The notes: generated from the letters alone by a model not told the origin. Counted from the first letter of the stretch, positions 1-64,000 are shown. The stretch is 64,000 nt of DNA from Dehalococcoidales bacterium (GCA_034429935.1 DAOUFJ010000016.1:428-64427), one strand, 5' to 3'. Translations and numbers: made by a program.

Positions 1-462
1 ATATTTAGGAATGCTTCCCTTGTCTTTCAAATCTTTGATAATGCGTCCCACGGTAGACTCCGAAACCGGTTGTATGCCTTTCCGTCGGCAGGCATCGTTA
101 AGAGCCGGGGTGATGGTAGTTTTATCGACACCCGGATGAGCCAGCCTGTAGTTTAAAATGAAGTCTTTGATAAAAGGATGGACTATCCTGCGTCGTTTAT
201 GAATAGGAGTCTTGTCTTTCGAAGCCAGGGAAGATATCCTGCCGCCCGATTCGGCCAGCCTTTGCTTCCAGAGATATACGGTAGAACGGCTCTTGCCGAA
301 AGCCCTGCGGGTAGCGGTTTCCCCGAAATCATCGAAGAATTGAATGATTTCCAGTCTGTGTTCGATTTCAGTTATTTTTGGATGTTGGATGTTATCCAGA
401 ATATATTGCATTGCATAACTATAGCGTTTTCCATAGTAACTATCTATGTATATCTGTTTCAC
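1..462 (-). CDS. Transposase, N-terminal part (HTH region of an IS481/IS3-like DDE transposase), open at window edge
   Basis: GTG at 462-460. Own translation: VKQIYIDSYYGKRYSYAMQYILDN..FGETATRRAFGKSRSTVYLWKQRLAESGGRISSLASKDKTPIHKRRR..STVGRIIKDLKDKGSIPKY. Absent from the ORF track because no stop lies in the window. Confidence 0.7.
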   Translation of the reverse strand, partial: MKQIYIDSYYGKRYSYAMQYILDNIQHPKITEIEHRLEIIQFFDDFGETATRRAFGKSRSTVYLWKQRLAESGGRISSLASKDKTPIHKRRRIVHPFIKDFILNYRLAHPGVDKTTITPALNDACRRKGIQPVSESTVGRIIKDLKDKGSIPKY

Positions 463-517
463 CCGGACTCCTCTCTTTTCCTTCCATCAGAGTCCAATAT
501 GTTTCTGAACTTTTGCA
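1..517 (-). mobile_element. IS element copy A (truncated by window start); same IS as inverted copy at 63943-64000
   Basis: 460-517 is the exact reverse complement of 63943-64000 (58/58 nt). Identity stops at 517/518, which defines the IS terminus (TGCAAAAGTTCAG... read inward). Confidence 0.8.
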
Positions 518-603
518 CTGTATATGTATGACGATTTAATAATTTTAATCCACTTATTGTATAATAGGGACGGTTATATCCAAATTACTTATGAAAGGGT
601 GAA

Positions 604-1089
604 ATGAAAATGGCACAAAAGAAATATTCCGCTCCTCCGGCTATGACAATCGATACCTCCAAGAAATATACGGCTACCCTTGAAACGGCAAAGGGGAATA
701 TAGTAATCGAATTATTTGCCGCCGATGTCCCCAAAACGGTCAATAACTTCGTCTTTCTGGCGCGCGACGGCTTCTATGACGGCACCACTTTCCATCGTGT
801 AATTGCCGGATTCATGGCTCAGGGCGGCGACCCGACCGGCACCGGCTGCGGAGGCCCCGGTTATGCCTTTGCAGATGAGTTTACCAAACATGTTCACGGC
901 ACGGGCACTTTATCGATGGCCAATGCCGGTCCGAACACTAACGGTTCGCAGTTCTTTATAACATATGCTCCCCAGCCGCATCTCAACAACCATCACACCG
1001 TTTTCGGTCAGATGACCAGCGATATGGCTATCCTGAAAAATATCAGGAACGGAGACGTCATCACTAAAGTTACCATTACCGAAGAGTAA
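604..1089 (+). CDS. ppiB: Cyclophilin-type peptidyl-prolyl cis-trans isomerase
   Basis: 161 aa; [25 protein letters not shown] and [17 protein letters not shown] cyclophilin signatures. Confidence 0.92.
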
Positions 1090-1116
1090 TCTTCCTGTTC
1101 TAAATCGGGTATAATA

Positions 1117-1154
1117 GAGGCGGATAGTTAACGGCTGTCCGCCTCGTCTTTTCT
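1117..1154 (+). terminator. Rho-independent terminator after ppiB
   Basis: 8-bp perfect stem GAGGCGGA/TCCGCCTC followed by GTCTTTTCT. Confidence 0.6.
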
Positions 1155-1169
1155 ACAGGAGAATCATAG

Positions 1170-1424
1170 ATGGCGAAACTGGTTCTGGACTTGCACGACA
1201 TTTTCAATAAAGGCGCTTCCATAGATGCGGAACTCAACCGTGTCGTTAACGAAGCTGTTTCAAAAAGGATTACGCTTGTGGAAATCATCCCGGGCAAGGG
1301 GGCTGGGCAGTTGAAGAAAAGGGTATTGCGTTTTTTAAACGAACCTGACATAAAGAAACTATATCACCGCATCGAGAAGGACGATAAGAACTTCGGCAGG
1401 ATATTCGTGCATTTCAAGTTTTAA
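1170..1424 (+). CDS. Stand-alone Smr (small MutS-related) domain protein
   Basis: 84 aa; LDLHD...VEIIPGKGAGQLKKRVLRFL pattern typical of Smr domains. Confidence 0.65.
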   Translation: MAKLVLDLHDIFNKGASIDAELNRVVNEAVSKRITLVEIIPGKGAGQLKKRVLRFLNEPDIKKLYHRIEKDDKNFGRIFVHFKF

Positions 1425-1440
1425 TAAAACATAATCAAAT

Positions 1441-1670
1441 ATGTCATTCTGGAGGGAGTGAAACGACCGAAGAATCTTGGGAGAGGGGCTTATGTTTGTT
1501 CCGTTCGATATAAAATTCTTCGTTTCGTTTTATCTGGATGACTAACGCGGCAATCTCTTCGTTACCAATCATATTAGGCTACTCAGGTATTGAAGTATTC
1601 GAACCGGGGTAATTATGAGGAATTGTAGAGATTGCTTCGTTTTCCTTTCAGGAAAACTCGCAAAGACGCT
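1441..1670. repeat. Mosaic intergenic repeat cluster 1
   Basis: Module B, TGTCATTCTGGAGGGAGTGAAACGACCGAAGAATCTTGGG (1442-1488), is near-identical to 39449-39494. Module A, GTAGAGATTGCTTCG-hairpin-CTCGCAAAGAC (1625-1667), recurs at 38481, 40241, 40370, 47621 and 57621. Confidence 0.85.
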
Positions 1671-1927
1671 TTATTTCCAACCCGTATATTTCGTACGTCC
1701 CTTATGAATTTAGCACGACACTTGCTCTGTTTTTATGAGGATATCCCCTCGGTTATACCTCATAGGTAGTCATAATGTAGTAGAGGTAACCGAACGGCAA
1801 AGTTATGATCCAGATTATATTTTTATCGGTTTGCAGCCAGTCCCCGAAATTGTTGTATTGATGCCACGGATTATTTTTATCGACTCTCATTTTATATCTT
1901 ATATCGAAATTTTATTTTCTTTTAAAA

Positions 1928-3751
1928 CTATTGTTCCATCTTGAGGACGCTCATGAAGGCATCCTTGGGAACCTCTACCTTGCCGATATTTCGCATCTTC
2001 TTCTTCCCTTCTTTCTGTTTTTCGAGGAGCTTGCGTTTACGGGTTATATCGCCGCCGTAGCATTTAGCCAGTACGTCTTTTCTGCGCGCCGCTATATCAG
2101 CACGGGCGACGATGCGGCTGCCGATAGATGCCTGCAAAGGCACTTTAAAGAGTTGCGGAGGAATGACGTCTTTCAGCTTTTCCACCATCGATTTACCGAT
2201 TTCGTGCGCCTTATCCGGCGGAACGACGCGGCTGAAAGCATCCACGACTATTCCGTTTACAAGAACATCCAGTTTGGTCAGCCTGGTTTCCCGGTAACCT
2301 ATCATATCGTGGTCAAGCGAAGCATACCCACGGCTGCGGCTCTTCAACTGGTCATAGAATGTCGTCAGCATCGAACGCAACGGGATTTCATATTCAAGGC
2401 GTACTCTCTGTCCCAGTGCATCGTTTGCATGTGATTGCCCTATGTATTCCGTATGCTTGTATACGCCTTCGGATTGAGTCACCAGATCCATTATCGGCCC
2501 GATAAAAATCGAAGGGGTAATGACCGATATTTTAACCCAGGGTTCCTCCATTTTTAATATTTCTGTCGGTTCCGGCAGGTCAGAGGGATTGACTACAACC
2601 AGTTGATTGCCGTCGGTTTTGGTTACGATTAATTTAACACCCGGAACAGTAACTATAAGCGACAGGTCGAATTCCCTTTCAAGCCTCTCATGGATAATAT
2701 CCATATGCAGCAGTCCGAGGAAGCCGCACCTGTAGCCGTTACCGAGAACAGGGCTGTTTTCCGGCTCGTAAGAAAACGAAGCGTCGTTCAGGCTGAGCTT
2801 TTCTATCGCTTCCCTCAACTGTCCATGGTCTTCGGGCTGGGTAGTATAAATACCGCTGAATACCATCGGTTTCGCCGTCTTGTAACCGATAAGAGGTTCT
2901 GTCGCTCCGTCAACAAGCGAAGTAATGGTATCACCGACGCGGCATTCGCCGACGCTCTTTAGTCCGGTAGCAATATAGCCGATATCCCCGGCAAGCAGTT
3001 CTTCTGACGGATTGAATTTGGGATTGAAATAGCCGATGCTGACGACTTCGAGTTCCGTCCCCTGTCCCATCAGGCGCAGTTTGTCCCCCTTGCGGATGCT
3101 GCCGTCAGTAACGCTGATATAAGCCACCACTCCCATATAGGAATCGTAGTGCGAATCGAATATCAGCGCTCTTAAAGGCTTGTTGACGTCGCCTTTGGGC
3201 GGAGGAATTTTGTTGACGATGGCTTCGAGCAGTTCGGGGACTCCCTGTCCTGTCTTGGCGCTGATATGCAGCACTTCTTCGCTTTTGTATCCAAGTACGC
3301 TCTCGATTTCTTCCAGCACTCTTTCCGGTTCGCTGCTGGGCAAATCGATTTTATTGATAACCGGAATAATTTCCAGGTTATGGTCCATGGCAAAATAGAC
3401 ATTGGAGATTGTCTGTGCCTGAATGCCCTGGGTGGCATCGATAACGAGGATAGCGCCTTCGCAGGCTGCCAGGGTTCTCGATACCTCGTAAGAAAAATCG
3501 ACATGTCCCGGGGTATCGATAAGATTCAACTCGTATGTTTCGCCGTTTTTAGCTTTATAAAGCAGGCGGATGGCCTTGGCTTTTATGGTGATGCCGCGCT
3601 CCCGTTCGAGTTCCATGCTGTCCATGACCTGTTCGACGATTTTATCGCTCTTCATGGCTCCGGTAAGCTCGATAAGCCTGTCGGCGAGCGTCGATTTGCC
3701 GTGGTCGATATGGGCGATGATGCAGAAATTACGGGTATTAAGCTGTTTCAT
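1928..3751 (-). CDS. lepA: Translation elongation factor 4 (LepA)
   Basis: 607 aa; GTPase motifs AHIDHGKST, DTPGH, NKID plus LepA-type C-terminal domain. Confidence 0.97.
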   Translation of the reverse strand: MKQLNTRNFCIIAHIDHGKSTLADRLIELTGAMKSDKIVEQVMDSMELERERGITIKAKAIRLLYKAKNGETYELNLIDTPGHVDFSYEVSRTLAACEGAILVIDATQGIQAQTISNVYFAMDHNLEIIPVINKIDLPSSEPERVLEEIESVLGYKSEEVLHISAKTGQGVPELLEAIVNKIPPPKGDVNKPLRALIFDSHYDSYMGVVAYISVTDGSIRKGDKLRLMGQGTELEVVSIGYFNPKFNPSEELLAGDIGYIATGLKSVGECRVGDTITSLVDGATEPLIGYKTAKPMVFSGIYTTQPEDHGQLREAIEKLSLNDASFSYEPENSPVLGNGYRCGFLGLLHMDIIHERLEREFDLSLIVTVPGVKLIVTKTDGNQLVVVNPSDLPEPTEILKMEEPWVKISVITPSIFIGPIMDLVTQSEGVYKHTEYIGQSHANDALGQRVRLEYEIPLRSMLTTFYDQLKSRSRGYASLDHDMIGYRETRLTKLDVLVNGIVVDAFSRVVPPDKAHEIGKSMVEKLKDVIPPQLFKVPLQASIGSRIVARADIAARRKDVLAKCYGGDITRKRKLLEKQKEGKKKMRNIGKVEVPKDAFMSVLKMEQ

Positions 3752-3790
3752 ATCCCGGTAAAAATTCTCCTAGTCTACTTTATTACTGTA

Positions 3791-4933
3791 TTATACCTTA
3801 TCCGGCAGGAATCTCCAGAATACCTCGTTGCCCAGCAACCTGCCGTGCGGTGTCAGTCTTAAATATATGTTATCATATTCTATAAGCTTGAATTCTGACA
3901 GTTCATCTATTTGACGTTTGTAGTTTTTAATTATATCGATACCGAAGCGTTTTTCAAAGTCTTTCAGGTGTATGCCGTCACACAACCTCAGTCCGAGTAT
4001 AATTGATTCCGCTATCTCAATCTCCGGAGTAATTGCTTCATCGATGTCCAAAGGCGGTAAAGCGTTTTGTGATAAAGAGGCAATATATTTGTCAAAATCC
4101 GCTGTATTTGCACAGCGTCTTCTCTCAAGATAGGAGTGTGCGGCAACCCCGGCACCCAGATATGCTCCTCCCTGCCAGTAAACCAGATTATGCCGGCATT
4201 CCTTCCCCGGTTTTGCCCAGTTCGATATTTCGTAGTGTTTATATCCGTGTTCCTGCAGCAAATCCTCTGCCATCTCATACTGGCTTGCCGCCGTATCGGA
4301 CGAAATCTCCGGTAATTTACCTCCCTGAATCTCTTGAAACAGGGGTTCTTCGGGTTCGAGCGTCAGTGCATAGAGGGAGATATGTTCGGGGTTGACCTCT
4401 AACGCTTTTCGAAGAGTGGACATCCAGTCATCTATAGTCTGCCCGGGAAGTCCGTATATCAGGTCGATATTCAGGTTGTCGAATCCGGCTCTTCTGATAT
4501 CGTTTATCGCATTTGCGGCTTCTTCCGCTGTATGGATACGCCCCAGCATTTGAAGCTCGTTATCATCGAAGCTCTGAACGCCGAGGCTGAGGCGGTTTAT
4601 CCCTGTCGCCTTTATGGATGACAGATACTGTAAATCAATTGTTCCCGGATTAGCTTCGATAGTTATCTCCGCATCATCCGCTACCGGGAAGTGTTTGCCG
4701 GTAGCGGATAGTATTCCGGTCAGTTGTTCTGCCGAAAGCAGGCTGGGAGTGCCTCCGCCGAAATAAACAGTCTTGATATTGCAATCGCGGGAAAGCAGTT
4801 CCAGTTCTTTTGTTATTGCGTCGGTATAGGCAGGAATATCGCATTCCCTCGACTGGTAAGATATGAAAGAGCAATATTTACACTTACGCCGGCAGAAGGG
4901 CACGTGTATATATAATGCCATAACATCGTACAT
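3791..4933 (-). CDS. hemW: Radical SAM heme chaperone HemW (HemN-like, oxygen-independent coproporphyrinogen oxidase family)
   Basis: 380 aa; CRRKCKYC radical-SAM cluster motif near the N-terminus, HemN C-terminal region; classic position downstream of lepA. Confidence 0.85.
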   Translation of the reverse strand: MYDVMALYIHVPFCRRKCKYCSFISYQSRECDIPAYTDAITKELELLSRDCNIKTVYFGGGTPSLLSAEQLTGILSATGKHFPVADDAEITIEANPGTIDLQYLSSIKATGINRLSLGVQSFDDNELQMLGRIHTAEEAANAINDIRRAGFDNLNIDLIYGLPGQTIDDWMSTLRKALEVNPEHISLYALTLEPEEPLFQEIQGGKLPEISSDTAASQYEMAEDLLQEHGYKHYEISNWAKPGKECRHNLVYWQGGAYLGAGVAAHSYLERRRCANTADFDKYIASLSQNALPPLDIDEAITPEIEIAESIILGLRLCDGIHLKDFEKRFGIDIIKNYKRQIDELSEFKLIEYDNIYLRLTPHGRLLGNEVFWRFLPDKV

Positions 4934-4964
4934 ATTATGTCCCTGACCGATATGCTATATCATG

Positions 4965-6794
4965 CTATTCGTTATCTTTACAGCGGTATGATTTATCCCT
5001 CAACCGGTCATGATAGGTCAGCAGCTTCTTGCGCAGCCTGATATTTTCGGGTGTGACCTCGACCAGTTCGTCGTCATTGATGAAGTCTATCGCCTGTTCG
5101 AGACTGAACTTTATGGCCGGTGTCAGCTTTACGGCTATATCGGCGGTGGACGACCTGATATTGGTTTTTTTCTTTTCCTTGCAGATATTTATGGGGATAT
5201 CCTGCATGCGTTGGTGCATGCCGACTATCATACCTTCGTATACCATCGTATTGGGTTCGATAAATGTCTCGCCGCGTTCCTGTGCATTGGCGATGCCGTA
5301 TGATAAAGCCATCCCCGCTTCGGAGGCCACCAGTACGCCGTTGCGAGTAGAGGTGATGGCTCCTTTCCATGGTTCGTATCCCAAAAAGACGGTGTTCATA
5401 ATCCCGTCGCCGCGTGTGGCGGTAAGGAACTGCCCGCGGAAACCTATCAGCCCTTTTGTAGGTATTTTATATTCGAGACGCACATTTCCCTTTCCGTCGT
5501 TGTACATATCGGAAAGCAGCGCCTGACGCTTGCTCAGCATCTCGGTCAAAACACCGATGTATTCTTCCGTGGTATTGATTATCAGGGATTCCACAGGTTC
5601 CATCAGTTTCCCGTCGATCATCTTGGTGATTGCTTCAGGTTTGGATATCTCGAATTCGTATCCCTCTCGTCTCATCGTTTCTATTAAAATAGAGAGATGA
5701 AGTTCGCCTCTGCCTTTTACAATGAAGGTATCGGCACTATCTGTATCCTGTACCCTTAAACTGAGATTTTTCTCCAGTTCACGGTACAGCCTGTCTCTCA
5801 ACTGGCGGGTAGTGCAGTATTGCCCCTCACGTCCGGCAAACGGAGATGTATTTACTCCGAAGGTCATTTCTATGGTAGGTTCACCGATTTCGATTCTGGG
5901 TAACGCTTCCGGATTTTGCGGGTCGGCTACCGTATCGCCGATGCTCACTTTTTCTACCCCGGTTATGGCAACGATGTCTCCGGCTTCGGCCTCGTCTACG
6001 TTCAGCTTTGCCAATCCCATGTATGTGAATACCTCGTCTACCTGGTATTGAGTGGAATTGCCGTCCGCATTCAAACATACTACATAATCGCGGGGTGAAA
6101 TCTTCCCCCTCCAGATTCTGCCGATAGAAATTTTTCCCTTGTGGCTGTTATAGTCCAGGTTGGTTACCAGCATCTGGAAGGGGCCTTCGGCAATCTGCGG
6201 GGGCGGCACTTTTTCCAGTATGCAATCGAGAATAGGGAAGATATTTTTCCCTTCCTGTCCCAGTTCGGTTATGGCTATACCGTTCCTGCCGCTGGCATAG
6301 AGTATCGGGAAATCAAGCTGGTCTTCCCGTGTAGCCAGTTCCAGGAAGAGGTCCTGTGTCAGTTTGATTACCTCTTGAATTCTGGCTTCTTTTTTATCTA
6401 TCTTGTTAATAATCAATATCGGTTTAAGCCCCTTCAACATGGCCTGCTGCAATACGAATTTCGTCTGCGGCATCGGGCCTTCAACGGAATCCACCAGCAG
6501 CAAACAGCCGTCGGCCATGCTGATTACTCTTTCCACTTCACCGCTGAAATCCGCATGTCCCGGGGTGTCGATGATATTGATTTTCACACCTTTATATGTA
6601 ATGGCGGTATTCTTTGCCATAATGGTAATGCCCTTTTCTCTTTCAAGGGTATTGCTGTCCATCACGCATTCGGCCACATGCTGATTTTCACGGAAAATTT
6701 TGCTCTGTTTAAGCAGAGCGTCTACGAGTGTGGTCTTGCCATGGTCGACATGTGCGATGATGGCCACGTTTCTGATATCGTTTCGGTAAATCAT
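4965..6794 (-). CDS. typA: Translational GTPase TypA/BipA
   Basis: 609 aa; AHVDHGKTT, DTPGH, NKID; EF-G-like domain order without domain IV. Confidence 0.95.
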   Translation of the reverse strand: MIYRNDIRNVAIIAHVDHGKTTLVDALLKQSKIFRENQHVAECVMDSNTLEREKGITIMAKNTAITYKGVKINIIDTPGHADFSGEVERVISMADGCLLLVDSVEGPMPQTKFVLQQAMLKGLKPILIINKIDKKEARIQEVIKLTQDLFLELATREDQLDFPILYASGRNGIAITELGQEGKNIFPILDCILEKVPPPQIAEGPFQMLVTNLDYNSHKGKISIGRIWRGKISPRDYVVCLNADGNSTQYQVDEVFTYMGLAKLNVDEAEAGDIVAITGVEKVSIGDTVADPQNPEALPRIEIGEPTIEMTFGVNTSPFAGREGQYCTTRQLRDRLYRELEKNLSLRVQDTDSADTFIVKGRGELHLSILIETMRREGYEFEISKPEAITKMIDGKLMEPVESLIINTTEEYIGVLTEMLSKRQALLSDMYNDGKGNVRLEYKIPTKGLIGFRGQFLTATRGDGIMNTVFLGYEPWKGAITSTRNGVLVASEAGMALSYGIANAQERGETFIEPNTMVYEGMIVGMHQRMQDIPINICKEKKKTNIRSSTADIAVKLTPAIKFSLEQAIDFINDDELVEVTPENIRLRKKLLTYHDRLRDKSYRCKDNE

Positions 6795-6889
6795 ATAGTT
6801 TCGGTAACCCTGCCTCCATCCGGTTCTGTTAAATTTTGTATATTATTATATTCGATTATATCCAAAAAATATAAATAAATACAGTATGA

Positions 6890-8152
6890 TTATCCCGCTT
6901 TTGCGACTGAGGGTTTCCTGTTATTGAACCTCTTGCTGCGGAAATCGTTTCCTATTGTTTGACGCGGGGGGCGAACGTTTCTCCCCCCCATTTTTTGCTG
7001 AGGACGGATTCTTTCATCTACCGGAGCGGGTACGGTATAATCGAATCCCTCCAGAGTCCTTCTTTCTATCGGTGACTTTAAAATCTTCTCGATTTCACGT
7101 ATCATGGCCGTATCCGAACCTGTTACCAGTGTCAGAGCGCTGCCATTGTTATTAATCCTTCCTGTTCTGCCGATGCGATGCGTATAGTCCTCTGAGCATT
7201 CGGGGATGTCATAATTAATAACGTGCGAGATGCTTAAAATATCTATGCCCCGGGAGGCGATATCTGTCGCTACCAATATCTTGATTGAACCTTTGCGCAG
7301 GCCATCGATTGCAGCCTGTCGCCTGAATTGAGATAGATTACCGTGTAAAGCCGCTGCTTTAAACCCGGCTGCTTTCAATTCCTTGGCTACCTTTTCGGCA
7401 CGGTGCTTGGTTCGGGTAAAGATAATTACCGATTCCATTTCTGTACGGTATAGTATTTCCAAAAGTAATGCCGTTTTAAGATGCTGTTTTACAGGATATA
7501 AAGCATGAGATACTGTTTCCGCTGGAACTGTATTTCCGATTTGTATATATATCGGCTCTGTAAGAATATCCTTTATCAGGCTGCGTATTTCTTTGGGCAT
7601 GGTGGCCGAAAAAAGCAGTGTCTGGTGTTTCTGCATTATACATTCGAGAATGCTTTTTATATTCGGCAGAAATCCCATATCCAGCATCCTGTCTGCTTCA
7701 TCGATTACCAGTATCTCGATATGGGTCAAATCGACGGTGCTCCTCCATATGTGGTCTAACAGCCGTCCCGGGCAGGCTACAACAATCTCGGCTTTATTCC
7801 GCAGATTGATGATTTGTTGATTGATGTTAACGCCGCCATAAACGGAGACACTTCTCAATCCGGTTCTTTTTCCCAGTTTATTTATGGCTTCGCATGTTTG
7901 CTCGGCCAGTTCGCGGGTGGGTGACATTATAAGTGCCCTGACCTGTCCCCTTTTCCCTTTCATTAATTGTTGTAGTATGGGCAAGACGAAGGCAGCGGTT
8001 TTTCCCGTCCCTGTCTGTGCCAACCCGACAATATCGCGTCCCTGCATTATAGGCGGAATCGCTTTTAACTGGATTGGTGTAGGCTCGACATATCCGAGCG
8101 CCTGGACGCCTTCCATAATGCTGGGATGTAAATTAAACTCATTAAAATTCAT
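6890..8152 (-). CDS. DEAD-box ATP-dependent RNA helicase
   Basis: 420 aa; Q-motif, AQTGTGKT, VIDEADRM, SAT, HRIGRTGR motifs, basic C-terminal tail. Confidence 0.95.
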   Translation of the reverse strand: MNFNEFNLHPSIMEGVQALGYVEPTPIQLKAIPPIMQGRDIVGLAQTGTGKTAAFVLPILQQLMKGKRGQVRALIMSPTRELAEQTCEAINKLGKRTGLRSVSVYGGVNINQQIINLRNKAEIVVACPGRLLDHIWRSTVDLTHIEILVIDEADRMLDMGFLPNIKSILECIMQKHQTLLFSATMPKEIRSLIKDILTEPIYIQIGNTVPAETVSHALYPVKQHLKTALLLEILYRTEMESVIIFTRTKHRAEKVAKELKAAGFKAAALHGNLSQFRRQAAIDGLRKGSIKILVATDIASRGIDILSISHVINYDIPECSEDYTHRIGRTGRINNNGSALTLVTGSDTAMIREIEKILKSPIERRTLEGFDYTVPAPVDERIRPQQKMGGRNVRPPRQTIGNDFRSKRFNNRKPSVAKAG

Positions 8153-8213
8153 TGAAACTCCTTAGTTAAATACCAGTTGCATATAATTTGAGATTGGATT
8201 GCAACTATAAGAC

Positions 8214-8250
8214 AAACTCCTCCCCTGTTAATAAAAATAGGGAGGAGTTT
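8214..8250 (-). terminator. Strong hairpin downstream of the RRM gene (putative terminator / helicase 5' UTR boundary)
   Basis: 11-bp perfect stem AAACTCCTCCC/GGGAGGAGTTT with 15-nt loop; the U-tract is weak. Confidence 0.45.
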
Positions 8251-8313
8251 ACATTAATATTCGTTATCGACACGTTTCCTTGTTACTCAAGCAGGATGAA
8301 GCAGGGATGTGAA

Positions 8314-8679
8314 TTAGAATCTTCTACCGCCCCTGTTTCCGCCGCTACGATTTCCACTGCCATATCCGCCGCCACGGTTGCCGCCATATCCGCCGCTTCT
8401 GTTGCTACCGTATCCTCCTCCGCTGCTCCTATTGTCTGTGCGGGGACGGGCTTCGTTGACTACGATAGTTCTGTCATTTATCATTTGACCGTTTAATCCG
8501 GCAATAGCAGCTTCAGCCTGTGCTTTGGATGACATTTCTACAAAGGCGAAGCCCTTGGGACGGCCGCTATCTCTGTCCGTAATGATACTTACTGTATCCA
8601 CTTCTCCGTATTCTGAAAATTTCTGTTTCAAATCTTCCTCTGTTATATCGTACGATAAATTTCCGACATATAATTTCAT
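8314..8679 (-). CDS. RRM-type RNA-binding protein with Gly/Arg-rich tail
   Basis: 121 aa; RNP2 LYVGNL, RNP1 KGFAFVEM, C-terminal GGYG/RGG repeats. Confidence 0.9.
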   Translation of the reverse strand: MKLYVGNLSYDITEEDLKQKFSEYGEVDTVSIITDRDSGRPKGFAFVEMSSKAQAEAAIAGLNGQMINDRTIVVNEARPRTDNRSSGGGYGSNRSGGYGGNRGGGYGSGNRSGGNRGGRRF

Positions 8680-8718
8680 AATTATTAACTCCTTATTTTT
8701 TGTTTATTATCTAAATAT

Positions 8719-9048
8719 TTATCTGGTGTCTCTTATTTTGTTATAACAAATGCCGCAATATACAGGTTTATCCTGACTGGGTTTAAATGGCACTTGCGTT
8801 TCCTTTTTACATTCAATGCATGTTGCTGAAAACATTTGCCGCCTGGTTTTTTCATCATGGTTGTTATAATTTCTGGTATTGCTGCCAAGCCGGCTGGTTT
8901 GCCTTGCTTTCCTATCCTGCCGGCATGAAATACAACGCCTGGGCGAATTAGTATAACCCATTGACTGAAATTGCTCCTGTTCGAAAGCGGTAAAAGTAAA
9001 CTCTTTCCCGCAATCGTGACATCGGAGTATCTTGTCTTCGAAAGTCAT
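8719..9048 (-). CDS. Double zinc-ribbon protein (CxxC x4)
   Basis: CHDCG..CISC and CIECK..CGIC pairs. AGGAGGA lies 6 nt before the ATG at 9048, so the track start at 9066 falls inside the RBS. Confidence 0.7.
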   Translation of the reverse strand: MTFEDKILRCHDCGKEFTFTAFEQEQFQSMGYTNSPRRCISCRQDRKARQTSRLGSNTRNYNNHDEKTRRQMFSATCIECKKETQVPFKPSQDKPVYCGICYNKIRDTR

Positions 9049-9318
9049 TGCATGTCCTCCTCTCATAATATATTAGTCGGAGTTCGGGCCATACAATGCT
9101 TATTACAAATCTGAGGGATTTCGAGAAGATTTATTAACCTAAACTTAAACTATTAACATAATTATAACTTAATTTGGCTTACTCTACAAATATAGTTTAT
9201 ATATATGAGATTTTTGCCTGATTATGCGGCTTCGCTAATTCGCCTATTGCAATAATGTTTAACCTCTACTAATATATAACTAGTTGTTCCGCTATCCATT
9301 ATCCATATGGAGGTCACG

Positions 9319-9489
9319 ATGAGCGTTGAAAATACGGGCGAGATATACAGATGCACCGTTTGCGGAAATGAAGTAACTGTTGTTATCGCTGGTGGAGGCA
9401 CTTTGAGTTGTTGCGGGAAGGAGATGGAAAAAATCGCTGATATCAATGATGTTGAAATGTCCCGCAGACTACCGGATTCCGGAATGTAA
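9319..9489 (+). CDS. Desulforedoxin-like small FeS4 protein
   Basis: YRCTVCGNEV...LSCCGKEM four-Cys desulforedoxin motif; GGAGG 5 nt upstream of ATG 9319. Confidence 0.7.
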   Translation: MSVENTGEIYRCTVCGNEVTVVIAGGGTLSCCGKEMEKIADINDVEMSRRLPDSGM

Positions 9490-9551
9490 ATGTATAAAAA
9501 GACCATAAGCCTGTGAAACTTCTCATATTATTAAATTTCAGGAGGAATGAA

Positions 9552-9740
9552 ATGAACATGGGGAAATTGGACAGGATTATTCGTGGCATTATCGGCGTTG
9601 CGTTGATTCTGGTCGCCTTACTTGCTATGGATGGTGCATGGCAAATCGTATTGATAGTTTTAGGTGGAATATTGGTGGGAACGGCCCTCAGCGGTTTTTG
9701 TCCGCTATATGTTCCTTTCCATATTTCAACGAAGAAGTGA
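9552..9740 (+). CDS. Small two-TM membrane protein (YgaP-like/DUF2892-like)
   Basis: GKLDRIIRGIIGVALI...GFCPLY pattern; AGGAGG 6 nt upstream of ATG 9552. Confidence 0.55.
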   Translation: MNMGKLDRIIRGIIGVALILVALLAMDGAWQIVLIVLGGILVGTALSGFCPLYVPFHISTKK

Positions 9741-9829
9741 CCGCCGGGTAAAATTTTTAATAGCAGGTGCTTTATAATTAAAATTCTGGTCGATTGTTGA
9801 TATCAATGTATTTTGGGAGTACAGGGGTA

Positions 9830-9858
9830 TTGACAAAACTAGCCAGGATTTATAAAAT
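9830..9858 (+). promoter_or_regulatory. Near-consensus sigma70-type promoter for the 9918/10316 paralog pair
   Basis: TTGACA (9830-9835), 17-nt spacer, TAAAAT (9853-9858), followed by 5' UTR hairpin TTAGCAA/TTGCTAA. Confidence 0.6.
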
Positions 9859-9917
9859 ATGCTTTAGCAATCTAATGAATACATTGCTAATATATTAAAT
9901 CCAAAGGGGGGCAGTAC

Positions 9918-10274
9918 ATGGAGTCAATTGAAAAGCTTGGTGAAGTTCAGATGGAAATGACGAGCGACGTAAAAACATCAGAAGAATTAAAGGTTTTGTT
10001 AAGATGGGGGTGGGGGGCTGAAACAACTGGGAAACTTGTGTTTAAACCATCTGAGGAATTGAAGGTTGGCGATGGAATAAAAGTGACGGTGGAAAAGGTT
10101 GTCATCGTTCCTGACCCGGTAGAAGAGAAGACCGATGAGACGGCAAATGAAACCGAAGCTGCTGAAGAAACGGCTGTCGAAGCAGAATGTGTGTGTTGTG
10201 AGTCTGCAAAGATTCCCACGGATGCAGTAGCAGAAAACACAGCCGGTAATGTAGACGATACAAAAACGGCATAA
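9918..10274 (+). CDS. Hypothetical small acidic protein (paralog 1)
   Basis: 118 aa; N-terminal ~65 aa align with the next ORF (MT.D...E.L.VL.R..W.A....F.P.E.LK.GD...VTVEK); acidic tail with ECVCCES. Confidence 0.6.
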   Translation: MESIEKLGEVQMEMTSDVKTSEELKVLLRWGWGAETTGKLVFKPSEELKVGDGIKVTVEKVVIVPDPVEEKTDETANETEAAEETAVEAECVCCESAKIPTDAVAENTAGNVDDTKTA

Positions 10275-10315
10275 ATATTTAATTAATTTAGCTATATATC
10301 AGGAGGCGTTAAAAT

Positions 10316-10522
10316 ATGGAACCAGTAAAAATAGGGCAGGCTGAAGCAAACATGACTACCGATATCGGTATGGAAGAAGATTTAAGGGTATTGTTTAGAG
10401 TTAACTGGACGGCAAAATCACCGGAAGTTGCTTTCAACCCGGCGGAAAGTTTAAAGCGCGGTGATAAAGTAAGGGTTACCGTAGAAAAAATATCCGAAGC
10501 ACCCAAGACTGAACAGAAATAA
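10316..10522 (+). CDS. Hypothetical small protein (paralog 2)
   Basis: 68 aa; AGGAGG RBS; paralogous to 9918..10274. Confidence 0.6.
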   Translation: MEPVKIGQAEANMTTDIGMEEDLRVLFRVNWTAKSPEVAFNPAESLKRGDKVRVTVEKISEAPKTEQK

Positions 10523-10593
10523 AAATCGGAATTCGTTGCCTGTCTTATAACGTAACGAGACGGATTTTAAATGGTAAAAATTAAATAGGATGT

Positions 10594-10620
10594 AAAACCC
10601 CGGAAAAGCTCTGGGGTTTT
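10594..10620 (+). terminator. Rho-independent terminator
   Basis: AAAACCCCGG-loop-CTGGGGTTTT followed by a T-rich stretch. Confidence 0.65.
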
Positions 10621-10645
10621 ATAGTTTAATATATCGGGGGAAAAT

Positions 10646-11140
10646 ATGCCTTCAGTCGATGTGGTGAGTAAGGTTGATATGCAGGCGCTGGATAATGCTG
10701 TGAATAATACGCTGCGTGAAGTAGCCAGCCGCTACGATTTTAAAAATGTGAATACCGAGATAACTCTGAATAAGAAGGATAAGCTGATTCATCTTGCAAC
10801 CGGCGATGAATTGAAGATGAAAACGGTTATCGAAATGTTGAAGGGGCGGTGTGTTCGTTCTGATTTGGATCCCAAATGCCTGTCCCCGAAGAAAATAGAG
10901 CCGACTTCGCACGGTACGGTGAAAATGGATATACAGGTCAACGAGGGGATTCCGTCTGAAACATTGAAGAAAATGGTCAAGCTCATCAAAAGTTTCAATA
11001 CCAAAGTGCAGCCGGCCATTCAGGATGACCAGCTTAGAATCAGCGGAAAGAAGATAGACGACCTGCAGGAAATCATGCAATTGCTGAAAGACCAGGGCTA
11101 TGACATGCCCCTTCAGTTCGTCAACATGAAAAGAGATTAA
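10646..11140 (+). CDS. yajQ: YajQ family nucleotide-binding protein (UPF0234)
   Basis: 164 aa; MPSVDVVSKVDMQALDNAVNN N-terminus typical of YajQ. Confidence 0.85.
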   Translation: MPSVDVVSKVDMQALDNAVNNTLREVASRYDFKNVNTEITLNKKDKLIHLATGDELKMKTVIEMLKGRCVRSDLDPKCLSPKKIEPTSHGTVKMDIQVNEGIPSETLKKMVKLIKSFNTKVQPAIQDDQLRISGKKIDDLQEIMQLLKDQGYDMPLQFVNMKRD

Positions 11141-11407
11141 AGGGCATCATTTAAAGTAAGATTTCAGCTCTTCTCTGGTATAAGTAGTTATACGTTCAAG
11201 TTTGCAATCCTGATGGATGAGGACGAATGTCTTTTGAGGGGCATATTTTTCCCTTTATGTTGCGTTTAAAAGAAAAAATATATATTATAATATAGTACTA
11301 TAGTATATATGGGTTTTCCCGATTGCTGATTGATTAAATCGCCGGTAAATTCAAGGTTCGAAATAAGGGAATATTTAACCTTTGAAAAAAATATGAGGGA
11401 GGATTAT

Positions 11408-11926
11408 ATGCCATTTTGTAGAAACTGTGGGAATGAATTAATAGGGAATCCTGATATATGCGTGAACTGTGGGGTTATTCTTAATCCAAATCAAAAGCCG
11501 CCTTATCATGCACAACAATATCAATCACCACAGTATCCTAATCCACAATATCAAAATCCCCAGTATACCAATCCTCAATATCCGCCGCCCCAGTATCAGA
11601 ATCCTCAGTATCCAAATCAGCAATACCCTAATCCACAATATCCGCCAAACCAGTATAATATGGCCGGTTATGCTTCCGATAAGTCCAAGATAACGGTTGC
11701 GCTTCTGGCCTTCTTCCTGGGAACGTTGGGCGTTCACAGGTTTTATACCGGAAAGGTAGGTACCGGTATCGCTATGGCGGTATTGACGGTCGTCGGCTGG
11801 ATAACCAGTATCTTTATCTTCGGTTATATCCTGGTCTCGGCTGTCGGTTTATGGGCTTTAATCGATTTCATTATGGCGTTGATGGGCAAGTTTACTGATA
11901 AATACGGCAGACCGATAGTTAATTAG
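11408..11926 (+). CDS. Zinc-ribbon / (P/N)QY-repeat / TM2-domain membrane protein
   Basis: CRNCGN..CVNCG ribbon, about 12 tandem xPQY tetrapeptides, C-terminal TM2 motif LLAFFLGTLGVHRFYTG; GGAGG before ATG 11408. Confidence 0.75.
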   Translation: MPFCRNCGNELIGNPDICVNCGVILNPNQKPPYHAQQYQSPQYPNPQYQNPQYTNPQYPPPQYQNPQYPNQQYPNPQYPPNQYNMAGYASDKSKITVALLAFFLGTLGVHRFYTGKVGTGIAMAVLTVVGWITSIFIFGYILVSAVGLWALIDFIMALMGKFTDKYGRPIVN

Positions 11927-11993
11927 AGTGCCCGGTTTTAATCCTTTCTGTTAGCGGCAATCTATTTGCTGCGGTGAAATATAATCAAAAGAA

Positions 11994-12027
11994 GTGCCTG
12001 GTGTAAAAAGCCGGGCGCTTTTCGTTT
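11994..12027 (+). terminator. Rho-independent terminator
   Basis: GUGCCUGG/CCGGGCGC stem (two G-U pairs) followed by TTTTCGTTT. Confidence 0.55.
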
Positions 12028-12113
12028 ACAGGATAGTAGTTATAGTGGTATATTGACTATATCGGCTATAATAGCTATGATAATAGCAAACATAGCCAAT
12101 ATAGGGGGTGTAG

Positions 12114-12353
12114 ATGCAGAACGCAACTAGCAGAACAAGATACTTTCTGGATATAGAACCTGAATTGAGAAACCGTTTAAAAGCTATGGCTGCCCTGAAA
12201 GGGAAGTCGATGAAGGAATGGCTTACTGAAGCTATAATTGCCAAGATGGAAGATGAAATAGACTCTACTGAAGGGCTGGCGGCATTGGCTGATGTTGAAG
12301 GAACTGTTTCGCTGGAAAATTATCTCGAATCACGCAAAACGAAAAATTCGTAA
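12114..12353 (+). CDS. Type II antitoxin (ribbon-helix-helix-like)
   Basis: 79 aa; stop is 9 nt before the RelE/ParE toxin; N-terminal RYFLDIEPELRNRLKAMAALKGKSMKEW resembles RHH/CopG antitoxins. Confidence 0.6.
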   Translation: MQNATSRTRYFLDIEPELRNRLKAMAALKGKSMKEWLTEAIIAKMEDEIDSTEGLAALADVEGTVSLENYLESRKTKNS

Positions 12354-12362
12354 ATACCGATA

Positions 12363-12620
12363 ATGTACAGGATAGAATTAAGACGGAAAGCCCGGCATTC
12401 TCTTGATAAGCTGCCCAAAAGTGATTTCACGGCAATTATAGAGGCAGTTAAAAACCTGGCGGAGTTACCGAGGCCGAAGGGTGTAGAGAAGATAAAGAGC
12501 GCAGGATTGTGGAGAATCCGGTATGGAGATTACCGCATAGTTTACAGTATCGATGACGATAATAAGACTGTCATTATCCTTCGTATAGGACACCGCAGGG
12601 AAATCTACAGGTCACTTTGA
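12363..12620 (+). CDS. RelE/ParE family type II toxin
   Basis: 85 aa; ...LWRIRYGDYRIVYSIDDDNKTVIILRIGHRREIY typical RelE/StbE C-terminal core. Confidence 0.8.
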   Translation: MYRIELRRKARHSLDKLPKSDFTAIIEAVKNLAELPRPKGVEKIKSAGLWRIRYGDYRIVYSIDDDNKTVIILRIGHRREIYRSL

Positions 12621-12673
12621 TTTAGAATTAGATATTCTATCCGATATTTGTTTATCTTTAGGCATTTGCTAAA

Positions 12674-12710
12674 AAAGCGTTCGATTCAACACCGGACGCT
12701 TTCCGTTTTT
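12674..12710 (+). terminator. Rho-independent terminator after the TA pair
   Basis: AAAGCGTTCG/CGGACGCTTT stem (9/10) followed by CCGTTTTT. Confidence 0.55.
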
Positions 12711-12890
12711 AAATATTTTAGGTATTTATATTGATATTATATACTTGCAGAAAATACAATTATATAAATGACATATATATAGTTGTTAAAATCGTGAATG
12801 ATATGGTCGAATAGAATTGCTACTAAAATTACTCTCCAAATGTATATCCATATATTGAATTAGACGAAAAGGGAAAGGAAGTTTGAAAAA

Positions 12891-13502
12891 GTGACAATAG
12901 CAAATATATTAGAAAGTATTTCAATTATTGTTGCTGCAATTGCAGTTGTAGTGGGAATTTATAAATGGCGTACTGAGTATTTAGGTAAAAGAAAAATAGA
13001 ACTTGTCGAAGAAGTACTAGCTTTATTTTATGAAATAAGAGATATAATTAAATATATAAGAAGTCCCTTTTCATATGCTAGCGAAGGTAGCACTCGAAAA
13101 GCATCCGATAATGAAACTCCTGCGCAAAAAATAGTCTATGACAGAGTATATGTTTTGTTTGAAAGATATGATAAACATAAAGATAAATTTAGCAAATTAC
13201 AGTCTTTAAAATATCGATACTGGGCATATTTTGGTGAGAAATCAGTTGAGCCATTTAATGAATTAAATAGTGTCATGAATGAATTGTTTGCTTCAGCGAA
13301 TATATTATCTTATTATTGGCTTGATCGTGAAAATAGCTTTCATATAGATACAAATAAAGAAAAATTGGAAGAAATTAATAATAATATAAGAAAGAATGAA
13401 GCAATATTTTGGGATAGGTATAAAGAAGATACTATAAATCCAAAAGTTGAAGCAATTATTACTAAGATAGAAAATCAAGCTAGTAAAATTATTAATCCTT
13501 AA
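12891..13502 (+). CDS. Hypothetical protein, N-terminal TM helix, strongly AT-rich orphan
   Basis: 203 aa; GTG start; no motif recognised; codon usage very different from neighbours. Confidence 0.5.
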   Translation: MTIANILESISIIVAAIAVVVGIYKWRTEYLGKRKIELVEEVLALFYEIRDIIKYIRSPFSYASEGSTRKASDNETPAQKIVYDRVYVLFERYDKHKDKFSKLQSLKYRYWAYFGEKSVEPFNELNSVMNELFASANILSYYWLDRENSFHIDTNKEKLEEINNNIRKNEAIFWDRYKEDTINPKVEAIITKIENQASKIINP

Positions 13503-13547
13503 CTAATACTAATAATAGATTTAGGGGAAATTATGAAGGTTATTAAT

Positions 13548-13611
13548 AAATGACAGCAGCAAAATATTGCTGTATAAGTATAGAACGGCAAGAACAGGAT
13601 GGCACAAGCCT
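13548..13611 (+). pseudogene. 5' fragment of a serine recombinase gene (decayed second copy)
   Basis: 64-nt ungapped alignment with 17621-17684 (52/64), including the AAATGA start context and GGCAAGAACAGGATGG.ACAAGCCT; reads MTAAKYCCISIERQEQDGTSLYL-stop. Confidence 0.7.
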
Positions 13612-13619
13612 TTATTTAT

Positions 13620-13925
13620 AAGTCTTCCGTTCTTTGACCCTTTCCCGATGAAATCGGGACTCGGGGCGAACGGAACAAGGATAATCGTTAACCACGTAGG
13701 GACGGGCATTGCCCGTCCGCCAAATACGGAAGCATGAATGCGAACGACCATTGGTCGTCCCTGCGTTTTTTATCTGTCATGCTGAATTCGTGAAGGACGA
13801 ATGAAGCATCTGGGGAGGTGGTTAATAAGGCAGTCCCACCTGTTGCCGTAGGTACCTTTGTGCTGTTTCTCCCCGCTCCCCGGATTCTTCAGTCACCCCT
13901 TGTGACTTCCAGAATGACAGTATAA
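13620..13925. repeat. Mosaic intergenic repeat cluster 2
   Basis: Modules CCCGATGAAATCGGGA (also 32098); GCGAACGACCATTGGTCGTCCCTGCG (also ~57330); TGTCATGCTGAATTCGTGAAGGACGAATGAAGCATCTGGGG; and the inverted ...CCGGATTCTTCAGTCAC..GTGACTTCCAGAATGACAG (also 57438). Confidence 0.8.
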
Positions 13926-13953
13926 TCCGAAAGCAGCGGACTTAAAAGTGATA

Positions 13954-13983
13954 ATAAAAAAGGGGAGCTTTTTACACTCCCCT
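13954..13983 (-). terminator. Native dnaN terminator, now separated from dnaN by the inserted element
   Basis: On the minus strand: GGGGAG-9 nt-CTCCCC followed by TTTTTTATT, 34 nt downstream of the displaced dnaN stop codon. Confidence 0.7.
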
Positions 13984-14016
13984 CTATGTTTTCCGGTTAA
14001 TAATTTATCTAATATC

Positions 14017-14043
14017 TAATCCCACTGTACGAACATGGGGATG
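14017..14043 (-). other. attL: displaced native 3' end of dnaN (..IPMFVQWD-TAG)
   Basis: 14020-14043 vs 19109-19132: 19/24 identical, all differences at third codon positions of the dnaN frame. Confidence 0.7.
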
Positions 14044-14224
14044 TTTGCCTTTCCATGCTTACATTAAAATATAGGTTAAAAAGAGTTAATTCTTAAAGAA
14101 GTAAACTCATTTATTAAAAACTATAAACTGGGGTTGAACCGTTGAATTCTTGCGTGTGAATTAGGATTGAATCAGCGAGCTAAAGGCTATTTGAAGCTAA
14201 AAAAAGACTCTTACTTCCTCCTGT

Positions 14225-14623
14225 TTAATAAAATGAGTAATCGGCCATTGCTATTACATAGGCACCGGTACTTGTGGCCTGCTTTACCACCACACCGTCT
14301 ACTATTATCTTAACAGTTACGGAACCACTATCTCCGAGGTTTTGCGCTGATATTGAGGAGAACCAGTAATCATAAGTGGAATAATTATAAGTTCTTGGTA
14401 AATATACGCTGTCATGCTGCTCTATACTACCGGAAGGGGTGTACATTGTTACAAATACTTTTGAGGCCGTGCCTGATATTTCATAAGAAAGGGAGTGATG
14501 ATTTGTTACGAAATCCTCATCGCCTGTGATGCTACAAGCTGCTGGAGCAAATAGCGCAGCACCCACACCAACCCACACCACCATAAAGAAAGCAAATAAA
14601 ATCGTCCCTGTTTTTGTGCTCAT
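14225..14623 (-). CDS. Small exported/membrane-anchored beta-rich protein (element cargo)
   Basis: N-terminal hydrophobic signal/anchor ending ..FAPAAC; AAGGAGG 4 nt before ATG 14623. Confidence 0.6.
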   Translation of the reverse strand: MSTKTGTILFAFFMVVWVGVGAALFAPAACSITGDEDFVTNHHSLSYEISGTASKVFVTMYTPSGSIEQHDSVYLPRTYNYSTYDYWFSSISAQNLGDSGSVTVKIIVDGVVVKQATSTGAYVIAMADYSFY

Positions 14624-14835
14624 CACACCTCCTTCGATTATAAATCGATTTCGTGTACAGCTTTGATAATACTACCTATTATTTCGATATTATCAGCGGT
14701 CTCGATTTTGTCTATCAAAATTAATTTTATTATACTATCGTTTAGGACAAAGTCAATACTTATATGATAAATATTGTGATAAAATATGCCAAATCATGAA
14801 AAGCAGGCTTCCGATAAAAAGTTTAAACTCTTGGT

Positions 14836-15651
14836 TTGGTGAATATGCCTAAGAAAAAACAATCTCGTAAAGTTTATGGCGCAAAAACTCATAATTGGCG
14901 TCCAGAAATGAGACCTTTCATTGTGGCTGCTCTATGTGTTTATAATGCGTTAGATTTTTCTACAAAAGCAAAGGAAGTATATAACCAGATACTAGAAGCA
15001 TGGGGTAAACCAGGTTGTATATCGTTATTAAAAGGTCATATAGTGATGCCAGTATCAGAGTTTAAAGCTTGGGAAGAAGCTGTTACTACTGGCAATAGTT
15101 ATGAGCCAAAGGATATAAGATTTAAAGCTTCTCATGATAACCTTGTTTATAACGAAGATTATATAAATCTTGTATTATTGATAGCTGAGTTTATAAGAGT
15201 CGGATTTAATCATAAAAAGGATTTAAAGGGTTACATTGAAAAGGTAACCATAGAAAAATCTGAATATCTCCCTCTCGCTGTGCAAGTAATATCAGCAGAA
15301 GAATACATTGAAAGGCATCCTGATTTGAATGTTGAAAAAGAAATAAAGCTCGGTAATAAAGTTCTTGACCCATCTCCTTTTAATGGTGTTAGCCAAGAAA
15401 GAACTCATCGTTTACATATAAAAATGCTTAAAAAATATGGTTATAGCCTCAATCATGATAAAAAGCTTAGTGATTTAGCTTGGTACTGGTATCAATGCAG
15501 AGTCGTATATTCAGGGATAGAAGAATTTTGTAATAAACATTTTAAAAATACAGGTATTAAGTTAGACCCTGCCAATATCACAAAAGAGATATTATTAGCC
15601 GATATAGCAACAGGATATCCAAGAAAGAATCTGGATAACTCAATAAAATAA
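14836..15651 (+). CDS. Hypothetical protein (element cargo)
   Basis: 271-aa ORF; no recognisable motif; the start may instead be ATG 14845. Confidence 0.5.
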   Translation: MVNMPKKKQSRKVYGAKTHNWRPEMRPFIVAALCVYNALDFSTKAKEVYNQILEAWGKPGCISLLKGHIVMPVSEFKAWEEAVTTGNSYEPKDIRFKASHDNLVYNEDYINLVLLIAEFIRVGFNHKKDLKGYIEKVTIEKSEYLPLAVQVISAEEYIERHPDLNVEKEIKLGNKVLDPSPFNGVSQERTHRLHIKMLKKYGYSLNHDKKLSDLAWYWYQCRVVYSGIEEFCNKHFKNTGIKLDPANITKEILLADIATGYPRKNLDNSIK

Positions 15652-15670
15652 TAAATAATCAGTCGAAAAC

Positions 15671-15706
15671 AAAAAGCCACTCATTCCCGGGTGGCTTTTT
15701 TGTTTT
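15671..15706 (+). terminator. Rho-independent terminator
   Basis: AAAAAGCCAC-10 nt-GTGGCTTTTT followed by TGTTTT. Confidence 0.7.
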
Positions 15707-15756
15707 GTACAAAAAACATACAGTTAAAAGTCTGAATTCGATGGTTTAATAGAATT

Positions 15757-15972
15757 ATGGCAAGGATTCAGAAAAAAACACTGCAAGAAATAAAAGTAAC
15801 CTTCACTCTTGAAGAACGGCCGCTGACTTTTGCACAAAAGGAAGCTGGAAAGCGTTTGTTTTCAAGTTTAATAGAAAGAGCACAAGCTCAATTAAAAGAA
15901 GATATTGCCATAGCAGAAAAAGCAGAAAGGTCGGCGCAGGTGGATCGGCGGGAGCCGCCACCTGCTTCATAA
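15757..15972 (+). CDS. Hypothetical small helical protein (element)
   Basis: 71-aa ORF; charged, coiled-coil-like; no motif. Confidence 0.4.
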   Translation: MARIQKKTLQEIKVTFTLEERPLTFAQKEAGKRLFSSLIERAQAQLKEDIAIAEKAERSAQVDRREPPPAS

Positions 15973-16084
15973 TAGGATAAATAAGAGCTGAGCGGACATC
16001 GGGAGCGGTAGCCGTGAGCGGATATACGAGGGGAGCTGGGGGAAGGGTTTATTTCTTCCCTCGGTATCCTCAAAACAAACTCAA

Positions 16085-16189
16085 GGGACTTCTCGACATC
16101 GTGGGACTTCTCGGACTAAAGCCGAAGGACTTAACGAAAAGTCCAGATTAAAAAAGAAAAGGAATCCCCCCTCACTAACTAACAGGGGG
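16085..16189 (+). promoter_or_regulatory. Candidate origin (dso/oriT): two iterons plus two hairpins upstream of rep
   Basis: GGGACTTCTCG(A/G)AC at 16085-16097 and 16103-16116; hairpin GGACTT-AACGAA-AAGTCC (16127-16144); hairpin CCCCCCT-11 nt-AGGGGGG (~16165-16189). Confidence 0.5.
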
Positions 16190-16210
16190 GTTGCTAATAG
16201 TATTTTAGCT

Positions 16211-17419
16211 TTGAAGATTATGAAAGTTTTAAGTGCTGGTATTGATACATTAGTTGTTGGTTTCGCAATCGAAAGATACATGGAAAATGTAACCTTCGAT
16301 ATTTTAACTGAAGCTAAATTACGTGCATCTGAACAATATTTTGACAGTAACGGGTGTGCTGTTAATTGGTATGGGGTTGATTTTATAGTCAAGCCTCGTG
16401 GTGCTAGGGGTTATGAATGGGTATTAGAGAACGATGATATAACAATGTGTCTTAATCCCAAAGCTCTTAATGGTAGGGTTATGCCTGAAGTCTATATCAC
16501 ATTCTCAAGTAAATACCTCTGGGCTGTTGGTTATAAAGCTGCTTTTTATGAAGTGTATGAATGGCTATTAAAGTGGGCAATTTGTAACGATAATACAGTT
16601 TCAAGGTGTGACCTCTGTATGGACATAGAAATGCCTATGCCAATAATTGAGATAGAAAAAGAGATGGTTACGAAGGCAAGGCATAAGGCTGAGTTCCCTT
16701 ATTCTACTCCTGACGTAGTTACCCATTATAGCGGTAGACGTATTACTACCTATCAAGTTGGTAAAGGTAACCTGCTTGCCAGAATATATGATAAGACTAA
16801 TGAAATACTGAAAAGCCAGAAAGAATGGTTTAAGGAAATATGGGAAAAGCAAGGTTGGGATAAAAAAGAAAGAGTGGTTAGAATTGAATTTCAATGCAGG
16901 CGTGAATTTCTTAAGGAAAAGTGTACTCAGAGCTTTGCAGATTTGGAATACACTTTAGGAAGTATATGGGATTATTGTACTCATGAATGGCTTCGTGTAT
17001 GTGATGCAGGCTCTAAGAGCAATCAATCCAGATGGAAGGAAAAGGATTACTGGAAGATGATACAAGATAGCTCAAAAATGTTCGGGGAAGTATATAACAT
17101 TCCTAGAACAAAGATTAAGAATGTTCAGCGTGAACATTTGATGAAGCAGTTAAACGGTATACTTCTTTCGATATGTGCGTTATCCTCTGATGAATTCGGT
17201 ATCGATGGTGCAAAAGTTCTAACAATAGCCGATATTAGACAATATCTTCACTCCTCTGATTTCAAGCGTGAATTAAAGAAAAGGATTGCAAGGTTTGGTA
17301 ATATTCAAAAACCTAATAATAATTATCTTATTGAAGAAGTTATGAAGCTTGGCGGTGTAATTGAAGAAATCAATGAAAAAGCCTTGGGAACGGAAGCGGA
17401 CAAGCACTTCTTAAACTAG
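16211..17419 (+). CDS. Rep_trans-family rolling-circle replication initiator / MOB_T-type relaxase
   Basis: 402 aa; VSRCDLCMDIE, GRRITTYQVGKGNLLARIYDKTNE and VVRIEFQCRRE blocks resemble the Rep_trans (pT181 RepC/D, Tn916 Orf20-like) pattern; assigned from memory, no search was run. Confidence 0.6.
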   Translation: MKIMKVLSAGIDTLVVGFAIERYMENVTFDILTEAKLRASEQYFDSNGCAVNWYGVDFIVKPRGARGYEWVLENDDITMCLNPKALNGRVMPEVYITFSSKYLWAVGYKAAFYEVYEWLLKWAICNDNTVSRCDLCMDIEMPMPIIEIEKEMVTKARHKAEFPYSTPDVVTHYSGRRITTYQVGKGNLLARIYDKTNEILKSQKEWFKEIWEKQGWDKKERVVRIEFQCRREFLKEKCTQSFADLEYTLGSIWDYCTHEWLRVCDAGSKSNQSRWKEKDYWKMIQDSSKMFGEVYNIPRTKIKNVQREHLMKQLNGILLSICALSSDEFGIDGAKVLTIADIRQYLHSSDFKRELKKRIARFGNIQKPNNNYLIEEVMKLGGVIEEINEKALGTEADKHFLN

Positions 17420-17497
17420 CGTCCGCTGAAGTGAACAAGAGAAAAATAATATCAAAAAGTATTGCTATTATAATATCCAGAATAATATAATAGAGAT

Positions 17498-17626
17498 ATG
17501 ATAAGAATACATAAATGTTTAAGATGTGAATGGGAATGGGCAAGTCGAATGGAAGAACTTCCAAAATACTGTCCGAAATGTAAATCTCCGTACTGGAATA
17601 AACCAAAATGGAAGGGCATAAAATGA
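17498..17626 (+). CDS. 42-aa zinc-ribbon micro-protein overlapping the recombinase start (ATGA)
   Basis: Own translation MIRIHKCLRCEWEWASRMEELPKYCPKCKSPYWNKPKWKGIK; CxxC-17-CxxC; the stop TGA shares the A of ATG 17623. Confidence 0.5.
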   Translation: MIRIHKCLRCEWEWASRMEELPKYCPKCKSPYWNKPKWKGIK

Positions 17627-19260
17627 AAGCAGCAATTTATTATCGTGTTAGTACTGAAGGGCAAGAACAGGATGGTACAAGCCTGCAAACACAGCTTGAA
17701 GCCTGTCTTAAATATTGCCAAGTTAGAAATTATGAAGTTGTTAAACAATTCAAGGAAGCGTATTCTGGCTTATCTTTAGAACGTCCACAGTTAGATGAAC
17801 TTAGAACATTGATTCGTGAAAGTATAATCGATGTTGTAGTAGTTTACAGTCTTGATAGATTATCTCGTGACCCAGTTCATGGTGTTATATTGATGCAAGA
17901 GATGGAAAAGCATGGTGTTTATCTGGAAGCTGCCACTGAGACAGTTGATAATTCGGAAGTTGGGAAGCTGATATTTTACATAAAAGGTTATGCTGCTAAA
18001 TTAGATGCTGAAAGAAGACGTGATGCTACTGGTCGAGGAAAACAGGCTTTACTTAAAGCTGGGAAGATGCCTCAAGGTACTGGTATAGGTGTATATGGTT
18101 ATGAATGGATAAAAGAATATAAGAAAAGAATTCCAATTGAGAGAGAAGCCAAGATAGTTAAACGGATGTTCGAAATGGTTGCAAGGGGTGATAGCTGTTT
18201 TAAGATTGCTCGAATATTTAATCAGGAAAGCATACCTACTAAATCAGGAAAGAAATGGGAAGCTCGAACTGTAAGTCGAATCGTGAGAAATCCTGCTTAT
18301 ATTGGTATAACATATTTTGGTAAGACTGCTGGGAAAGACAGGAAAGTAGTCCCTCAAAACAGTTGGATTATACTTCCAGATGTAACTCCAGCGATTATTG
18401 ATACGGAATTATTTAATATGGTGCAAGATGTTTTAGCTAAATCGAAAGAACTTCATCCTGGCAGAGCCATGCATGAATATCCTTTAGTTGGTTTAGCTAA
18501 ATGCGCTAAATGCGGAAGTCCATTGATAGGGTCTTTTCAAAAAGGGAAATATCGGTATTACAGATGCAGGGGAACCACTCCGACATCCTCGAAAGATAAG
18601 ATTTGCAATGCAGGTTATATAAATGCGGATATGCTTGAAAATGTCGTTTGGGAAAATGTTAAGAGTGTGCTCAGTAACCCCGAAATATTATTATATGAAA
18701 TGGGAAAACAGATAGAATCGGAAAGCGATAAAGCATCATATGCCATGATTGACAGTGAAATTAAAGAGCTAAACAGGAAATTGAAAAAATATCCTGCACA
18801 GGAAAGGCGTATTATGCAAGCGTTTAAGTTTGGATTCACTGAAGATGTAGTACTAGATGAAATGAACCAGACCAAAAAAGAAAAAGAAGCTGACAAGAAA
18901 AAACTTGATGAATTGATTAAGACTAAAGAAAGCATAATGAACTTGCAGATTTCTAAAGATAATATGAAAGAACTCTGCGCTAAAATAGTTCCTGATTTAG
19001 AGAACTGCGATAATTATACTAAAAAAGATGCCTACACACATCTTGATTTACATATCAAAGCGACACGTGAAGGCATCGATATTAAAGGTCATTTTGAAGC
19101 TATTTTCAGTCCCACTGGACAAACATTGGCATTACAACGTGAATGTAGTTGTCCACTCCCACCGGGCGGAAGACGCCAGGGCTGGAGGGGCTGGTTACTT
19201 CCAGAGCGACCTGAGATTCATGTAAAACATTCAGGATATCCGAAAGATACTTGCTGTTGA
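17623..19260 (+). CDS. Large serine recombinase (integrase); 3' end crosses attR and runs antisense into dnaN
   Basis: MKAAIYYRVSTEGQ catalytic N-terminus, resolvase domain, recombinase domain, zinc-ribbon CAKCGS...YYRC and coiled-coil region; the last ~43 codons are antisense dnaN sequence. Confidence 0.9.
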   Translation: MKAAIYYRVSTEGQEQDGTSLQTQLEACLKYCQVRNYEVVKQFKEAYSGLSLERPQLDELRTLIRESIIDVVVVYSLDRLSRDPVHGVILMQEMEKHGVYLEAATETVDNSEVGKLIFYIKGYAAKLDAERRRDATGRGKQALLKAGKMPQGTGIGVYGYEWIKEYKKRIPIEREAKIVKRMFEMVARGDSCFKIARIFNQESIPTKSGKKWEARTVSRIVRNPAYIGITYFGKTAGKDRKVVPQNSWIILPDVTPAIIDTELFNMVQDVLAKSKELHPGRAMHEYPLVGLAKCAKCGSPLIGSFQKGKYRYYRCRGTTPTSSKDKICNAGYINADMLENVVWENVKSVLSNPEILLYEMGKQIESESDKASYAMIDSEIKELNRKLKKYPAQERRIMQAFKFGFTEDVVLDEMNQTKKEKEADKKKLDELIKTKESIMNLQISKDNMKELCAKIVPDLENCDNYTKKDAYTHLDLHIKATREGIDIKGHFEAIFSPTGQTLALQRECSCPLPPGGRRQGWRGWLLPERPEIHVKHSGYPKDTCC

Positions 19261-20242
19261 AGGCGATTTTGGCTTCTTCGCCCTGAACCAGTGCATCGAT
19301 TTCACCAACATCGTCGCCGATTTCTTCCGAGCGTGCGGCAATAGTCAGCTTCCCCGGTGCTTCCTTGACGCCCGGGTTGATAACCAGCCTGATGATGTTG
19401 CTGCCGTCGCGGGCAAAGATACTTGCCGTCTTGGTGGCTCTTAAAAACTGCGCAATATCGACCACGGCGCGTGTGGTATAGCTCTGCGGAATAAGCTGGG
19501 AATACTGGGGGAATGCTCCCTGTACCAACTGGGAAACAAGCTCGATATCCTTGAGCTTGAACATTATCTGCCCTTTGCTCGTGTTCAACCTGATTTCAAC
19601 CGGCTCTTCCTGCTCCGCTACCATTCTGTTCAGCTCGGCAAGGGTTTTTGCCGGGATTATGGCGGTTGTTTTTTTTGCGACGGGTGTCGCCAGCGGCATA
19701 TTGTAAACTGCCAGCCTGAAACCATCGGCGGCTGCCAGTGTTAAGGTATTGCCTTCGAAATTGGCGTTGATGCCCGTCAGCACCGGTCTGGATTCATCGG
19801 CAGCTGCGGCAAAAACAACCTTTTCGATGCCTTTTTGCAGCGCTTCCGCTTCGACGCTGGTGATAATTCCGTCTTCGACGTTGGGTATCGGGGGGAAGTC
19901 CTTGGCATCCACTCCGCTGATTCTTGCCTCGAAACGCGCACATTTCAATTGCAATGTTCTCGTGCGCGGCGAAAGGCTGATATTGATTTTATCGCTGGGC
20001 AGCGATGCTACGAATTCATTCAGCAATTTGGCAGGAACGGTAATCGCTCCTTCGGCTTCGACTTTGGCGCCGAGCCAGTATGTAATCGCCATTTCAAGGT
20101 TGGTGGCCACCAGCTTCAAGCGCCCTTCGTCTGTCGCTAAAAGTACGTTGTTGGTTATGGGAAGGGTAGTCCTGGTAGCAGCGGCCCTGCCGACGTATAT
20201 CAATCCGCGGTTAAGGTTTTCCTGAAGACAGGATAATTTCAT
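19106..20242 (-). CDS. dnaN: DNA polymerase III beta sliding clamp
   Basis: 378 aa; three-domain clamp, typical MKLSCLQENL N-terminus and ..VVMPM.. C-terminus; the last 8 codons are supplied by the element side of attR. Confidence 0.95.
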   Translation of the reverse strand: MKLSCLQENLNRGLIYVGRAAATRTTLPITNNVLLATDEGRLKLVATNLEMAITYWLGAKVEAEGAITVPAKLLNEFVASLPSDKINISLSPRTRTLQLKCARFEARISGVDAKDFPPIPNVEDGIITSVEAEALQKGIEKVVFAAAADESRPVLTGINANFEGNTLTLAAADGFRLAVYNMPLATPVAKKTTAIIPAKTLAELNRMVAEQEEPVEIRLNTSKGQIMFKLKDIELVSQLVQGAFPQYSQLIPQSYTTRAVVDIAQFLRATKTASIFARDGSNIIRLVINPGVKEAPGKLTIAARSEEIGDDVGEIDALVQGEEAKIAFNSKYLSDILNVLHESQVALEVTSPSSPGVFRPVGVDNYIHVVMPMFVQWD

Positions 20243-20318
20243 GTTGCACCCCCGATATTTTGTAGTGTGGTGTAGTATATAACAAAAAAGAGCAGTTTAA
20301 CAAGTAATTTCAGGTGTT

Positions 20319-20924
20319 TTAAAGAATATTTAACATATTATTTAGTACCGGTATGGCGTTTCTGGCAGCAATACCGCGGTGGCTGAGTCCGTTCTTCATA
20401 TCTTTGGGAATTTCCGCCATTGTCTTTCCCATTTGCGGCAGGAAGAAAACAGGGTCGTATCCGAATCCGTTTTCACCCCTCGGTGCAAAAGTAATGATGC
20501 CCTGGCATTCCCCCGAACACAGTTCGGTATGCCAGTCTTGCGGCGTCGTTATAGCGATAACACTGCGAAATCTGGCCTGTCTTTTCCCCTCCGGGATGTC
20601 TTTCATTTGAGAGAGCAGGAAATTGACCCGGTCGCTGTCCGTTGCGTTTTCGCCGGCGTATCGTGCGGAAAAAACACCGGGTTTACCCCCCAATGCCTCC
20701 ACCTCCAGCCCGGAATCGTCTGCCAGTGTCAACAGTCCGCTGGCTTTAGCGAAGGCGACGGATTTTAGCGAGGCGTTTTCTTCGAAAGTGGAGCCAGTTT
20801 CTTCAACACTTAAATCGATGCCGATATCGGAGGGGGAAACAATAACACAGGGCAAGCCTGCGAATATGAGCCTTAGCTCTGAAAGCTTGCCCCGGTTATT
20901 AGTCGCAATTAGAAGCCTGGACAT
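20319..20924 (-). CDS. rdgB: Non-canonical purine NTP pyrophosphatase (RdgB/HAM1)
   Basis: 201 aa; ATNNRGKLSE and FGYDPVF motifs. Confidence 0.9.
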   Translation of the reverse strand: MSRLLIATNNRGKLSELRLIFAGLPCVIVSPSDIGIDLSVEETGSTFEENASLKSVAFAKASGLLTLADDSGLEVEALGGKPGVFSARYAGENATDSDRVNFLLSQMKDIPEGKRQARFRSVIAITTPQDWHTELCSGECQGIITFAPRGENGFGYDPVFFLPQMGKTMAEIPKDMKNGLSHRGIAARNAIPVLNNMLNIL

Positions 20925-22025
20925 TTAGTCCTCTATCGTCGAAAACCTGTCCTTGAGTTTGTCCATTACCTGCGGCATGGTGGTGTATTCCATCTCTTCC
21001 AGCGGTAAACGGTGCGGTTCGAAAGGACCGTGGCGGCGCATATATTCGGCGGCCTTGTTTGCCTGACTGCGGGCATCATCGAAGGATACATCATCGAACA
21101 TATCGCGCGGCCCGACCAGCATACCTTCGGCAAGCTGGAAACCCAGAGCGGTTACCCTGGGCGGCCCGTCGAAGCGGGTGGGTTTGCTATCGGCAACCGA
21201 TACCGGCATCAGCGGCCCGTAATGCGAACCGCGCATCCAGCCTACTACAAGTGCAGGAAGAGTGAACGGCTCCAGCACTTCGCCGACTGCAGGGAAGGAA
21301 CCCTGGCAGCGCACGATGCAAACCGGGTCGTCTTTGCCGACATAACGTCCGGCTATATATGAAAGTTTTTGGGTCGAAGACACAGCGGCTATTTCGCCGG
21401 TATCTCTGCTGTACACCGATTTAACTGCATAGCGTGAAGGAGCACCGATGAAAACCAGTAAATCGTAGATTTCTTCAGGGGTGTTGAAGTTTATTTTCTT
21501 GCACTCTTTAACGTCATGAACTTCGAAAGTGAATCCCTTGTGCATATTCGGGGCGATAACCAAACCGATGGTATTGAAAGGGTCGGCGAACATCTTGTAT
21601 AAAGGCATATTCCATGACCCTGAAGATGTCTTATCTGCCATGAAAACAACTACGGGTTCGGAAGTACGTTCGTCAATCTCCATTTCGGCAACTCCGGGGC
21701 CCATGCCTTTGACATTACCGGAAAAAGCGTCGGAGAGAAGGTCCTGTCCGGCGCCGTAAAGCTTCAACTTCTTGGCGATTTCGGTTCCCTTAATGAATGT
21801 ATCCCAGGCCATTTTGTGAATTTTTTCGTTACCGACACCCAGCTTGTGGGTCATTATAAGCTGCAGGTCGTCGCCGCACTTGGTTACATAATAATCGATA
21901 AGCAGTCCGTCTGCCCTGGCCTTTTTCAGGCTTTCATTTGCCGATTCGAGTATCGCGGGATGCGAATCGGAATGGCCTACGAATCCGCCTATATCCGCTT
22001 TTATAACGCTTAATGTTAATTTCAT
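20925..22025 (-). CDS. fbp: Bifunctional fructose-1,6-bisphosphate aldolase/phosphatase (class V FBPase)
   Basis: 366 aa; MKLTLSVIKADIGG... N-terminus and length typical of the archaeal-type FBPA/P. Confidence 0.9.
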   Translation of the reverse strand: MKLTLSVIKADIGGFVGHSDSHPAILESANESLKKARADGLLIDYYVTKCGDDLQLIMTHKLGVGNEKIHKMAWDTFIKGTEIAKKLKLYGAGQDLLSDAFSGNVKGMGPGVAEMEIDERTSEPVVVFMADKTSSGSWNMPLYKMFADPFNTIGLVIAPNMHKGFTFEVHDVKECKKINFNTPEEIYDLLVFIGAPSRYAVKSVYSRDTGEIAAVSSTQKLSYIAGRYVGKDDPVCIVRCQGSFPAVGEVLEPFTLPALVVGWMRGSHYGPLMPVSVADSKPTRFDGPPRVTALGFQLAEGMLVGPRDMFDDVSFDDARSQANKAAEYMRRHGPFEPHRLPLEEMEYTTMPQVMDKLKDRFSTIED

Positions 22026-22068
22026 GATGTCCTCCCAAAAAACTTATATAATTAAATACTAAAACCGT

Positions 22069-22608
22069 TTAATAATCAATGCCCCTGCGTGCCTGTATTC
22101 CGTTTTCGTAGGGGTGTTTTATCGCCAGCATTTCCGTTACCATGTCGGCTGCCTGTATAAGCCTGGCATCGGCATTCCTGCCTGTAAGTATGAGTTCTAC
22201 ATTGCCCGGCTTATCTTTTATAAGGTCGAGAACTGTATCTATCGAGATAAGTCCGAAGTCGACAGCCGGGTTAATCTCATCCAGTATGATGATGTCGTAT
22301 TTACCACTGAGCATGGCTTCCCTGGCGGCGTTAAGCCCGGTGTTCGCCTGTTCTATGTCTTCGGGGCGGATGTTATTTTTATCCACCCAGCCTTCGCGTC
22401 CGAAGCTTTTCAACGTGACGTTGGGGAATGAAGAAAGGGATTTCTTCTCCCCGTGTATATAATTATCGGCCTTCATAAAAAAGGCTATAAATATTCTTAA
22501 ACCGTGTCCTGCCGCCCTGGTAGCGATTCCTGTAGCGGCGGATGTTTTACCTTTACCGTCGCCGGTAAAGACGGAGACCAACCCCTGTTCCAGTTTTTCT
22601 GGCGACAT
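22069..22608 (-). CDS. cobO: Cob(I)yrinic acid a,c-diamide adenosyltransferase (CobA/CobO/BtuR)
   Basis: 179 aa; GDGKGKTSAA P-loop, ILDE and HPY blocks. Confidence 0.85.
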   Translation of the reverse strand: MSPEKLEQGLVSVFTGDGKGKTSAATGIATRAAGHGLRIFIAFFMKADNYIHGEKKSLSSFPNVTLKSFGREGWVDKNNIRPEDIEQANTGLNAAREAMLSGKYDIIILDEINPAVDFGLISIDTVLDLIKDKPGNVELILTGRNADARLIQAADMVTEMLAIKHPYENGIQARRGIDY

Positions 22609-22805
22609 TCTACTCCTGTCGAAAAATAATGGTAGCTGTCACCCAAGCGATGCAGCATAACAGTTTATCAATCACAGTCAAGCTGTGTCAAGGAAAATAG
22701 TACTGTATAAAGCTTTGTATTTATCGTAAAATCCACGATGTTATCTGAAAAAATATTTACAAACGGGTTTGCATTGAGTGAGTGATTGGATTACAATACT
22801 TTTTT

Positions 22806-23570
22806 ATGAGATACGTACGTTTTGCAGTTGATGGAAAAAAAGAATACGGTGTATTGAACGACCATACAGTTCAAAAATACGAGGGGAAACCCTTCAAATA
22901 CCTCGAACCGACGCAGGAGTTCTATCCGCTGGAGCAGGTAAAGCTTCTGGCTCCCTGCGAGCCATCCAAGATTATCGCTATGGGCTTGAACTATCACTCG
23001 CATGCCAGGGAGATGGATATGCCCCTCCCCAATTCCCCCCTCACTTTTTTGAAACCGTCCACGGCGGTTATCGGCCCTGAAGAGAATATTGTCTATCCGT
23101 CTGATTCAACGAGGGTGGATTACGAGGGCGAAGTGGCGGTGGTAATCAAGAAGGCCGGCTGGCGTATATCCAAAGACGCTGCCATGGATTATGTGCTTGG
23201 CTATGCCTGTTTCAACGACGTTACCGCCAGGGATTTGCAGAAAACCGATGTCCAGTGGACGAGAGCCAAGGGATTCGATACCTTCGCCGCCATCGGGCCG
23301 TGGATAGAAACCGACCTCGACCATGCCGATATCAACATCGAAACCTATCTGAACGGCAAGTTGAAGCAGAAGGGGAATACCAGCGACCTTATCTATACCG
23401 TTCCCGAAATCATCAATTTCATATCTAACGTGATGACGCTGCTGCCGGGCGATATCATCGCTACGGGCACTCCGAGCGGCATCGGGCCGATGTATCCGGG
23501 TGACGTGGTGGAAATCAGGATAGATTCCGTCGGCACACTGAAAAATACTGTGGTTAAAAACGGCTGCTAG
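22806..23570 (+). CDS. Fumarylacetoacetate hydrolase family protein
   Basis: MRYVRF..., DYEGEVAVVI, ...GTPSGIGP FAH-family blocks; start moved to ATG 22806. Confidence 0.85.
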   Translation: MRYVRFAVDGKKEYGVLNDHTVQKYEGKPFKYLEPTQEFYPLEQVKLLAPCEPSKIIAMGLNYHSHAREMDMPLPNSPLTFLKPSTAVIGPEENIVYPSDSTRVDYEGEVAVVIKKAGWRISKDAAMDYVLGYACFNDVTARDLQKTDVQWTRAKGFDTFAAIGPWIETDLDHADINIETYLNGKLKQKGNTSDLIYTVPEIINFISNVMTLLPGDIIATGTPSGIGPMYPGDVVEIRIDSVGTLKNTVVKNGC

Positions 23571-23593
23571 TATTATAAAATAGTATTCAATGC

Positions 23594-23630
23594 AAAAAGG
23601 AGACCGGTTATCCGGTCTCCTTCCGTTTGT
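23594..23630. terminator. Bidirectional terminator between the FAH gene and glnA
   Basis: 9-bp perfect stem GGAGACCGG/CCGGTCTCC flanked by an A-run and a T-rich tract. Confidence 0.7.
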
Positions 23631-23654
23631 CTGTATAATTTTTGATTCGTCTTT

Positions 23655-25085
23655 TTAAATATCGTAGTAGAGGTAGAACTCGTAGGGATGGGGACGCAGG
23701 GCGATGGCTTCGCATTCGTTCTTTCTCTTGTAGCTGACCCATGTATCGATGAGGTCGGGAGTGAAAACGCTGCCTTCCAGCAGGAAGTCATGGTCTTTCT
23801 CAAGAGCGTCGAGAACCTCCAGCAGCGAACCCGGAGTCGATTTGATTTTGGCTTTTTCTTCGGGACAGAGGTCGTAAATATCTTTATCCAGCGGCTGACC
23901 AGGGTCGATTTTATTCTTGATACCGTCGAGACCGGCCATCAGCATAGCCGAGAAAGCCAGGTAGGGGTTGCAGCTTGCATCCGGACAGCGGTACTCGAGC
24001 CTCTTGGCCTTGGCGCTAGTGGAATACAGCGGGATGCGGACGCTGGCGCTGCGGTTGCGCTGTGAATAGACCAGGTTGATGGGGGCTTCGTAGCCGGGAA
24101 CTAGTCTCCTGTAAGAGTTGGTGGTCGGGGCGCAGAAAGCCAAAAGTGCCGGCGAATGTGCCAGCAGACCGCCGATATAATATTTGGCGGTATCGCTGAG
24201 CATGGCATAGCCTTTGGCATCGAAAAATTGATTGGTACCATTCTTCCAGAGACTCTGGTGAACGTGCATACCGGAGCCGTTATCCTGGAAAAGTGGCTTG
24301 GGCATGAAGGTCACCGTGTAACCGTTCTGTATGGCGACGTTTTTGGCGATGTATTTATAAAGCAGGACGTTATCCGCCATCTGCGTCAGTGTATCGAAAC
24401 GCATGTCGAACTCTGCCTGTCCGGCGGTAGCCACTTCGTGGTGATGCTTCTCTATTGTCAGTCCGCCTTCCATCATCTTGAGGGCGATCTTGGTGCGGAT
24501 ATCGTGCATCTGGTCGGTCGGGGGAACGGGGAAATACCCTTCCTTGTGGCGCGGGCGGTAACCCAGGTTTTTGCCTTCGCCGTTGCCGGAGTTCCAGATA
24601 CCTTCGTTCGAATCGATGGAATAATAGCCGATATGGCTGTTTTGTTCGAAACGGACGCTGTTGAAGATGAAGAATTCCAGTTCCGGCCCCCAGTAGCTGG
24701 TATCCGCGATGCCGGTCGATTTGAGATATGCCTCGGCTTTTCGAGCGACATTGCGCGGGTCGCGGCTGTACTTCTCGCCGGTTATCGGGTCGCGCACATC
24801 GCAGATAAGGCTCAACGTCGGTACTTCCAATGTCGGGTCGACCATGGCGGTGGTGGGGTCGGGGAAAAGAAGCATATCGCTTTCGTGGATATGCTGAAAA
24901 CCCCTTATGGATGAGCCGTCGAAACCGTTGCCGTCCTCGAACAGGGATTCGTTCAGCTCGGCAATCGGCAGTGTATAGTGCTGCCAGATGCCGGGAAGGT
25001 CGATGAACTTGAGGTCTACGAACTGGCACCCCTTTTCCTTTGCAAATTTGATTACTTCACTTGCGTTGCTTGTTCCGGTAGTCAT
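23655..25085 (-). CDS. glnA: Glutamine synthetase type I
   Basis: ~476 aa; [11 protein letters not shown] beta-grasp, [22 protein letters not shown] motifs; the start is probably ATG 25085 (track 25097 is TTG abutting the RBS). Confidence 0.95.
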
Positions 25086-25274
25086 AAAACGATACAATCC
25101 TCCTTCGATTGCCTTAAAACATAATTCCTTACAATATATAATTTATTTGTTTCAAAAATATTACGAAACGGCAAAAATTCCGGGTGTTTTTTAAATGCAG
25201 CGATTGGCTGAGAAATGCAAAAACCGTTCGTATACGGCATCGAAGGATGGAAAACGCGGAATAAACAAGGGGGA

Positions 25275-25649
25275 TTATCTGGTGTTCGTTTTGAAGAATT
25301 CCTCTATATCGGGGCGCAGCAGATAAACGATTATCAATATGCCGACCACAGTCCCCACCGGCGGGGCGAAGACACTGAGTGCGCCGTGCACGATGCCCAT
25401 GATTCGTCCCCATTCCCTGTTTTGAATTATGCCTGCGGCGGCGGTTATGGCGATTATGATATAGGTGATTAATATCAGAACGCCGATGCTCAGGGCGAAG
25501 AAGGCCGCCGGAATGGCGGAACCATACATCGAGATGGCAGAATCGGGGAAGGCGATAACAGCGACTGCGACCAGGCCGATTAATGCAATAAAAGCGGATA
25601 AAAACTCCCAGACGACCACTAAAATCAGCAAATCCGGCTTCTTCGTCAT
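25275..25649 (-). CDS. Small polytopic membrane protein
   Basis: 124 aa with 4 predicted hydrophobic helices. Confidence 0.55.
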   Translation of the reverse strand: MTKKPDLLILVVVWEFLSAFIALIGLVAVAVIAFPDSAISMYGSAIPAAFFALSIGVLILITYIIIAITAAAGIIQNREWGRIMGIVHGALSVFAPPVGTVVGILIIVYLLRPDIEEFFKTNTR

Positions 25650-25786
25650 TTGTTTAGTTGTTCTCCTTGTGTTTATCTATTCTAGGGTTGAGGCAGAGAG
25701 ATGTCAATAGCTTGTCAGAGTCCATAACATATTGCTATCCAGCTTTATAAAAAGGAAACAAATATATTTTAATCATGCAGCATATC

Positions 25787-25824
25787 AAAAAAACGCCTTG
25801 ATAGTACTATAGTAGTATCAAGGC
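25787..25824 (-). terminator. Rho-independent terminator
   Basis: 9-bp stem GCCTTGATA/TATCAAGGC; the minus strand is followed by TTTTTTT. Confidence 0.65.
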
Positions 25825-25911
25825 AATCGCTCATTATTCGAAATGGTTAACCGCATATAATAGACAGCAGTGACATGGCTGCCCCCACTCTTTCTTGAAG
25901 ACAACCGGATG

Positions 25912-26847
25912 TCATTCGACAAGGTCGCCAACATTAACCTCGTGAGTTTTCAGAATATCACCTTCGACAGGGTTGAATAATACCTTGAATTGACGGGTGC
26001 TATCCGGCTGCATATCTCTCAAAAGGATAACCCGTGTGCCTATATTTTCTTTATCCTGGTTGAAGAAAGTAACTATTACAGCCGCATCGGTTTTATCAGA
26101 GGCAATGTTCTTGCAGACAATGGTCACTTCCCTGCCCTTGCCGACTGCCTTGATATCGTTTTTGATTATCTGGACTTTTTCAAAATCTGCAGTTACCGCA
26201 CGAATCGTTTTAATACTGTAACTCCTTATCTTAAGCGCATCTGGAGTTGAAGGTTTAATCGTAATACCACGGCTGTTACCCGGACGCAGGTTAGTTTCCT
26301 TGTGTTTCGTAACATTTACGGTATTCCCTTCGCTGTCATAAAAAGCGGATTCCAGTATCAGCGTGGAAATAGTCTTTTCCGAAATATTCCTGACGGCGCA
26401 TTCGAGCCCTTCGAACATCACATTGTCCATAAATTTCAGATTGTGTTTCACGATTGAAACCATACCGTTGCCGGATGCAACGGGGTCTGGGGCAACCGAT
26501 ATTTTGCCGATTTTTACGTTATAGTTTTCTACAGGGTTGTTTTTATCTTCCCTGTAGCTCAAGCGAACCAGACGGCTGCTGTTCGGAGTGATATCCGATA
26601 TCTTCTGCTCGACTTCATCAATTAACTTACCGTCTTTATCGAAAAAAACGGCTTCGAATACTACACCGCCTATCAATTTATCGAGTACATTCTTGACATT
26701 CAGCTCTATGACTATCCTGCTGCCGCCGCTTTCTTTATCATCTTCCCTGAATACATTATGCCCCAGAACGGCTATTTTGTTTTCTTCCGCTTCCTTCTTC
26801 TCCGTGTTTTTCCCGGACATTGTGTCTGTTTTGACAGTGTCTTCCAT
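25912..26847 (-). CDS. Protein with three tandem ~90-aa FxLYD-like beta domains
   Basis: 311 aa; three internal repeats each ending in F(F/Y)(D/N)xxG motifs (AVFFDKDGK, SAFYDSEGN, VTFFNQDKEN); no signal peptide. Confidence 0.6.
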   Translation of the reverse strand: MEDTVKTDTMSGKNTEKKEAEENKIAVLGHNVFREDDKESGGSRIVIELNVKNVLDKLIGGVVFEAVFFDKDGKLIDEVEQKISDITPNSSRLVRLSYREDKNNPVENYNVKIGKISVAPDPVASGNGMVSIVKHNLKFMDNVMFEGLECAVRNISEKTISTLILESAFYDSEGNTVNVTKHKETNLRPGNSRGITIKPSTPDALKIRSYSIKTIRAVTADFEKVQIIKNDIKAVGKGREVTIVCKNIASDKTDAAVIVTFFNQDKENIGTRVILLRDMQPDSTRQFKVLFNPVEGDILKTHEVNVGDLVE

Positions 26848-26924
26848 TTTTTCCTTCTCCTGTTCGCCTGAGGATTATATTTTTTGTGGAATTGTCCAGT
26901 AAATCGATTATGGACTCTAATGCT

Positions 26925-26963
26925 CTAATAAACAGAAGCCCTGCCGTAAATACGGCAGGGCTT
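26925..26963 (-). terminator. Rho-independent terminator after bfr
   Basis: 11-bp perfect stem AAGCCCTGCCG/CGGCAGGGCTT, 6-nt loop; the minus strand is followed by CTGTTTATT. Confidence 0.65.
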
Positions 26964-26974
26964 GAATCGAAAAC

Positions 26975-27442
26975 CTATTTGATTTGGGTCGAAAGGAATA
27001 TCTGCACACCCAGTTGTGTGATTTCATCCTGTACTTCCTCGATATTGTCCATATGACGGTCTTCATCCTGAAGAATATTCTGAAGAAGTTCCCTGGTGGC
27101 ATAATCTTTAGCCTCAGCGCAAACCACAATCCCATTGTTGTATCCCTTGATAGCAACATCTTCAGAAGCATGGTCATTCAAGAACATGACAGGTACATCA
27201 GCGCCGATTTCAATTTTTCTGAGATTGCTGACAACTGGAATCCCCTCGAGAAACAGAATACGCCCGATAAGTTTTTCCGCATGCTTCATCTCTTCGATAG
27301 CACGCTTCTGGATAACATCGCCGAGTTTATCGTATCCCCAGTTTTCACACATTTCGGCATGCACCATGTACTGGTTGACCGCTGTAAGCTCATCTGCCAA
27401 CAATGAGTTCAGAACCTCGATTACCTTTGTCGAACCTTTCAT
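26975..27442 (-). CDS. bfr: Bacterioferritin
   Basis: MKGSTKVIEVLNSLLADELTAVNQYMVHAEM..EEMKHAEKL ferroxidase-centre pattern. Confidence 0.85.
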   Translation of the reverse strand: MKGSTKVIEVLNSLLADELTAVNQYMVHAEMCENWGYDKLGDVIQKRAIEEMKHAEKLIGRILFLEGIPVVSNLRKIEIGADVPVMFLNDHASEDVAIKGYNNGIVVCAEAKDYATRELLQNILQDEDRHMDNIEEVQDEITQLGVQIFLSTQIK

Positions 27443-27578
27443 TTTACCGACATCCCTCCTTTTCAACACAAGAATCACCCTTCGATGATTCTTAACTATT
27501 ATATATTGATAGTATACTACTTTTTGCCCTGTTTTTGATGATATACTTGATAAAAATATTTATATAGGAGAAGTTTAT

Positions 27579-27887
27579 ATGGAAGAATTTTTATCAGCAC
27601 CCTACCATACCAACTTCAAGGCAAAAAGACTCTTCAGCAACGGTGGTAATATAAACGATTGCCTGCTCGCTATTATAGGCCCCAATGGAGGCGGCCCGGT
27701 AGATAATCATACCCATGACCACGACCATATATTCATCGTTACGCAGGGGCAGGCGAAAATATTGTACGGCGATGAAACCATAATATTGAAGGAATATGAA
27801 TCCTGCTCGGTAAAAGGCAATATTCCTCATTCGGTATGGAATAACATCGATTCCGAGACCATTCTGATAGCCATATCAGTAAAATAG
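27579..27887 (+). CDS. Cupin domain protein
   Basis: 102 aa; HTHDHDHIFIVTQGQ...IPHSVWN cupin motifs. Confidence 0.6.
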   Translation: MEEFLSAPYHTNFKAKRLFSNGGNINDCLLAIIGPNGGGPVDNHTHDHDHIFIVTQGQAKILYGDETIILKEYESCSVKGNIPHSVWNNIDSETILIAISVK

Positions 27888-27918
27888 GAACATAGTCTTC
27901 AACCTGCCATACTGCCGT

Positions 27919-28176
27919 TTATTTTGGATTAGAGACATCGTTCAACGGATGCACTATTACCTTATGTGCGATGGCGCATCCGAGAACCAACTTTCCTCCC
28001 CTTAAACAGATTATCACCGGTCCGGGATGCCCCCCCTTGAATACCGTTATCTCCGTCCCCGGTATCAATCCCATATCGATCAATTTTATGCACAAATCCT
28101 GACCGTGTACTATCTTAGAAATGACATATACTTTGTCTTTATCTGCGAAGCATAAAGGAATATCGTTTCCGGTCAT
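27919..28176 (-). CDS. FeoA/SH3-like metal-transport accessory domain protein
   Basis: 85 aa; LIDMGLIPGTEITV...GPVIICLRGGKLVLG FeoA pattern. Confidence 0.6.
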   Translation of the reverse strand: MTGNDIPLCFADKDKVYVISKIVHGQDLCIKLIDMGLIPGTEITVFKGGHPGPVIICLRGGKLVLGCAIAHKVIVHPLNDVSNPK

Positions 28177-28197
28177 ATTAATCGATTCCGCCGCATA

Positions 28198-29133
28198 TCA
28201 GGCAACGCACTTTTGCAGGCCTTTTACCAGCCCGTCGGTGCGCATCGGGTGAGTGATGAGTATTAACATCCGATCGATATCGGCTGCATTGTTAAACGGT
28301 GTAATATTTACGAATCCGTTGGCCGCCTGTACCTCGAAAGTTCCTTCATAACCGTCGAGTTTAACAAATCCTTTGGCGCGCAGGACGCTGGGCGGCAGCC
28401 GGTTCAGCCACTTTTCCAGTTGCGGTCTCGACAGCGGGTCTTCGATTTGAAAACCCACCGAGCGGTACGAATCAGAAGTCGGACCGGCGGCGGTGTAAAC
28501 CTCCACCCCCGATTCGGAGACAAGCATCCTGCCGATATCCACCGAGCAAAAACTGGCTACGGTTATTATCGCAACCGGATTGATTTCTGAGATATCCAGA
28601 ATGATTTTTTCTATATCTGGCTGCGAAAGCAAGTCCGCCTTGTTTATGATTATGTTATCTGCTGTTTTAAGCTGCTGTTCTACCAGCGAGGCGTCTTTTT
28701 CATAAAGCAGGTTGCGTGCGGCATCGTAAACTACGATCACGTTGCAGATTTCTATATCGCCCCTGTCCCTAATCGGTTTTACAGCTTCGACGACTCCGGC
28801 AGGGTCGCCGACGCCGGTGGATTCGATAAACAGAGTAGCTCCGCTTGCGTCTTTAACAATGTTTTCGACGGCAGTAATCAATTCTTCACGCAGGTCGCAG
28901 CAGGCGCAGCCGCCGGTGATAGACGTCAGTTTGACTTTACGGGCATCCAGCAGCATCCCGTCGATATCGAGGTCGCCGAACTCGCTCATAATAACATAGG
29001 GCTGTTCTCCCCTTTCGTCTTCCCAGTCGATAAAGCGTTTCAAGAGCGTCGTCTTGCCGCTGCCTAAAAATCCGGCGATGATCACCACTCTGCAAGGTTG
29101 CTTCTTTGCTGATGAATTATTAGCAATGGACAT
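28198..29133 (-). CDS. COG0523-family (CobW/ZigA/YeiR-like) metallochaperone GTPase
   Basis: GFLGSGKTTLL P-loop, GGCACCDL CxCC metal motif, CobW C-terminal domain; AAGGGGG 6 nt before ATG 29133. Confidence 0.85.
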   Translation of the reverse strand: MSIANNSSAKKQPCRVVIIAGFLGSGKTTLLKRFIDWEDERGEQPYVIMSEFGDLDIDGMLLDARKVKLTSITGGCACCDLREELITAVENIVKDASGATLFIESTGVGDPAGVVEAVKPIRDRGDIEICNVIVVYDAARNLLYEKDASLVEQQLKTADNIIINKADLLSQPDIEKIILDISEINPVAIITVASFCSVDIGRMLVSESGVEVYTAAGPTSDSYRSVGFQIEDPLSRPQLEKWLNRLPPSVLRAKGFVKLDGYEGTFEVQAANGFVNITPFNNAADIDRMLILITHPMRTDGLVKGLQKCVA

Positions 29134-29146
29134 ATTAAACCCCCTT

Positions 29147-29329
29147 TTACTCTGCAATATTTAATTTGGCGGCATCTTTTCTGGAGATTATACGGGACAC
29201 GGTCGTCTTGCCGTCATCGGCGGCAATGCCCTTGATGGCTTTCCTTCCATCTTTCATGGTTAAAACCTGCGAATTCTTTATAGAAGTAAATGACTGTGTC
29301 TTGGCATTATATGCGCTGAACATTTCCAT
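29147..29329 (-). CDS. Small protein resembling a Cys-less DUF5679 zinc-ribbon domain
   Basis: AYNAKT...TMKDGRKAIKGIAADDGKT..SRII matches my recollection of the DUF5679 pattern aYCxKC...tMKNGRxAxkGtCPxCGTk.fRIg, with all four Cys replaced (N,T,A,D). Confidence 0.5.
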   Translation of the reverse strand: MEMFSAYNAKTQSFTSIKNSQVLTMKDGRKAIKGIAADDGKTTVSRIISRKDAAKLNIAE

Positions 29330-29361
29330 AATTTTCAAGTATCCCCATTTTTCACAGGTAT

Positions 29362-29385
29362 GTAATTGAAAACTTTTTCATTTAC
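29362..29385 (-). promoter_or_regulatory. 24-bp palindromic operator candidate (Zur/Fur-like) over the transcription start
   Basis: GTAATTGAAAAC|TTTTTCATTTAC, 10/12 arm symmetry with perfect TGAAAA-CT-TTTTCA core; directly abuts the -10 box. Confidence 0.55.
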
Positions 29386-29414
29386 ATATTAGCAAAAGGA
29401 TTTTCGGGTGTCAA
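29386..29414 (-). promoter_or_regulatory. Near-consensus promoter of the COG0523 operon
   Basis: The minus strand reads TTGACA (29414-29409), 17 nt, TAATAT (29391-29386). Confidence 0.6.
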
Positions 29415-29521
29415 GAGTTATTCACCTTTTAAACAAATTGTTGATTCACACAGCTATAAATAAGCAAAATATCCATACGTGTAGTACAATTATATTATCC
29501 TCGAAACCGGAGCAAAATATA

Positions 29522-31687
29522 ATGAACGAAAATCATATTCTAACCATAGCCAAACAGGCGAAGGTCTCAACCAAACAGGTAAAAGCCGTAGAGTCGCTGC
29601 TTTCCGAGGGCGCGACTATCCCGTTCATCGCCCGTTACCGCAAGGAGAAAACCGGGTCGCTGGATGAAGTGGTTCTCGGTGAAATACGTGACGAATTGTC
29701 TCGACTGGAAGCCCTGGATGACAGACGAAAGGCAATTCTGCAATCCCTTGAAGAACAGGGCGTCCTGACAGACGAATTACGCGCTTCCGTTGAAGCGGCT
29801 GAAACTATGTCTGTACTTGAAGATATCTATCTCCCCTACCGCCCCAAGCGCCGCACCCGTGCCACTATGGCTAAAGAGAAGGGACTGGAGCCTCTTGCCG
29901 TTATGATAATGGCTCAGGAGATTAGCGACCCGGCTCACGAAGCGCAGGCATTTATTAACGAGGAAAAAGGCGTTTCGACAATCGATGAGGCGCTTTCTGG
30001 AGCACGCGACATTATTGCCGAATGGATAAACGAAGACGCCGCGACCAGGCAGGGCATACGCCGTCTTTTCTACATGGAAGGACTTATTCAATCCAGCGTT
30101 GTAAAAGACAAGGAAGAAGCAGCCGCCAAATACCGGGACTATTTCGAATGGCAGGAGCCTGTTTCACGTGTTCCCAGCCATCGCCTGCTTGCCATGCTGC
30201 GCGGCGAGAACGAGGGGTTGCTTAAACTTAAAATCAGGCCGCCGCAGGAAAAGGCTTCTTCCTTACTTCACAGGCATTTTGTAAAAGGAGAGGGGGATGC
30301 TTCCGCACAGGTTGTCATGGCGGTGGAAGACAGCTATACAAGGCTATTAGCGCCTTCGATTGAAACGGATATTCGCCAGCAGGCTAAAGAGCGCGCCGAT
30401 GACGAGGCGCTACGCGTCTTTGCCCGCAACCTGCGTGAAACCCTGATGTCTCCGCCGCTGGGGCCGAGAGCAATCCTTGCCATCGACCCCGGCTTCCGTA
30501 CAGGCTGTAAAGTAGTCTGTCTCGACCCGCAGGGCAAGCTTTTATCTCATTCCGTTATCTTTATAGAACAATCGGAAGCACGTACGAAGGAAGCGCAAAA
30601 GACGATAACCGACCTGGTGCATAAATACGAAATCAAGGCCATTGCCATCGGAAACGGCACTGCCGGCAGGGAAACCGAGGAATTCGTCAGGGGACTGGGA
30701 TTGCCGGGAGAAATCCCGGTTGTCATGGTAAACGAAAGCGGCGCATCGATTTATTCCGCATCCCCCGTAGCGCGTGAAGAGTTCCCCGAATATGATATTA
30801 CCGTTCGCGGCGCCGTATCCATCGGGCGCAGATTGTTAGACCCGTTGGCAGAACTGGTTAAGATAGACCCCAAATCCATCGGTGTCGGACAATACCAGCA
30901 CGATGTAGACCAGAACAGGCTCAAAAATAACCTCGACGAAACCGTTATGAGCTGCGTCAACGAGGTCGGCGTAAAGGTAAACACCGCCAGCCAGCAGCTT
31001 CTCACCTATGTTTCGGGGCTGGGGCCGATGCTTGCCAAAAACGTAATCGCCTACAGGAACGAGAACGGCCCGTTCCATAGCCGTGCCGAACTCAAGAAAG
31101 TCCCCAGGTTGGGGCCTAAGGCATTCGAGCTGGCAGCCGGATTCCTGCGTATCGATGATGCCAAAAATCCGCTCGATGCCAGCGCAGTACACCCTGAAAG
31201 CTACCACATCGTCGATAGAATGGCAAAAGACATGGATTGCAGTATATCAGACCTGATGCGCCGCGACGACCTCAGGCGTCAAATCAAGCTCGATAATTAT
31301 ATCGAAGGTGATTACGGGCTTCCGACACTGCAGGACATCATATCCGAGCTTGCCAGGCCGGGACGCGACCCGCGCAAGCAGTTCGAGGCGACCGCTTTTG
31401 CCGCTAACATCAAGACTATCGAACAGCTTGCCCCCGGCATGAAACTTGCCGGAATCGTAACCAATGTTACCAACTTCGGGGCTTTTGTCGATATCGGTGT
31501 GCATCAGGACGGGCTGGTTCATATCAGCGAACTGGCCGATAAATTCGTAAAGAATCCGGCTGATGTGGTCAGCGTCAATCAAAAGGTGATGGTAACCGTA
31601 ATGTCAGTGGATACCGGCCGCAGGCGCATTTCACTATCGATGAAGTCCGATGCAGACTCGCGCATTCAACCGGCAGCAGGCAGTTAA
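29522..31687 (+). CDS. tex: Transcription accessory protein Tex (S1 domain)
   Basis: IPFIARYRKE N-terminus, YqgF-like and HhH regions, C-terminal S1 (GIVTNVTNFGAFVDIGVHQDGLVHISE); start moved to ATG 29522. Confidence 0.92.
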   Translation: MNENHILTIAKQAKVSTKQVKAVESLLSEGATIPFIARYRKEKTGSLDEVVLGEIRDELSRLEALDDRRKAILQSLEEQGVLTDELRASVEAAETMSVLEDIYLPYRPKRRTRATMAKEKGLEPLAVMIMAQEISDPAHEAQAFINEEKGVSTIDEALSGARDIIAEWINEDAATRQGIRRLFYMEGLIQSSVVKDKEEAAAKYRDYFEWQEPVSRVPSHRLLAMLRGENEGLLKLKIRPPQEKASSLLHRHFVKGEGDASAQVVMAVEDSYTRLLAPSIETDIRQQAKERADDEALRVFARNLRETLMSPPLGPRAILAIDPGFRTGCKVVCLDPQGKLLSHSVIFIEQSEARTKEAQKTITDLVHKYEIKAIAIGNGTAGRETEEFVRGLGLPGEIPVVMVNESGASIYSASPVAREEFPEYDITVRGAVSIGRRLLDPLAELVKIDPKSIGVGQYQHDVDQNRLKNNLDETVMSCVNEVGVKVNTASQQLLTYVSGLGPMLAKNVIAYRNENGPFHSRAELKKVPRLGPKAFELAAGFLRIDDAKNPLDASAVHPESYHIVDRMAKDMDCSISDLMRRDDLRRQIKLDNYIEGDYGLPTLQDIISELARPGRDPRKQFEATAFAANIKTIEQLAPGMKLAGIVTNVTNFGAFVDIGVHQDGLVHISELADKFVKNPADVVSVNQKVMVTVMSVDTGRRRISLSMKSDADSRIQPAAGS

Positions 31688-31695
31688 AAGAGATT

Positions 31696-31989
31696 ATGCA
31701 GGATTGGTATCTATACCTTATCAGGTGCAGGGACGGAAGCCTGTATACCGGAATTACCACTGATGTTGCCCGCCGGTTTGCGGAACACCGGAGCGGCAAG
31801 GGTTCAAAATACCTGCGCGGCAGAAGCCCTTTGACACTGGTTTTTCAAAAGAAACTTGGAAGCAAGAACCATGCGCTTGCTGTAGAACACAGGATTAAGC
31901 AGCTGCCAAAGGTAAAAAAAGAAGAGTTAATACGCAATGACAGTCGTATCGACGAGATATTTTCTTCATATTTGGATAAAGACAAGTAA
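31696..31989 (+). CDS. GIY-YIG nuclease family protein (UPF0213-like)
   Basis: 97 aa; WYLYLIRCRDGSLYTGITTDVARRFAEH. Confidence 0.85.
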   Translation: MQDWYLYLIRCRDGSLYTGITTDVARRFAEHRSGKGSKYLRGRSPLTLVFQKKLGSKNHALAVEHRIKQLPKVKKEELIRNDSRIDEIFSSYLDKDK

Positions 31990-32165
31990 TGTCATGCTTA
32001 AGTCCAGACAGGTCGAGACGAAGCATCCGGAGTGGGGTAATAATATAAGCCGCTCGTGTCCTTCGTCATGCTCAGGATGCACGGATATTATTAAAGTCCC
32101 GATGAAATCGGGATGAGCCTGTCGAACCCCGTTCGTGGTGAGCCTGTCGAACCATAGCGGCGGCA
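31988..32165. repeat. Mosaic intergenic repeat cluster 3
   Basis: GTCATGCTTAAGTCC...CGAAGCATCCGGAGTGGGG; CCCGATGAAATCGGGAT; GTTCGTGGTGAGCCTGTCGAACCATAGCGG (near-identical to 47549-47578). Confidence 0.8.
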
Positions 32166-32328
32166 GATACGGGTTTTTAATCAACAAACAAAACTTTTAA
32201 AAACCGGGCAACACAAATTAAGAAGACCCGGCCTATCTTAACCGATTGGAAGATAAACCGGGCCATCGCTCAACTTCTCAGGATATTCTTTTGCGAATTC
32301 TCTTTAGGATTGCAAAGGCAATGAGTTT

Positions 32329-32511
32329 TTAGTCCTGATCTTTTTTCAAGACGTTCTTGCGCATACTTTTCCAGCTTGCGCTCTCATGTTGCCAGATGGG
32401 CTGCTTACATGTGCAGCAAAAGATTTGTGTAGTGTTATCGATTTTTTTCTCTTCGCCTTTGACAAGCTTCTTGCAATTGCCGCACCAGGTTTTCTTTGTG
32501 CATAATTTCAT
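32329..32511 (-). CDS. Small zinc-ribbon protein
   Basis: 60 aa; WCGNCKK...FCCTCKQ Cys pairs; Lys-rich. Confidence 0.45.
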   Translation of the reverse strand: MKLCTKKTWCGNCKKLVKGEEKKIDNTTQIFCCTCKQPIWQHESASWKSMRKNVLKKDQD

Positions 32512-32594
32512 TGTTCACCGCTCTCAAGTAATACTTATTTTAGTTTTTCTAACAGGTTTTATCCCGTTAACGCCCCAGGCTATTTAATCGAGGC

Positions 32595-32726
32595 TTAGCG
32601 CGACGGCGGATATAATTCCCTGATCAATCTGTCCTGTTCTTTTACATCGGCGACAGTGCTGCGGATGCGCGATTTTTCCCTGCGGATATGTTTTCGGGTC
32701 GATTTGGAAAAGTTTTTGTTTGCCAT
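32595..32726 (-). CDS. Possible 43-aa basic micro-protein
   Basis: Own translation MANKNFSKSTRKHIRREKSRIRSTVADVKEQDRLIRELYPPSR; GAGGAG lies ~18 nt upstream (a long spacing). Confidence 0.25.
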   Translation of the reverse strand: MANKNFSKSTRKHIRREKSRIRSTVADVKEQDRLIRELYPPSR

Positions 32727-33116
32727 ATATTTTTTATTTATTTACTCCTCTATATACACCAGTATACTCCTTTTTCCGTTTTCAAATATTTATGTTGATT
32801 TATTGATTAAGCACAAGAAGGCGGAAAGAAGAATACTTGTTTAATTTATGGATGGAGATTTACAATACTTGAGCAATAATAGCGGACACCTGCTATTGTG
32901 ATAGCCGGAGAGACAATTCCCGTACATATCGATAAGAACGTATTTAGTGAACAAGAAGATTGCAGGGATGTTTGGATTTTAGAAATGAGAGATTGGAACA
33001 ATGGAGAATGGACAAGATGAAAATATAAATATCTTGATAACGCATACAGATGAAGGGGAAAAGACAAAAATATCTTCCCCCTAATCCCGTAAAACCGGCT
33101 TGGTGTATATATTAAT

Positions 33117-33488
33117 TCAGGCTATCCGTTTGATATCCATTTCTCTTTTTATGAGAATAGCACCGATTAAATAAACCACCGTCAGAATAAAAAGACTCCA
33201 GATTAATCTTGGTTCGCTATCGCCACCGATAAGACAAATTACCTCGATATATATTGCAAATGCTGAAATAGCGATAGCAATCAGGATTCCTGTTTTAGGA
33301 CGCCATATCGTTATCAGTGTAATTATAACCAGCGGTAAACCAAATATTAAACCGGACAGAAGCCGCAGCCCTGAATCTTCCGGATTAATAGCAAGTTCAG
33401 CGTACCAATACGCTCCGAATATTGAGATTAAAGAACTGGCAATCATTATAATCAGCCCTATTATCCTCATGATATTATATGATTTCAT
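33117..33488 (-). CDS. Four-TM membrane protein (AT-rich island)
   Basis: 123 aa; four hydrophobic helices; last gene of the minus-strand cluster. Confidence 0.6.
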   Translation of the reverse strand: MKSYNIMRIIGLIIMIASSLISIFGAYWYAELAINPEDSGLRLLSGLIFGLPLVIITLITIWRPKTGILIAIAISAFAIYIEVICLIGGDSEPRLIWSLFILTVVYLIGAILIKREMDIKRIA

Positions 33489-33572
33489 CTATGTTACCTT
33501 TTAATATTATCTAATCTTGTAATAACTCTCTCAACATCATGACTGGACTAATAAGCTAGAAAAATTAATTTA

Positions 33573-34595
33573 TTACTTATTAACCCTGGAGTATCTATTT
33601 TTATTCATCAGCAAAATAGTAATAATAATACCAATCAATATAAAGCCACTTAGTATCAAACTAAATATTGAAGAGTCCCCTTGACCCATTTTGGTAACCG
33701 GGATATCAAATGTTGCTACAGGACTATTAGACCCACCATGTGCAGAGGCTCTAATATATATAATAGAATTACCTTCTTCTTCTGCACAAAAAGTAAAGGT
33801 TCCTTTAACATTTTCTTCTTTTTCAATTGTATCAAAACTATATATCTTATTATCCAATAACATTAAATTATCATATGTTATTGCACTTACAACAACATTT
33901 TTTGCTGGCAATATTCCTTGATTTGTTAGCGAAAAGCTTAATATTATCGAATCTCCAACATGTATATTTTTTGATAAACATTCAGCTTGTAATAATAAGT
34001 GCGGTGGAGAAATATTGGTAAACTCTATCCCGGATTTTTTTGTAATTATTACTTCGTCTACTTTTATATCTCCAAAAGCTTCCGTTTGAAAAGTAAGTAA
34101 ATTTTTACCACCATGAATTCCATTTGTTTGTATGTAATTAGTAAAATATCCAGCTACTTTCAATTCATCAGAAGAATACTCTAAACATTCGTTGATTAGA
34201 TCAACTGTATTATATTCAACAATTAACTCACCATATTCATTAAGTTTTGTTGTTACTTCAATTTGAGCTGAACTAAAACCATTTGAAAGAGCACTCACTA
34301 AAAACACTCCTTCTCCAGATTCATCTGATATAACAACTTCATAATCAATATGTATTAAATACCAATCGTCTTTTCCTTGTCTTGCATTATCCATCAACAC
34401 ATAAAAAATGTCTTGTTTTTCGAAATCACTAGGCAGCTTAAAAATAATATCTTCATATCCCAACATTTCCATAGTATATAAGCCATATGAGTTTATATCC
34501 ACCATATCTTCTTGCGCATCGATAGGATTTAAAGGGGAATAAAACAATACAAATATAAAAACACACAATATAAAAACTCTCATATTTAAAACCAT
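33573..34595 (-). CDS. Cell-surface protein: signal peptide, beta domains (CARDB-like segment), C-terminal TM anchor
   Basis: 340 aa; N-terminal hydrophobic leader, HVGDSIILSFSLTNQGILPAKNVVVSA CARDB-like strand pattern, C-terminal IFSLILSGFILIGIIITILL anchor. Confidence 0.6.
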   Translation of the reverse strand: MVLNMRVFILCVFIFVLFYSPLNPIDAQEDMVDINSYGLYTMEMLGYEDIIFKLPSDFEKQDIFYVLMDNARQGKDDWYLIHIDYEVVISDESGEGVFLVSALSNGFSSAQIEVTTKLNEYGELIVEYNTVDLINECLEYSSDELKVAGYFTNYIQTNGIHGGKNLLTFQTEAFGDIKVDEVIITKKSGIEFTNISPPHLLLQAECLSKNIHVGDSIILSFSLTNQGILPAKNVVVSAITYDNLMLLDNKIYSFDTIEKEENVKGTFTFCAEEEGNSIIYIRASAHGGSNSPVATFDIPVTKMGQGDSSIFSLILSGFILIGIIITILLMNKNRYSRVNK

Positions 34596-34671
34596 AAATG
34601 GTTTCTCCCTTTAAACAGGCTACACGACAATTAATGTGTGTAGCCTGTTTAAACATTTTACAAAAATATAA

Positions 34672-35292
34672 TTATGGGACATTTACTGCGGATGCATAAC
34701 CGTTGCTTTGATAATAATGATCACCTTGCCACTCATCAATATCATTGCCATAATAACCATAATTTTGAACAACAGAATATCCTGCTGATTCAGCTGTAGA
34801 ACACATACACAATTCAGCGACTTCACTATATCCATAATCTCCAAACGGTTCATTGATATCCATATGGCTTGTCCCTAAACAATAATATCCAAGAGAAGTA
34901 TTATATGAGCTAGTTCCTGAATTGGCATAAATACGCATATGGTAACGATAAGTCGTTAAAATATCTCCAGACTTAGTCCCATCGTCAGTGTCAGTTACCC
35001 AACCAGACCCATCATTCAGCTTAAAATACATGGTTGAACCTTGCCACCCTGCATCACCCCAATATATATTTTTGACCTTATTAACAGTTGCATTGTTAGT
35101 AAAAAGCATATTATTAGGCCAATCCACATTGTTTGCATCATAATTACTTGTAGTTCCATCATAGTTGTACCATGAGTCCTCAGCTATTGTCAGTACCGCA
35201 AAATTATCGACTTGTCCTGCTTGAACTGTAGATAAAGGCATCACAAATGTAAAAAAAAGAAGAGACACAGCAACAATTATGTAATATTTCAT
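34672..35292 (-). CDS. Secreted Tyr/Gly/Asn-rich protein of unknown function
   Basis: 206 aa; signal peptide ..STVQA/GQ; no motif recognised. Confidence 0.6.
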   Translation of the reverse strand: MKYYIIVAVSLLFFTFVMPLSTVQAGQVDNFAVLTIAEDSWYNYDGTTSNYDANNVDWPNNMLFTNNATVNKVKNIYWGDAGWQGSTMYFKLNDGSGWVTDTDDGTKSGDILTTYRYHMRIYANSGTSSYNTSLGYYCLGTSHMDINEPFGDYGYSEVAELCMCSTAESAGYSVVQNYGYYGNDIDEWQGDHYYQSNGYASAVNVP

Positions 35293-35328
35293 TTTTATTA
35301 ATCTCCTAATTTTTCAAAATATAATTCA

Positions 35329-35829
35329 TTACCATTCATTAGCAGGGAATGGTAATATTTTGATAACTTCCCCCGTAGTTAGGTCCACGCCAACATATAA
35401 TATTCCGACATTCATTTCTATTTGTTCTGAATACTTTTGATATAAAGCATCATCAGTTGTTGTAAACTTTACGAGCGGCCAATTATAGGATATATACACC
35501 GGAGCATCAAGAACAACTTCTACAACACCCCCGATTCTTGTCTGACAATCCTCAGTTATCCAATTAGAAACCTTATTGATATGATACGTTAATCCTTTTG
35601 TAATTTCTTGAAATTGTCTGTCAGCTAAAGCTATATTTAAAATTTTAGTTTTATCGGCTTCGGATAATACATGTATACTAGAATCCCTATCATCCTCATT
35701 TGTTAACTTGTGAACCGTTACATCAGGTAAAACATTATCAGCAACAATAGTATTAATTCCCACACACAAAGAGGTTATTAATAACGCTAAAACAAGTGAG
35801 AACCCCAAAATTTTCATACCCTTTTTCAT
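35329..35829 (-). CDS. Secreted/anchored protein of unknown function
   Basis: 166 aa; MKKGMKILGFSLVLALLITSLCVG leader. Confidence 0.6.
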   Translation of the reverse strand: MKKGMKILGFSLVLALLITSLCVGINTIVADNVLPDVTVHKLTNEDDRDSSIHVLSEADKTKILNIALADRQFQEITKGLTYHINKVSNWITEDCQTRIGGVVEVVLDAPVYISYNWPLVKFTTTDDALYQKYSEQIEMNVGILYVGVDLTTGEVIKILPFPANEW

Positions 35830-35870
35830 TTTTCACCTCCAGTAATATTAAGTATTTCGCTTTGTTTCAA

Positions 35871-35895
35871 TGCCCTATCATTAGATGACAGGGCA
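35871..35895. promoter_or_regulatory. 25-bp palindrome in the divergent promoter region of the TCS island
   Basis: TGCCCTATCAT-TAG-ATGACAGGGCA (one mismatch per 11-nt arm), 42 nt upstream of the 35829 start. Confidence 0.4.
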
Positions 35896-36100
35896 ATATA
35901 CTATCTAATTGCCATGCACAGAATAATATGTAAAACAATTTTTTTAAATAATACATAATTTCAATACATAATCATTCGTCTCTAGTTTTATCCCATTCGA
36001 TATATAATGATGTTAGAAGTATATTAAATACATGAACAGGGTCTTTAGACCCATAATTTCTATAAAACATCTGCTATAATACAACTACTATTGAAAGAAG

Positions 36101-37327
36101 GTGTTGAAAATTAGTAATCTCAGAGAGTATCTACTAATACCAATCACAGGAGAGGATACACCGGCGTTAATTACTGAGCTGAAACGTCTGGAGTGGATAT
36201 TTATTATATGCAGGTGTATATGGATTCCAATTATCTTCATTCTGGCATGGTTACACAACCCCTTATCAGAATATAGCATGATAGCCATTGGGTTATCATT
36301 AGTTTCCATTAATGCTATAGCTTGCTTTTTTAATATAAAGATAAGGAATCTCCATTTACAACGATTGCTAAGTATAATCATGTTAGCAATCGACATACTT
36401 GTTACATGGGGAGTTATATTTCTTTTTGTTAACGATTTTTACACCGCCGCCTATGCCTGTTTTGTATATATAATAATTGAAGGGGCTATACGCTTTGGTT
36501 TAATCGGAAGTTTAAGCATGCTGCTAGTCTTCATATTAGGGTTATATACAGCCTATGTATTCAGAGATTGGCAATTCGGTATCCGATTTAGTACATCTGG
36601 ATTTATATATTGGACGGCACTTATGTTTATTGTTTCGATATCTTTGGGAATAATAGTAAATGAATGGAAAAGGCAACATAGACAAAGTAAGCGGCTTCTA
36701 AAAGAAAGGACTCTCCTTTCCGAGCGTCATCGCATTGCTCAAGATCTGCACGATTCCGTTTTAAAAACATTGCAGGGACTTACATTTGAAGCTCATACAT
36801 TAAAAAAAGAGACCACGTCTTCCTCGTTAAAAAAGAGAGCACAATATATAGAGGAAGTATGTTCCAATACAAGCCGAGAGATAAGGGAGCTTATTTTTGA
36901 CCTTAACTGTGAAAAAACAACTTTGATAGGGGCACTTATAGAAGAAATGCTAAAAGAATGGGGCATGAAAACAAAAATTACTCATGAATTCATTCTATCA
37001 GGGCAAGACATAGCTTTAGAGGCAAAGTTAACAAAGCATATTAGTAATATCATATCCGAAGCTCTTTCAAATATACGACAGCATTCTTCAGCACATAGTG
37101 TTAGTATATCTATGGAAGCATCCAATGATAATTTATTAAGCATAGAAGTAAGAGATAATGGCTGTGGGATTAAATGTAAAATAGACGAACTTCATCTTTT
37201 TGTTGAAGAAGGGAAATTGGGTATTGCAGGGATGAAAGAAAGAGTAGAATCTTTAGGTGGTAAATTTAGTTTAAAGAGTGATGAGAGCGGGACGCAATTA
37301 TATTTTCAAATTCCTGTTTCTAAATAA
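36101..37327 (+). CDS. Sensor histidine kinase, HisKA_3 (NarX/DesK type) with ~6-TM N-terminal sensor
   Basis: 408 aa; ERHRIAQDLHDSV H-box, EALSNIRQH (N), VRDNGCGI (G1), GIAGMKERVESLGG (G2). Confidence 0.9.
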   Translation: MLKISNLREYLLIPITGEDTPALITELKRLEWIFIICRCIWIPIIFILAWLHNPLSEYSMIAIGLSLVSINAIACFFNIKIRNLHLQRLLSIIMLAIDILVTWGVIFLFVNDFYTAAYACFVYIIIEGAIRFGLIGSLSMLLVFILGLYTAYVFRDWQFGIRFSTSGFIYWTALMFIVSISLGIIVNEWKRQHRQSKRLLKERTLLSERHRIAQDLHDSVLKTLQGLTFEAHTLKKETTSSSLKKRAQYIEEVCSNTSREIRELIFDLNCEKTTLIGALIEEMLKEWGMKTKITHEFILSGQDIALEAKLTKHISNIISEALSNIRQHSSAHSVSISMEASNDNLLSIEVRDNGCGIKCKIDELHLFVEEGKLGIAGMKERVESLGGKFSLKSDESGTQLYFQIPVSK

Positions 37328-37340
37328 TGTGAGATAACTA

Positions 37341-38006
37341 ATGGATAAAATCAAAATTCTAATAGTCGATGATAATTTTGTCGCTAGAAGAGGACTGCGT
37401 AGCTTTCTTAATGCAGAAGAGGGTATAACTGTTGAAGGCGAAGCCTCTACTGGATTGGAAGCTATCGAATTCATTAAACATATTTCTGTTGATATTATTC
37501 TTATGGATATACGGATGCCAAATATAGACGGGATCGAAACCACCTCGGAAATAATAAAAATCAGACCGGAAATTAAAGTATTAATATTATCCGTTATAGA
37601 TGAACAGCTTGTTCTAATTAAAGCTATTCTAGCTGGGGCTTCGGGGTATTTGGTTTACGGTAAATTCACTCCGGAATATCTTCTGGAAACTATTTGCAAT
37701 GTCGCTTCAGGTAAAAATATGATTATATCATTGGTATCTCCTGAAATACTTAACCAAGCGCAAAATAGTATAACTGAAACACAGAACATCGACAAAATTA
37801 TCAACATTGAACCTCTTACGGAGAGAGAAAGAGATATTTTAAGTTTGATCGCTATCGGCAAGCGAAACAGAGAAATTGCATCCACACTAAATATCAAAGA
37901 AAAAACAGTTAAAAATAACATTAATAATATATATTCAAAACTTCATATCAGGAGTCGCTATGAAGCGATAAGCTATATTTTAAATATTTCACATGCTAAA
38001 GTATAG
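37341..38006 (+). CDS. NarL/LuxR-family response regulator
   Basis: 221 aa; REC (ILIVDDN...DIILMDIRMP) plus LuxR HTH (LTERERDILSLIAIGKRNREIASTLNIKEKTVKNNINNIYSKL). Confidence 0.92.
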   Translation: MDKIKILIVDDNFVARRGLRSFLNAEEGITVEGEASTGLEAIEFIKHISVDIILMDIRMPNIDGIETTSEIIKIRPEIKVLILSVIDEQLVLIKAILAGASGYLVYGKFTPEYLLETICNVASGKNMIISLVSPEILNQAQNSITETQNIDKIINIEPLTERERDILSLIAIGKRNREIASTLNIKEKTVKNNINNIYSKLHIRSRYEAISYILNISHAKV

Positions 38007-38057
38007 ATATATACTCCTCCCCCATAATATCCAATATTTCTTTTAAGGAGGCTCTCT

Positions 38058-38474
38058 ATGCAAACAACCGAAACCATCAGTCTGAAAACCAACGGCGAGT
38101 GCGATGTCGTAAACATCACGCACCATGTCGAAGCGTTTTTGTCTAAATCCAACCTCAAAAACGGCACGGTTACAGTCTTCGTTACCGGTTCCACCGCAGG
38201 TATAACTACCATCGAGTACGAACCGGGGCTGGTGGCAGATATCAAAGAGGCGTTCGAGAGGATTGCTCCAAAGGGCATCCCCTATGCTCATAACGAAACG
38301 TGGGGAGATGGCAACGGCTATTCGCATATCAGGGCGTCCCTGCTGGGGGCATCGCTTGTCATCCCGTTCGTTAACTTTAAAATGGTGCTCGGTACGTGGC
38401 AGCAAATCGTGCTCATAGACTTCGACAACCGCCCGCGCAACAGGGATGTGGTGGTGCAGGTGATGGGGGAATAA
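38058..38474 (+). CDS. yjbQ: YjbQ/UPF0047 family (secondary thiamine-phosphate synthase) protein
   Basis: 138 aa; TVFVTGSTAGITTIEYEPG...GNGYSHIRASLLG..GTWQQIVLIDFD. Confidence 0.85.
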   Translation: MQTTETISLKTNGECDVVNITHHVEAFLSKSNLKNGTVTVFVTGSTAGITTIEYEPGLVADIKEAFERIAPKGIPYAHNETWGDGNGYSHIRASLLGASLVIPFVNFKMVLGTWQQIVLIDFDNRPRNRDVVVQVMGE

Positions 38475-38479
38475 TAAGA

Positions 38480-38655
38480 TGTCATTGCGAGTCCATTCCC
38501 GAAGGGAAGGCGAAGCAATCTCTACCGTTGTATATAAGTATTTATTAAGTTGAATCAAAGAGATTGCTTCGATTTTCTTCTCTGATTTATATAGATTCTT
38601 CGGCCGTTTCACTCTCTCAGAATGACATTGTAGAAGATAATCTCGCAAAGACGAT
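38480..38655. repeat. Mosaic intergenic repeat cluster 4
   Basis: TGTCATTGCGAGTCC-hairpin-GGCGAAGCAATCTCTAC (38481-38527), then the inverted modules GAGATTGCTTCG...CTCAGAATGACAT...TCTCGCAAAGACG. Confidence 0.8.
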
Positions 38656-38657
38656 TA

Positions 38658-39224
38658 TTATTTCCCGTGAATAAGAGAGAAGAACTCGGCGCGGCTGTCG
38701 GCGCGGCTGCGGAAAGTGCCACGTAAAGCGGAGGTAATAACACTGGCGCCGGGCTTCTTGATACCCCTCATCGTCATGCACATATGCTCCGCCTGAATGA
38801 CTACTCCCACGCCGTCCGGGTTCAAACCCTTGACAATGGTATCGGCGATATCGGTTGCCATTCTTTCCTGTATTTGCGGACGCCTGGAGATAATTTCCAC
38901 CACTCTTGCCAGCTTGCTGATGCCGACTACCCGTCCTTCTTTATTTGGAATGTATCCGATATGGACAATTCCGTAGAACGGCAAAAGATGATGTTCGCAC
39001 ATGGAATAAAAAGGAATATCCTTGAGGATTACCATCTCGCGGTGCCCCAGTTCGTAGCCAACCTTGAGCTCCTCGACAGGGTCCATATCCATCCCCATGA
39101 AAAGCTCGGTGTACATCTCGGCAAAACGGCGCGGCGTCTCCAGTAATCCCTCGCGCTTCGGGTCTTCGCCAATGGCAACTATGATATCCTCAACCGATTT
39201 TTTTATCTTTTCTTCGTCGAACAA
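38658..39224 (-). CDS. folE: GTP cyclohydrolase I
   Basis: 188 aa; ...[12 protein letters not shown]..., ...QVQERLT-like IQERMA block. Confidence 0.92.
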
Positions 39225-39289
39225 TGTGCTTTCCTTATATTTTTGTATTTATTAGATTATCACCATAAGGATGATTCAACAAGCCTTTT

Positions 39290-39562
39290 GATACTGTCAT
39301 TCTCAGGGGGTACAATGACCAAATACCAGATGTATCGAGATAAAGGTTATCGAATGGTCTTAGACTCTTCGTTTCACTCAGAGTGACAGTCCACCACCCA
39401 AGATGCTGGATCCCGACAAGTCAGGATTCCAGAATGACAACAACCATTTGTCATTCTGGAGGGAGTGCCAACGACCGAAGAATCTTGGGGGAGGTATAAT
39501 ATTTTTACTACTTCCCTCCACACACCTGATGCTTCGCCTCTACGAGACTCGCAATGACACTT
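39290..39562. repeat. Mosaic intergenic repeat cluster 5
   Basis: Contains a module B copy (39449-39494), CCCAAGATGCTGGATCCCGACAAGTCAGGATTCCAGAATGACAA (compare 57535-57583) and GATGCTTCGCC..CTCGCAATGACAC. Confidence 0.8.
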
Positions 39563-39564
39563 AA

Positions 39565-40155
39565 TTACAATTTCAATTCTTCGGCATAAACGTCTCGTTT
39601 TAAGGTACGCACGTTAGCCTGCTGGATATTAAGGTACTGTTCGCATCCCATATACAATACCGGAAGCGTCTTTTCCAGGTTCAACGTTCCGTCCTCCCAG
39701 AAAGCCCCTTCTTTCAGATGAGTTGCCAGTACTTCGCCGGTAATCATGCTATGGCCGTCATAGACCTTTTCTTCGACCACCCTGCACTCGAAGGCGGCAT
39801 AAGCATCAGCCAGTACGGGCGCAGATGTTTTCACCGGTTTATCCTTTTGTATGCCGTAAGTAGCAAACTTATCGCAGTTTTCACCTTTGCTGCCGCCGAT
39901 GGCTGCCACCAGTTCGGCATGGCTTTCCGGTAAAATATTTATAGCAAATTCACCGCTCTGCTTGATGAGTTCATATGTAAAATGCCCCGTTCCGGTCACA
40001 AACGCAATCAGCGGAGGGTCTTTCGACATCGGCATATGCCAGGCAATCGTCATGGCATTTTCCTTTTCTCCGAAAGCGGCACTGACAACTATCGCCATGC
40101 GCGGATAATGCTGATAGAACGAACCGACGTTATCTGTGATGATTTTCTTCGACAT
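39565..40155 (-). CDS. Flavin reductase-like FMN-binding (split-barrel) protein
   Basis: 196 aa; PRMAIVVSA...NAMTIAWHMPMSKDPPLIAF pattern. Confidence 0.75.
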   Translation of the reverse strand: MSKKIITDNVGSFYQHYPRMAIVVSAAFGEKENAMTIAWHMPMSKDPPLIAFVTGTGHFTYELIKQSGEFAINILPESHAELVAAIGGSKGENCDKFATYGIQKDKPVKTSAPVLADAYAAFECRVVEEKVYDGHSMITGEVLATHLKEGAFWEDGTLNLEKTLPVLYMGCEQYLNIQQANVRTLKRDVYAEELKL

Positions 40156-40239
40156 TATTACCCTCCTATTTTATTATTCAGTTTTAAAAACACATTCATC
40201 TGCCATTCAAAGGTCTCGATGTAATCGAAACTCATCATA

Positions 40240-40415
40240 TTGTCTTTGCGAGTCCCGACAAGTCGGGACGAAGCAATCACTACAATACAATTATAATTAC
40301 CCCGTCCCGCACCGGATACTAAATATTTTACTGCTATTTCTTAAAGCACAACCATGACGATATTCACCGGTAGAGATTGCTTCGCTTTTCCTGCGGGAAA
40401 ACTCGCAATGACAGT
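40240..40415. repeat. Mosaic intergenic repeat cluster 6
   Basis: TGTCTTTGCGAGTCCCGACAAGTCGGGACGAAGCAATCACTAC (40241-40283) and the inverted GTAGAGATTGCTTCGC-hairpin-CTCGCAATGACAG (40370-40413). Confidence 0.8.
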
Positions 40416-40418
40416 TTT

Positions 40419-41471
40419 TTAAAACCCGAGGGCTTTCTCGATAGCAGACAGGTCTGCCGGTAGCTGCAGGAACGGCTCCGAATTCTTGATGGCGGTATCG
40501 GCATCCTTGATACCGTTTCCGGTTACCACACAGACGATTTTCTTGCCGGAGAAATCCATACCGTTTTTCACCATCTTTAAGAGCCCGGCATATGGTGCTG
40601 CCGAAGCCGGCTCACCGAAGACGCCCTCTTTAGACGCCATAATTTTCTGCGCCGCCAGGATTTCCTCGTCGCTGACCATATCGATAAGACCACCCGACTC
40701 ATCACGGGCTCTGGTCGCCTTCTGCCAGCTTGCAGGGTTGCCGATACGAATGGCAGTAGCTACGGTTTCCGGTTTCTCGATTGGATACCCGTGAACGATG
40801 GGAGCCGCACCTTCCGCCTGAAAACCCATCATCTGCGGCTTTTTCGTAGATTTCTTCATATCGTAATACTCGACAAAACCCTTCCAGTAAGCGGTGATGT
40901 TCCCGGCATTGCCGACAGGAATGAACAGGTAATCGGGCGCATCGCCCAGTTCGTCTATGATTTCGAAAGATGCCGTCTTCTGCCCTTCTATACGGTTGGG
41001 ATTCAAGGAGTTCACCAGCGATATGGGGTGCTTTTCCGTAATGGTACGCACGATTTTAAGAGCCTGGTCGAAATTGCCGTCGATGGCTACGATTTTAGCA
41101 CCGTGAACGATAGCCTGCGCCAGCTTACCCTTGGCTATCTTGCCTTCGGGAATGATGATAACAGCCTGCAACCCCATGGCCGCCGCATAAGCCGCCGCCG
41201 AAGCGCTGGTGTTGCCGGTGGAAGCACAGATAACAGCCTTGCTTCCTTCCTCTATCGACTTCGCAATAGCGACCACCATTCCCCTGTCCTTGAAGGAACC
41301 GGTAGGATTGCAGCCCTCCAGCTTGAAATACAGCTCGGCACAACCGATTTCCTTGTACAGGTTCTTGGAACGGACCAGCGGGGTATCCCCTTCTCCAATA
41401 GAGAACATCGGTGTTTTCGTGGTTATCGGGAGATAATCCTTATATCTGAACAGTACGCCTGATTTTGCCAT
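40419..41471 (-). CDS. thrC: Threonine synthase
   Basis: [13 protein letters not shown]-lysine motif; GAGGAA 4 nt before ATG 41471 (the track start at 41486 would overlap hom). Confidence 0.92.
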
Positions 41472-41472
41472 C

Positions 41473-42780
41473 TTATTCCTCGACACGTATAAAATTATTT
41501 ATTTTCCTGACCACAGGAAGATTATCCAGTTCTTTTATAGCTTTCTGCATGGCTTCTTCCTTAGCCGGATGCGTCATTATTACTATTTCAGCACTCTTCG
41601 ACTCCATATCGGTTTCCTTCTGAATGGCAGCCGATATACTGATATTACAGTTCCCTAAAACAGTAGCGATACTTGCCAATACACCGGGCATATCGTTAAT
41701 ATTCATGCGGATATAATACCTGGTAACAATTTCGGACATAGGTTTGATTTTCGTGCCCGGTTTTATCTTCCAGTAGTTATGTGAAGTATCACCACAGGCG
41801 ATTTTCCTGGCTGCCTGTATCACATTGGCAACCACCGCACTGGATGTCGGCTTGGCGCCGGCGCCCTCTCCCCAGAAGGTAACCTTACCAACGAGGTCCC
41901 CTTCTACCAGGACGGCATTATAGACGCCATCCACCTTGGCCAGAAAACTCTCCACAGGCACGAACGCCGGATATACATGAACCTCAACGGAGCCGTCGCT
42001 GTGCCTCGCAATAGCCAGCAGCTTTATAGCATAGCCCAGTTCACTGGCATAGCGGAAATCACGGCTCTCCAGTTTGGAAATCCCCTCACAGAAGATATCT
42101 TCGGGGAGAACACGGGTTTCCATCGTCAGCGATGCCATAATCGCCAGCTTATATACCGCATCGATACCCTCGATGTCGTTCTTAGGATTCGCTTCGGCAT
42201 ATCCCAGCTTCTGCGCTTCGGCCAGAACAGGAGCAAAATCTATATCCTCACGGGACATCCGTGTAAGAATATAGTTCGTGGTTCCGTTGATAATGGCATA
42301 GATACCATCTATGTTATTGGCTACCAGGTCTTTCTGCAAAGGAGCGATGAGCGGTATGCCTCCGCCGACAGCCGCCTCATAGTTAAGGCTCACATTATGC
42401 TGTTTCGCCAGTTCCATGAGTTCGGAACCGTACTTGGCAATCAATTCCTTGTTGGCGGTAACTATGTGTTTGCCGGCCCTGATAGCACGTTCCTGATACG
42501 AGTGCGCCGGTTTTTCCCCGCCGATTACCTCGATGACGATATTCATATCCGGCGTGTTGAAGAACTCGTTATCATCAGTGGTAAACAGTTTTGCATCTAT
42601 TGCCTTTGCCTTGGGATTGTTTAAATCCGGGTTAATGACCTTGATTTTACGCAGGATAACCGGGCAGCCGGCCTGCTCCGATATATGGTCTGCCCTGTCC
42701 AGTAAAACACGGGCCACCTGGCTGCCGATTACACCGAATCCCATCAAGCCAACCCCGATACTTTTTTTCTCCATAATCAA
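41473..42780 (-). CDS. hom: Homoserine dehydrogenase with C-terminal ACT domain
   Basis: 435 aa; [15 protein letters not shown]-binding motif, catalytic domain and ACT-like tail. Confidence 0.92.
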
Positions 42781-42806
42781 TACCCCTGTTCGTTAACCTT
42801 AAACAC

Positions 42807-44099
42807 CTATGAACCGGCAACCTGCTCTGCTGCAAAGGTCTTCATATCGTCGGTTATATATTCAGTTACCGTATTATCATAATCGAATGAATCCACCCAT
42901 TCATCCAGTGCATCTTCGACCAGGTAATTCATATTATCATCGGATATGTCCTGAACGCCGGTTTCCGTAACTTCATACAGCCAGTAACCGCCTGTAGTGC
43001 TTTTATCAGTATCACGAATGATTCCGCTGATGTCATCTACCACCGTATCTTCGCCGAAAACATAGGCATCGAAAACATCGGAATAATCTTCTTTCTCGAC
43101 TTCCAGAACACAACCGTCATCCTCATCCCATATCTGAGAATACTCTTCGGCAACCTCGTCGAAATCCCCTCCGGCATCCAGCAAAGCCATAACCTCTTCA
43201 GCCTCGGACAGGCTGCCGACATAAATGGCTTTGACTGTGGCAGTCGTCGTTTCGGTCACCGTATCCGTAGTCGTGGTGGTAGTCGCCGTAACAGTCGAAG
43301 TCGTGGTTACCGGCTCTTCTGTAAGCTTCAATATCCAGTAGCCTACGCTTTTAGTTTTATCGGCATCCTCTACGGAATTCAATACGCCAATCCCGGCTGA
43401 TGAAATAAGCTCATCAGTTAAAGCGGAGTCAGACAGAATATTATCTATGACACCCTGCGGCAGCCAGCCAAGGTCTCCGGCTGCCTTCTGGGTGGTCGTA
43501 TCCAGTGAAAGTTCGGTGGCGATATCGCCGAACGACTCCCCGCTAGCAATCCTGTTCTTGACCTCTTCAACCTGTGCTTCGCTCTCAAGGAACATCGCCA
43601 GAACATAACTCTGCTCTGCGGGGGTAACTATTTGTGAACCGAAGTACTCTTCCAGTTTAGGAATAAGCAGGGTTACTCTCACCATATCCCTCGAAGCCTG
43701 TGTATTATCATACTCATTCTCTTCTATTTCAGCAGTAATTTCAGCTTCGGTTACAGTAATGCCCAACTCTTCCGCCCCCTGCTTGACAAGTTCGTAATAC
43801 TCGATATACTGCAAGGCATAAGGAGTAAAATAGGAAGCATATTGATAATAATCGCCCGATACGTAAGTAAGCATATCGATATAGTATTCCATATCGAACT
43901 CGGTGCCGTTTACATCGACCACGATTTCATGCATCGGCTGATAGTCGTCCTTATACCATTCATACATCCCGGCTCCCACCAGCCCGACCACAACGGCAAT
44001 AACCGTAAAACCGGCAAATTTCACTGTATCCAGTAATCTTTTCCTTCTCTTTTCCTTCGTAACATGTGTCAGCTTCACTTTATTTGGCGTTTTATTCAA
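42807..44099 (-). CDS. Membrane-anchored parvulin-type peptidyl-prolyl isomerase (PrsA/SurA-like) with poly-Thr linker
   Basis: 430 aa; N-terminal TM; two parvulin-like segments (..SGESFGDIATELS..GDLGWL.., ..AGGDFDEVAEEYS..); TTTSTVTATTTTTTDTVTETTTAT linker. Confidence 0.6.
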   Translation of the reverse strand: MNKTPNKVKLTHVTKEKRRKRLLDTVKFAGFTVIAVVVGLVGAGMYEWYKDDYQPMHEIVVDVNGTEFDMEYYIDMLTYVSGDYYQYASYFTPYALQYIEYYELVKQGAEELGITVTEAEITAEIEENEYDNTQASRDMVRVTLLIPKLEEYFGSQIVTPAEQSYVLAMFLESEAQVEEVKNRIASGESFGDIATELSLDTTTQKAAGDLGWLPQGVIDNILSDSALTDELISSAGIGVLNSVEDADKTKSVGYWILKLTEEPVTTTSTVTATTTTTTDTVTETTTATVKAIYVGSLSEAEEVMALLDAGGDFDEVAEEYSQIWDEDDGCVLEVEKEDYSDVFDAYVFGEDTVVDDISGIIRDTDKSTTGGYWLYEVTETGVQDISDDNMNYLVEDALDEWVDSFDYDNTVTEYITDDMKTFAAEQVAGS

Positions 44100-44321
44100 A
44101 GTCGCATTTACTCCCTCTTATTATGTATTTAATAAGCTTCATATGCCAGCGATTATCATCACTAAATTCGATATTTCCAGCATGATAATGCAGTCATTAT
44201 AAGCCTTAAAGCCGATGCAGTGCAATTAACGTTCTTTCAAAATTACATCTAAATATTATATACTATATTCGTTTAAGTATAGTAAATAATACATACTATT
44301 CAAGGAGGGGAATAACAAATA

Positions 44322-45407
44322 ATGAAAGCAGTGATTTTAAGCGGCGGCTTCGGTACCAGGTTGAGACCTTTAACCATCAATACCCCTAAATCCATGGTTC
44401 CAGTGCTTAATATTCCATTCCTCGAATACTTTATTAAACGCCTGAAATCGCATAAAGTTAGCGACATCGCCCTGGCTGTCAGTTATTTAGCCCAGCCGAT
44501 CAAGGATTACTTCGGTGACGGCAGCCGTTTCGATGTCAGTCTTTCTTATACTGTCGAAGATACCCCTCTGGGCACAGCCGGCGCCGTCAAGAACGCCGGG
44601 GGCTTCATCGACGAGCCGACACTGGTATTCAACGGTGATATCTTTACAGACCTGGATTTAACGGATATGATGGAACAGCACAAGCGCAATAAAGCCATGC
44701 TGACCATTGCTCTCACGCCCGTGGAAGACCCCACCAGCTACGGGCTCGTGGAAACCGACAGCCAGAACAGGACTTTGCGCTTTCTGGAAAAACCGAATCC
44801 GGATGAAATAACCACCAACATGATAAACGCCGGAACATATATAATCGAACCGGATGTGATGTCGCTTATTCCGTCACAAACCAATTGCAGTTTCGAAAGA
44901 GATATATTCCCGCTGCTGCTGAGAGAAAAGAAAGCCGTTTTCGCCTATTCTGCCAGCTGTTACTGGATAGACATCGGCAGGCCGGAAAACTATTTCCAGC
45001 TCCATTATGACCTGCTCAACGGGAAAAGCAACCAGTACCATTTCAACAACGGCAAAAAAGTAGTTACGGGCAATCATTGTATCATACACCCTTCGGCCGA
45101 AATTACAGGCCCGGCCATCATAGGAGATAATTGCGTTATCGGGGAAGACGTTAAAATAAACGGCCCCGTAGTTATCGGTTCCAATTGCCAGATATCCAGT
45201 TATTCCGTTATCGATGATTCCATAATATGGAACTCCGTCCATATCGAGCCGTTTGCCCGAACCAGACATACCATCATAGCCAATAACAGCCATATCGGCT
45301 CGGGAAGCTTTATCGAAAGGGCAGTTCTGGGGAACAATACAATCATAGGCTACGGGAAGCATGTCGAAACAGGAAGACTTGTCGCCCCCAATACCATAGT
45401 CAATTAA
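44322..45407 (+). CDS. Sugar-1-phosphate nucleotidyltransferase with C-terminal left-handed beta-helix
   Basis: 361 aa; LSGGFGTRLRPLT motif; hexapeptide repeats in the C-terminal third (ManC/GCD1-like). Confidence 0.8.
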   Translation: MKAVILSGGFGTRLRPLTINTPKSMVPVLNIPFLEYFIKRLKSHKVSDIALAVSYLAQPIKDYFGDGSRFDVSLSYTVEDTPLGTAGAVKNAGGFIDEPTLVFNGDIFTDLDLTDMMEQHKRNKAMLTIALTPVEDPTSYGLVETDSQNRTLRFLEKPNPDEITTNMINAGTYIIEPDVMSLIPSQTNCSFERDIFPLLLREKKAVFAYSASCYWIDIGRPENYFQLHYDLLNGKSNQYHFNNGKKVVTGNHCIIHPSAEITGPAIIGDNCVIGEDVKINGPVVIGSNCQISSYSVIDDSIIWNSVHIEPFARTRHTIIANNSHIGSGSFIERAVLGNNTIIGYGKHVETGRLVAPNTIVN

Positions 45408-45531
45408 ATTACTTTTATGTTATAGCAGCCATTACTTAAAACCGACGAAGCATTACGCAATGCCCCAAACAGGCATTGCGTTTGTCATGTTATAATATTT
45501 TACAGAATCGCTTAGAGGAAAAATATAATAT

Positions 45532-46599
45532 ATGTTAGAACGTCTCGCTAAAATAGAACAGCAATACATCGAACTCGAAGAAGAAATGGCCTCCGATGGG
45601 GTTGTTTTGAACCCTAAAAAATTGCAGGAACTGGCACAGGAACGTGCCGGCCTGGAAGAACTGGTTACTCTCTACAGGCAATACAAGAAAACCGTTCAAG
45701 CCCTCGATGACACCAGAGCCATGCTCAATGACAAACTGGACGAAGATATGATGTCCATGGTGAAACAGGAAATCGAAAATCTCGAATCCAGAGTCGAAGA
45801 GCAGTATCAGGGATTAAAATTGGCTCTACTTCCGAAGGACGCCAACGATGAAAAAGACATCATCATGGAAATAAGAGCAGGTACCGGCGGGGAGGAAGCC
45901 GGACTTTTTGCCGCAGACCTTTTCCGCATGTACACGCGTTATGCCCAGCTAAAGGGATGGGCTACCGATATCATTGATATCAACGAAATCGGCGGCGGTA
46001 TACGCGAAGTCGTATTCGAAATCAGGGGGAGGGGTGCCTTCAGCCGCCTGAAATACGAAAGGGGCGTCCACCGTGTACAGAGAGTGCCTGCAACAGAGGC
46101 ATCAGGCAGGATACACACATCAACCGCCACGGTGGCAGTTCTGCCGGTAGCCGATGAGGTAGAAGTCGATATCAATCAGAACGACCTGCGCATAGATATC
46201 TTTCACAGCGGCGGCGCCGGCGGACAGAATGTGAATAAAGTAGCGACTGCCGTGCGTATTACCCATATACCGACCGGCATCGTGGTTACCTGCCAGGACG
46301 AACGCTCGCAGCTTAAAAACAAGACAAAGGCGATGTCTGTGCTCAGAGCCAGGCTCCTCGATATAGAACAGCGCAAGCAGGAAGGCGATATCGTGGAAGA
46401 ACGCCGTTCACAGGTAGGCACAGCCGAACGGGTGGAAAAAATCAGGACTTACAACTACCCGCAGGACAGGATAACCGACCATCGCGGAGGAATCACGCTA
46501 CGCAACCTTCCGCATGTCATGGAGGGGAATCTCGACGAACTGCTCGATTCCCTTGCCGCAGATGAACAGGCAAAGCTTTTAGAGTCTCAACTGGAATGA
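45532..46599 (+). CDS. prfA: Peptide chain release factor 1
   Basis: 355 aa; PAT anticodon-mimic tripeptide ([10 protein letters not shown]), GGQ motif ([11 protein letters not shown]). Confidence 0.96.
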
Positions 46600-47426
46600 T
46601 TCTCAAAGATTATTTATACAATACACGACAGATTCTTTCGGACAACAATATAGATGATGCTTCGCTGGAAAGCGAACTGCTGATAAGGCAGGCAATGGAT
46701 TTCAGCCGTGTTCAGCTATATCAAAATATGCAGCAGGAACTACCACCAGGCAGGCAGGACATCCTGCAATCACTCATTAAGCGGCGGCTTAACGGTGAAC
46801 CGGCAGCCTATATTACAGGAAGCAAAGAGTTTTTCGGGCTGGATATTTATGTAAATAAGCATGTTCTCATCCCCAGACCTGAAACGGAACATCTGGTTGA
46901 AAAAGCTATCTCCCTTGCAAGCAGATACGAACATACCGTTATCGCCGATATCGGAACCGGCAGCGGAGCCATCGCTGTCAGTTTGGCAGTCAGCCTTGCC
47001 AACACTGATATTTTTGCTATAGACGTTTCTTTCGAAGCGTTGAAGGTAGCCGATATCAACTGCCACCGGCACAACGTAAATAACAGGATAAAACTGCTCT
47101 GCGGTAATTTACTGGAGCCGCTGCCGGAGAAAGCGGATATCATAGCCGCCAACCTTCCATACGTTAAAAAAGAGGATATTCCGGTTGACTCCTGCGAGCC
47201 GAGGCTGGCTCTCGACGGGGGAGACGACGGGCTGGATATAATAAGGCTCCTGTGCAATCAAGTGCCGGATAAAATAAACACGGGAGGACACCTCCTGCTG
47301 GAAATAGGCATGGGGCAAAAAGATGCCGTTGTTGACCTTCTTGAAGGGATTGCCTTCGTTAAAGATATAGAGGTCATCCCCGATTTAAGGGGCATAGACC
47401 GCGTAGTTTGCGCTTCTTTCGAATAG
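46596..47426 (+). CDS. prmC: Release factor glutamine N5-methyltransferase
   Basis: 276 aa; 4-nt overlap with prfA; [13 protein letters not shown] motif; ANLPY (NPPY variant). Confidence 0.9.
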
Positions 47427-47544
47427 ACACGGTTTGACTTTACCTTAACCTTTGGGGATAACTCCAGAAATAGCAGAACGATATCAAATCATTCATCTAT
47501 TGCGGCATGATATATGGATAAATCGTCTGTTGCGAAACTTAAAA

Positions 47545-47665
47545 AACTGTTCGTGGTGAGCTTGTCGAACCATAACGGTTTTGATTATTTATATGCGAGG
47601 GCGAGGTAATTATATTGTATTGTAGGGGCTGCTTCGTCCGCCTGCGGTGTCCTCGCAACGACTGT
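47545..47665. repeat. Mosaic intergenic repeat cluster 7
   Basis: GTTCGTGGTGAGCTTGTCGAACCATAACGG and TGTAGGGGCTGCTTCGTCCGCCTGCGGTGTCCTCGCAACGAC. Confidence 0.8.
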
Positions 47666-47764
47666 TTATGTAATATCATTCTAAAATCATGAGGGCTGCT
47701 TGAAAGGGATTTAGGTTCATTAATAGCCATTCAATGGTTCCCCTTTCCCCTGTAAAACTACTAT

Positions 47765-47803
47765 AAAAACAAAACCGGCAGAATGATTTCTCGCTCTGCC
47801 GGT
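47765..47803 (-). terminator. Rho-independent terminator after the EF-G paralog
   Basis: ACCGGCAGA/TCTGCCGGT stem; the minus strand is followed by TTTTGTTTTT. Confidence 0.7.
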
Positions 47804-47829
47804 CATTATCCGAATTCAAAATTGTTTTC

Positions 47830-49908
47830 CTAAGCTTTTCCCTCTGCCAGTTTTTGCTTTTCCGCCTCGTGATCGGCGACAATCTTCTGCGTAATATGGG
47901 AGGGAACCTCTTCATAATGGTCGAATTCGATACTGAATGTCCCCCTGCCCTGCGTCATCGATTTCAAATCGATAGCATAACGCAGAACCTCCGCCAGAGG
48001 CACCTGAGCATCGACCACGTTATAGTTGCCTTCTGGATTCATACCCTGTACGCGTGCACGCTTGGTATTCAAATCACCGATAATTTCACCGGTATAATCA
48101 CCGGGAATCCTTATCTTGATATTGACGATCGGCTCCAGTAAAATCGGATGCCCGTCCGCCAAGGCTTTCTTGAAAGCGCCCGCTCCGGCAATCTTGAAAC
48201 ATATTTCAGAGGAATCCACAGGGTGGAAGCTTCCATCGAGTACATTGGTTTTTATATTCACAATCGGAAATCCGGCTAAAACACCCTCTTTTATAGCTTC
48301 GCTTACGCCCTTTTCCACAGCCGGTATATAGTTTCTGGGGATGGTACCGCCGACCACTTTATTTTCAAATGTATTCTCACCGCCACCGGGTATCGGCTCT
48401 ACTTCAAGTATAACATGCCCGTATTGACCATGCCCGCCGGTCTGCTTCTTGTGTTTGTATTCGCCTTTAGCAGATGAAGTTATCGTCTCTTTGTAAGGAA
48501 CTCTGGGGGCTTTAAGTTCCACTCCGACGCCGAACTTCCTCATCATCTTTTCTGCGGCTACTTCTACCTGTGTTTCGCCGAGACCGGAAAGAATGGTTTC
48601 TCCCGTATCCGGGTCGCGATGCACGTTAAGCGTCGGGTCTTCTTCCGCCAGCCTTGCCAGTGAAGAACCCAGTTTATCCACATCGGCCTTGGTCTTAGGC
48701 AATACGGCCACGCTGAAAAGCGTTTTAGGGTATGTCGCCTGAGCGATTTTAACCTGTTTATCCTGCATTCCCAGCGTATCCCCTGTAACGGTAATGCTTA
48801 ATTTCGCTACAGCCCCCATATCGCCGGCGCTGATTTTAGGAATAGGCTCCTGGTTCTTACCCCTTGCAACAAAAAGCTGCCCGAGTCTTTCGGCATTGTT
48901 CTGATTAACATTCCAGACCTGCGAGTTACTTTCCAGTTCCCCCGAAAACACTTTAAAATAGGTTAGTTTTCCGACATACGGGTCGGCGCTCGTTTTGAAT
49001 ACCAGTGCAGCCAAAGGCCCTGCGGTACCTATTTTTATATCTTTAACAGTGGACTCTTCGGAAGTTTCCACCTTCTTATCATTAGGTGACGGCAGATATT
49101 CATTGATAACCCCCATCAGTCGCTTTATGCCTATATTCTGCAGAGCCGAACCTGAAAGTATAGGGAATATCTTGACATCCGATATCGCTTTCTTTAAAGT
49201 CGATAGTAATTCATCCTGAGCCAGTTCCTCACCATTAAGGTATTTTTCCATCAGATTATCGTCTGTTTCGGCAATCGCTTCTACCATTTTCTCTCGCAAC
49301 GAAGTAACCTGATCTTTTATTTCTGCGGGCATATCGGATTCCTCGCCTTTTTCTCCCGCATAATATTTCATGGTAAGAAGGCTAACGACACCTTTAAAAT
49401 CAGTATGTGCACCGACAGGCATCTGAACAGGTATACATTTAGTGCCGAATTTCGCCTGTATTTCACCCGTTATCTTACCGAAGTTGGCATTTTCCCTGTC
49501 CATTTTATTAATAAAAAACAGACGGGCAAGTTTGGCATTTTCACAATAAGCCCATGCCTGCTCGGTTCCTACCTCCAACCCTGAGGAAGCCGCAGCGACA
49601 ATTACTGCCCCTTCACAAACCCTGACAGCCGCGTCCACTTCTCCGGCAAAATCCGAGTAACCCGGGGTATCAAGAAGGTTGACTTTTATATCATGCCACT
49701 CGTAGGGAAGCACCGACATATTTATACTGATTTTTCGTTTTACCTCATCCTGGTCATAATCGGACACGGTAGTACCGGCATCGACTTTCCCCAGGCGGTT
49801 TATTACCCCGGCATCAAATAATATTGCCTCCGACAGCGACGTCTTGCCGGCGCCGCTATGCGATAGCAAAACTACATTACGAATATTTTCCGGCTGATAC
49901 TGTTTCAT
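47830..49908 (-). CDS. Elongation factor G paralog (EF-G2-like)
   Basis: 692 aa; five-domain EF-G layout, DTPG and NKMD motifs, divergent P-loop SHSGAGKTS; not in a str operon context. Confidence 0.85.
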   Translation of the reverse strand: MKQYQPENIRNVVLLSHSGAGKTSLSEAILFDAGVINRLGKVDAGTTVSDYDQDEVKRKISINMSVLPYEWHDIKVNLLDTPGYSDFAGEVDAAVRVCEGAVIVAAASSGLEVGTEQAWAYCENAKLARLFFINKMDRENANFGKITGEIQAKFGTKCIPVQMPVGAHTDFKGVVSLLTMKYYAGEKGEESDMPAEIKDQVTSLREKMVEAIAETDDNLMEKYLNGEELAQDELLSTLKKAISDVKIFPILSGSALQNIGIKRLMGVINEYLPSPNDKKVETSEESTVKDIKIGTAGPLAALVFKTSADPYVGKLTYFKVFSGELESNSQVWNVNQNNAERLGQLFVARGKNQEPIPKISAGDMGAVAKLSITVTGDTLGMQDKQVKIAQATYPKTLFSVAVLPKTKADVDKLGSSLARLAEEDPTLNVHRDPDTGETILSGLGETQVEVAAEKMMRKFGVGVELKAPRVPYKETITSSAKGEYKHKKQTGGHGQYGHVILEVEPIPGGGENTFENKVVGGTIPRNYIPAVEKGVSEAIKEGVLAGFPIVNIKTNVLDGSFHPVDSSEICFKIAGAGAFKKALADGHPILLEPIVNIKIRIPGDYTGEIIGDLNTKRARVQGMNPEGNYNVVDAQVPLAEVLRYAIDLKSMTQGRGTFSIEFDHYEEVPSHITQKIVADHEAEKQKLAEGKA

Positions 49909-49982
49909 CTGTCCACCTGCTCTCTTTATTTTATTTTCAAGAATATTATAATGCCATTAACATAGCACTTCTTGCATAATAA

Positions 49983-50603
49983 TTAGTCAAAAAGCCCCAG
50001 GGCCAGCGGAGTAATAAATGCTTCGATTATTGCTGCAACTACCAGTAATAATATAACTATTCCAAGGTATTTTAAATTTCCTCTCAGGTTGGCGAACAAC
50101 GCCTCCCTCTTTTCTTTGCTAAATATTGCTGCTATTGTCATGGTTCCCAGGCTCAGGGCAGCCGCCTGACCGATTATCAAGGCAGGAATTTCAACAATTC
50201 CATGAGGCAATATCCCCACCAGATAATATGCCAGAGATTCTTCCTGTGAAATAATATTCCCGACAAAAGATATTAACCAGCCGTTTATAAAAAGAGAAAA
50301 CACAGGGAGAATACATAAGAACGGACTGAATATGAAGCAAAGGAGCAAAGCAAAGATATTCTTAATAAGAATTACAATGAATAAACCAAAAGATGAGAGC
50401 GGCCCCAGAGTTTCAGAGAGGTCTTCCAGATAATCAGTGCTCGCAAATAATTCATAGCCTGGAGTAAATATACCAACCAGCAAACCGATTACGAATATAA
50501 TAGCGGCAATTATAATCCACTTTTTAATTCCGATTTCAGGGAAATTATGCCAGAAGGATACGTGGGGATTGTATGTTCCTGTGATTTCCTGATTACTCTT
50601 CAT
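49983..50603 (-). CDS. SpoIIM/DUF95-like integral membrane protein
   Basis: Multi-TM; ..FINGWLISF.. and LPHGIVEIPALIIGQAA blocks; the start is probably ATG 50603 or 50612 rather than 50705. Confidence 0.55.
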   Translation of the reverse strand: MKSNQEITGTYNPHVSFWHNFPEIGIKKWIIIAAIIFVIGLLVGIFTPGYELFASTDYLEDLSETLGPLSSFGLFIVILIKNIFALLLCFIFSPFLCILPVFSLFINGWLISFVGNIISQEESLAYYLVGILPHGIVEIPALIIGQAAALSLGTMTIAAIFSKEKREALFANLRGNLKYLGIVILLLVVAAIIEAFITPLALGLFD

Positions 50604-51240
50604 CCCAGGCATCTTCCCCGATAAGAGACACAAAACGGCATCCGCCCAGATTACGGATTTCGTTTTTATCTGCATGTTTGATGACTTTATATAAGTCCTG
50701 TTCATAACGAGAACCCACCGGTATTACCATCCTTCCTCCAACCGCCAGTTGAGACAGAAGTTTCTCTGGAATAAACGGGGCGGCAGCCGTAACTATTATC
50801 GCATCATATGGCGCATCAGCCTGCCAGCCTATGTCCGGTTCAGCTATCTGAACAATAATATTCTTATATCCAAGTGCATCCAGCCTTTCTTTTGCGGCTG
50901 CAGCCAGCTCCGGTATACGTTCGACAGTTATCACCAAACTGGATAACTCAGCCAGTATGGCCGTTTGATAACCGCTTCCCGTACCGATTTCAAGAACCTT
51001 CTCTATGCCTGTAAGCTCCAGTGCTTCAGTCATAAGAGCCACTATATAAGGCTGCGAGATCGTTTGCCCCATACCGATAGACAACGGTCTGTCTTCATAA
51101 GCCAGGTGCTTCATTTCCGGGGGAACAAATAACTCCCGAGGTATGCGCAATATGGCTTTAAGAACTTGCTCATCTTCGATATGCGCTTTAAGACCTCTAA
51201 AAAGTGCGGCTCTCGCTGCCTCATAATTCATGATGAGCAA
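50593..51240 (-). CDS. pcm: Protein-L-isoaspartate O-methyltransferase
   Basis: 215 aa; TISQPYIVALM, EIGTGSGYQTAILA motifs. Confidence 0.92.
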   Translation of the reverse strand: MLIMNYEAARAALFRGLKAHIEDEQVLKAILRIPRELFVPPEMKHLAYEDRPLSIGMGQTISQPYIVALMTEALELTGIEKVLEIGTGSGYQTAILAELSSLVITVERIPELAAAAKERLDALGYKNIIVQIAEPDIGWQADAPYDAIIVTAAAPFIPEKLLSQLAVGGRMVIPVGSRYEQDLYKVIKHADKNEIRNLGGCRFVSLIGEDAWDEE

Positions 51241-51255
51241 CCTTCAATTATCGAC

Positions 51256-51543
51256 TTATTTTAGCATAATAGACAATATAACCAGTAATACCAGCATGCA
51301 GGCAGACAGAATGCCAATGTGTTTCATTTCGTACATCAGATCAATCTTACCAATATTGGCAGGCATAACCGCAGTTGCACTCTTTGTCCGTACGACATCG
51401 ATACCGGTTTTAACGGCTTCTGTTTTTACCGCATCATCCGGTACGGCATTCAAATTAACAGCATGTTGCTGCTCACCGTTTTTCCCGGATTTTTTTGCCT
51501 GATAGGCATATTTCCCTTTGCCATGCTTTTGTTTCACCGACAT
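51256..51543 (-). CDS. Small basic protein with C-terminal TM anchor
   Basis: 95 aa; Lys-rich N-terminus, GILSACMLVLLVILSIML tail. Confidence 0.45.
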   Translation of the reverse strand: MSVKQKHGKGKYAYQAKKSGKNGEQQHAVNLNAVPDDAVKTEAVKTGIDVVRTKSATAVMPANIGKIDLMYEMKHIGILSACMLVLLVILSIMLK

Positions 51544-51569
51544 CTCAGACCTCCCTGAACTATATTAAG

Positions 51570-52484
51570 TTAAGATTGCTTAGCCCTGGGATGGGCCTTT
51601 TCATATGTTTTACGGACATGCTCCGATGTAAGGTGCGTATATATCTGTGTGGTGGAAATATTGGCATGCCCCAATAACTCCTGTACCGACCTGAGATCCG
51701 CTCCACCACTCAACATGTGAGTTGCAAAGCTATGTCTCAGCGTATGCGGAGTAACCTGTTTATCGAGTCCTGCTTCCCTGGCATAATTCTTCAGTATCTG
51801 CCACAATCCCTGCCTGGTCAGCCGTTCACCGCGCTGATTCAGGAACAGGGCTTTCTCGCTATCCCTGTGCACCCATAGCGGCCGCACTTCCTTTACATAT
51901 TCGTCCACGACTTTCGCCGCCTGAGGATATATGGGCACCATTCTTTCCTTACTCCCCTTCCCAAAGCAACGCACAAAACAATTATTTATATCCACATCCC
52001 CCAAATTCAGGGAAACCAGCTCGCTAACTCTCATACCGCTGGCATAGAGAAGTTCGAGCATCGCTCTATCCCGTTTGGCTTCAGGTGTTTTAATTTTGGC
52101 AGGCTGTTCGATTAATTGTCTTACCTGGCTGACGGAAAGAGCATCCGGCAACGGTTTCCCGACTTTCGGAGAGCTTATATTATTCGTCGGGTCTTCTTTT
52201 AATTTTCCTTCAGCCACCATAAAGTTGAAAAACGACTTGGCTGCTGCAATTTTACGGGCAACAGTCGTAACCGCATAGTTTCTTTCCTTCAGGTTCAACA
52301 TGTAGCTCAACATGCTCTGCCTGCTGAAATCATCCCAGGACGGCATTATGTTTTTCTTCGCTGTTTCCTCTTCCGCAAAATTCAATAACTGTGTCAGATC
52401 GTTACGGTAGGCCTCGATGGTGTTCCCCGAAAAGCCTTTTTCTACAGTAAGGTAATTTAAAAAGCTTTCTATGTCTTCTTTCAC
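51570..52484 (-). CDS. Tyrosine recombinase XerC/XerD
   Basis: 304 aa; SAM-like N-terminal domain, ..ASGMRVSE.., LRHSFATHML, GHANISTTQIYTH catalytic blocks. Confidence 0.9.
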   Translation of the reverse strand: MKEDIESFLNYLTVEKGFSGNTIEAYRNDLTQLLNFAEEETAKKNIMPSWDDFSRQSMLSYMLNLKERNYAVTTVARKIAAAKSFFNFMVAEGKLKEDPTNNISSPKVGKPLPDALSVSQVRQLIEQPAKIKTPEAKRDRAMLELLYASGMRVSELVSLNLGDVDINNCFVRCFGKGSKERMVPIYPQAAKVVDEYVKEVRPLWVHRDSEKALFLNQRGERLTRQGLWQILKNYAREAGLDKQVTPHTLRHSFATHMLSGGADLRSVQELLGHANISTTQIYTHLTSEHVRKTYEKAHPRAKQS

Positions 52485-52641
52485 TTTGCCTCCTCACTGC
52501 TCTTGATTTTCTCTTATTTTAACATAACTCTATAAATAAATTAAGTATCTGTCAAGTTATATTGACAAGTAAAATAATTTAAATAATACTATTTATAGTG
52601 CCATAGAAATACTGTCAGAAGATAGTTTACATTACTTTGGC

Positions 52642-53502
52642 ATGGAGGAAAAAATGTCCGGAAAGAACGACAAGAATAAAAATGAAAAAGTAGAAGATTC
52701 CACTCCCGAAGAAGAGGCTCAGTATAAGCGGGCAAAGATACTTACCAAACCTTTACCGCAGATACTCGACGAAATGGACGCCAATATAGAAGCCGCAGCC
52801 GAAGCAGCCAGAAGGGCTGAAGCAGCTGCCAGAGCATCCAACGACGCCGCCATTTCGGCAACCAATGCATCCAACGAAGCCAGCAAAAGAGCTGAAGAAG
52901 CCAAGCAGGCAGGGCAACAGGCGGCGGCACAGGCAACCAAAGCGGCCACCGATGCCGCCAATAAAGCTGCAACTATAGCCAACGGGGCCATCGCTGCATC
53001 GGAAAAAGCTTCCCAGAAAGCTGACGAAGCCGATAAGGCCGCCAAGAACGCTATCGATATATTCAAGCAACTGTCCGACGATGCGGTACGCAAGGCCGAA
53101 GAAATGCGCAAAGCCAGTGAACTGGCGGCAGACAGGGCAACAAAGGCCGCCGCCGATGCTGTAAGCAAAGCCGAAATGGTAGCCAACAATGCTATCGCCG
53201 CCTCCGAAAAAGCCTCTGCCAAGGCAGACGAGGCCGATAAAGCCGCCAAGAACGCCATACAGGTATTCAAACAGTTATCGGATGATGCCACCAGAAAAGC
53301 GGATGAATTACGCAAAGCCGGAGAACTGGCGGCGGATAAGGCTGCAAAAGCAGCTGCCGAAATTGCAGCACTGGCGACTTTTTCAGTGAAATCAACAATA
53401 GATGCGGCAGGGACACTGACCAGGCTTTCGGAACAACTTTTAAGTAAAGCGGAAGAAACGACAAAGCATATAGACGCTTTGAATAAAGTCTCCAAGTCCT
53501 GA
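52642..53502 (+). CDS. Ala/Lys/Glu-rich helical repeat protein (68-aa tandem units)
   Basis: 286 aa; 204-nt period (GCCGATAA(G/A)GCCGCCAAGAACGC at 53029 and 53233); apolipoprotein/LEA-like amphipathic composition. Confidence 0.65.
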   Translation: MEEKMSGKNDKNKNEKVEDSTPEEEAQYKRAKILTKPLPQILDEMDANIEAAAEAARRAEAAARASNDAAISATNASNEASKRAEEAKQAGQQAAAQATKAATDAANKAATIANGAIAASEKASQKADEADKAAKNAIDIFKQLSDDAVRKAEEMRKASELAADRATKAAADAVSKAEMVANNAIAASEKASAKADEADKAAKNAIQVFKQLSDDATRKADELRKAGELAADKAAKAAAEIAALATFSVKSTIDAAGTLTRLSEQLLSKAEETTKHIDALNKVSKS

Positions 53503-53534
53503 CAGCTGATCAGGGTACTCTTTACAGAATCCAG

Positions 53535-53590
53535 CGGTTCCTCCGGTTATTTAATGAATTGCCGGAGGAACCGGGTCTTATTTTATCTTT
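53535..53590 (+). terminator. Rho-independent terminator
   Basis: 12-bp perfect stem CGGTTCCTCCGG/CCGGAGGAACCG followed by a T-rich tract. Confidence 0.7.
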
Positions 53591-53700
53591 CCGGCAATCA
53601 CTAATACCGGACGCTTTGTTGTTGTTTTTTACATGACTACCGCCTGATTGCTCCCTTCATATACTGTGATACAATAAAACTGCAACCGTAGAGGAATTAA

Positions 53701-55539
53701 GTGAACGACAAAACCGATAATCCAATACTGGAAAAGGTCAGGAGATTGCCATCCGCCCCCGGAGTTTATTTGATGCGCGATTCCGGCGGGACGATTATCT
53801 ACGTCGGCAAAGCCGTCAATCTTAAAAACCGCGTCAGGTCGTACTTTAATACGAGGCAGGAACAGACTTTCAAAATTAAACACATGATACCGCGCATCAA
53901 CGACATCGATTACTTTATAACGGCTTCGGAGGAAGAAGCGCTGATACTGGAACTGAACCTTATCAAAAGACATAAGCCTTATTACAATGTCAGGCTTAAA
54001 GACGACAAGACCTTCCCCTATCTCAAGATATCTCTCGATGAAGATTATCCGCGCGTACAAATTACCCGCAGGCTCGAGGAGGATAAAGCACGTTACTTCG
54101 GACCATTTTCCAGCGCCTATTCCATCCGGCAGACCTTAAAAGTGATAAAAGAAATCTTCCCCTTCCGTTCTTGTCCCAAAGACCTCAGCAAAAAGCTCCC
54201 GCGTCCCTGCCTCGAATACGATATCCACAAATGCTCAGGCCCCTGCATCAATGCCATCTCCAAAGAGGAATATGCCGAGGTAATCAATCAACTCATCCTG
54301 TTTCTCGAAGGCAAACAGGAAAAAGTTGTCGTACAGCTTGAAAATAACATGAAACAGGCTGTTTCGAAACTGGAATACGAAAAAGCAGCCTTACTGAGAG
54401 ACCAGATACGAGCCATAAAAGAGATTATCAACTGGCAAAAGCTGGCGACTGCCGTCAAGGGAGAACAGGACGTTATCGCCTTTGCCGAAGACAGGGATAC
54501 GGCTTATGCCCAGGTATTTTTTATCCGCGGCGGCAGGATAATCGGGAGAGAGGGATTTACACTGCAGGGGACTCAATCGGAAAATCCCCAACAGGTAATG
54601 ACCGATTTCGTCAAGCAGTTTTACTCCTCGTCGGCTTATGTTCCATCCCTGATACTGCTGCAACACCCGATAACGGATAAAGCCGTCATCGAAAGCTGGC
54701 TCGGCAGGAAAAAGGGCAGCGCCGTACGTATTCAGACTCCGCTTAAAGGAGATAAAAAACAACTGGTAGACACGGTAGCCGTCAATGCCAGGCGCGGTCT
54801 GGAGGAACTTAAAATAAAACAGATATCGGCGCCGTCCACGCTCAATACGGCCATGGAAGAATTGCAGAAAGTTCTCGAACTGCCTCATCCGCCTTTGCGT
54901 ATAGAAGGCTACGATATATCCAACATACAGGGGAAGGACGCCGTCGGCAGCATGGTGGTCTTTGAGAAAGGACGCCCTAAAACAGCCCATTACCGCCGTT
55001 TCAAAATCAAGACACTGCAACAGCCGAACGACTTCGCCATGATGCAGGAGGTTATCAAGCGGCGCTTCGGCAGGTACAAAAACAGCAGCCAGGAGGCTGC
55101 GGACACGTGGAAAATAATGCCCGACCTGATGCTCATCGACGGTGGAAAGGGACAACTAAGTTCCGTGATGGAAATCCTGCGGCAGACCGGCATCGATTCA
55201 TTACATGTTATCGGGCTGGCGAAAGAAAACGAGGAGATATTCACTCCCGGCAGTTCCAAACCTGTAATCCTCCCCCAAAGCTCCCCGGCATTGCAACTGC
55301 TCCAGCGCGTAAGGGACGAGGCACACCGCTTCGCAGTCAGCTACCATCATAACCTTCATAAAAAGAAGACGTTTGTCTCTGCCCTGGATGCAGTTCCCGG
55401 AATCGGCCCCGGCCGCAAGAAAGCGCTCTTGAAAGCATTCGGCTCTGTCGCTGCCATAAAAGAGGCTTCCATCGAAGAACTTTCGGTTGTTAAAGGTATG
55501 AATTCATCACTGTCACAAAAGATAAAAGACTATTTATAA
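53701..55539 (+). CDS. uvrC: Excinuclease ABC subunit C
   Basis: 612 aa; GIY-YIG N-terminus (GVYLMRD..IIYVGKA), UVR motif, RNase H-like endonuclease and (HhH)2 C-terminus. Confidence 0.96.
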   Translation: MNDKTDNPILEKVRRLPSAPGVYLMRDSGGTIIYVGKAVNLKNRVRSYFNTRQEQTFKIKHMIPRINDIDYFITASEEEALILELNLIKRHKPYYNVRLKDDKTFPYLKISLDEDYPRVQITRRLEEDKARYFGPFSSAYSIRQTLKVIKEIFPFRSCPKDLSKKLPRPCLEYDIHKCSGPCINAISKEEYAEVINQLILFLEGKQEKVVVQLENNMKQAVSKLEYEKAALLRDQIRAIKEIINWQKLATAVKGEQDVIAFAEDRDTAYAQVFFIRGGRIIGREGFTLQGTQSENPQQVMTDFVKQFYSSSAYVPSLILLQHPITDKAVIESWLGRKKGSAVRIQTPLKGDKKQLVDTVAVNARRGLEELKIKQISAPSTLNTAMEELQKVLELPHPPLRIEGYDISNIQGKDAVGSMVVFEKGRPKTAHYRRFKIKTLQQPNDFAMMQEVIKRRFGRYKNSSQEAADTWKIMPDLMLIDGGKGQLSSVMEILRQTGIDSLHVIGLAKENEEIFTPGSSKPVILPQSSPALQLLQRVRDEAHRFAVSYHHNLHKKKTFVSALDAVPGIGPGRKKALLKAFGSVAAIKEASIEELSVVKGMNSSLSQKIKDYL

Positions 55540-55716
55540 AACAGGATAAATTATTCCCCGGGCTGCTCCGGTGATAATTCGTCTAAAATAATTGTCCGGA
55601 AACCCCTTGACAACATCGGGGAGGTAATACTAAATTAAATATAATAAACGTCGAATTTCCCGATAATATCAGTAATATTCGCTCTGCCAGTCAATGGGAG
55701 AGTTATTTTTATTGTA

Positions 55717-56436
55717 ATGAACACCAGAACCAGTATTAACCTTCTCCGGCAAACCGGCATCGTTTTAATCGCCCTGCCCGAACCGGTTACAACCGGGCTA
55801 GGAATTGCCTGCGTAGCCGCAGCGCAATATCTTTCCAGTGTTCAAAGAAAAGCTCAACGTGCATTGGTTTACAGGAAAAAACATAACCGCTTCCCTGAAG
55901 ATTTCATCTATCCCAACGAAGTCGATAACAACAGCTATACCACTAAAAAGGTAAATTTCTATTCGTATGACAGGAGTAGAAGGCACCGGATACCGGCGAG
56001 ATATCAGTATAGTTACAAAGCGATAGAGGAGCAGGCAGCCACATATATAAAACCGGAAACAAGCCGCCCTGAGCAGAATCATATTACACCCGATATGGAA
56101 CAACTTGCCCGCGCCAAAGCGGAGGAGGTATTAAGAACCAGAGAGAGTTCCAGTCAGCGCACCGGGCAAAAAATGATTCCCCGCAAGGTAAACCTCGAAG
56201 CGCTCTCAAAACAATATCAGGATTTAAACAAAGGCAATAATAAAACAGATACGGACATCGTACCATGCAAAGTAAACATGAGATTGCTTCAGCAGCACAG
56301 GGATTCCGAAAAAAGACAAAACGAAAACGCCAAAATAAAAGCGCCTAAATTAGAGATAAGGTCACGCGATATAGATGCTGAAACCCTCATCACCCGCTAC
56401 CGGAAATTGCCCTTTTCCGGCGCATTGCCCGCATAA
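55717..56436 (+). CDS. Hypothetical protein with N-terminal TM segment, basic/low complexity
   Basis: 239-aa ORF; no motif. Confidence 0.4.
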   Translation: MNTRTSINLLRQTGIVLIALPEPVTTGLGIACVAAAQYLSSVQRKAQRALVYRKKHNRFPEDFIYPNEVDNNSYTTKKVNFYSYDRSRRHRIPARYQYSYKAIEEQAATYIKPETSRPEQNHITPDMEQLARAKAEEVLRTRESSSQRTGQKMIPRKVNLEALSKQYQDLNKGNNKTDTDIVPCKVNMRLLQQHRDSEKRQNENAKIKAPKLEIRSRDIDAETLITRYRKLPFSGALPA

Positions 56437-56450
56437 TCGACAGCTTTCAA

Positions 56451-57269
56451 TCATAATACGAATTTTTCGACAGCCTGCGCCACCCCGCCGCTCTCCACAT
56501 CCAGTGTTATGTAATCTGCAATTTTTTTTAACTCATCGAAAGCGTTCCCCATGGCAACAGTGGTTCCGGCTGCCTCGAATAACGGGATATCGTTCAATCC
56601 ATCCCCGATGGCGATAACCTCTTCCCTGCCTATACCATAATGCGAAGCCAGAAACTTCAGGGCTTCGCCCTTGGAAACACCCGGGTCTATTATATTGATG
56701 AATTCGATATCCGGATGCGCCGGCGAATGAGCAATCGAAAAACGCAGTATTCCGTCGAACTCTTTCCTGAACATGGATACCTGTCTATCCTCCGCGGCAC
56801 TATGAGAGATGAGCTCCGCTTTGACGACAGGTTCGCACATACAGAGTTTATGCAAATCGGTAATAACCGGTTCGACCCCGAAGTAATTGCGGTGAACATC
56901 GTCCGACCAGTTCGTTTTCCCGGCATAGAACTTATCGGTCGTATAAAGCTCGAGATAGATACCGTTTGTTTCGGCAAACCCGATAGCTCGCTGCAGCACT
57001 CCTCGCTTTATCGGTTTGCTGTATATGATGTCTTGCTTTTGCGGATGGCTTATCACCGCTCCATCGAAAAATATATGATAACCGCCGAGCGAAAGCTCAT
57101 CTATTATGTGAAGGCATGCCTTTATCACCCTGCCCGTCGAAAGCGCCACCAAAATCCCTGCGGCTCCCGCCTTTTTAATGGCTTCGATATCTACATGAGA
57201 CATGCTGCCGTCTTTCCCCACCAGTGTCCCGTCTACATCCACCACCAGTAACTTGTATTTCATTTCCAT
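56451..57269 (-). CDS. Cof-type HAD-IIB phosphatase
   Basis: 272 aa; LLVVDVDGTL motif I, ..STGR.., GDGLNDIPL motif IV. Confidence 0.85.
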   Translation of the reverse strand: MEMKYKLLVVDVDGTLVGKDGSMSHVDIEAIKKAGAAGILVALSTGRVIKACLHIIDELSLGGYHIFFDGAVISHPQKQDIIYSKPIKRGVLQRAIGFAETNGIYLELYTTDKFYAGKTNWSDDVHRNYFGVEPVITDLHKLCMCEPVVKAELISHSAAEDRQVSMFRKEFDGILRFSIAHSPAHPDIEFINIIDPGVSKGEALKFLASHYGIGREEVIAIGDGLNDIPLFEAAGTTVAMGNAFDELKKIADYITLDVESGGVAQAVEKFVL

Positions 57270-57329
57270 TCCTCAAATAAAAACCTGTGTCTAATTCTAG
57301 CATAAAAGGCTGATTTTATTCCTGTATAT

Positions 57330-57670
57330 GCGGACGACCAATGGTTGCCCTCCTGTATAACAAATAACAATCAGGCTATTCGAGAAAGATTGCCGCGCCC
57401 CGATTATATCGGGCCTCGCAATGGCAATTTAATAATTTGTTATTCTGAAAGTCACAGGGCGTGACTGAAGAATCCGGGGGGGGTGGGGAGAGACAGGTAT
57501 AAGGCGCATCAGGCGAGAACACTTTATTAACCACCCCACCCAAGATGCTTCATACCGATAAATCGGGATTCCAGCATGACAATGCCTTTTCTGTCATTCC
57601 CGGAGGAAAGGGATAAATAACTGCCATTGCGAGTGCATTCCCGAAAGAAAGGTGAAGCATCTATCTCTTT
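57330..57670. repeat. Mosaic intergenic repeat cluster 8
   Basis: GCGGACGACCAATGGTTGCCCTCCTG (compare 13739), AGATTGCCGCGCC-hairpin-CCTCGCAATGGCA, TTATTCTGAAAGTCAC..GTGACTGAAGAATCCGGGG, CCCAAGATGCTTCAT..ATCGGGATTCCAGCATGACAA, CTGCCATTGCGAGTGC..GTGAAGCATC. Confidence 0.8.
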
Positions 57671-57766
57671 AATTGTATTTAATAAATACGGACGGGAGAT
57701 AGCCTGTCCTGCATAGCCTGTATTTCATTCACAAAACTTTAATTTATCCGCCGATTAAAGTAGAAT

Positions 57767-60358
57767 ATGTCCATCATGAAGGATAATCCGACGCCGATTC
57801 GGCAGCAGTATCTCAAGATAAAGCAGCAATACCCTCACGCCATCCTGTTCTTCAGGCTGGGAGATTTCTACGAGACCTTCGATGAAGACGCCAAGATAAC
57901 CTCGCGCGAGCTGGAAATCGTGCTGACTTCCCGCAGCATGGGAAAAGACTACAAGGTACCGATGGCAGGCATCCCCTATCATGCGGTGGATGATTACCTG
58001 GCAAAGCTGATAAGGCGCGGATACAAGGTCGCCATCTGCGAACAGATGACCAAACCCGGGGAGACAAAAGGTATCGTTGAACGCGATGTTGTCAGGCTGG
58101 TAACGCCGGGAACGGTCGTCGAGCCGGAGCTTCTGGAAGGCAAGGCCAATAACTACCTGGCAGCCGTAATTATCAATGAAGACACGGCGGGAATCGCTTA
58201 TGTGGATATCACCACCAGCGAATTTACAGCCACCCAACTACCCCTTACCCGCCTTGGCGTTGAGCTTGAAAGGTTGAAACCGGCTGAAATTGTCGCTCCG
58301 CAGGATACACAGTTGCCCGATATAAATATCAAACCATCCGTCAGCCATGTAGAAAACTACTGGTTCGAACTCGAAATAGCCCGGAAAACGCTGCTCGACC
58401 ACTTCGAAGCAAGTACCTTAGACGGCTATGGCTGTTCCAAACTGCCGCTGGCAACCCGCGCTGCCGGAGCCGTACTCTACTATTTAAAACAGACGCAAAA
58501 GGGTGTTCTTAACCAGATAACACATCTTTCCACGTACGCCGCCGGTTCGTTTATGGCGCTGGACGCCACCACACAGGCGAACCTGGAGCTATTCCGCAGC
58601 GCGCTTTCGGGAACTACAGAAGGCTCGCTGCTATCGGTTATCGACCTGACGAAGACATCGATGGGCGGGCGCATGCTCAAGCGCTGGTTGGGGCAGCCCC
58701 TGCTCGATTTGAAAGCATTGACCATAAGGCAGGATGCCGTCGGCTGGTTCCTTCACGACAATATCACAAGAAGACAGCTAATCGATAAGCTCGACGATAT
58801 TTCCGACCTCGAACGCCTGACCAACCGCATACGCAGCAACATCGCCCTGCCGCAGGAGCTTATCTCTTTAAAGCACAGCCTCGAAATAATACCCGAGCTT
58901 GTAAAGACATTCGAAAGTATCGATTGTACATCTATCGACTGGCTCAAAATTAAGCTTAGACCACAACCGGAGCTTATCGCTCTTATCACCCAATCCATAG
59001 AAGAATCACCGACTTCCAGCCTGGGTGAAGGCGAAGTTATAAAACAGGGTTTTTCCGAAGAACTGGATAAACTGCGTCTGGCTTCCAAAAGCGCCAGGCA
59101 GTACCTCGCCAGCCTCGAGAAACAGGAACGCGAAAAGACCGGCATCAAATCGCTGAAGGTAGGTTACAACCGCGTCTTCGGGTATTACATCGAAGTCTCG
59201 CAGGCTAACCTTTCACAGGTGCCGGAGACATACATTCGCAAGCAGACACTGGTTAACGGGGAAAGGTTCTTCACGCCCGAATTGAAGGAATACGAATCGG
59301 TCATTCTGAATGCCAAAGACCGCATTTACGAACTGGAAAACGAAATCTTCCGCCGCATCTGCCAGCAGGCAGCTTCATACGGAGAGAGTCTGCTGGCGCT
59401 TGCCGACACCCTCGCCCGGATAGATGTTTTTTCGAGTCTGGCGGAAGCTGCCAGCCGCTATAATTACGTCCGCCCCGAACTGACGGACGGCAATGAGATA
59501 ATCATCAAGCAGGGACGGCACCCTGTTGTTGAAACAAACCTGAGGCAGGGAGAGTTCATTCCCAACGACATCACGCTTTCCAATGACAACGCCCAGTTAA
59601 TAATCCTCACCGGCCCTAACATGGCAGGCAAATCGACCTATTTGAAGCAGGTCGCCGTGATAGTCTTGATGGCACAGATCGGCAGCTATGTTCCGGCTGA
59701 AAAAGCCGTTATCGGGCTGGTAGACCGCATCTTCACCCGTATCGGAGCAAGGGAAGACCTGGCTTCGGGGCAATCGACCTTCATGGTGGAGATGGTGGAA
59801 ACCGCCAATATCCTGAACAACGCCACCCCCAAATCCCTGCTGATTTTAGATGAAATCGGGCGCGGCACCAGCACCTATGACGGCATGGCGATTGCGCGCG
59901 CCGTAGTGGAATACATACATAATTACAAGGGACTGGGAGCCAAGACGCTCTTTGCCACCCACTACCACGAACTGGTACAGCTTGCCGATTACCTGCCGAG
60001 GGTAAGAAACTTCAATGTCGCCGTTACCGAAGAAGCCGGAAACGTCATCTTCCTGCACAGGATTATCCCCGGAGGCGTCGATAAGAGCTACGGCATCCAT
60101 GTCGCCAAGCTGGCGGGAATGCCGAAACCGGTGATTCACCGCGCCGATGAGGTACTGGAAGAACTGGAATCCAACGGCGGTACGAATCCATCGAAGCCGG
60201 CAAAGAAGCAGCACAGGGAAGAAGCCGTTCCCCAGCTTTCGCTGTTCGGGCAGAAACCGGAGGTTGTGGAGGAACTGGAAAAACTGGATATAAACTCCTT
60301 AACCCCCATCGAAGCCCTTAACAAGCTGTACGAATTGCAGAAGAAGGCGAGGAGGTAG
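57767..60358 (+). CDS. mutS: DNA mismatch repair protein MutS
   Basis: 863 aa; TPIRQQYL..FYRLGDFYE mismatch-binding N-terminus, GPNMAGKST Walker A, ILDEIGRGTS. Confidence 0.97.
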   Translation: MSIMKDNPTPIRQQYLKIKQQYPHAILFFRLGDFYETFDEDAKITSRELEIVLTSRSMGKDYKVPMAGIPYHAVDDYLAKLIRRGYKVAICEQMTKPGETKGIVERDVVRLVTPGTVVEPELLEGKANNYLAAVIINEDTAGIAYVDITTSEFTATQLPLTRLGVELERLKPAEIVAPQDTQLPDINIKPSVSHVENYWFELEIARKTLLDHFEASTLDGYGCSKLPLATRAAGAVLYYLKQTQKGVLNQITHLSTYAAGSFMALDATTQANLELFRSALSGTTEGSLLSVIDLTKTSMGGRMLKRWLGQPLLDLKALTIRQDAVGWFLHDNITRRQLIDKLDDISDLERLTNRIRSNIALPQELISLKHSLEIIPELVKTFESIDCTSIDWLKIKLRPQPELIALITQSIEESPTSSLGEGEVIKQGFSEELDKLRLASKSARQYLASLEKQEREKTGIKSLKVGYNRVFGYYIEVSQANLSQVPETYIRKQTLVNGERFFTPELKEYESVILNAKDRIYELENEIFRRICQQAASYGESLLALADTLARIDVFSSLAEAASRYNYVRPELTDGNEIIIKQGRHPVVETNLRQGEFIPNDITLSNDNAQLIILTGPNMAGKSTYLKQVAVIVLMAQIGSYVPAEKAVIGLVDRIFTRIGAREDLASGQSTFMVEMVETANILNNATPKSLLILDEIGRGTSTYDGMAIARAVVEYIHNYKGLGAKTLFATHYHELVQLADYLPRVRNFNVAVTEEAGNVIFLHRIIPGGVDKSYGIHVAKLAGMPKPVIHRADEVLEELESNGGTNPSKPAKKQHREEAVPQLSLFGQKPEVVEELEKLDINSLTPIEALNKLYELQKKARR

Positions 60359-60372
60359 TGGGCTTATCCCAC

Positions 60373-60401
60373 TTGACAATACTTCCCACCATTAATATAA
60401 T
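60373..60401 (+). promoter_or_regulatory. Consensus promoter; predicted leaderless transcript of the antitoxin gene
   Basis: TTGACA (60373-60378), 17 nt, TATAAT (60396-60401); ATG at 60408 lies 7 nt after the -10 box and has no RBS. Confidence 0.55.
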
Positions 60402-60407
60402 AATGCT

Positions 60408-60692
60408 ATGAAAACTGATTTTATAAAAGATGACGACTTTCAAGTAATAGCCGACAGCATAAAACCTGATGCAAAAAAACGCGTGGTTCTGCCTAAAGTT
60501 TTAAATGAACCGGGGGTTACCTATCGAGTTTACAGCAACAGCATCGGGCAAATCATCCTCGACCCGCAGGTATCTATCCCCGCTTCCGAATTATGGCTAT
60601 ACCAAAACCCTGAGGCCTTGGCCTCGTTTAACCGTGGGCTTGAAGATGTCGCACAAGGAAGAGTTTCTGAAATCAACATGGATGATTTATAG
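60408..60692 (+). CDS. AbrB/SpoVT-fold type II antitoxin
   Basis: 94 aa; KKRVVLPKVL...GQIILDP swapped-hairpin pattern; 11 nt upstream of the toxin gene. Confidence 0.6.
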   Translation: MKTDFIKDDDFQVIADSIKPDAKKRVVLPKVLNEPGVTYRVYSNSIGQIILDPQVSIPASELWLYQNPEALASFNRGLEDVAQGRVSEINMDDL

Positions 60693-60703
60693 GTATCGAT
60701 ATT

Positions 60704-60997
60704 GTGTTTAAGCTGATATGGTCTGCAGAAGCTAAAGAAACTTATAACATACTGAAAAATGATCCATCACAAAAGAAGCATTATAATGCGGTTAAGAAGA
60801 CGCTGAAATTCTCGGAAACAAATCCTCGCCACAACTCCCTGCAAACACATGAATTCACAAGCCGAAAAGGTCCTAACGGTGAAAAGATATTCGAAGCATA
60901 CGCAGAGCAAAATGCTCCGGCAGCCTACAGAGTCTTTTGGTTTTATGGACCGGATAAAAATGTTATTACGATTTTAGCGATTACACAGCACCCGTAA
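60704..60997 (+). CDS. RelE/ParE-superfamily type II toxin
   Basis: 97 aa; ...YRVFWFYGPDKNVITILAITQHP C-terminal core typical of RelE-like toxins. Confidence 0.65.
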   Translation: MFKLIWSAEAKETYNILKNDPSQKKHYNAVKKTLKFSETNPRHNSLQTHEFTSRKGPNGEKIFEAYAEQNAPAAYRVFWFYGPDKNVITILAITQHP

Positions 60998-61110
60998 ATT
61001 ATGAGTTGCAGAATAAGGCGAGAGGGTAAAGGATTAATTTACTAGCTTACAATAATAACATTAATAAATAATTTTAAATTTTATCTATATAATTAAACGA
61101 AAATATAATC

Positions 61111-61734
61111 TTATATTACAGTTAATGGACATTTTTGTATGTTATTATCAGTTGTAATAGATTGTGTATTACAACCCTGTTTCTGAGAAAATAGTAATCC
61201 TTTACAATATTCTGGAGTACTAACAGTTATTTGCATATACTTTTCCAAATATTTACATACGCAACCATTTCGTTTTTCAATAATTTTTCGTTGATTTGTA
61301 TTATCTAACCTTTTAGCCTTTGGATCGTAAAAGTATAAATCTTCTGCAATAATATATCTCGGTATTACTGTTGTATTTGCACACTCAATTGCAGCTCTAA
61401 CAAACGGATCAGTAGGGATAGAGAATTTGGCTTGAATGCTCGCCCATAACTTGCCATTTATTTTTTTTGACTCGATAAAATGTATACGATTTTGTAAACA
61501 ATTTGTTGTATACCATTCCCAAAATTCAAGTGCTCTCTCTTTTTTCCCGCAATGTGTTTCCCAATGGTTCTCTATTACTTGATTAATTGCAATACCACAT
61601 TTAGCAACTATGAAATTAATAATATCAAAAATACAACCTTTTTCTTCTACAAGCTCATTTTTAAACTGTTTAATTACATGTCCATCAATTATTATACCAT
61701 CACACATTTTCTCATTCCCTTTTATTAAAAGCAC
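61111..61734 (-). CDS. Unknown 207-aa Cys/His-rich partner of the ATPase (possible PIN/TOPRIM-like acidic motifs)
   Basis: GTG 61734 overlaps the ATPase stop (TAGTG); alternative start ATG 61707; motifs GIIIDGHVI and YIIAEDLYFYDP; no HNH or other signature recognised. Confidence 0.6.
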   Translation of the reverse strand: MLLIKGNEKMCDGIIIDGHVIKQFKNELVEEKGCIFDIINFIVAKCGIAINQVIENHWETHCGKKERALEFWEWYTTNCLQNRIHFIESKKINGKLWASIQAKFSIPTDPFVRAAIECANTTVIPRYIIAEDLYFYDPKAKRLDNTNQRKIIEKRNGCVCKYLEKYMQITVSTPEYCKGLLFSQKQGCNTQSITTDNNIQKCPLTVI

Positions 61735-63086
61735 TATACTATTTTCTTAGCAATTTTTTTTGCTTCAATAAGTCTCTCAGGAAAGAAACCTTCAGGCCAA
61801 TCCTCTTGAAAATATCCATCCGCTCCTAACGGCAGTCTTTTACATACTTTTTTACTATCGTTAGCATATATATAAAATACATTAATATCTTCAGGGGCTA
61901 TTAATCCTGCAGCAACATAGCATTGAAGGCGTAATAATAGATGCTCGCTATGAGTTTCTATAAATAATTGAACGTCTTTATTATACATTTCATAGAGGAA
62001 GGTCCCTATTTCTGCTTGTGCTTTAGGATGCAAATGTAATTCTGGTTGTTCGATAAGCATCTTATAACCTTTTAATATATTATAACCAGCAGCTAATATA
62101 GGAAGTATTTGACTACATCCATAGCCAACATCTGCTAAATTTTCAATTTCACCTGTATTATAATTTTTGATAAGAAAAGTAAAACTCCGTTCATTGATAG
62201 TTTTTATTTGGATAGATTCAGCGATTTGAGCTTTCGACAACCAAGAGGAAATTGATTTAAGAATCCCTTTCCTTTTACCTCTTCTCCGACTTTCATCTGA
62301 AGCTAAAATATTTATAGTATTTTCACCTTGAGGACCTACAGAAGAAGGAGCTTCCCCAGAAAAAGGATATATTCTTAATGGGCTTTGCCTAAAAGGACCA
62401 ATGAATTCTAATTTTGTTAATTCACTATGAAGTACTCCTTGGAAAATATTCAAGAGAAAATTAAAATCCCCATATCTTTCAATGTTTTTCCTACTTCGTT
62501 TTGATAAATAACTTCTACTATCATAAGATAAATTTGGATAGAAATGATTTAAACGAATTAAACCCGATGATGATTTACCTACTGGAATATTAGTAAAAGC
62601 AGAATTTATTTTATTAATTAATTGATTTTCACTAGATTTGGTTACTTGTGTTTGCATGATTAAATTATCAGATGGAGAACTAATAATTGTCGACTCTAAT
62701 ACAGTACGACGTTGTTGTTTACGATAATGAAAATTTAAGTCAATTTTTGCCACATCACCAAAAGAAAAATTATTGAATAATTTGTATTTTTCATTTTTAA
62801 ATTGTTCTGGAAAACTAGTTGTAAATTCTAAAGACAATCTAAGATCTTTATTAATGTCATTGCTATAAATAATATCTTGATATGTCCCAAGGTCTTCATA
62901 TTTTCCTTTAAACAATAGGGGAACTGCTAAATCTGTACTTTGAAAAGTCTGTGATATTAAATTAATAGCACTTAATACAGATGATTTCCCAGAATTATTC
63001 GGGCCTAAAAATACATTAATTTTAGTTAATGGTATTGATAACTCTTCGAATGCTCGAAAATTGTTTAATGATAAATTTGTAAACAT
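61734..63086 (-). CDS. ABC-type (AAA_15/AAA_21, OLD/RecF-like) ATPase with DUF3696-like C-terminal tail, no fused nuclease
   Basis: 450 aa; LNNFRAFEEL..FLGPNNSGKSS Walker A, IGPFRQSP, MLIEQPELHLHP Walker B/D-loop, ETHSEHLLLRL H-loop, DWPEGFFPERL tail; AAGGAG RBS. Confidence 0.8.
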   Translation of the reverse strand: MFTNLSLNNFRAFEELSIPLTKINVFLGPNNSGKSSVLSAINLISQTFQSTDLAVPLLFKGKYEDLGTYQDIIYSNDINKDLRLSLEFTTSFPEQFKNEKYKLFNNFSFGDVAKIDLNFHYRKQQRRTVLESTIISSPSDNLIMQTQVTKSSENQLINKINSAFTNIPVGKSSSGLIRLNHFYPNLSYDSRSYLSKRSRKNIERYGDFNFLLNIFQGVLHSELTKLEFIGPFRQSPLRIYPFSGEAPSSVGPQGENTINILASDESRRRGKRKGILKSISSWLSKAQIAESIQIKTINERSFTFLIKNYNTGEIENLADVGYGCSQILPILAAGYNILKGYKMLIEQPELHLHPKAQAEIGTFLYEMYNKDVQLFIETHSEHLLLRLQCYVAAGLIAPEDINVFYIYANDSKKVCKRLPLGADGYFQEDWPEGFFPERLIEAKKIAKKIV

Positions 63087-63196
63087 ATCTTCTCCTTATT
63101 ACATTATTATCAGATATTATATTGTCCATTACATCAATCTCAGTTTTATAATTTCAATAAATATAATATCGTAATATCCATGGGATTTTCTACCCC

Positions 63197-63832
63197 TCAC
63201 CCCATCGCCCGTTTCTTGAGCTTCTCGTCCAATGCATCCCGGTTCATCTGGACAAGCAGTTCGGATATGGCAATCAGCTTCGAGGAGCAATCGGCTTCGG
63301 CGATATGTCTGTCCTTCATCATCTCAACCCATACTTTCGGCATTTTCTCTTTCAAATGCACCATGCCGCCCTCGATATCATCCGCAGCGTAGTAGACTTC
63401 GGGGATTCCGACGGTCAGGATTCTGGCAAGGCACATCGGACACGGTTCGAGAGAGGTGAACAGTTTATATCCGCCGACTGTCTCAGGCCTGACAACGCTC
63501 TCGAAGTGATTTAAAGCAACCATTTCCGCATGGTAATCGCTTCTGAACACAGGGGAAAATACCTGGTTGTTGCCGTAACTTACCAGGTCGTTATTATTAT
63601 CCGTAATGATACATCCGACGCCGTAGTTGCCTTCAACGACACTCTTGAAAGCCAGTATGCAGGTCAGCCAGATTTCCTTTTCATTACTGAAAGACTCATT
63701 TAAAACATGATGCTTTAGTTCTTGATATATGGATTCCGATAACGGTTGGACCTCCATATACTCCAAAAGCCTGAAACCGACGGACAAGATATTCAAACTA
63801 TTGTCACAATTCATTTTTATTCCTCTGTACAC
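63197..63832 (-). CDS. CDA-fold zinc deaminase (TadA/guanine/cytosine deaminase-like) with N- and C-terminal extensions
   Basis: 211 aa; DYHAEMVAL and EPCPMCLARI zinc-ligand motifs with ~30-aa spacing. Confidence 0.85.
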   Translation of the reverse strand: MYRGIKMNCDNSLNILSVGFRLLEYMEVQPLSESIYQELKHHVLNESFSNEKEIWLTCILAFKSVVEGNYGVGCIITDNNNDLVSYGNNQVFSPVFRSDYHAEMVALNHFESVVRPETVGGYKLFTSLEPCPMCLARILTVGIPEVYYAADDIEGGMVHLKEKMPKVWVEMMKDRHIAEADCSSKLIAISELLVQMNRDALDEKLKKRAMG

Positions 63833-63942
63833 AAGTCGTTAACAACAAGCTCCTGCTATAAAATCACCGATAGCATCGATGCGATAACATTTTACCGACT
63901 ATTCTAATTATATAATATGCAGTCAATCCTGCTTCCCAGCTA

Positions 63943-64000
63943 TGCAAAAGTTCAGAAACATATTGGACTCTGATGGAAGGAAAAGAGAGGAGTCCGGGTG
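63943..64000 (+). mobile_element. IS element copy B (first 58 nt, inverted relative to copy A); transposase GTG at 63998
   Basis: Exact reverse complement of 460-517. Confidence 0.8.

Follow-up and report, generated by a model that had tools for sequence, protein, structure and literature searches.

A probable small integrative replicon inserted at the 3' end of the sliding-clamp gene dnaN in a Dehalococcoidales bacterium

The 64,000-nt stretch of Dehalococcoidales DNA analysed here (GCA_034429935.1, DAOUFJ010000016.1:428-64427; the window) carries a 5,090-bp element at the 3' end of dnaN, the gene of the sliding clamp. This is very probably a small integrative replicon, not a phage, that was inserted there by its own large serine recombinase. 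The initial annotation had described an integrative element in the last dnaN codons, and this is borne out by identity breaks at both boundaries in element copies from other metagenomes (L089, L091 and L092). Inside 14040-19129 these copies match the window at 99.9-100% identity, a patch in rep excepted, and beyond these limits identity drops to 75-83%. Over 17420-19129, L091 and L092 differ from the window at 2 of 1,710 positions (99.9-100% identity); their dnaN from 19130 on is 83% identical to that of the window, with the first difference at 19139. The element of L089 is identical from 14040 on, and its flank at 14004-14039 is only 75% identical.

14040-19129: integrated element, 5,090 bp (identity breaks in L089, L091 and L092)
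14038-14039: crossover dinucleotide of the left junction, plus-strand GG corresponding to CC of the Pro codon (identity breaks in L089 and L091, centre of the attP dyad, array in L016)
19128-19129: crossover dinucleotide of the right junction (in L091 and L092 it is bracketed by the end of element-type identity and by the host differences that start at 19139)

The aligned copies show a 2-bp crossover core, namely CC in the proline codon of the MPM (Met-Pro-Met) motif at the clamp C-terminus. L089 and the window have a common P arm, and their sequences differ from the position directly after CC. In L016, three copies with an identical 45-nt P arm likewise diverge directly after CC, and these divergences together place the crossover on this dinucleotide. 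The CC is surrounded by a dyad with inner arms GATGTTTG and AATGTTTG in the window and CATGTCTG and CATGTTTG in the circular relative L093, the inner att arms being symmetric at 7 of 8 positions. An asymmetric 2-bp core shared by unlike attP and attB sites with imperfect dyad arms is the arrangement characteristic of large serine recombinases.

The junctions lie in two copies of a 24-nt repeat (19/24 identical) at 14019-14042 and 19109-19132; the right copy had been placed correctly and the left one shifted by one position (14020-14043). On the minus strand they read IPMFVQWD-TAG (left) and MPMFVQWD-TGA (right). As the initial annotation had stated, all five mismatches fall on codon position 3, for which the chance is 0.0013 given five mismatches in 24 positions. 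A degenerate pattern of the common bases has two matches in the window, both being the repeat copies, where 0.01 would be expected by chance. The count of four synonymous differences plus I/M at the inner edge also stands, with two refinements: the I/M codon is not part of the exchanged segment (ATC comes from the element P arm, ATG from dnaN), and the stop codons differ as well.

19106-20242, minus strand: dnaN, intact, encoding the sliding clamp of 378 aa (all three clamp domains matched)
19106-19127, minus strand: element-supplied dnaN end (P' arm) with the Pro wobble base, codons M F V Q W D and stop TGA (identical in L088, L089, L091 and L092)
14016-14037, minus strand: displaced former dnaN 3' end (B' arm) with the Pro wobble base, codons M F V Q W D and stop TAG (sequence reading; L089 shares the element and differs here)
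13959-13985, minus strand: intrinsic terminator after the displaced former dnaN end (terminator scan and RNA folding)
13548-13612, plus strand: scar of an older element, a decayed gene fragment for the N-terminus of a related serine recombinase (DNA identity, tblastn)

The dnaN gene is 72-94% identical to dnaN of 80 Dehalococcoidales genomes. With the crossover at CC, all sequence of the working dnaN 3' of CC is element DNA; that the left copy is the displaced end and the codons of the right copy come from the element, as first proposed, is supported by the divergence of L089 and L016 at this point. The same kind of P' arm is borne by L093. The flank beyond the displaced end resembles the native flank of L001. 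The left copy is followed by a terminator of a 10-pair G+C-rich stem, a 7-nt loop and a T run (U run as RNA; -17.3 kcal/mol, z = -2.5). This terminator had been recognised before, at 13954-13983 instead of 13959-13985. Further out, the recombinase fragment shares 81% DNA identity with 17621-17684 and is matched by tblastn over 21 codons (E 4e-4), its catalytic motif being degraded, and the segment 12763-14018 is not common to relatives. From these two features the "native" left dnaN end may itself be an end left by an older element. The AT-rich interior noted earlier is not a left-side marker of the element, since the syntenic host region 8001-12763 has a low G+C content as well.

We propose that the recombinase would pair the element attP (...GCATGGAAAGGCAAACATC-CC-AATGTTTGTCCAGTGGGACTGA...) with the chromosomal attB (...CACGTTGTAATG-CC-CATGTTCGTACAGTGGGATTAG...) and exchange strands at the 2-bp core. 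Because this core is the CC of the MPM Pro codon, the cut in dnaN would remove its last seven codons. These are replaced from the P' arm, which encodes (P)MFVQWD and a stop and leaves the clamp protein unchanged, while the former dnaN end with its terminator now lies 5,090 bp away. The intact 378-aa dnaN, its tail restored by the P' arm, fits the earlier suggestion that an essential replication gene is targeted without inactivation. The attP site has a triple role as probable recombinase binding site, as dnaN tail on one strand and as the last recombinase codons on the other, the latter because attP lies inside the 3' end of the recombinase gene. Repeated insertion at the same site followed by decay would lead to arrays of dnaN-end copies downstream of dnaN.

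The P' arm may originally have been a real dnaN 3' end, taken from an earlier host by imprecise excision and kept by selection on the clamp protein during integration, rather than a sequence shaped by the recombinase. We regard this origin as a serious candidate, slightly short of an even chance. P' and B' differ by synonymous changes and in the stop codon only, and likeness to native flanks extends 4 nt beyond the stop (TGA-AAAT in the window P' arm, L001 and L002). Moreover, P' arms of different elements vary only at dnaN wobble positions, though this alters the recombinase tail on the opposite strand (TTGQTW, TIAQTS, TTARTS); constraint from the host protein therefore visibly acts on element-borne DNA. 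The foreign icd end of phage 21 probably is a similar case. However, the P arm is mirrored in the inner 8 bp of P', which would be expected of a recombinase half-site, so that selection for binding acts on the P' arm as well, and no imprecise excision product was seen. A captured end is compatible with insertion by the element's own recombinase.

14040-14074, plus strand: P arm of attP, which in the excised circle also encodes the last 11 recombinase residues and stop, GCLPFHAYIKI-TAG (motif and derived reading frame)
14225-14626, minus strand: predicted membrane protein of 133 aa, cargo (ORF list; weak Mycobact_memb match; present in L088 and L089)
14836-15651, plus strand: protein of 271 aa shared by members of the element family (L034, L051 and L093 have homologues)
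15757-15972, plus strand: 71-aa ORF conserved beside rep (ORF list; homologue in L093)
16211-17419, plus strand: predicted Rep_trans-fold rolling-circle replication initiator, 402 aa (Foldseek match of the AlphaFold model; weak Pfam match)
17498-17626, plus strand: zinc-ribbon ORF of 42 aa with two CxxC motifs, overlapping the recombinase start (ORF list)
17608-19260, plus strand: large serine recombinase gene (PF00239, PF07508, PF13408; phrog_95; CcrB)

Three interior genes of the element had been named in the initial annotation, and each assignment held. The large serine recombinase abutting the right att site matches three domain families, namely the N-terminal catalytic domain PF00239 (Resolvase, E 1.5e-30, residues 8-153, motif YYRVSTEGQ), PF07508 (Recombinase, E 9e-28) and PF13408 (Zn_ribbon_recom, E 1e-14). 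It also matches SPbeta YokA over residues 51-441 and the phrog_95 integrase (E 1e-102), and it has more than 1000 homologues. Its ORF crosses the right junction at 19128-19129; the real protein sequence extends to about 19129, beyond which the integrated ORF reads through antisense dnaN. For the Rep_trans-type initiator the Pfam match is weak (PF02486, 19.5 bits, below the cut-off of 29.6; E 8e-4) and no sequence match was found in the PDB. The fold match is strong: the AlphaFold model (pLDDT 83) matched 4CIJ (E 8e-10) and 4CWE (E 2e-7) in Foldseek with probability 1.0, structures that we take to belong with the pT181-family Rep_trans rolling-circle plasmids. The motif R191-x-Y193-D194-K195 (RxYDK) is invariant in 35 homologues, and Rep has a predicted Rep_trans fold with a conserved catalytic tyrosine. 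The excised circle would most likely be copied by this initiator in rolling-circle mode; a double-strand origin was not identified in the element. The 42-aa zinc-ribbon ORF with its two CxxC motifs has a 68% identical homologue at the same position in L050 only. One possibility is that it is a recombination directionality factor; none was identified as such in the element. ORF lists and domain searches yielded no ParB, Mom or RecF-like genes and no second serine recombinase within 14040-19129. The P-arm motif GTA(A/C)GCATG(G/A)AA.GGCA(A/G)ACATC precedes secondary dnaN-end copies at 10 loci.

Homologues of Rep in D. mccartyi are also found in elements of roughly 10 kb that look phage-like, as they carry a tyrosine integrase, a LexA-like repressor, an SSB and a 530-aa protein. 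The element could accordingly be a small prophage or phage satellite instead of a plasmid-like replicon, which we consider improbable. Domain and family searches recognised no capsid, packaging or lysis genes in the 5.1 kb, and there were no IMG/VR relatives, either by protein or by att pattern. The conserved 271-aa protein (24 database homologues) gave a predicted all-helical model without fold match.

Similar insertions are widespread in the order. Among 71 Dehalococcoidales species surveyed, 13 have a recombinase gene or fragment abutting dnaN and 21 have secondary dnaN-end copies, so that insertions or scars of either kind occur at dnaN 3' ends in 29. The antisense-dnaN signature ...QT[SWL]A ends 87 of the closest 120 recombinase homologues. 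The cultured D. mccartyi UCH007 has the same layout with rep, parDE and a recombinase gene that overlaps dnaN by 26 nt. In its island no second dnaN-end copy was found within 11 kb, from which some family members may be fixed in place.

Unoccupied dnaN ends were found in related species (L001-L003, L005-L007), and in relatives with 92-94% identical dnaN the terminator lies directly 3' of the gene. The relative L093 is a 7.6-kb circular contig with a 123-nt terminal repeat and an intact rep ORF across the join; its further genes include one for a 64% identical recombinase and homologues of the 271-aa and 71-aa ORFs. Its attP (P arm-CC-CATGTTTGTTCAATGG-TGA) encodes (P)MFVQW-stop, and no dnaN is present on the contig. 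The protein-level mimic of the clamp tail in attP, postulated from the window, is here seen on a molecule of its own, although two identical tandem copies could in principle also give rise to such a contig. If the segment were a fixed remnant, inherited vertically and now immobile, with a repeat left by an ancient event, this would explain why most occupied survey sites hold only recombinase fragments or bare dnaN-end copies, why L088 has the element at the same place with identical flanks and why UCH007 lacks a detectable second repeat. It would also agree with the failure to find any attP/attB junction of this exact element; the metagenome scan, however, missed even the known integrated junctions of L088 and L089, so it tells nothing either way. 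Against such a remnant, which we hold to be improbable, the recombinase and rep genes are intact and a circular relative exists. Above all, a 99.9-100% identical element lies beside 83% identical dnaN in L091 and L092 and beside a different left flank in L089, which requires recent horizontal movement. We therefore favour a mobile replicon whose window copy may still be excised at present. Movement between cells is presumed, and nothing in the element accounts for such transfer. A crossover at a more 3' position, such as the identical 8-bp block CAGTGGGA, which would make the working dnaN end native and the left copy mostly element DNA, is hardly credible: five identical repeat blocks are indistinguishable within the window alone, but L089 with its identical P arm differs from the first base after CC onward, the three L016 junctions part there too, and the attP dyad axis lies on CC.

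Several known systems share parts of this arrangement. Phage 21 and the element e14 integrate within the 3' part of E. coli icd and bring a substitute 3' end with mainly silent changes, by means of a tyrosine integrase and with a duplicated segment of about 165 bp. The element resembles them in its insertion into the 3' part of an important protein gene with a near-silent substitute end, and differs in its serine recombinase, its much shorter duplicated segment and its probable non-phage nature. In myxophage Mx8, attP lies inside intP, so that integration changes the C-terminus of this tyrosine integrase; the alteration is large and affects activity. The element likewise has attP within the integrase gene and a C-terminus changed on integration, but through a serine recombinase of which only about 11 C-terminal residues differ. 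The pT181 family comprises Rep_trans rolling-circle plasmids, and pSAM2 is an integrative rolling-circle element with a tyrosine integrase, a tRNA target and a transfer gene. With the former the element shares the predicted Rep_trans fold, the conserved tyrosine motif and the small replicon size, except that the Pfam match falls short of the family cut-off. As in pSAM2, a replicon is combined with site-specific integration, although with a serine recombinase and at dnaN.

The closest parallels are the Dehalococcoides ssrA islands, in which the CcrB-like DsiB gene at the island edge overlaps att with a junction-dependent stop codon (McMurdie et al. 2011, PMC3146451). They integrate at the 3' end of the single-copy essential ssrA, which is regenerated with a 20-bp ssrA repeat, form tandem arrays of islands and remnants downstream, and have a six-gene integration module including the small recombinase DsiA, reportedly without replication genes (PMC3146451). 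Both systems belong to the same bacterial class and share an edge CcrB-like recombinase overlapping att (likeness to DsiB is by description), a regenerated essential-gene 3' end, a short direct repeat and downstream arrays. The element differs in being only 5 kb, with a Rep_trans initiator, without a DsiA-type second recombinase or six-gene module, and in its protein-coding target dnaN, whose regenerated end must, in contrast to ssrA, keep the reading frame. The target is dnaN and not ssrA, and no tRNA or tmRNA gene was found in the window. SCCmec/SCC elements (CcrAB/CcrC, rlmH/orfX) are similar in using large serine recombinases at the last codons of a conserved protein gene that is left intact, in short flanking direct repeats (15 bp in SCC) and in composite arrays (PMC4723332 and general knowledge). 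CcrB is also the best named match of the recombinase. This best NCBIfam match reaches 141.5 bits against a family cut-off of 900, so the recombinase is not a Ccr orthologue; with none of the CcrA, CcrB or CcrC scores reached and dnaN instead of rlmH as target, membership in SCC was rejected. Host phylum, the single recombinase and the replication gene differ too. The mechanism is of a known kind; what is new, as far as the searchable literature goes, is the dnaN target and its large element family, of which no description was found there.

Taken jointly, these data raise the tentative and, in our view, still doubtful picture of the dnaN 3' end as a second major undescribed Dehalococcoidia hot spot beside ssrA, served by a recombinase family of more than 1000 members, with an attB core in the essential cleft-proline codon of the clamp, a triple-role attP, a possible switch between integrated and free states and possible cargo of reductive dehalogenase genes in D. 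mccartyi islands. The landing site is unchanged across the whole order; it lies in those codons of an essential replication protein that are under the strongest constraint, and the host cannot mutate it away. In the E. coli clamp, P363S at the equivalent proline abolishes viability (PMC4045847). Integration would separate dnaN from its terminator, so that it reads antisense into the gene of the recombinase, whose C-terminus would change as well; both effects could form the built-in switch. For engineering with serine integrases, the family offers numerous natural pairs of attP and attB with a defined 2-bp core. Genomic islands spread dehalogenase genes used in bioremediation, and dnaN-associated islands in cultured D. 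mccartyi could bear reductive dehalogenase genes. The dnaN end is a second island site to examine and is occupied in the cultured strain UCH007, where dehalogenase genes lie about 9 kb from the recombinase gene.

The duplication of the dnaN 3' end was confirmed. The last eight codons of the gene (19109-19132) read MPMFVQWD, followed by TGA, and the second copy (14019-14042) reads IPMFVQWD, followed by TAG. The initial annotation had given the identity of the two copies (19/24 bases) and the position of the right one correctly, and had placed the left one at 14020-14043, one base off. As it had stated, all five mismatches fall on codon position 3, which has a probability of 0.0013 by chance, given five mismatches. 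The two copies are the only matches to their shared-base pattern in the window (0.01 expected by chance). The I/M difference is real and lies outside the duplicated tail, ATC being the last triplet of the P arm, one of the two halves of the attP of the element. The intrinsic terminator described 3' of the left copy was recovered (13985-13959, minus strand; -17.3 kcal/mol, z = -2.5), and folding revealed no comparable hairpin downstream of the present dnaN stop. A tRNA or tmRNA as target was ruled out, as a scan of the window found no such gene; an Rfam scan of 8-21 kb returned nothing relevant. The genes concerned are arranged as follows.

19106-20242, minus strand: dnaN, 378 aa, three clamp domains all present
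14225-14626, minus strand: predicted 133-aa membrane protein (ORF and family search)
14836-15651, plus strand: 271-aa protein (ORF)
15757-15972, plus strand: 71-aa protein (ORF)
16211-17419, plus strand: Rep-like protein, 402 aa (family search and fold match)
17498-17626, plus strand: 42-aa protein with two CxxC motifs (ORF)
from 17608, plus strand: large serine recombinase (domain and family matches)

The limits of the element were defined by comparison with loci carrying the same element. From 17420 to 19129, two JGI metagenomes (L091/L092) differ from the window at 2 positions in 1,710 nt, and over dnaN (19130-20242) they share 83% identity with it, the first difference being at 19139. A further copy, L089, is 100% identical from 14040 onwards, save for a patch in rep, the gene of the Rep-like protein, and its left flank shares 75% identity with window positions 14004-14039. 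Because identity breaks at both limits, the element comprises 14040-19129 (5,090 bp). In dnaN orientation, the right junction reads ...GTTGTAATG-CC-AATGTTTGTCCAGTGGGACTGA and the left junction ...GGCAAACATC-CC-CATGTTCGTACAGTGGGATTAG, and the reconstructed sites would be GCATGGAAAGGCAAACATC-CC-AATGTTTGTCCAGTGGGACTGA for attP and CACGTTGTAATG-CC-CATGTTCGTACAGTGGGATTAG for attB. L089 has the left arm of the window and continues with GATGTTTGTCCAATGGGACTAA after CC. In the complete chromosome L016, a 45-nt left arm is identical at three junctions, which diverge from the first base past CC. Immediately 5' of CC, dnaN has G and the element arm has C. Since divergence begins right after CC and the preceding base differs, only CC, at positions 1 and 2 of the Pro codon, can have been exchanged. 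This is exactly the outcome expected if a serine recombinase cuts with a 2-bp stagger, and the two inner arms of attP mirror each other about CC (GATGTTTG and AATGTTTG). Insertion by homologous recombination through the repeat was rejected on two grounds: the short length and imperfect match of the repeat, and the shared break point, at CC, of all independent junctions. The breaks in L089 and L016 also bear out the earlier view that the left copy is the end in place before insertion; the label "native" needs a caveat, because older insertions passed through the site. The working dnaN 3' of CC is element DNA, comprising the Pro wobble base, the codons MFVQWD and TGA.

The patch in rep (16145-16924) covers the upstream region and the N-terminal half of the gene and contains ~115-140 substitutions between copies otherwise 100% identical. 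At least three alleles were found, that of the window, that of L088 (nearly the same as L089) and that of L091, with nearly as many synonymous codon changes (42) as non-synonymous ones (43). This suggests that rep/origin alleles are swapped among coexisting elements, or an assembly bubble. In L094-L097, an unfamiliar left arm comes after the recombinase gene with the P' arm, the other half of attP, and all four contigs stop ~60-80 nt beyond the junction.

A circular relative (L093) carries attP apart from the chromosomal gene. Its 7,697-nt contig has a terminal repeat of 123 nt and therefore closes to a circle of 7,574 bp; the rep ORF is intact across the join. Besides rep, it encodes an Mrr-like nuclease, a recombinase 64% identical to that of the window and homologues of the 271-aa and 71-aa ORFs, and dnaN is absent. 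Two identical tandem copies could also have been assembled as a circle. The attP of L093, ...CGCATGAAATGGCAGACATG-CC-CATGTTTGTTCAATGG-TGA, encodes (P)MFVQW-stop without dnaN, so the element arm encodes this end before integration, in agreement with the proposal that attP carries a protein-level mimic of the clamp C-terminus. For the window copy, we infer excision, catalysis by its own recombinase and the route by which the element would be transferred between cells.

The attP sits inside the recombinase gene, and antisense reading of the dnaN tail gives ...SPTGQTL. In most hosts the recombinase ends two codons past the crossover (...QT(S/W)A-stop); in the window, the integrated ORF continues through antisense dnaN to 19260. 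The excised form is predicted to be 518 aa long and to end with GCLPFHAYIKI-stop, inside the P arm (14040-14074). Second codon positions of the recombinase are wobble positions of dnaN. As elements differ in the recombinase tail (TTGQTW, TIAQTS, TTARTS) and never in the clamp tail, selection on the clamp dominates this stretch. The counterpart of the crossover codon in E. coli is P363, a residue in the cleft through which the clamp binds its partners; substitution there abolishes viability (PMC4045847).

The Rep_trans-type initiator, the micro zinc-ribbon ORF and the large serine recombinase of the initial annotation are all present. The recombinase matched the Resolvase, Recombinase and Zn_ribbon_recom families and the phrog_95 integrase (E 1e-102); its best named match, CcrB, scored far under the cut-off of that family. 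Neither the recombinase protein nor the attP/attR DNA pattern gave any match in IMG/VR. The Pfam Rep_trans match of the Rep-like protein was marginal (E 8e-4), and an exact-sequence look-up returned no record. Its structural model (35 homologues, pLDDT 83) matches rolling-circle initiators (4CIJ, E 8e-10; 4CWE, E 2e-7), and an RxYDK motif is invariant across the family. Rolling-circle replication of the element seems likely. The 271-aa protein is conserved in the element family; family searches gave no match, nor did its model (pLDDT 72) match any fold in the PDB. A Rep homologue (42% identical) was also seen in a different element of ~10 kb (L084-L087; D. mccartyi CP019969.1 and metagenome contigs), with a tyrosine integrase, a LexA-like repressor, an SSB and a 530-aa protein. 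In contig L086 the genes appear to be in circularly permuted order, but there is no terminal repeat.

An empty site and recurrence in the clade, named earlier as checks, were both found. In L001-L003 and L005-L007, dnaN is 92-94% identical, a terminator directly follows the gene and the recombinase is absent. The survey took in 71 Dehalococcoidales species in which the sequence continues for at least 200 nt past dnaN: a recombinase gene or fragment abuts dnaN in 13, and extra same-strand copies of the dnaN end occur in 21 (maximum four extra, in L016); 29 of the 71 show either feature. The P-arm motif GTA(A/C)GCATG(G/A)AA.GGCA(A/G)ACATC precedes extra copies at ten junctions. In a reverse test starting from the recombinase instead of dnaN, 87 of the 120 closest homologues (at least 63% identical) carried an antisense-dnaN signature at the C-terminus. 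The stop codon in 65 of these 87 is one that ...TC-ATG of dnaN alone provides, and another 21 read into P-arm-type tails. Overall, the proposed integrative element is supported; its crossover position is exact, and there is evidence that it moved recently.

In the cultured strain D. mccartyi UCH007, the neighbouring host genes match those of the window. The strain contains rep, parDE and a gene, encoding a 504-aa recombinase, that overlaps dnaN over 26 nt; no second dnaN-end repeat was found within 11 kb. At this locus (L081, AP014722.1, ~952968-970137), ~9 kb separate the dnaN-abutting recombinase gene from reductive dehalogenase genes (rdhA and rdhB-like), with no second dnaN-end copy in between. 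The ParDE pair of the D. mccartyi element is located between rep and the recombinase gene. A ParD/ParE toxin-antitoxin pair is also found in syntenic host DNA of the window (12114-12620), with the displaced dnaN end ~1.4 kb away.

At 13548-13612, 21 decayed codons from the N-terminal part of a related serine recombinase gene were detected, and ~1.25 kb (12763-14018, including a 203-aa ORF) is missing from the syntenic relatives L002 and L003. Both were probably left behind by earlier insertions into the same target. A similar internal-deletion remnant is fused to the dnaN end in L037. In L022 and L032, a ~45-nt spacer leads from the dnaN stop to a second, partial dnaN-end copy with a terminator, a minimal trace left by an element that has been deleted almost entirely. 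Within chromosomal arrays, attP-like junctions were observed in L024 (position 7069) and L067 (position 6190), where a P arm is joined via CC to a P' arm with a C-terminal remnant of the recombinase. Such a product is expected if elements insert one after another into the current dnaN end. A metagenome scan with a degenerate attB/attP/attL/attR pattern returned a single match, L090, and also missed the known L088/L089 junctions. L090 (SMUY01004046.1, 1,274 nt, high G+C) contains an orphan GTCATGCCAATGTTCGTCCAGTGGGACTGA with no dnaN upstream, and its composition is unlike Dehalococcoidales.

The dnaN element is one member of a large new family within a known kind of element. In bringing a substitute gene end with silent differences, it recalls phage 21 in icd. 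Its mechanism resembles that of SCCmec at rlmH and likewise that of the Dehalococcoides ssrA islands. In the latter, dsiB overlaps its own att site and tandem arrays form (PMC3146451). Membership in the SCC or ssrA-island family was rejected on target, module content and Ccr score. Full-text literature searches turned up no case in which dnaN had been described as a target for integration; their sole dnaN-related result was a pneumococcal prophage located in the dnaN-ychF intergenic region.

Elsewhere in the window, a region of very low G+C (61111-63086; 0.29) encodes a 450-aa AAA_15/AAA_21/DUF3696 ATPase and an overlapping 207-aa partner without family match, which look like an anti-phage defence pair; a deaminase-family gene (63197-63832) adjoins them. 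A second low G+C island (33000-38000; 0.32-0.35) contains a HisKA_3 histidine kinase, a LuxR-type response regulator, three ORFs without family match and a 123-aa ORF, the sole match of which is a weak, sub-threshold one to DUF2070. At 11486-11665, within the gene of a zinc-ribbon/TM2-domain protein (11330-11926), a 15-nt repeat occurs nine times and encodes a PQYxN repeat region.
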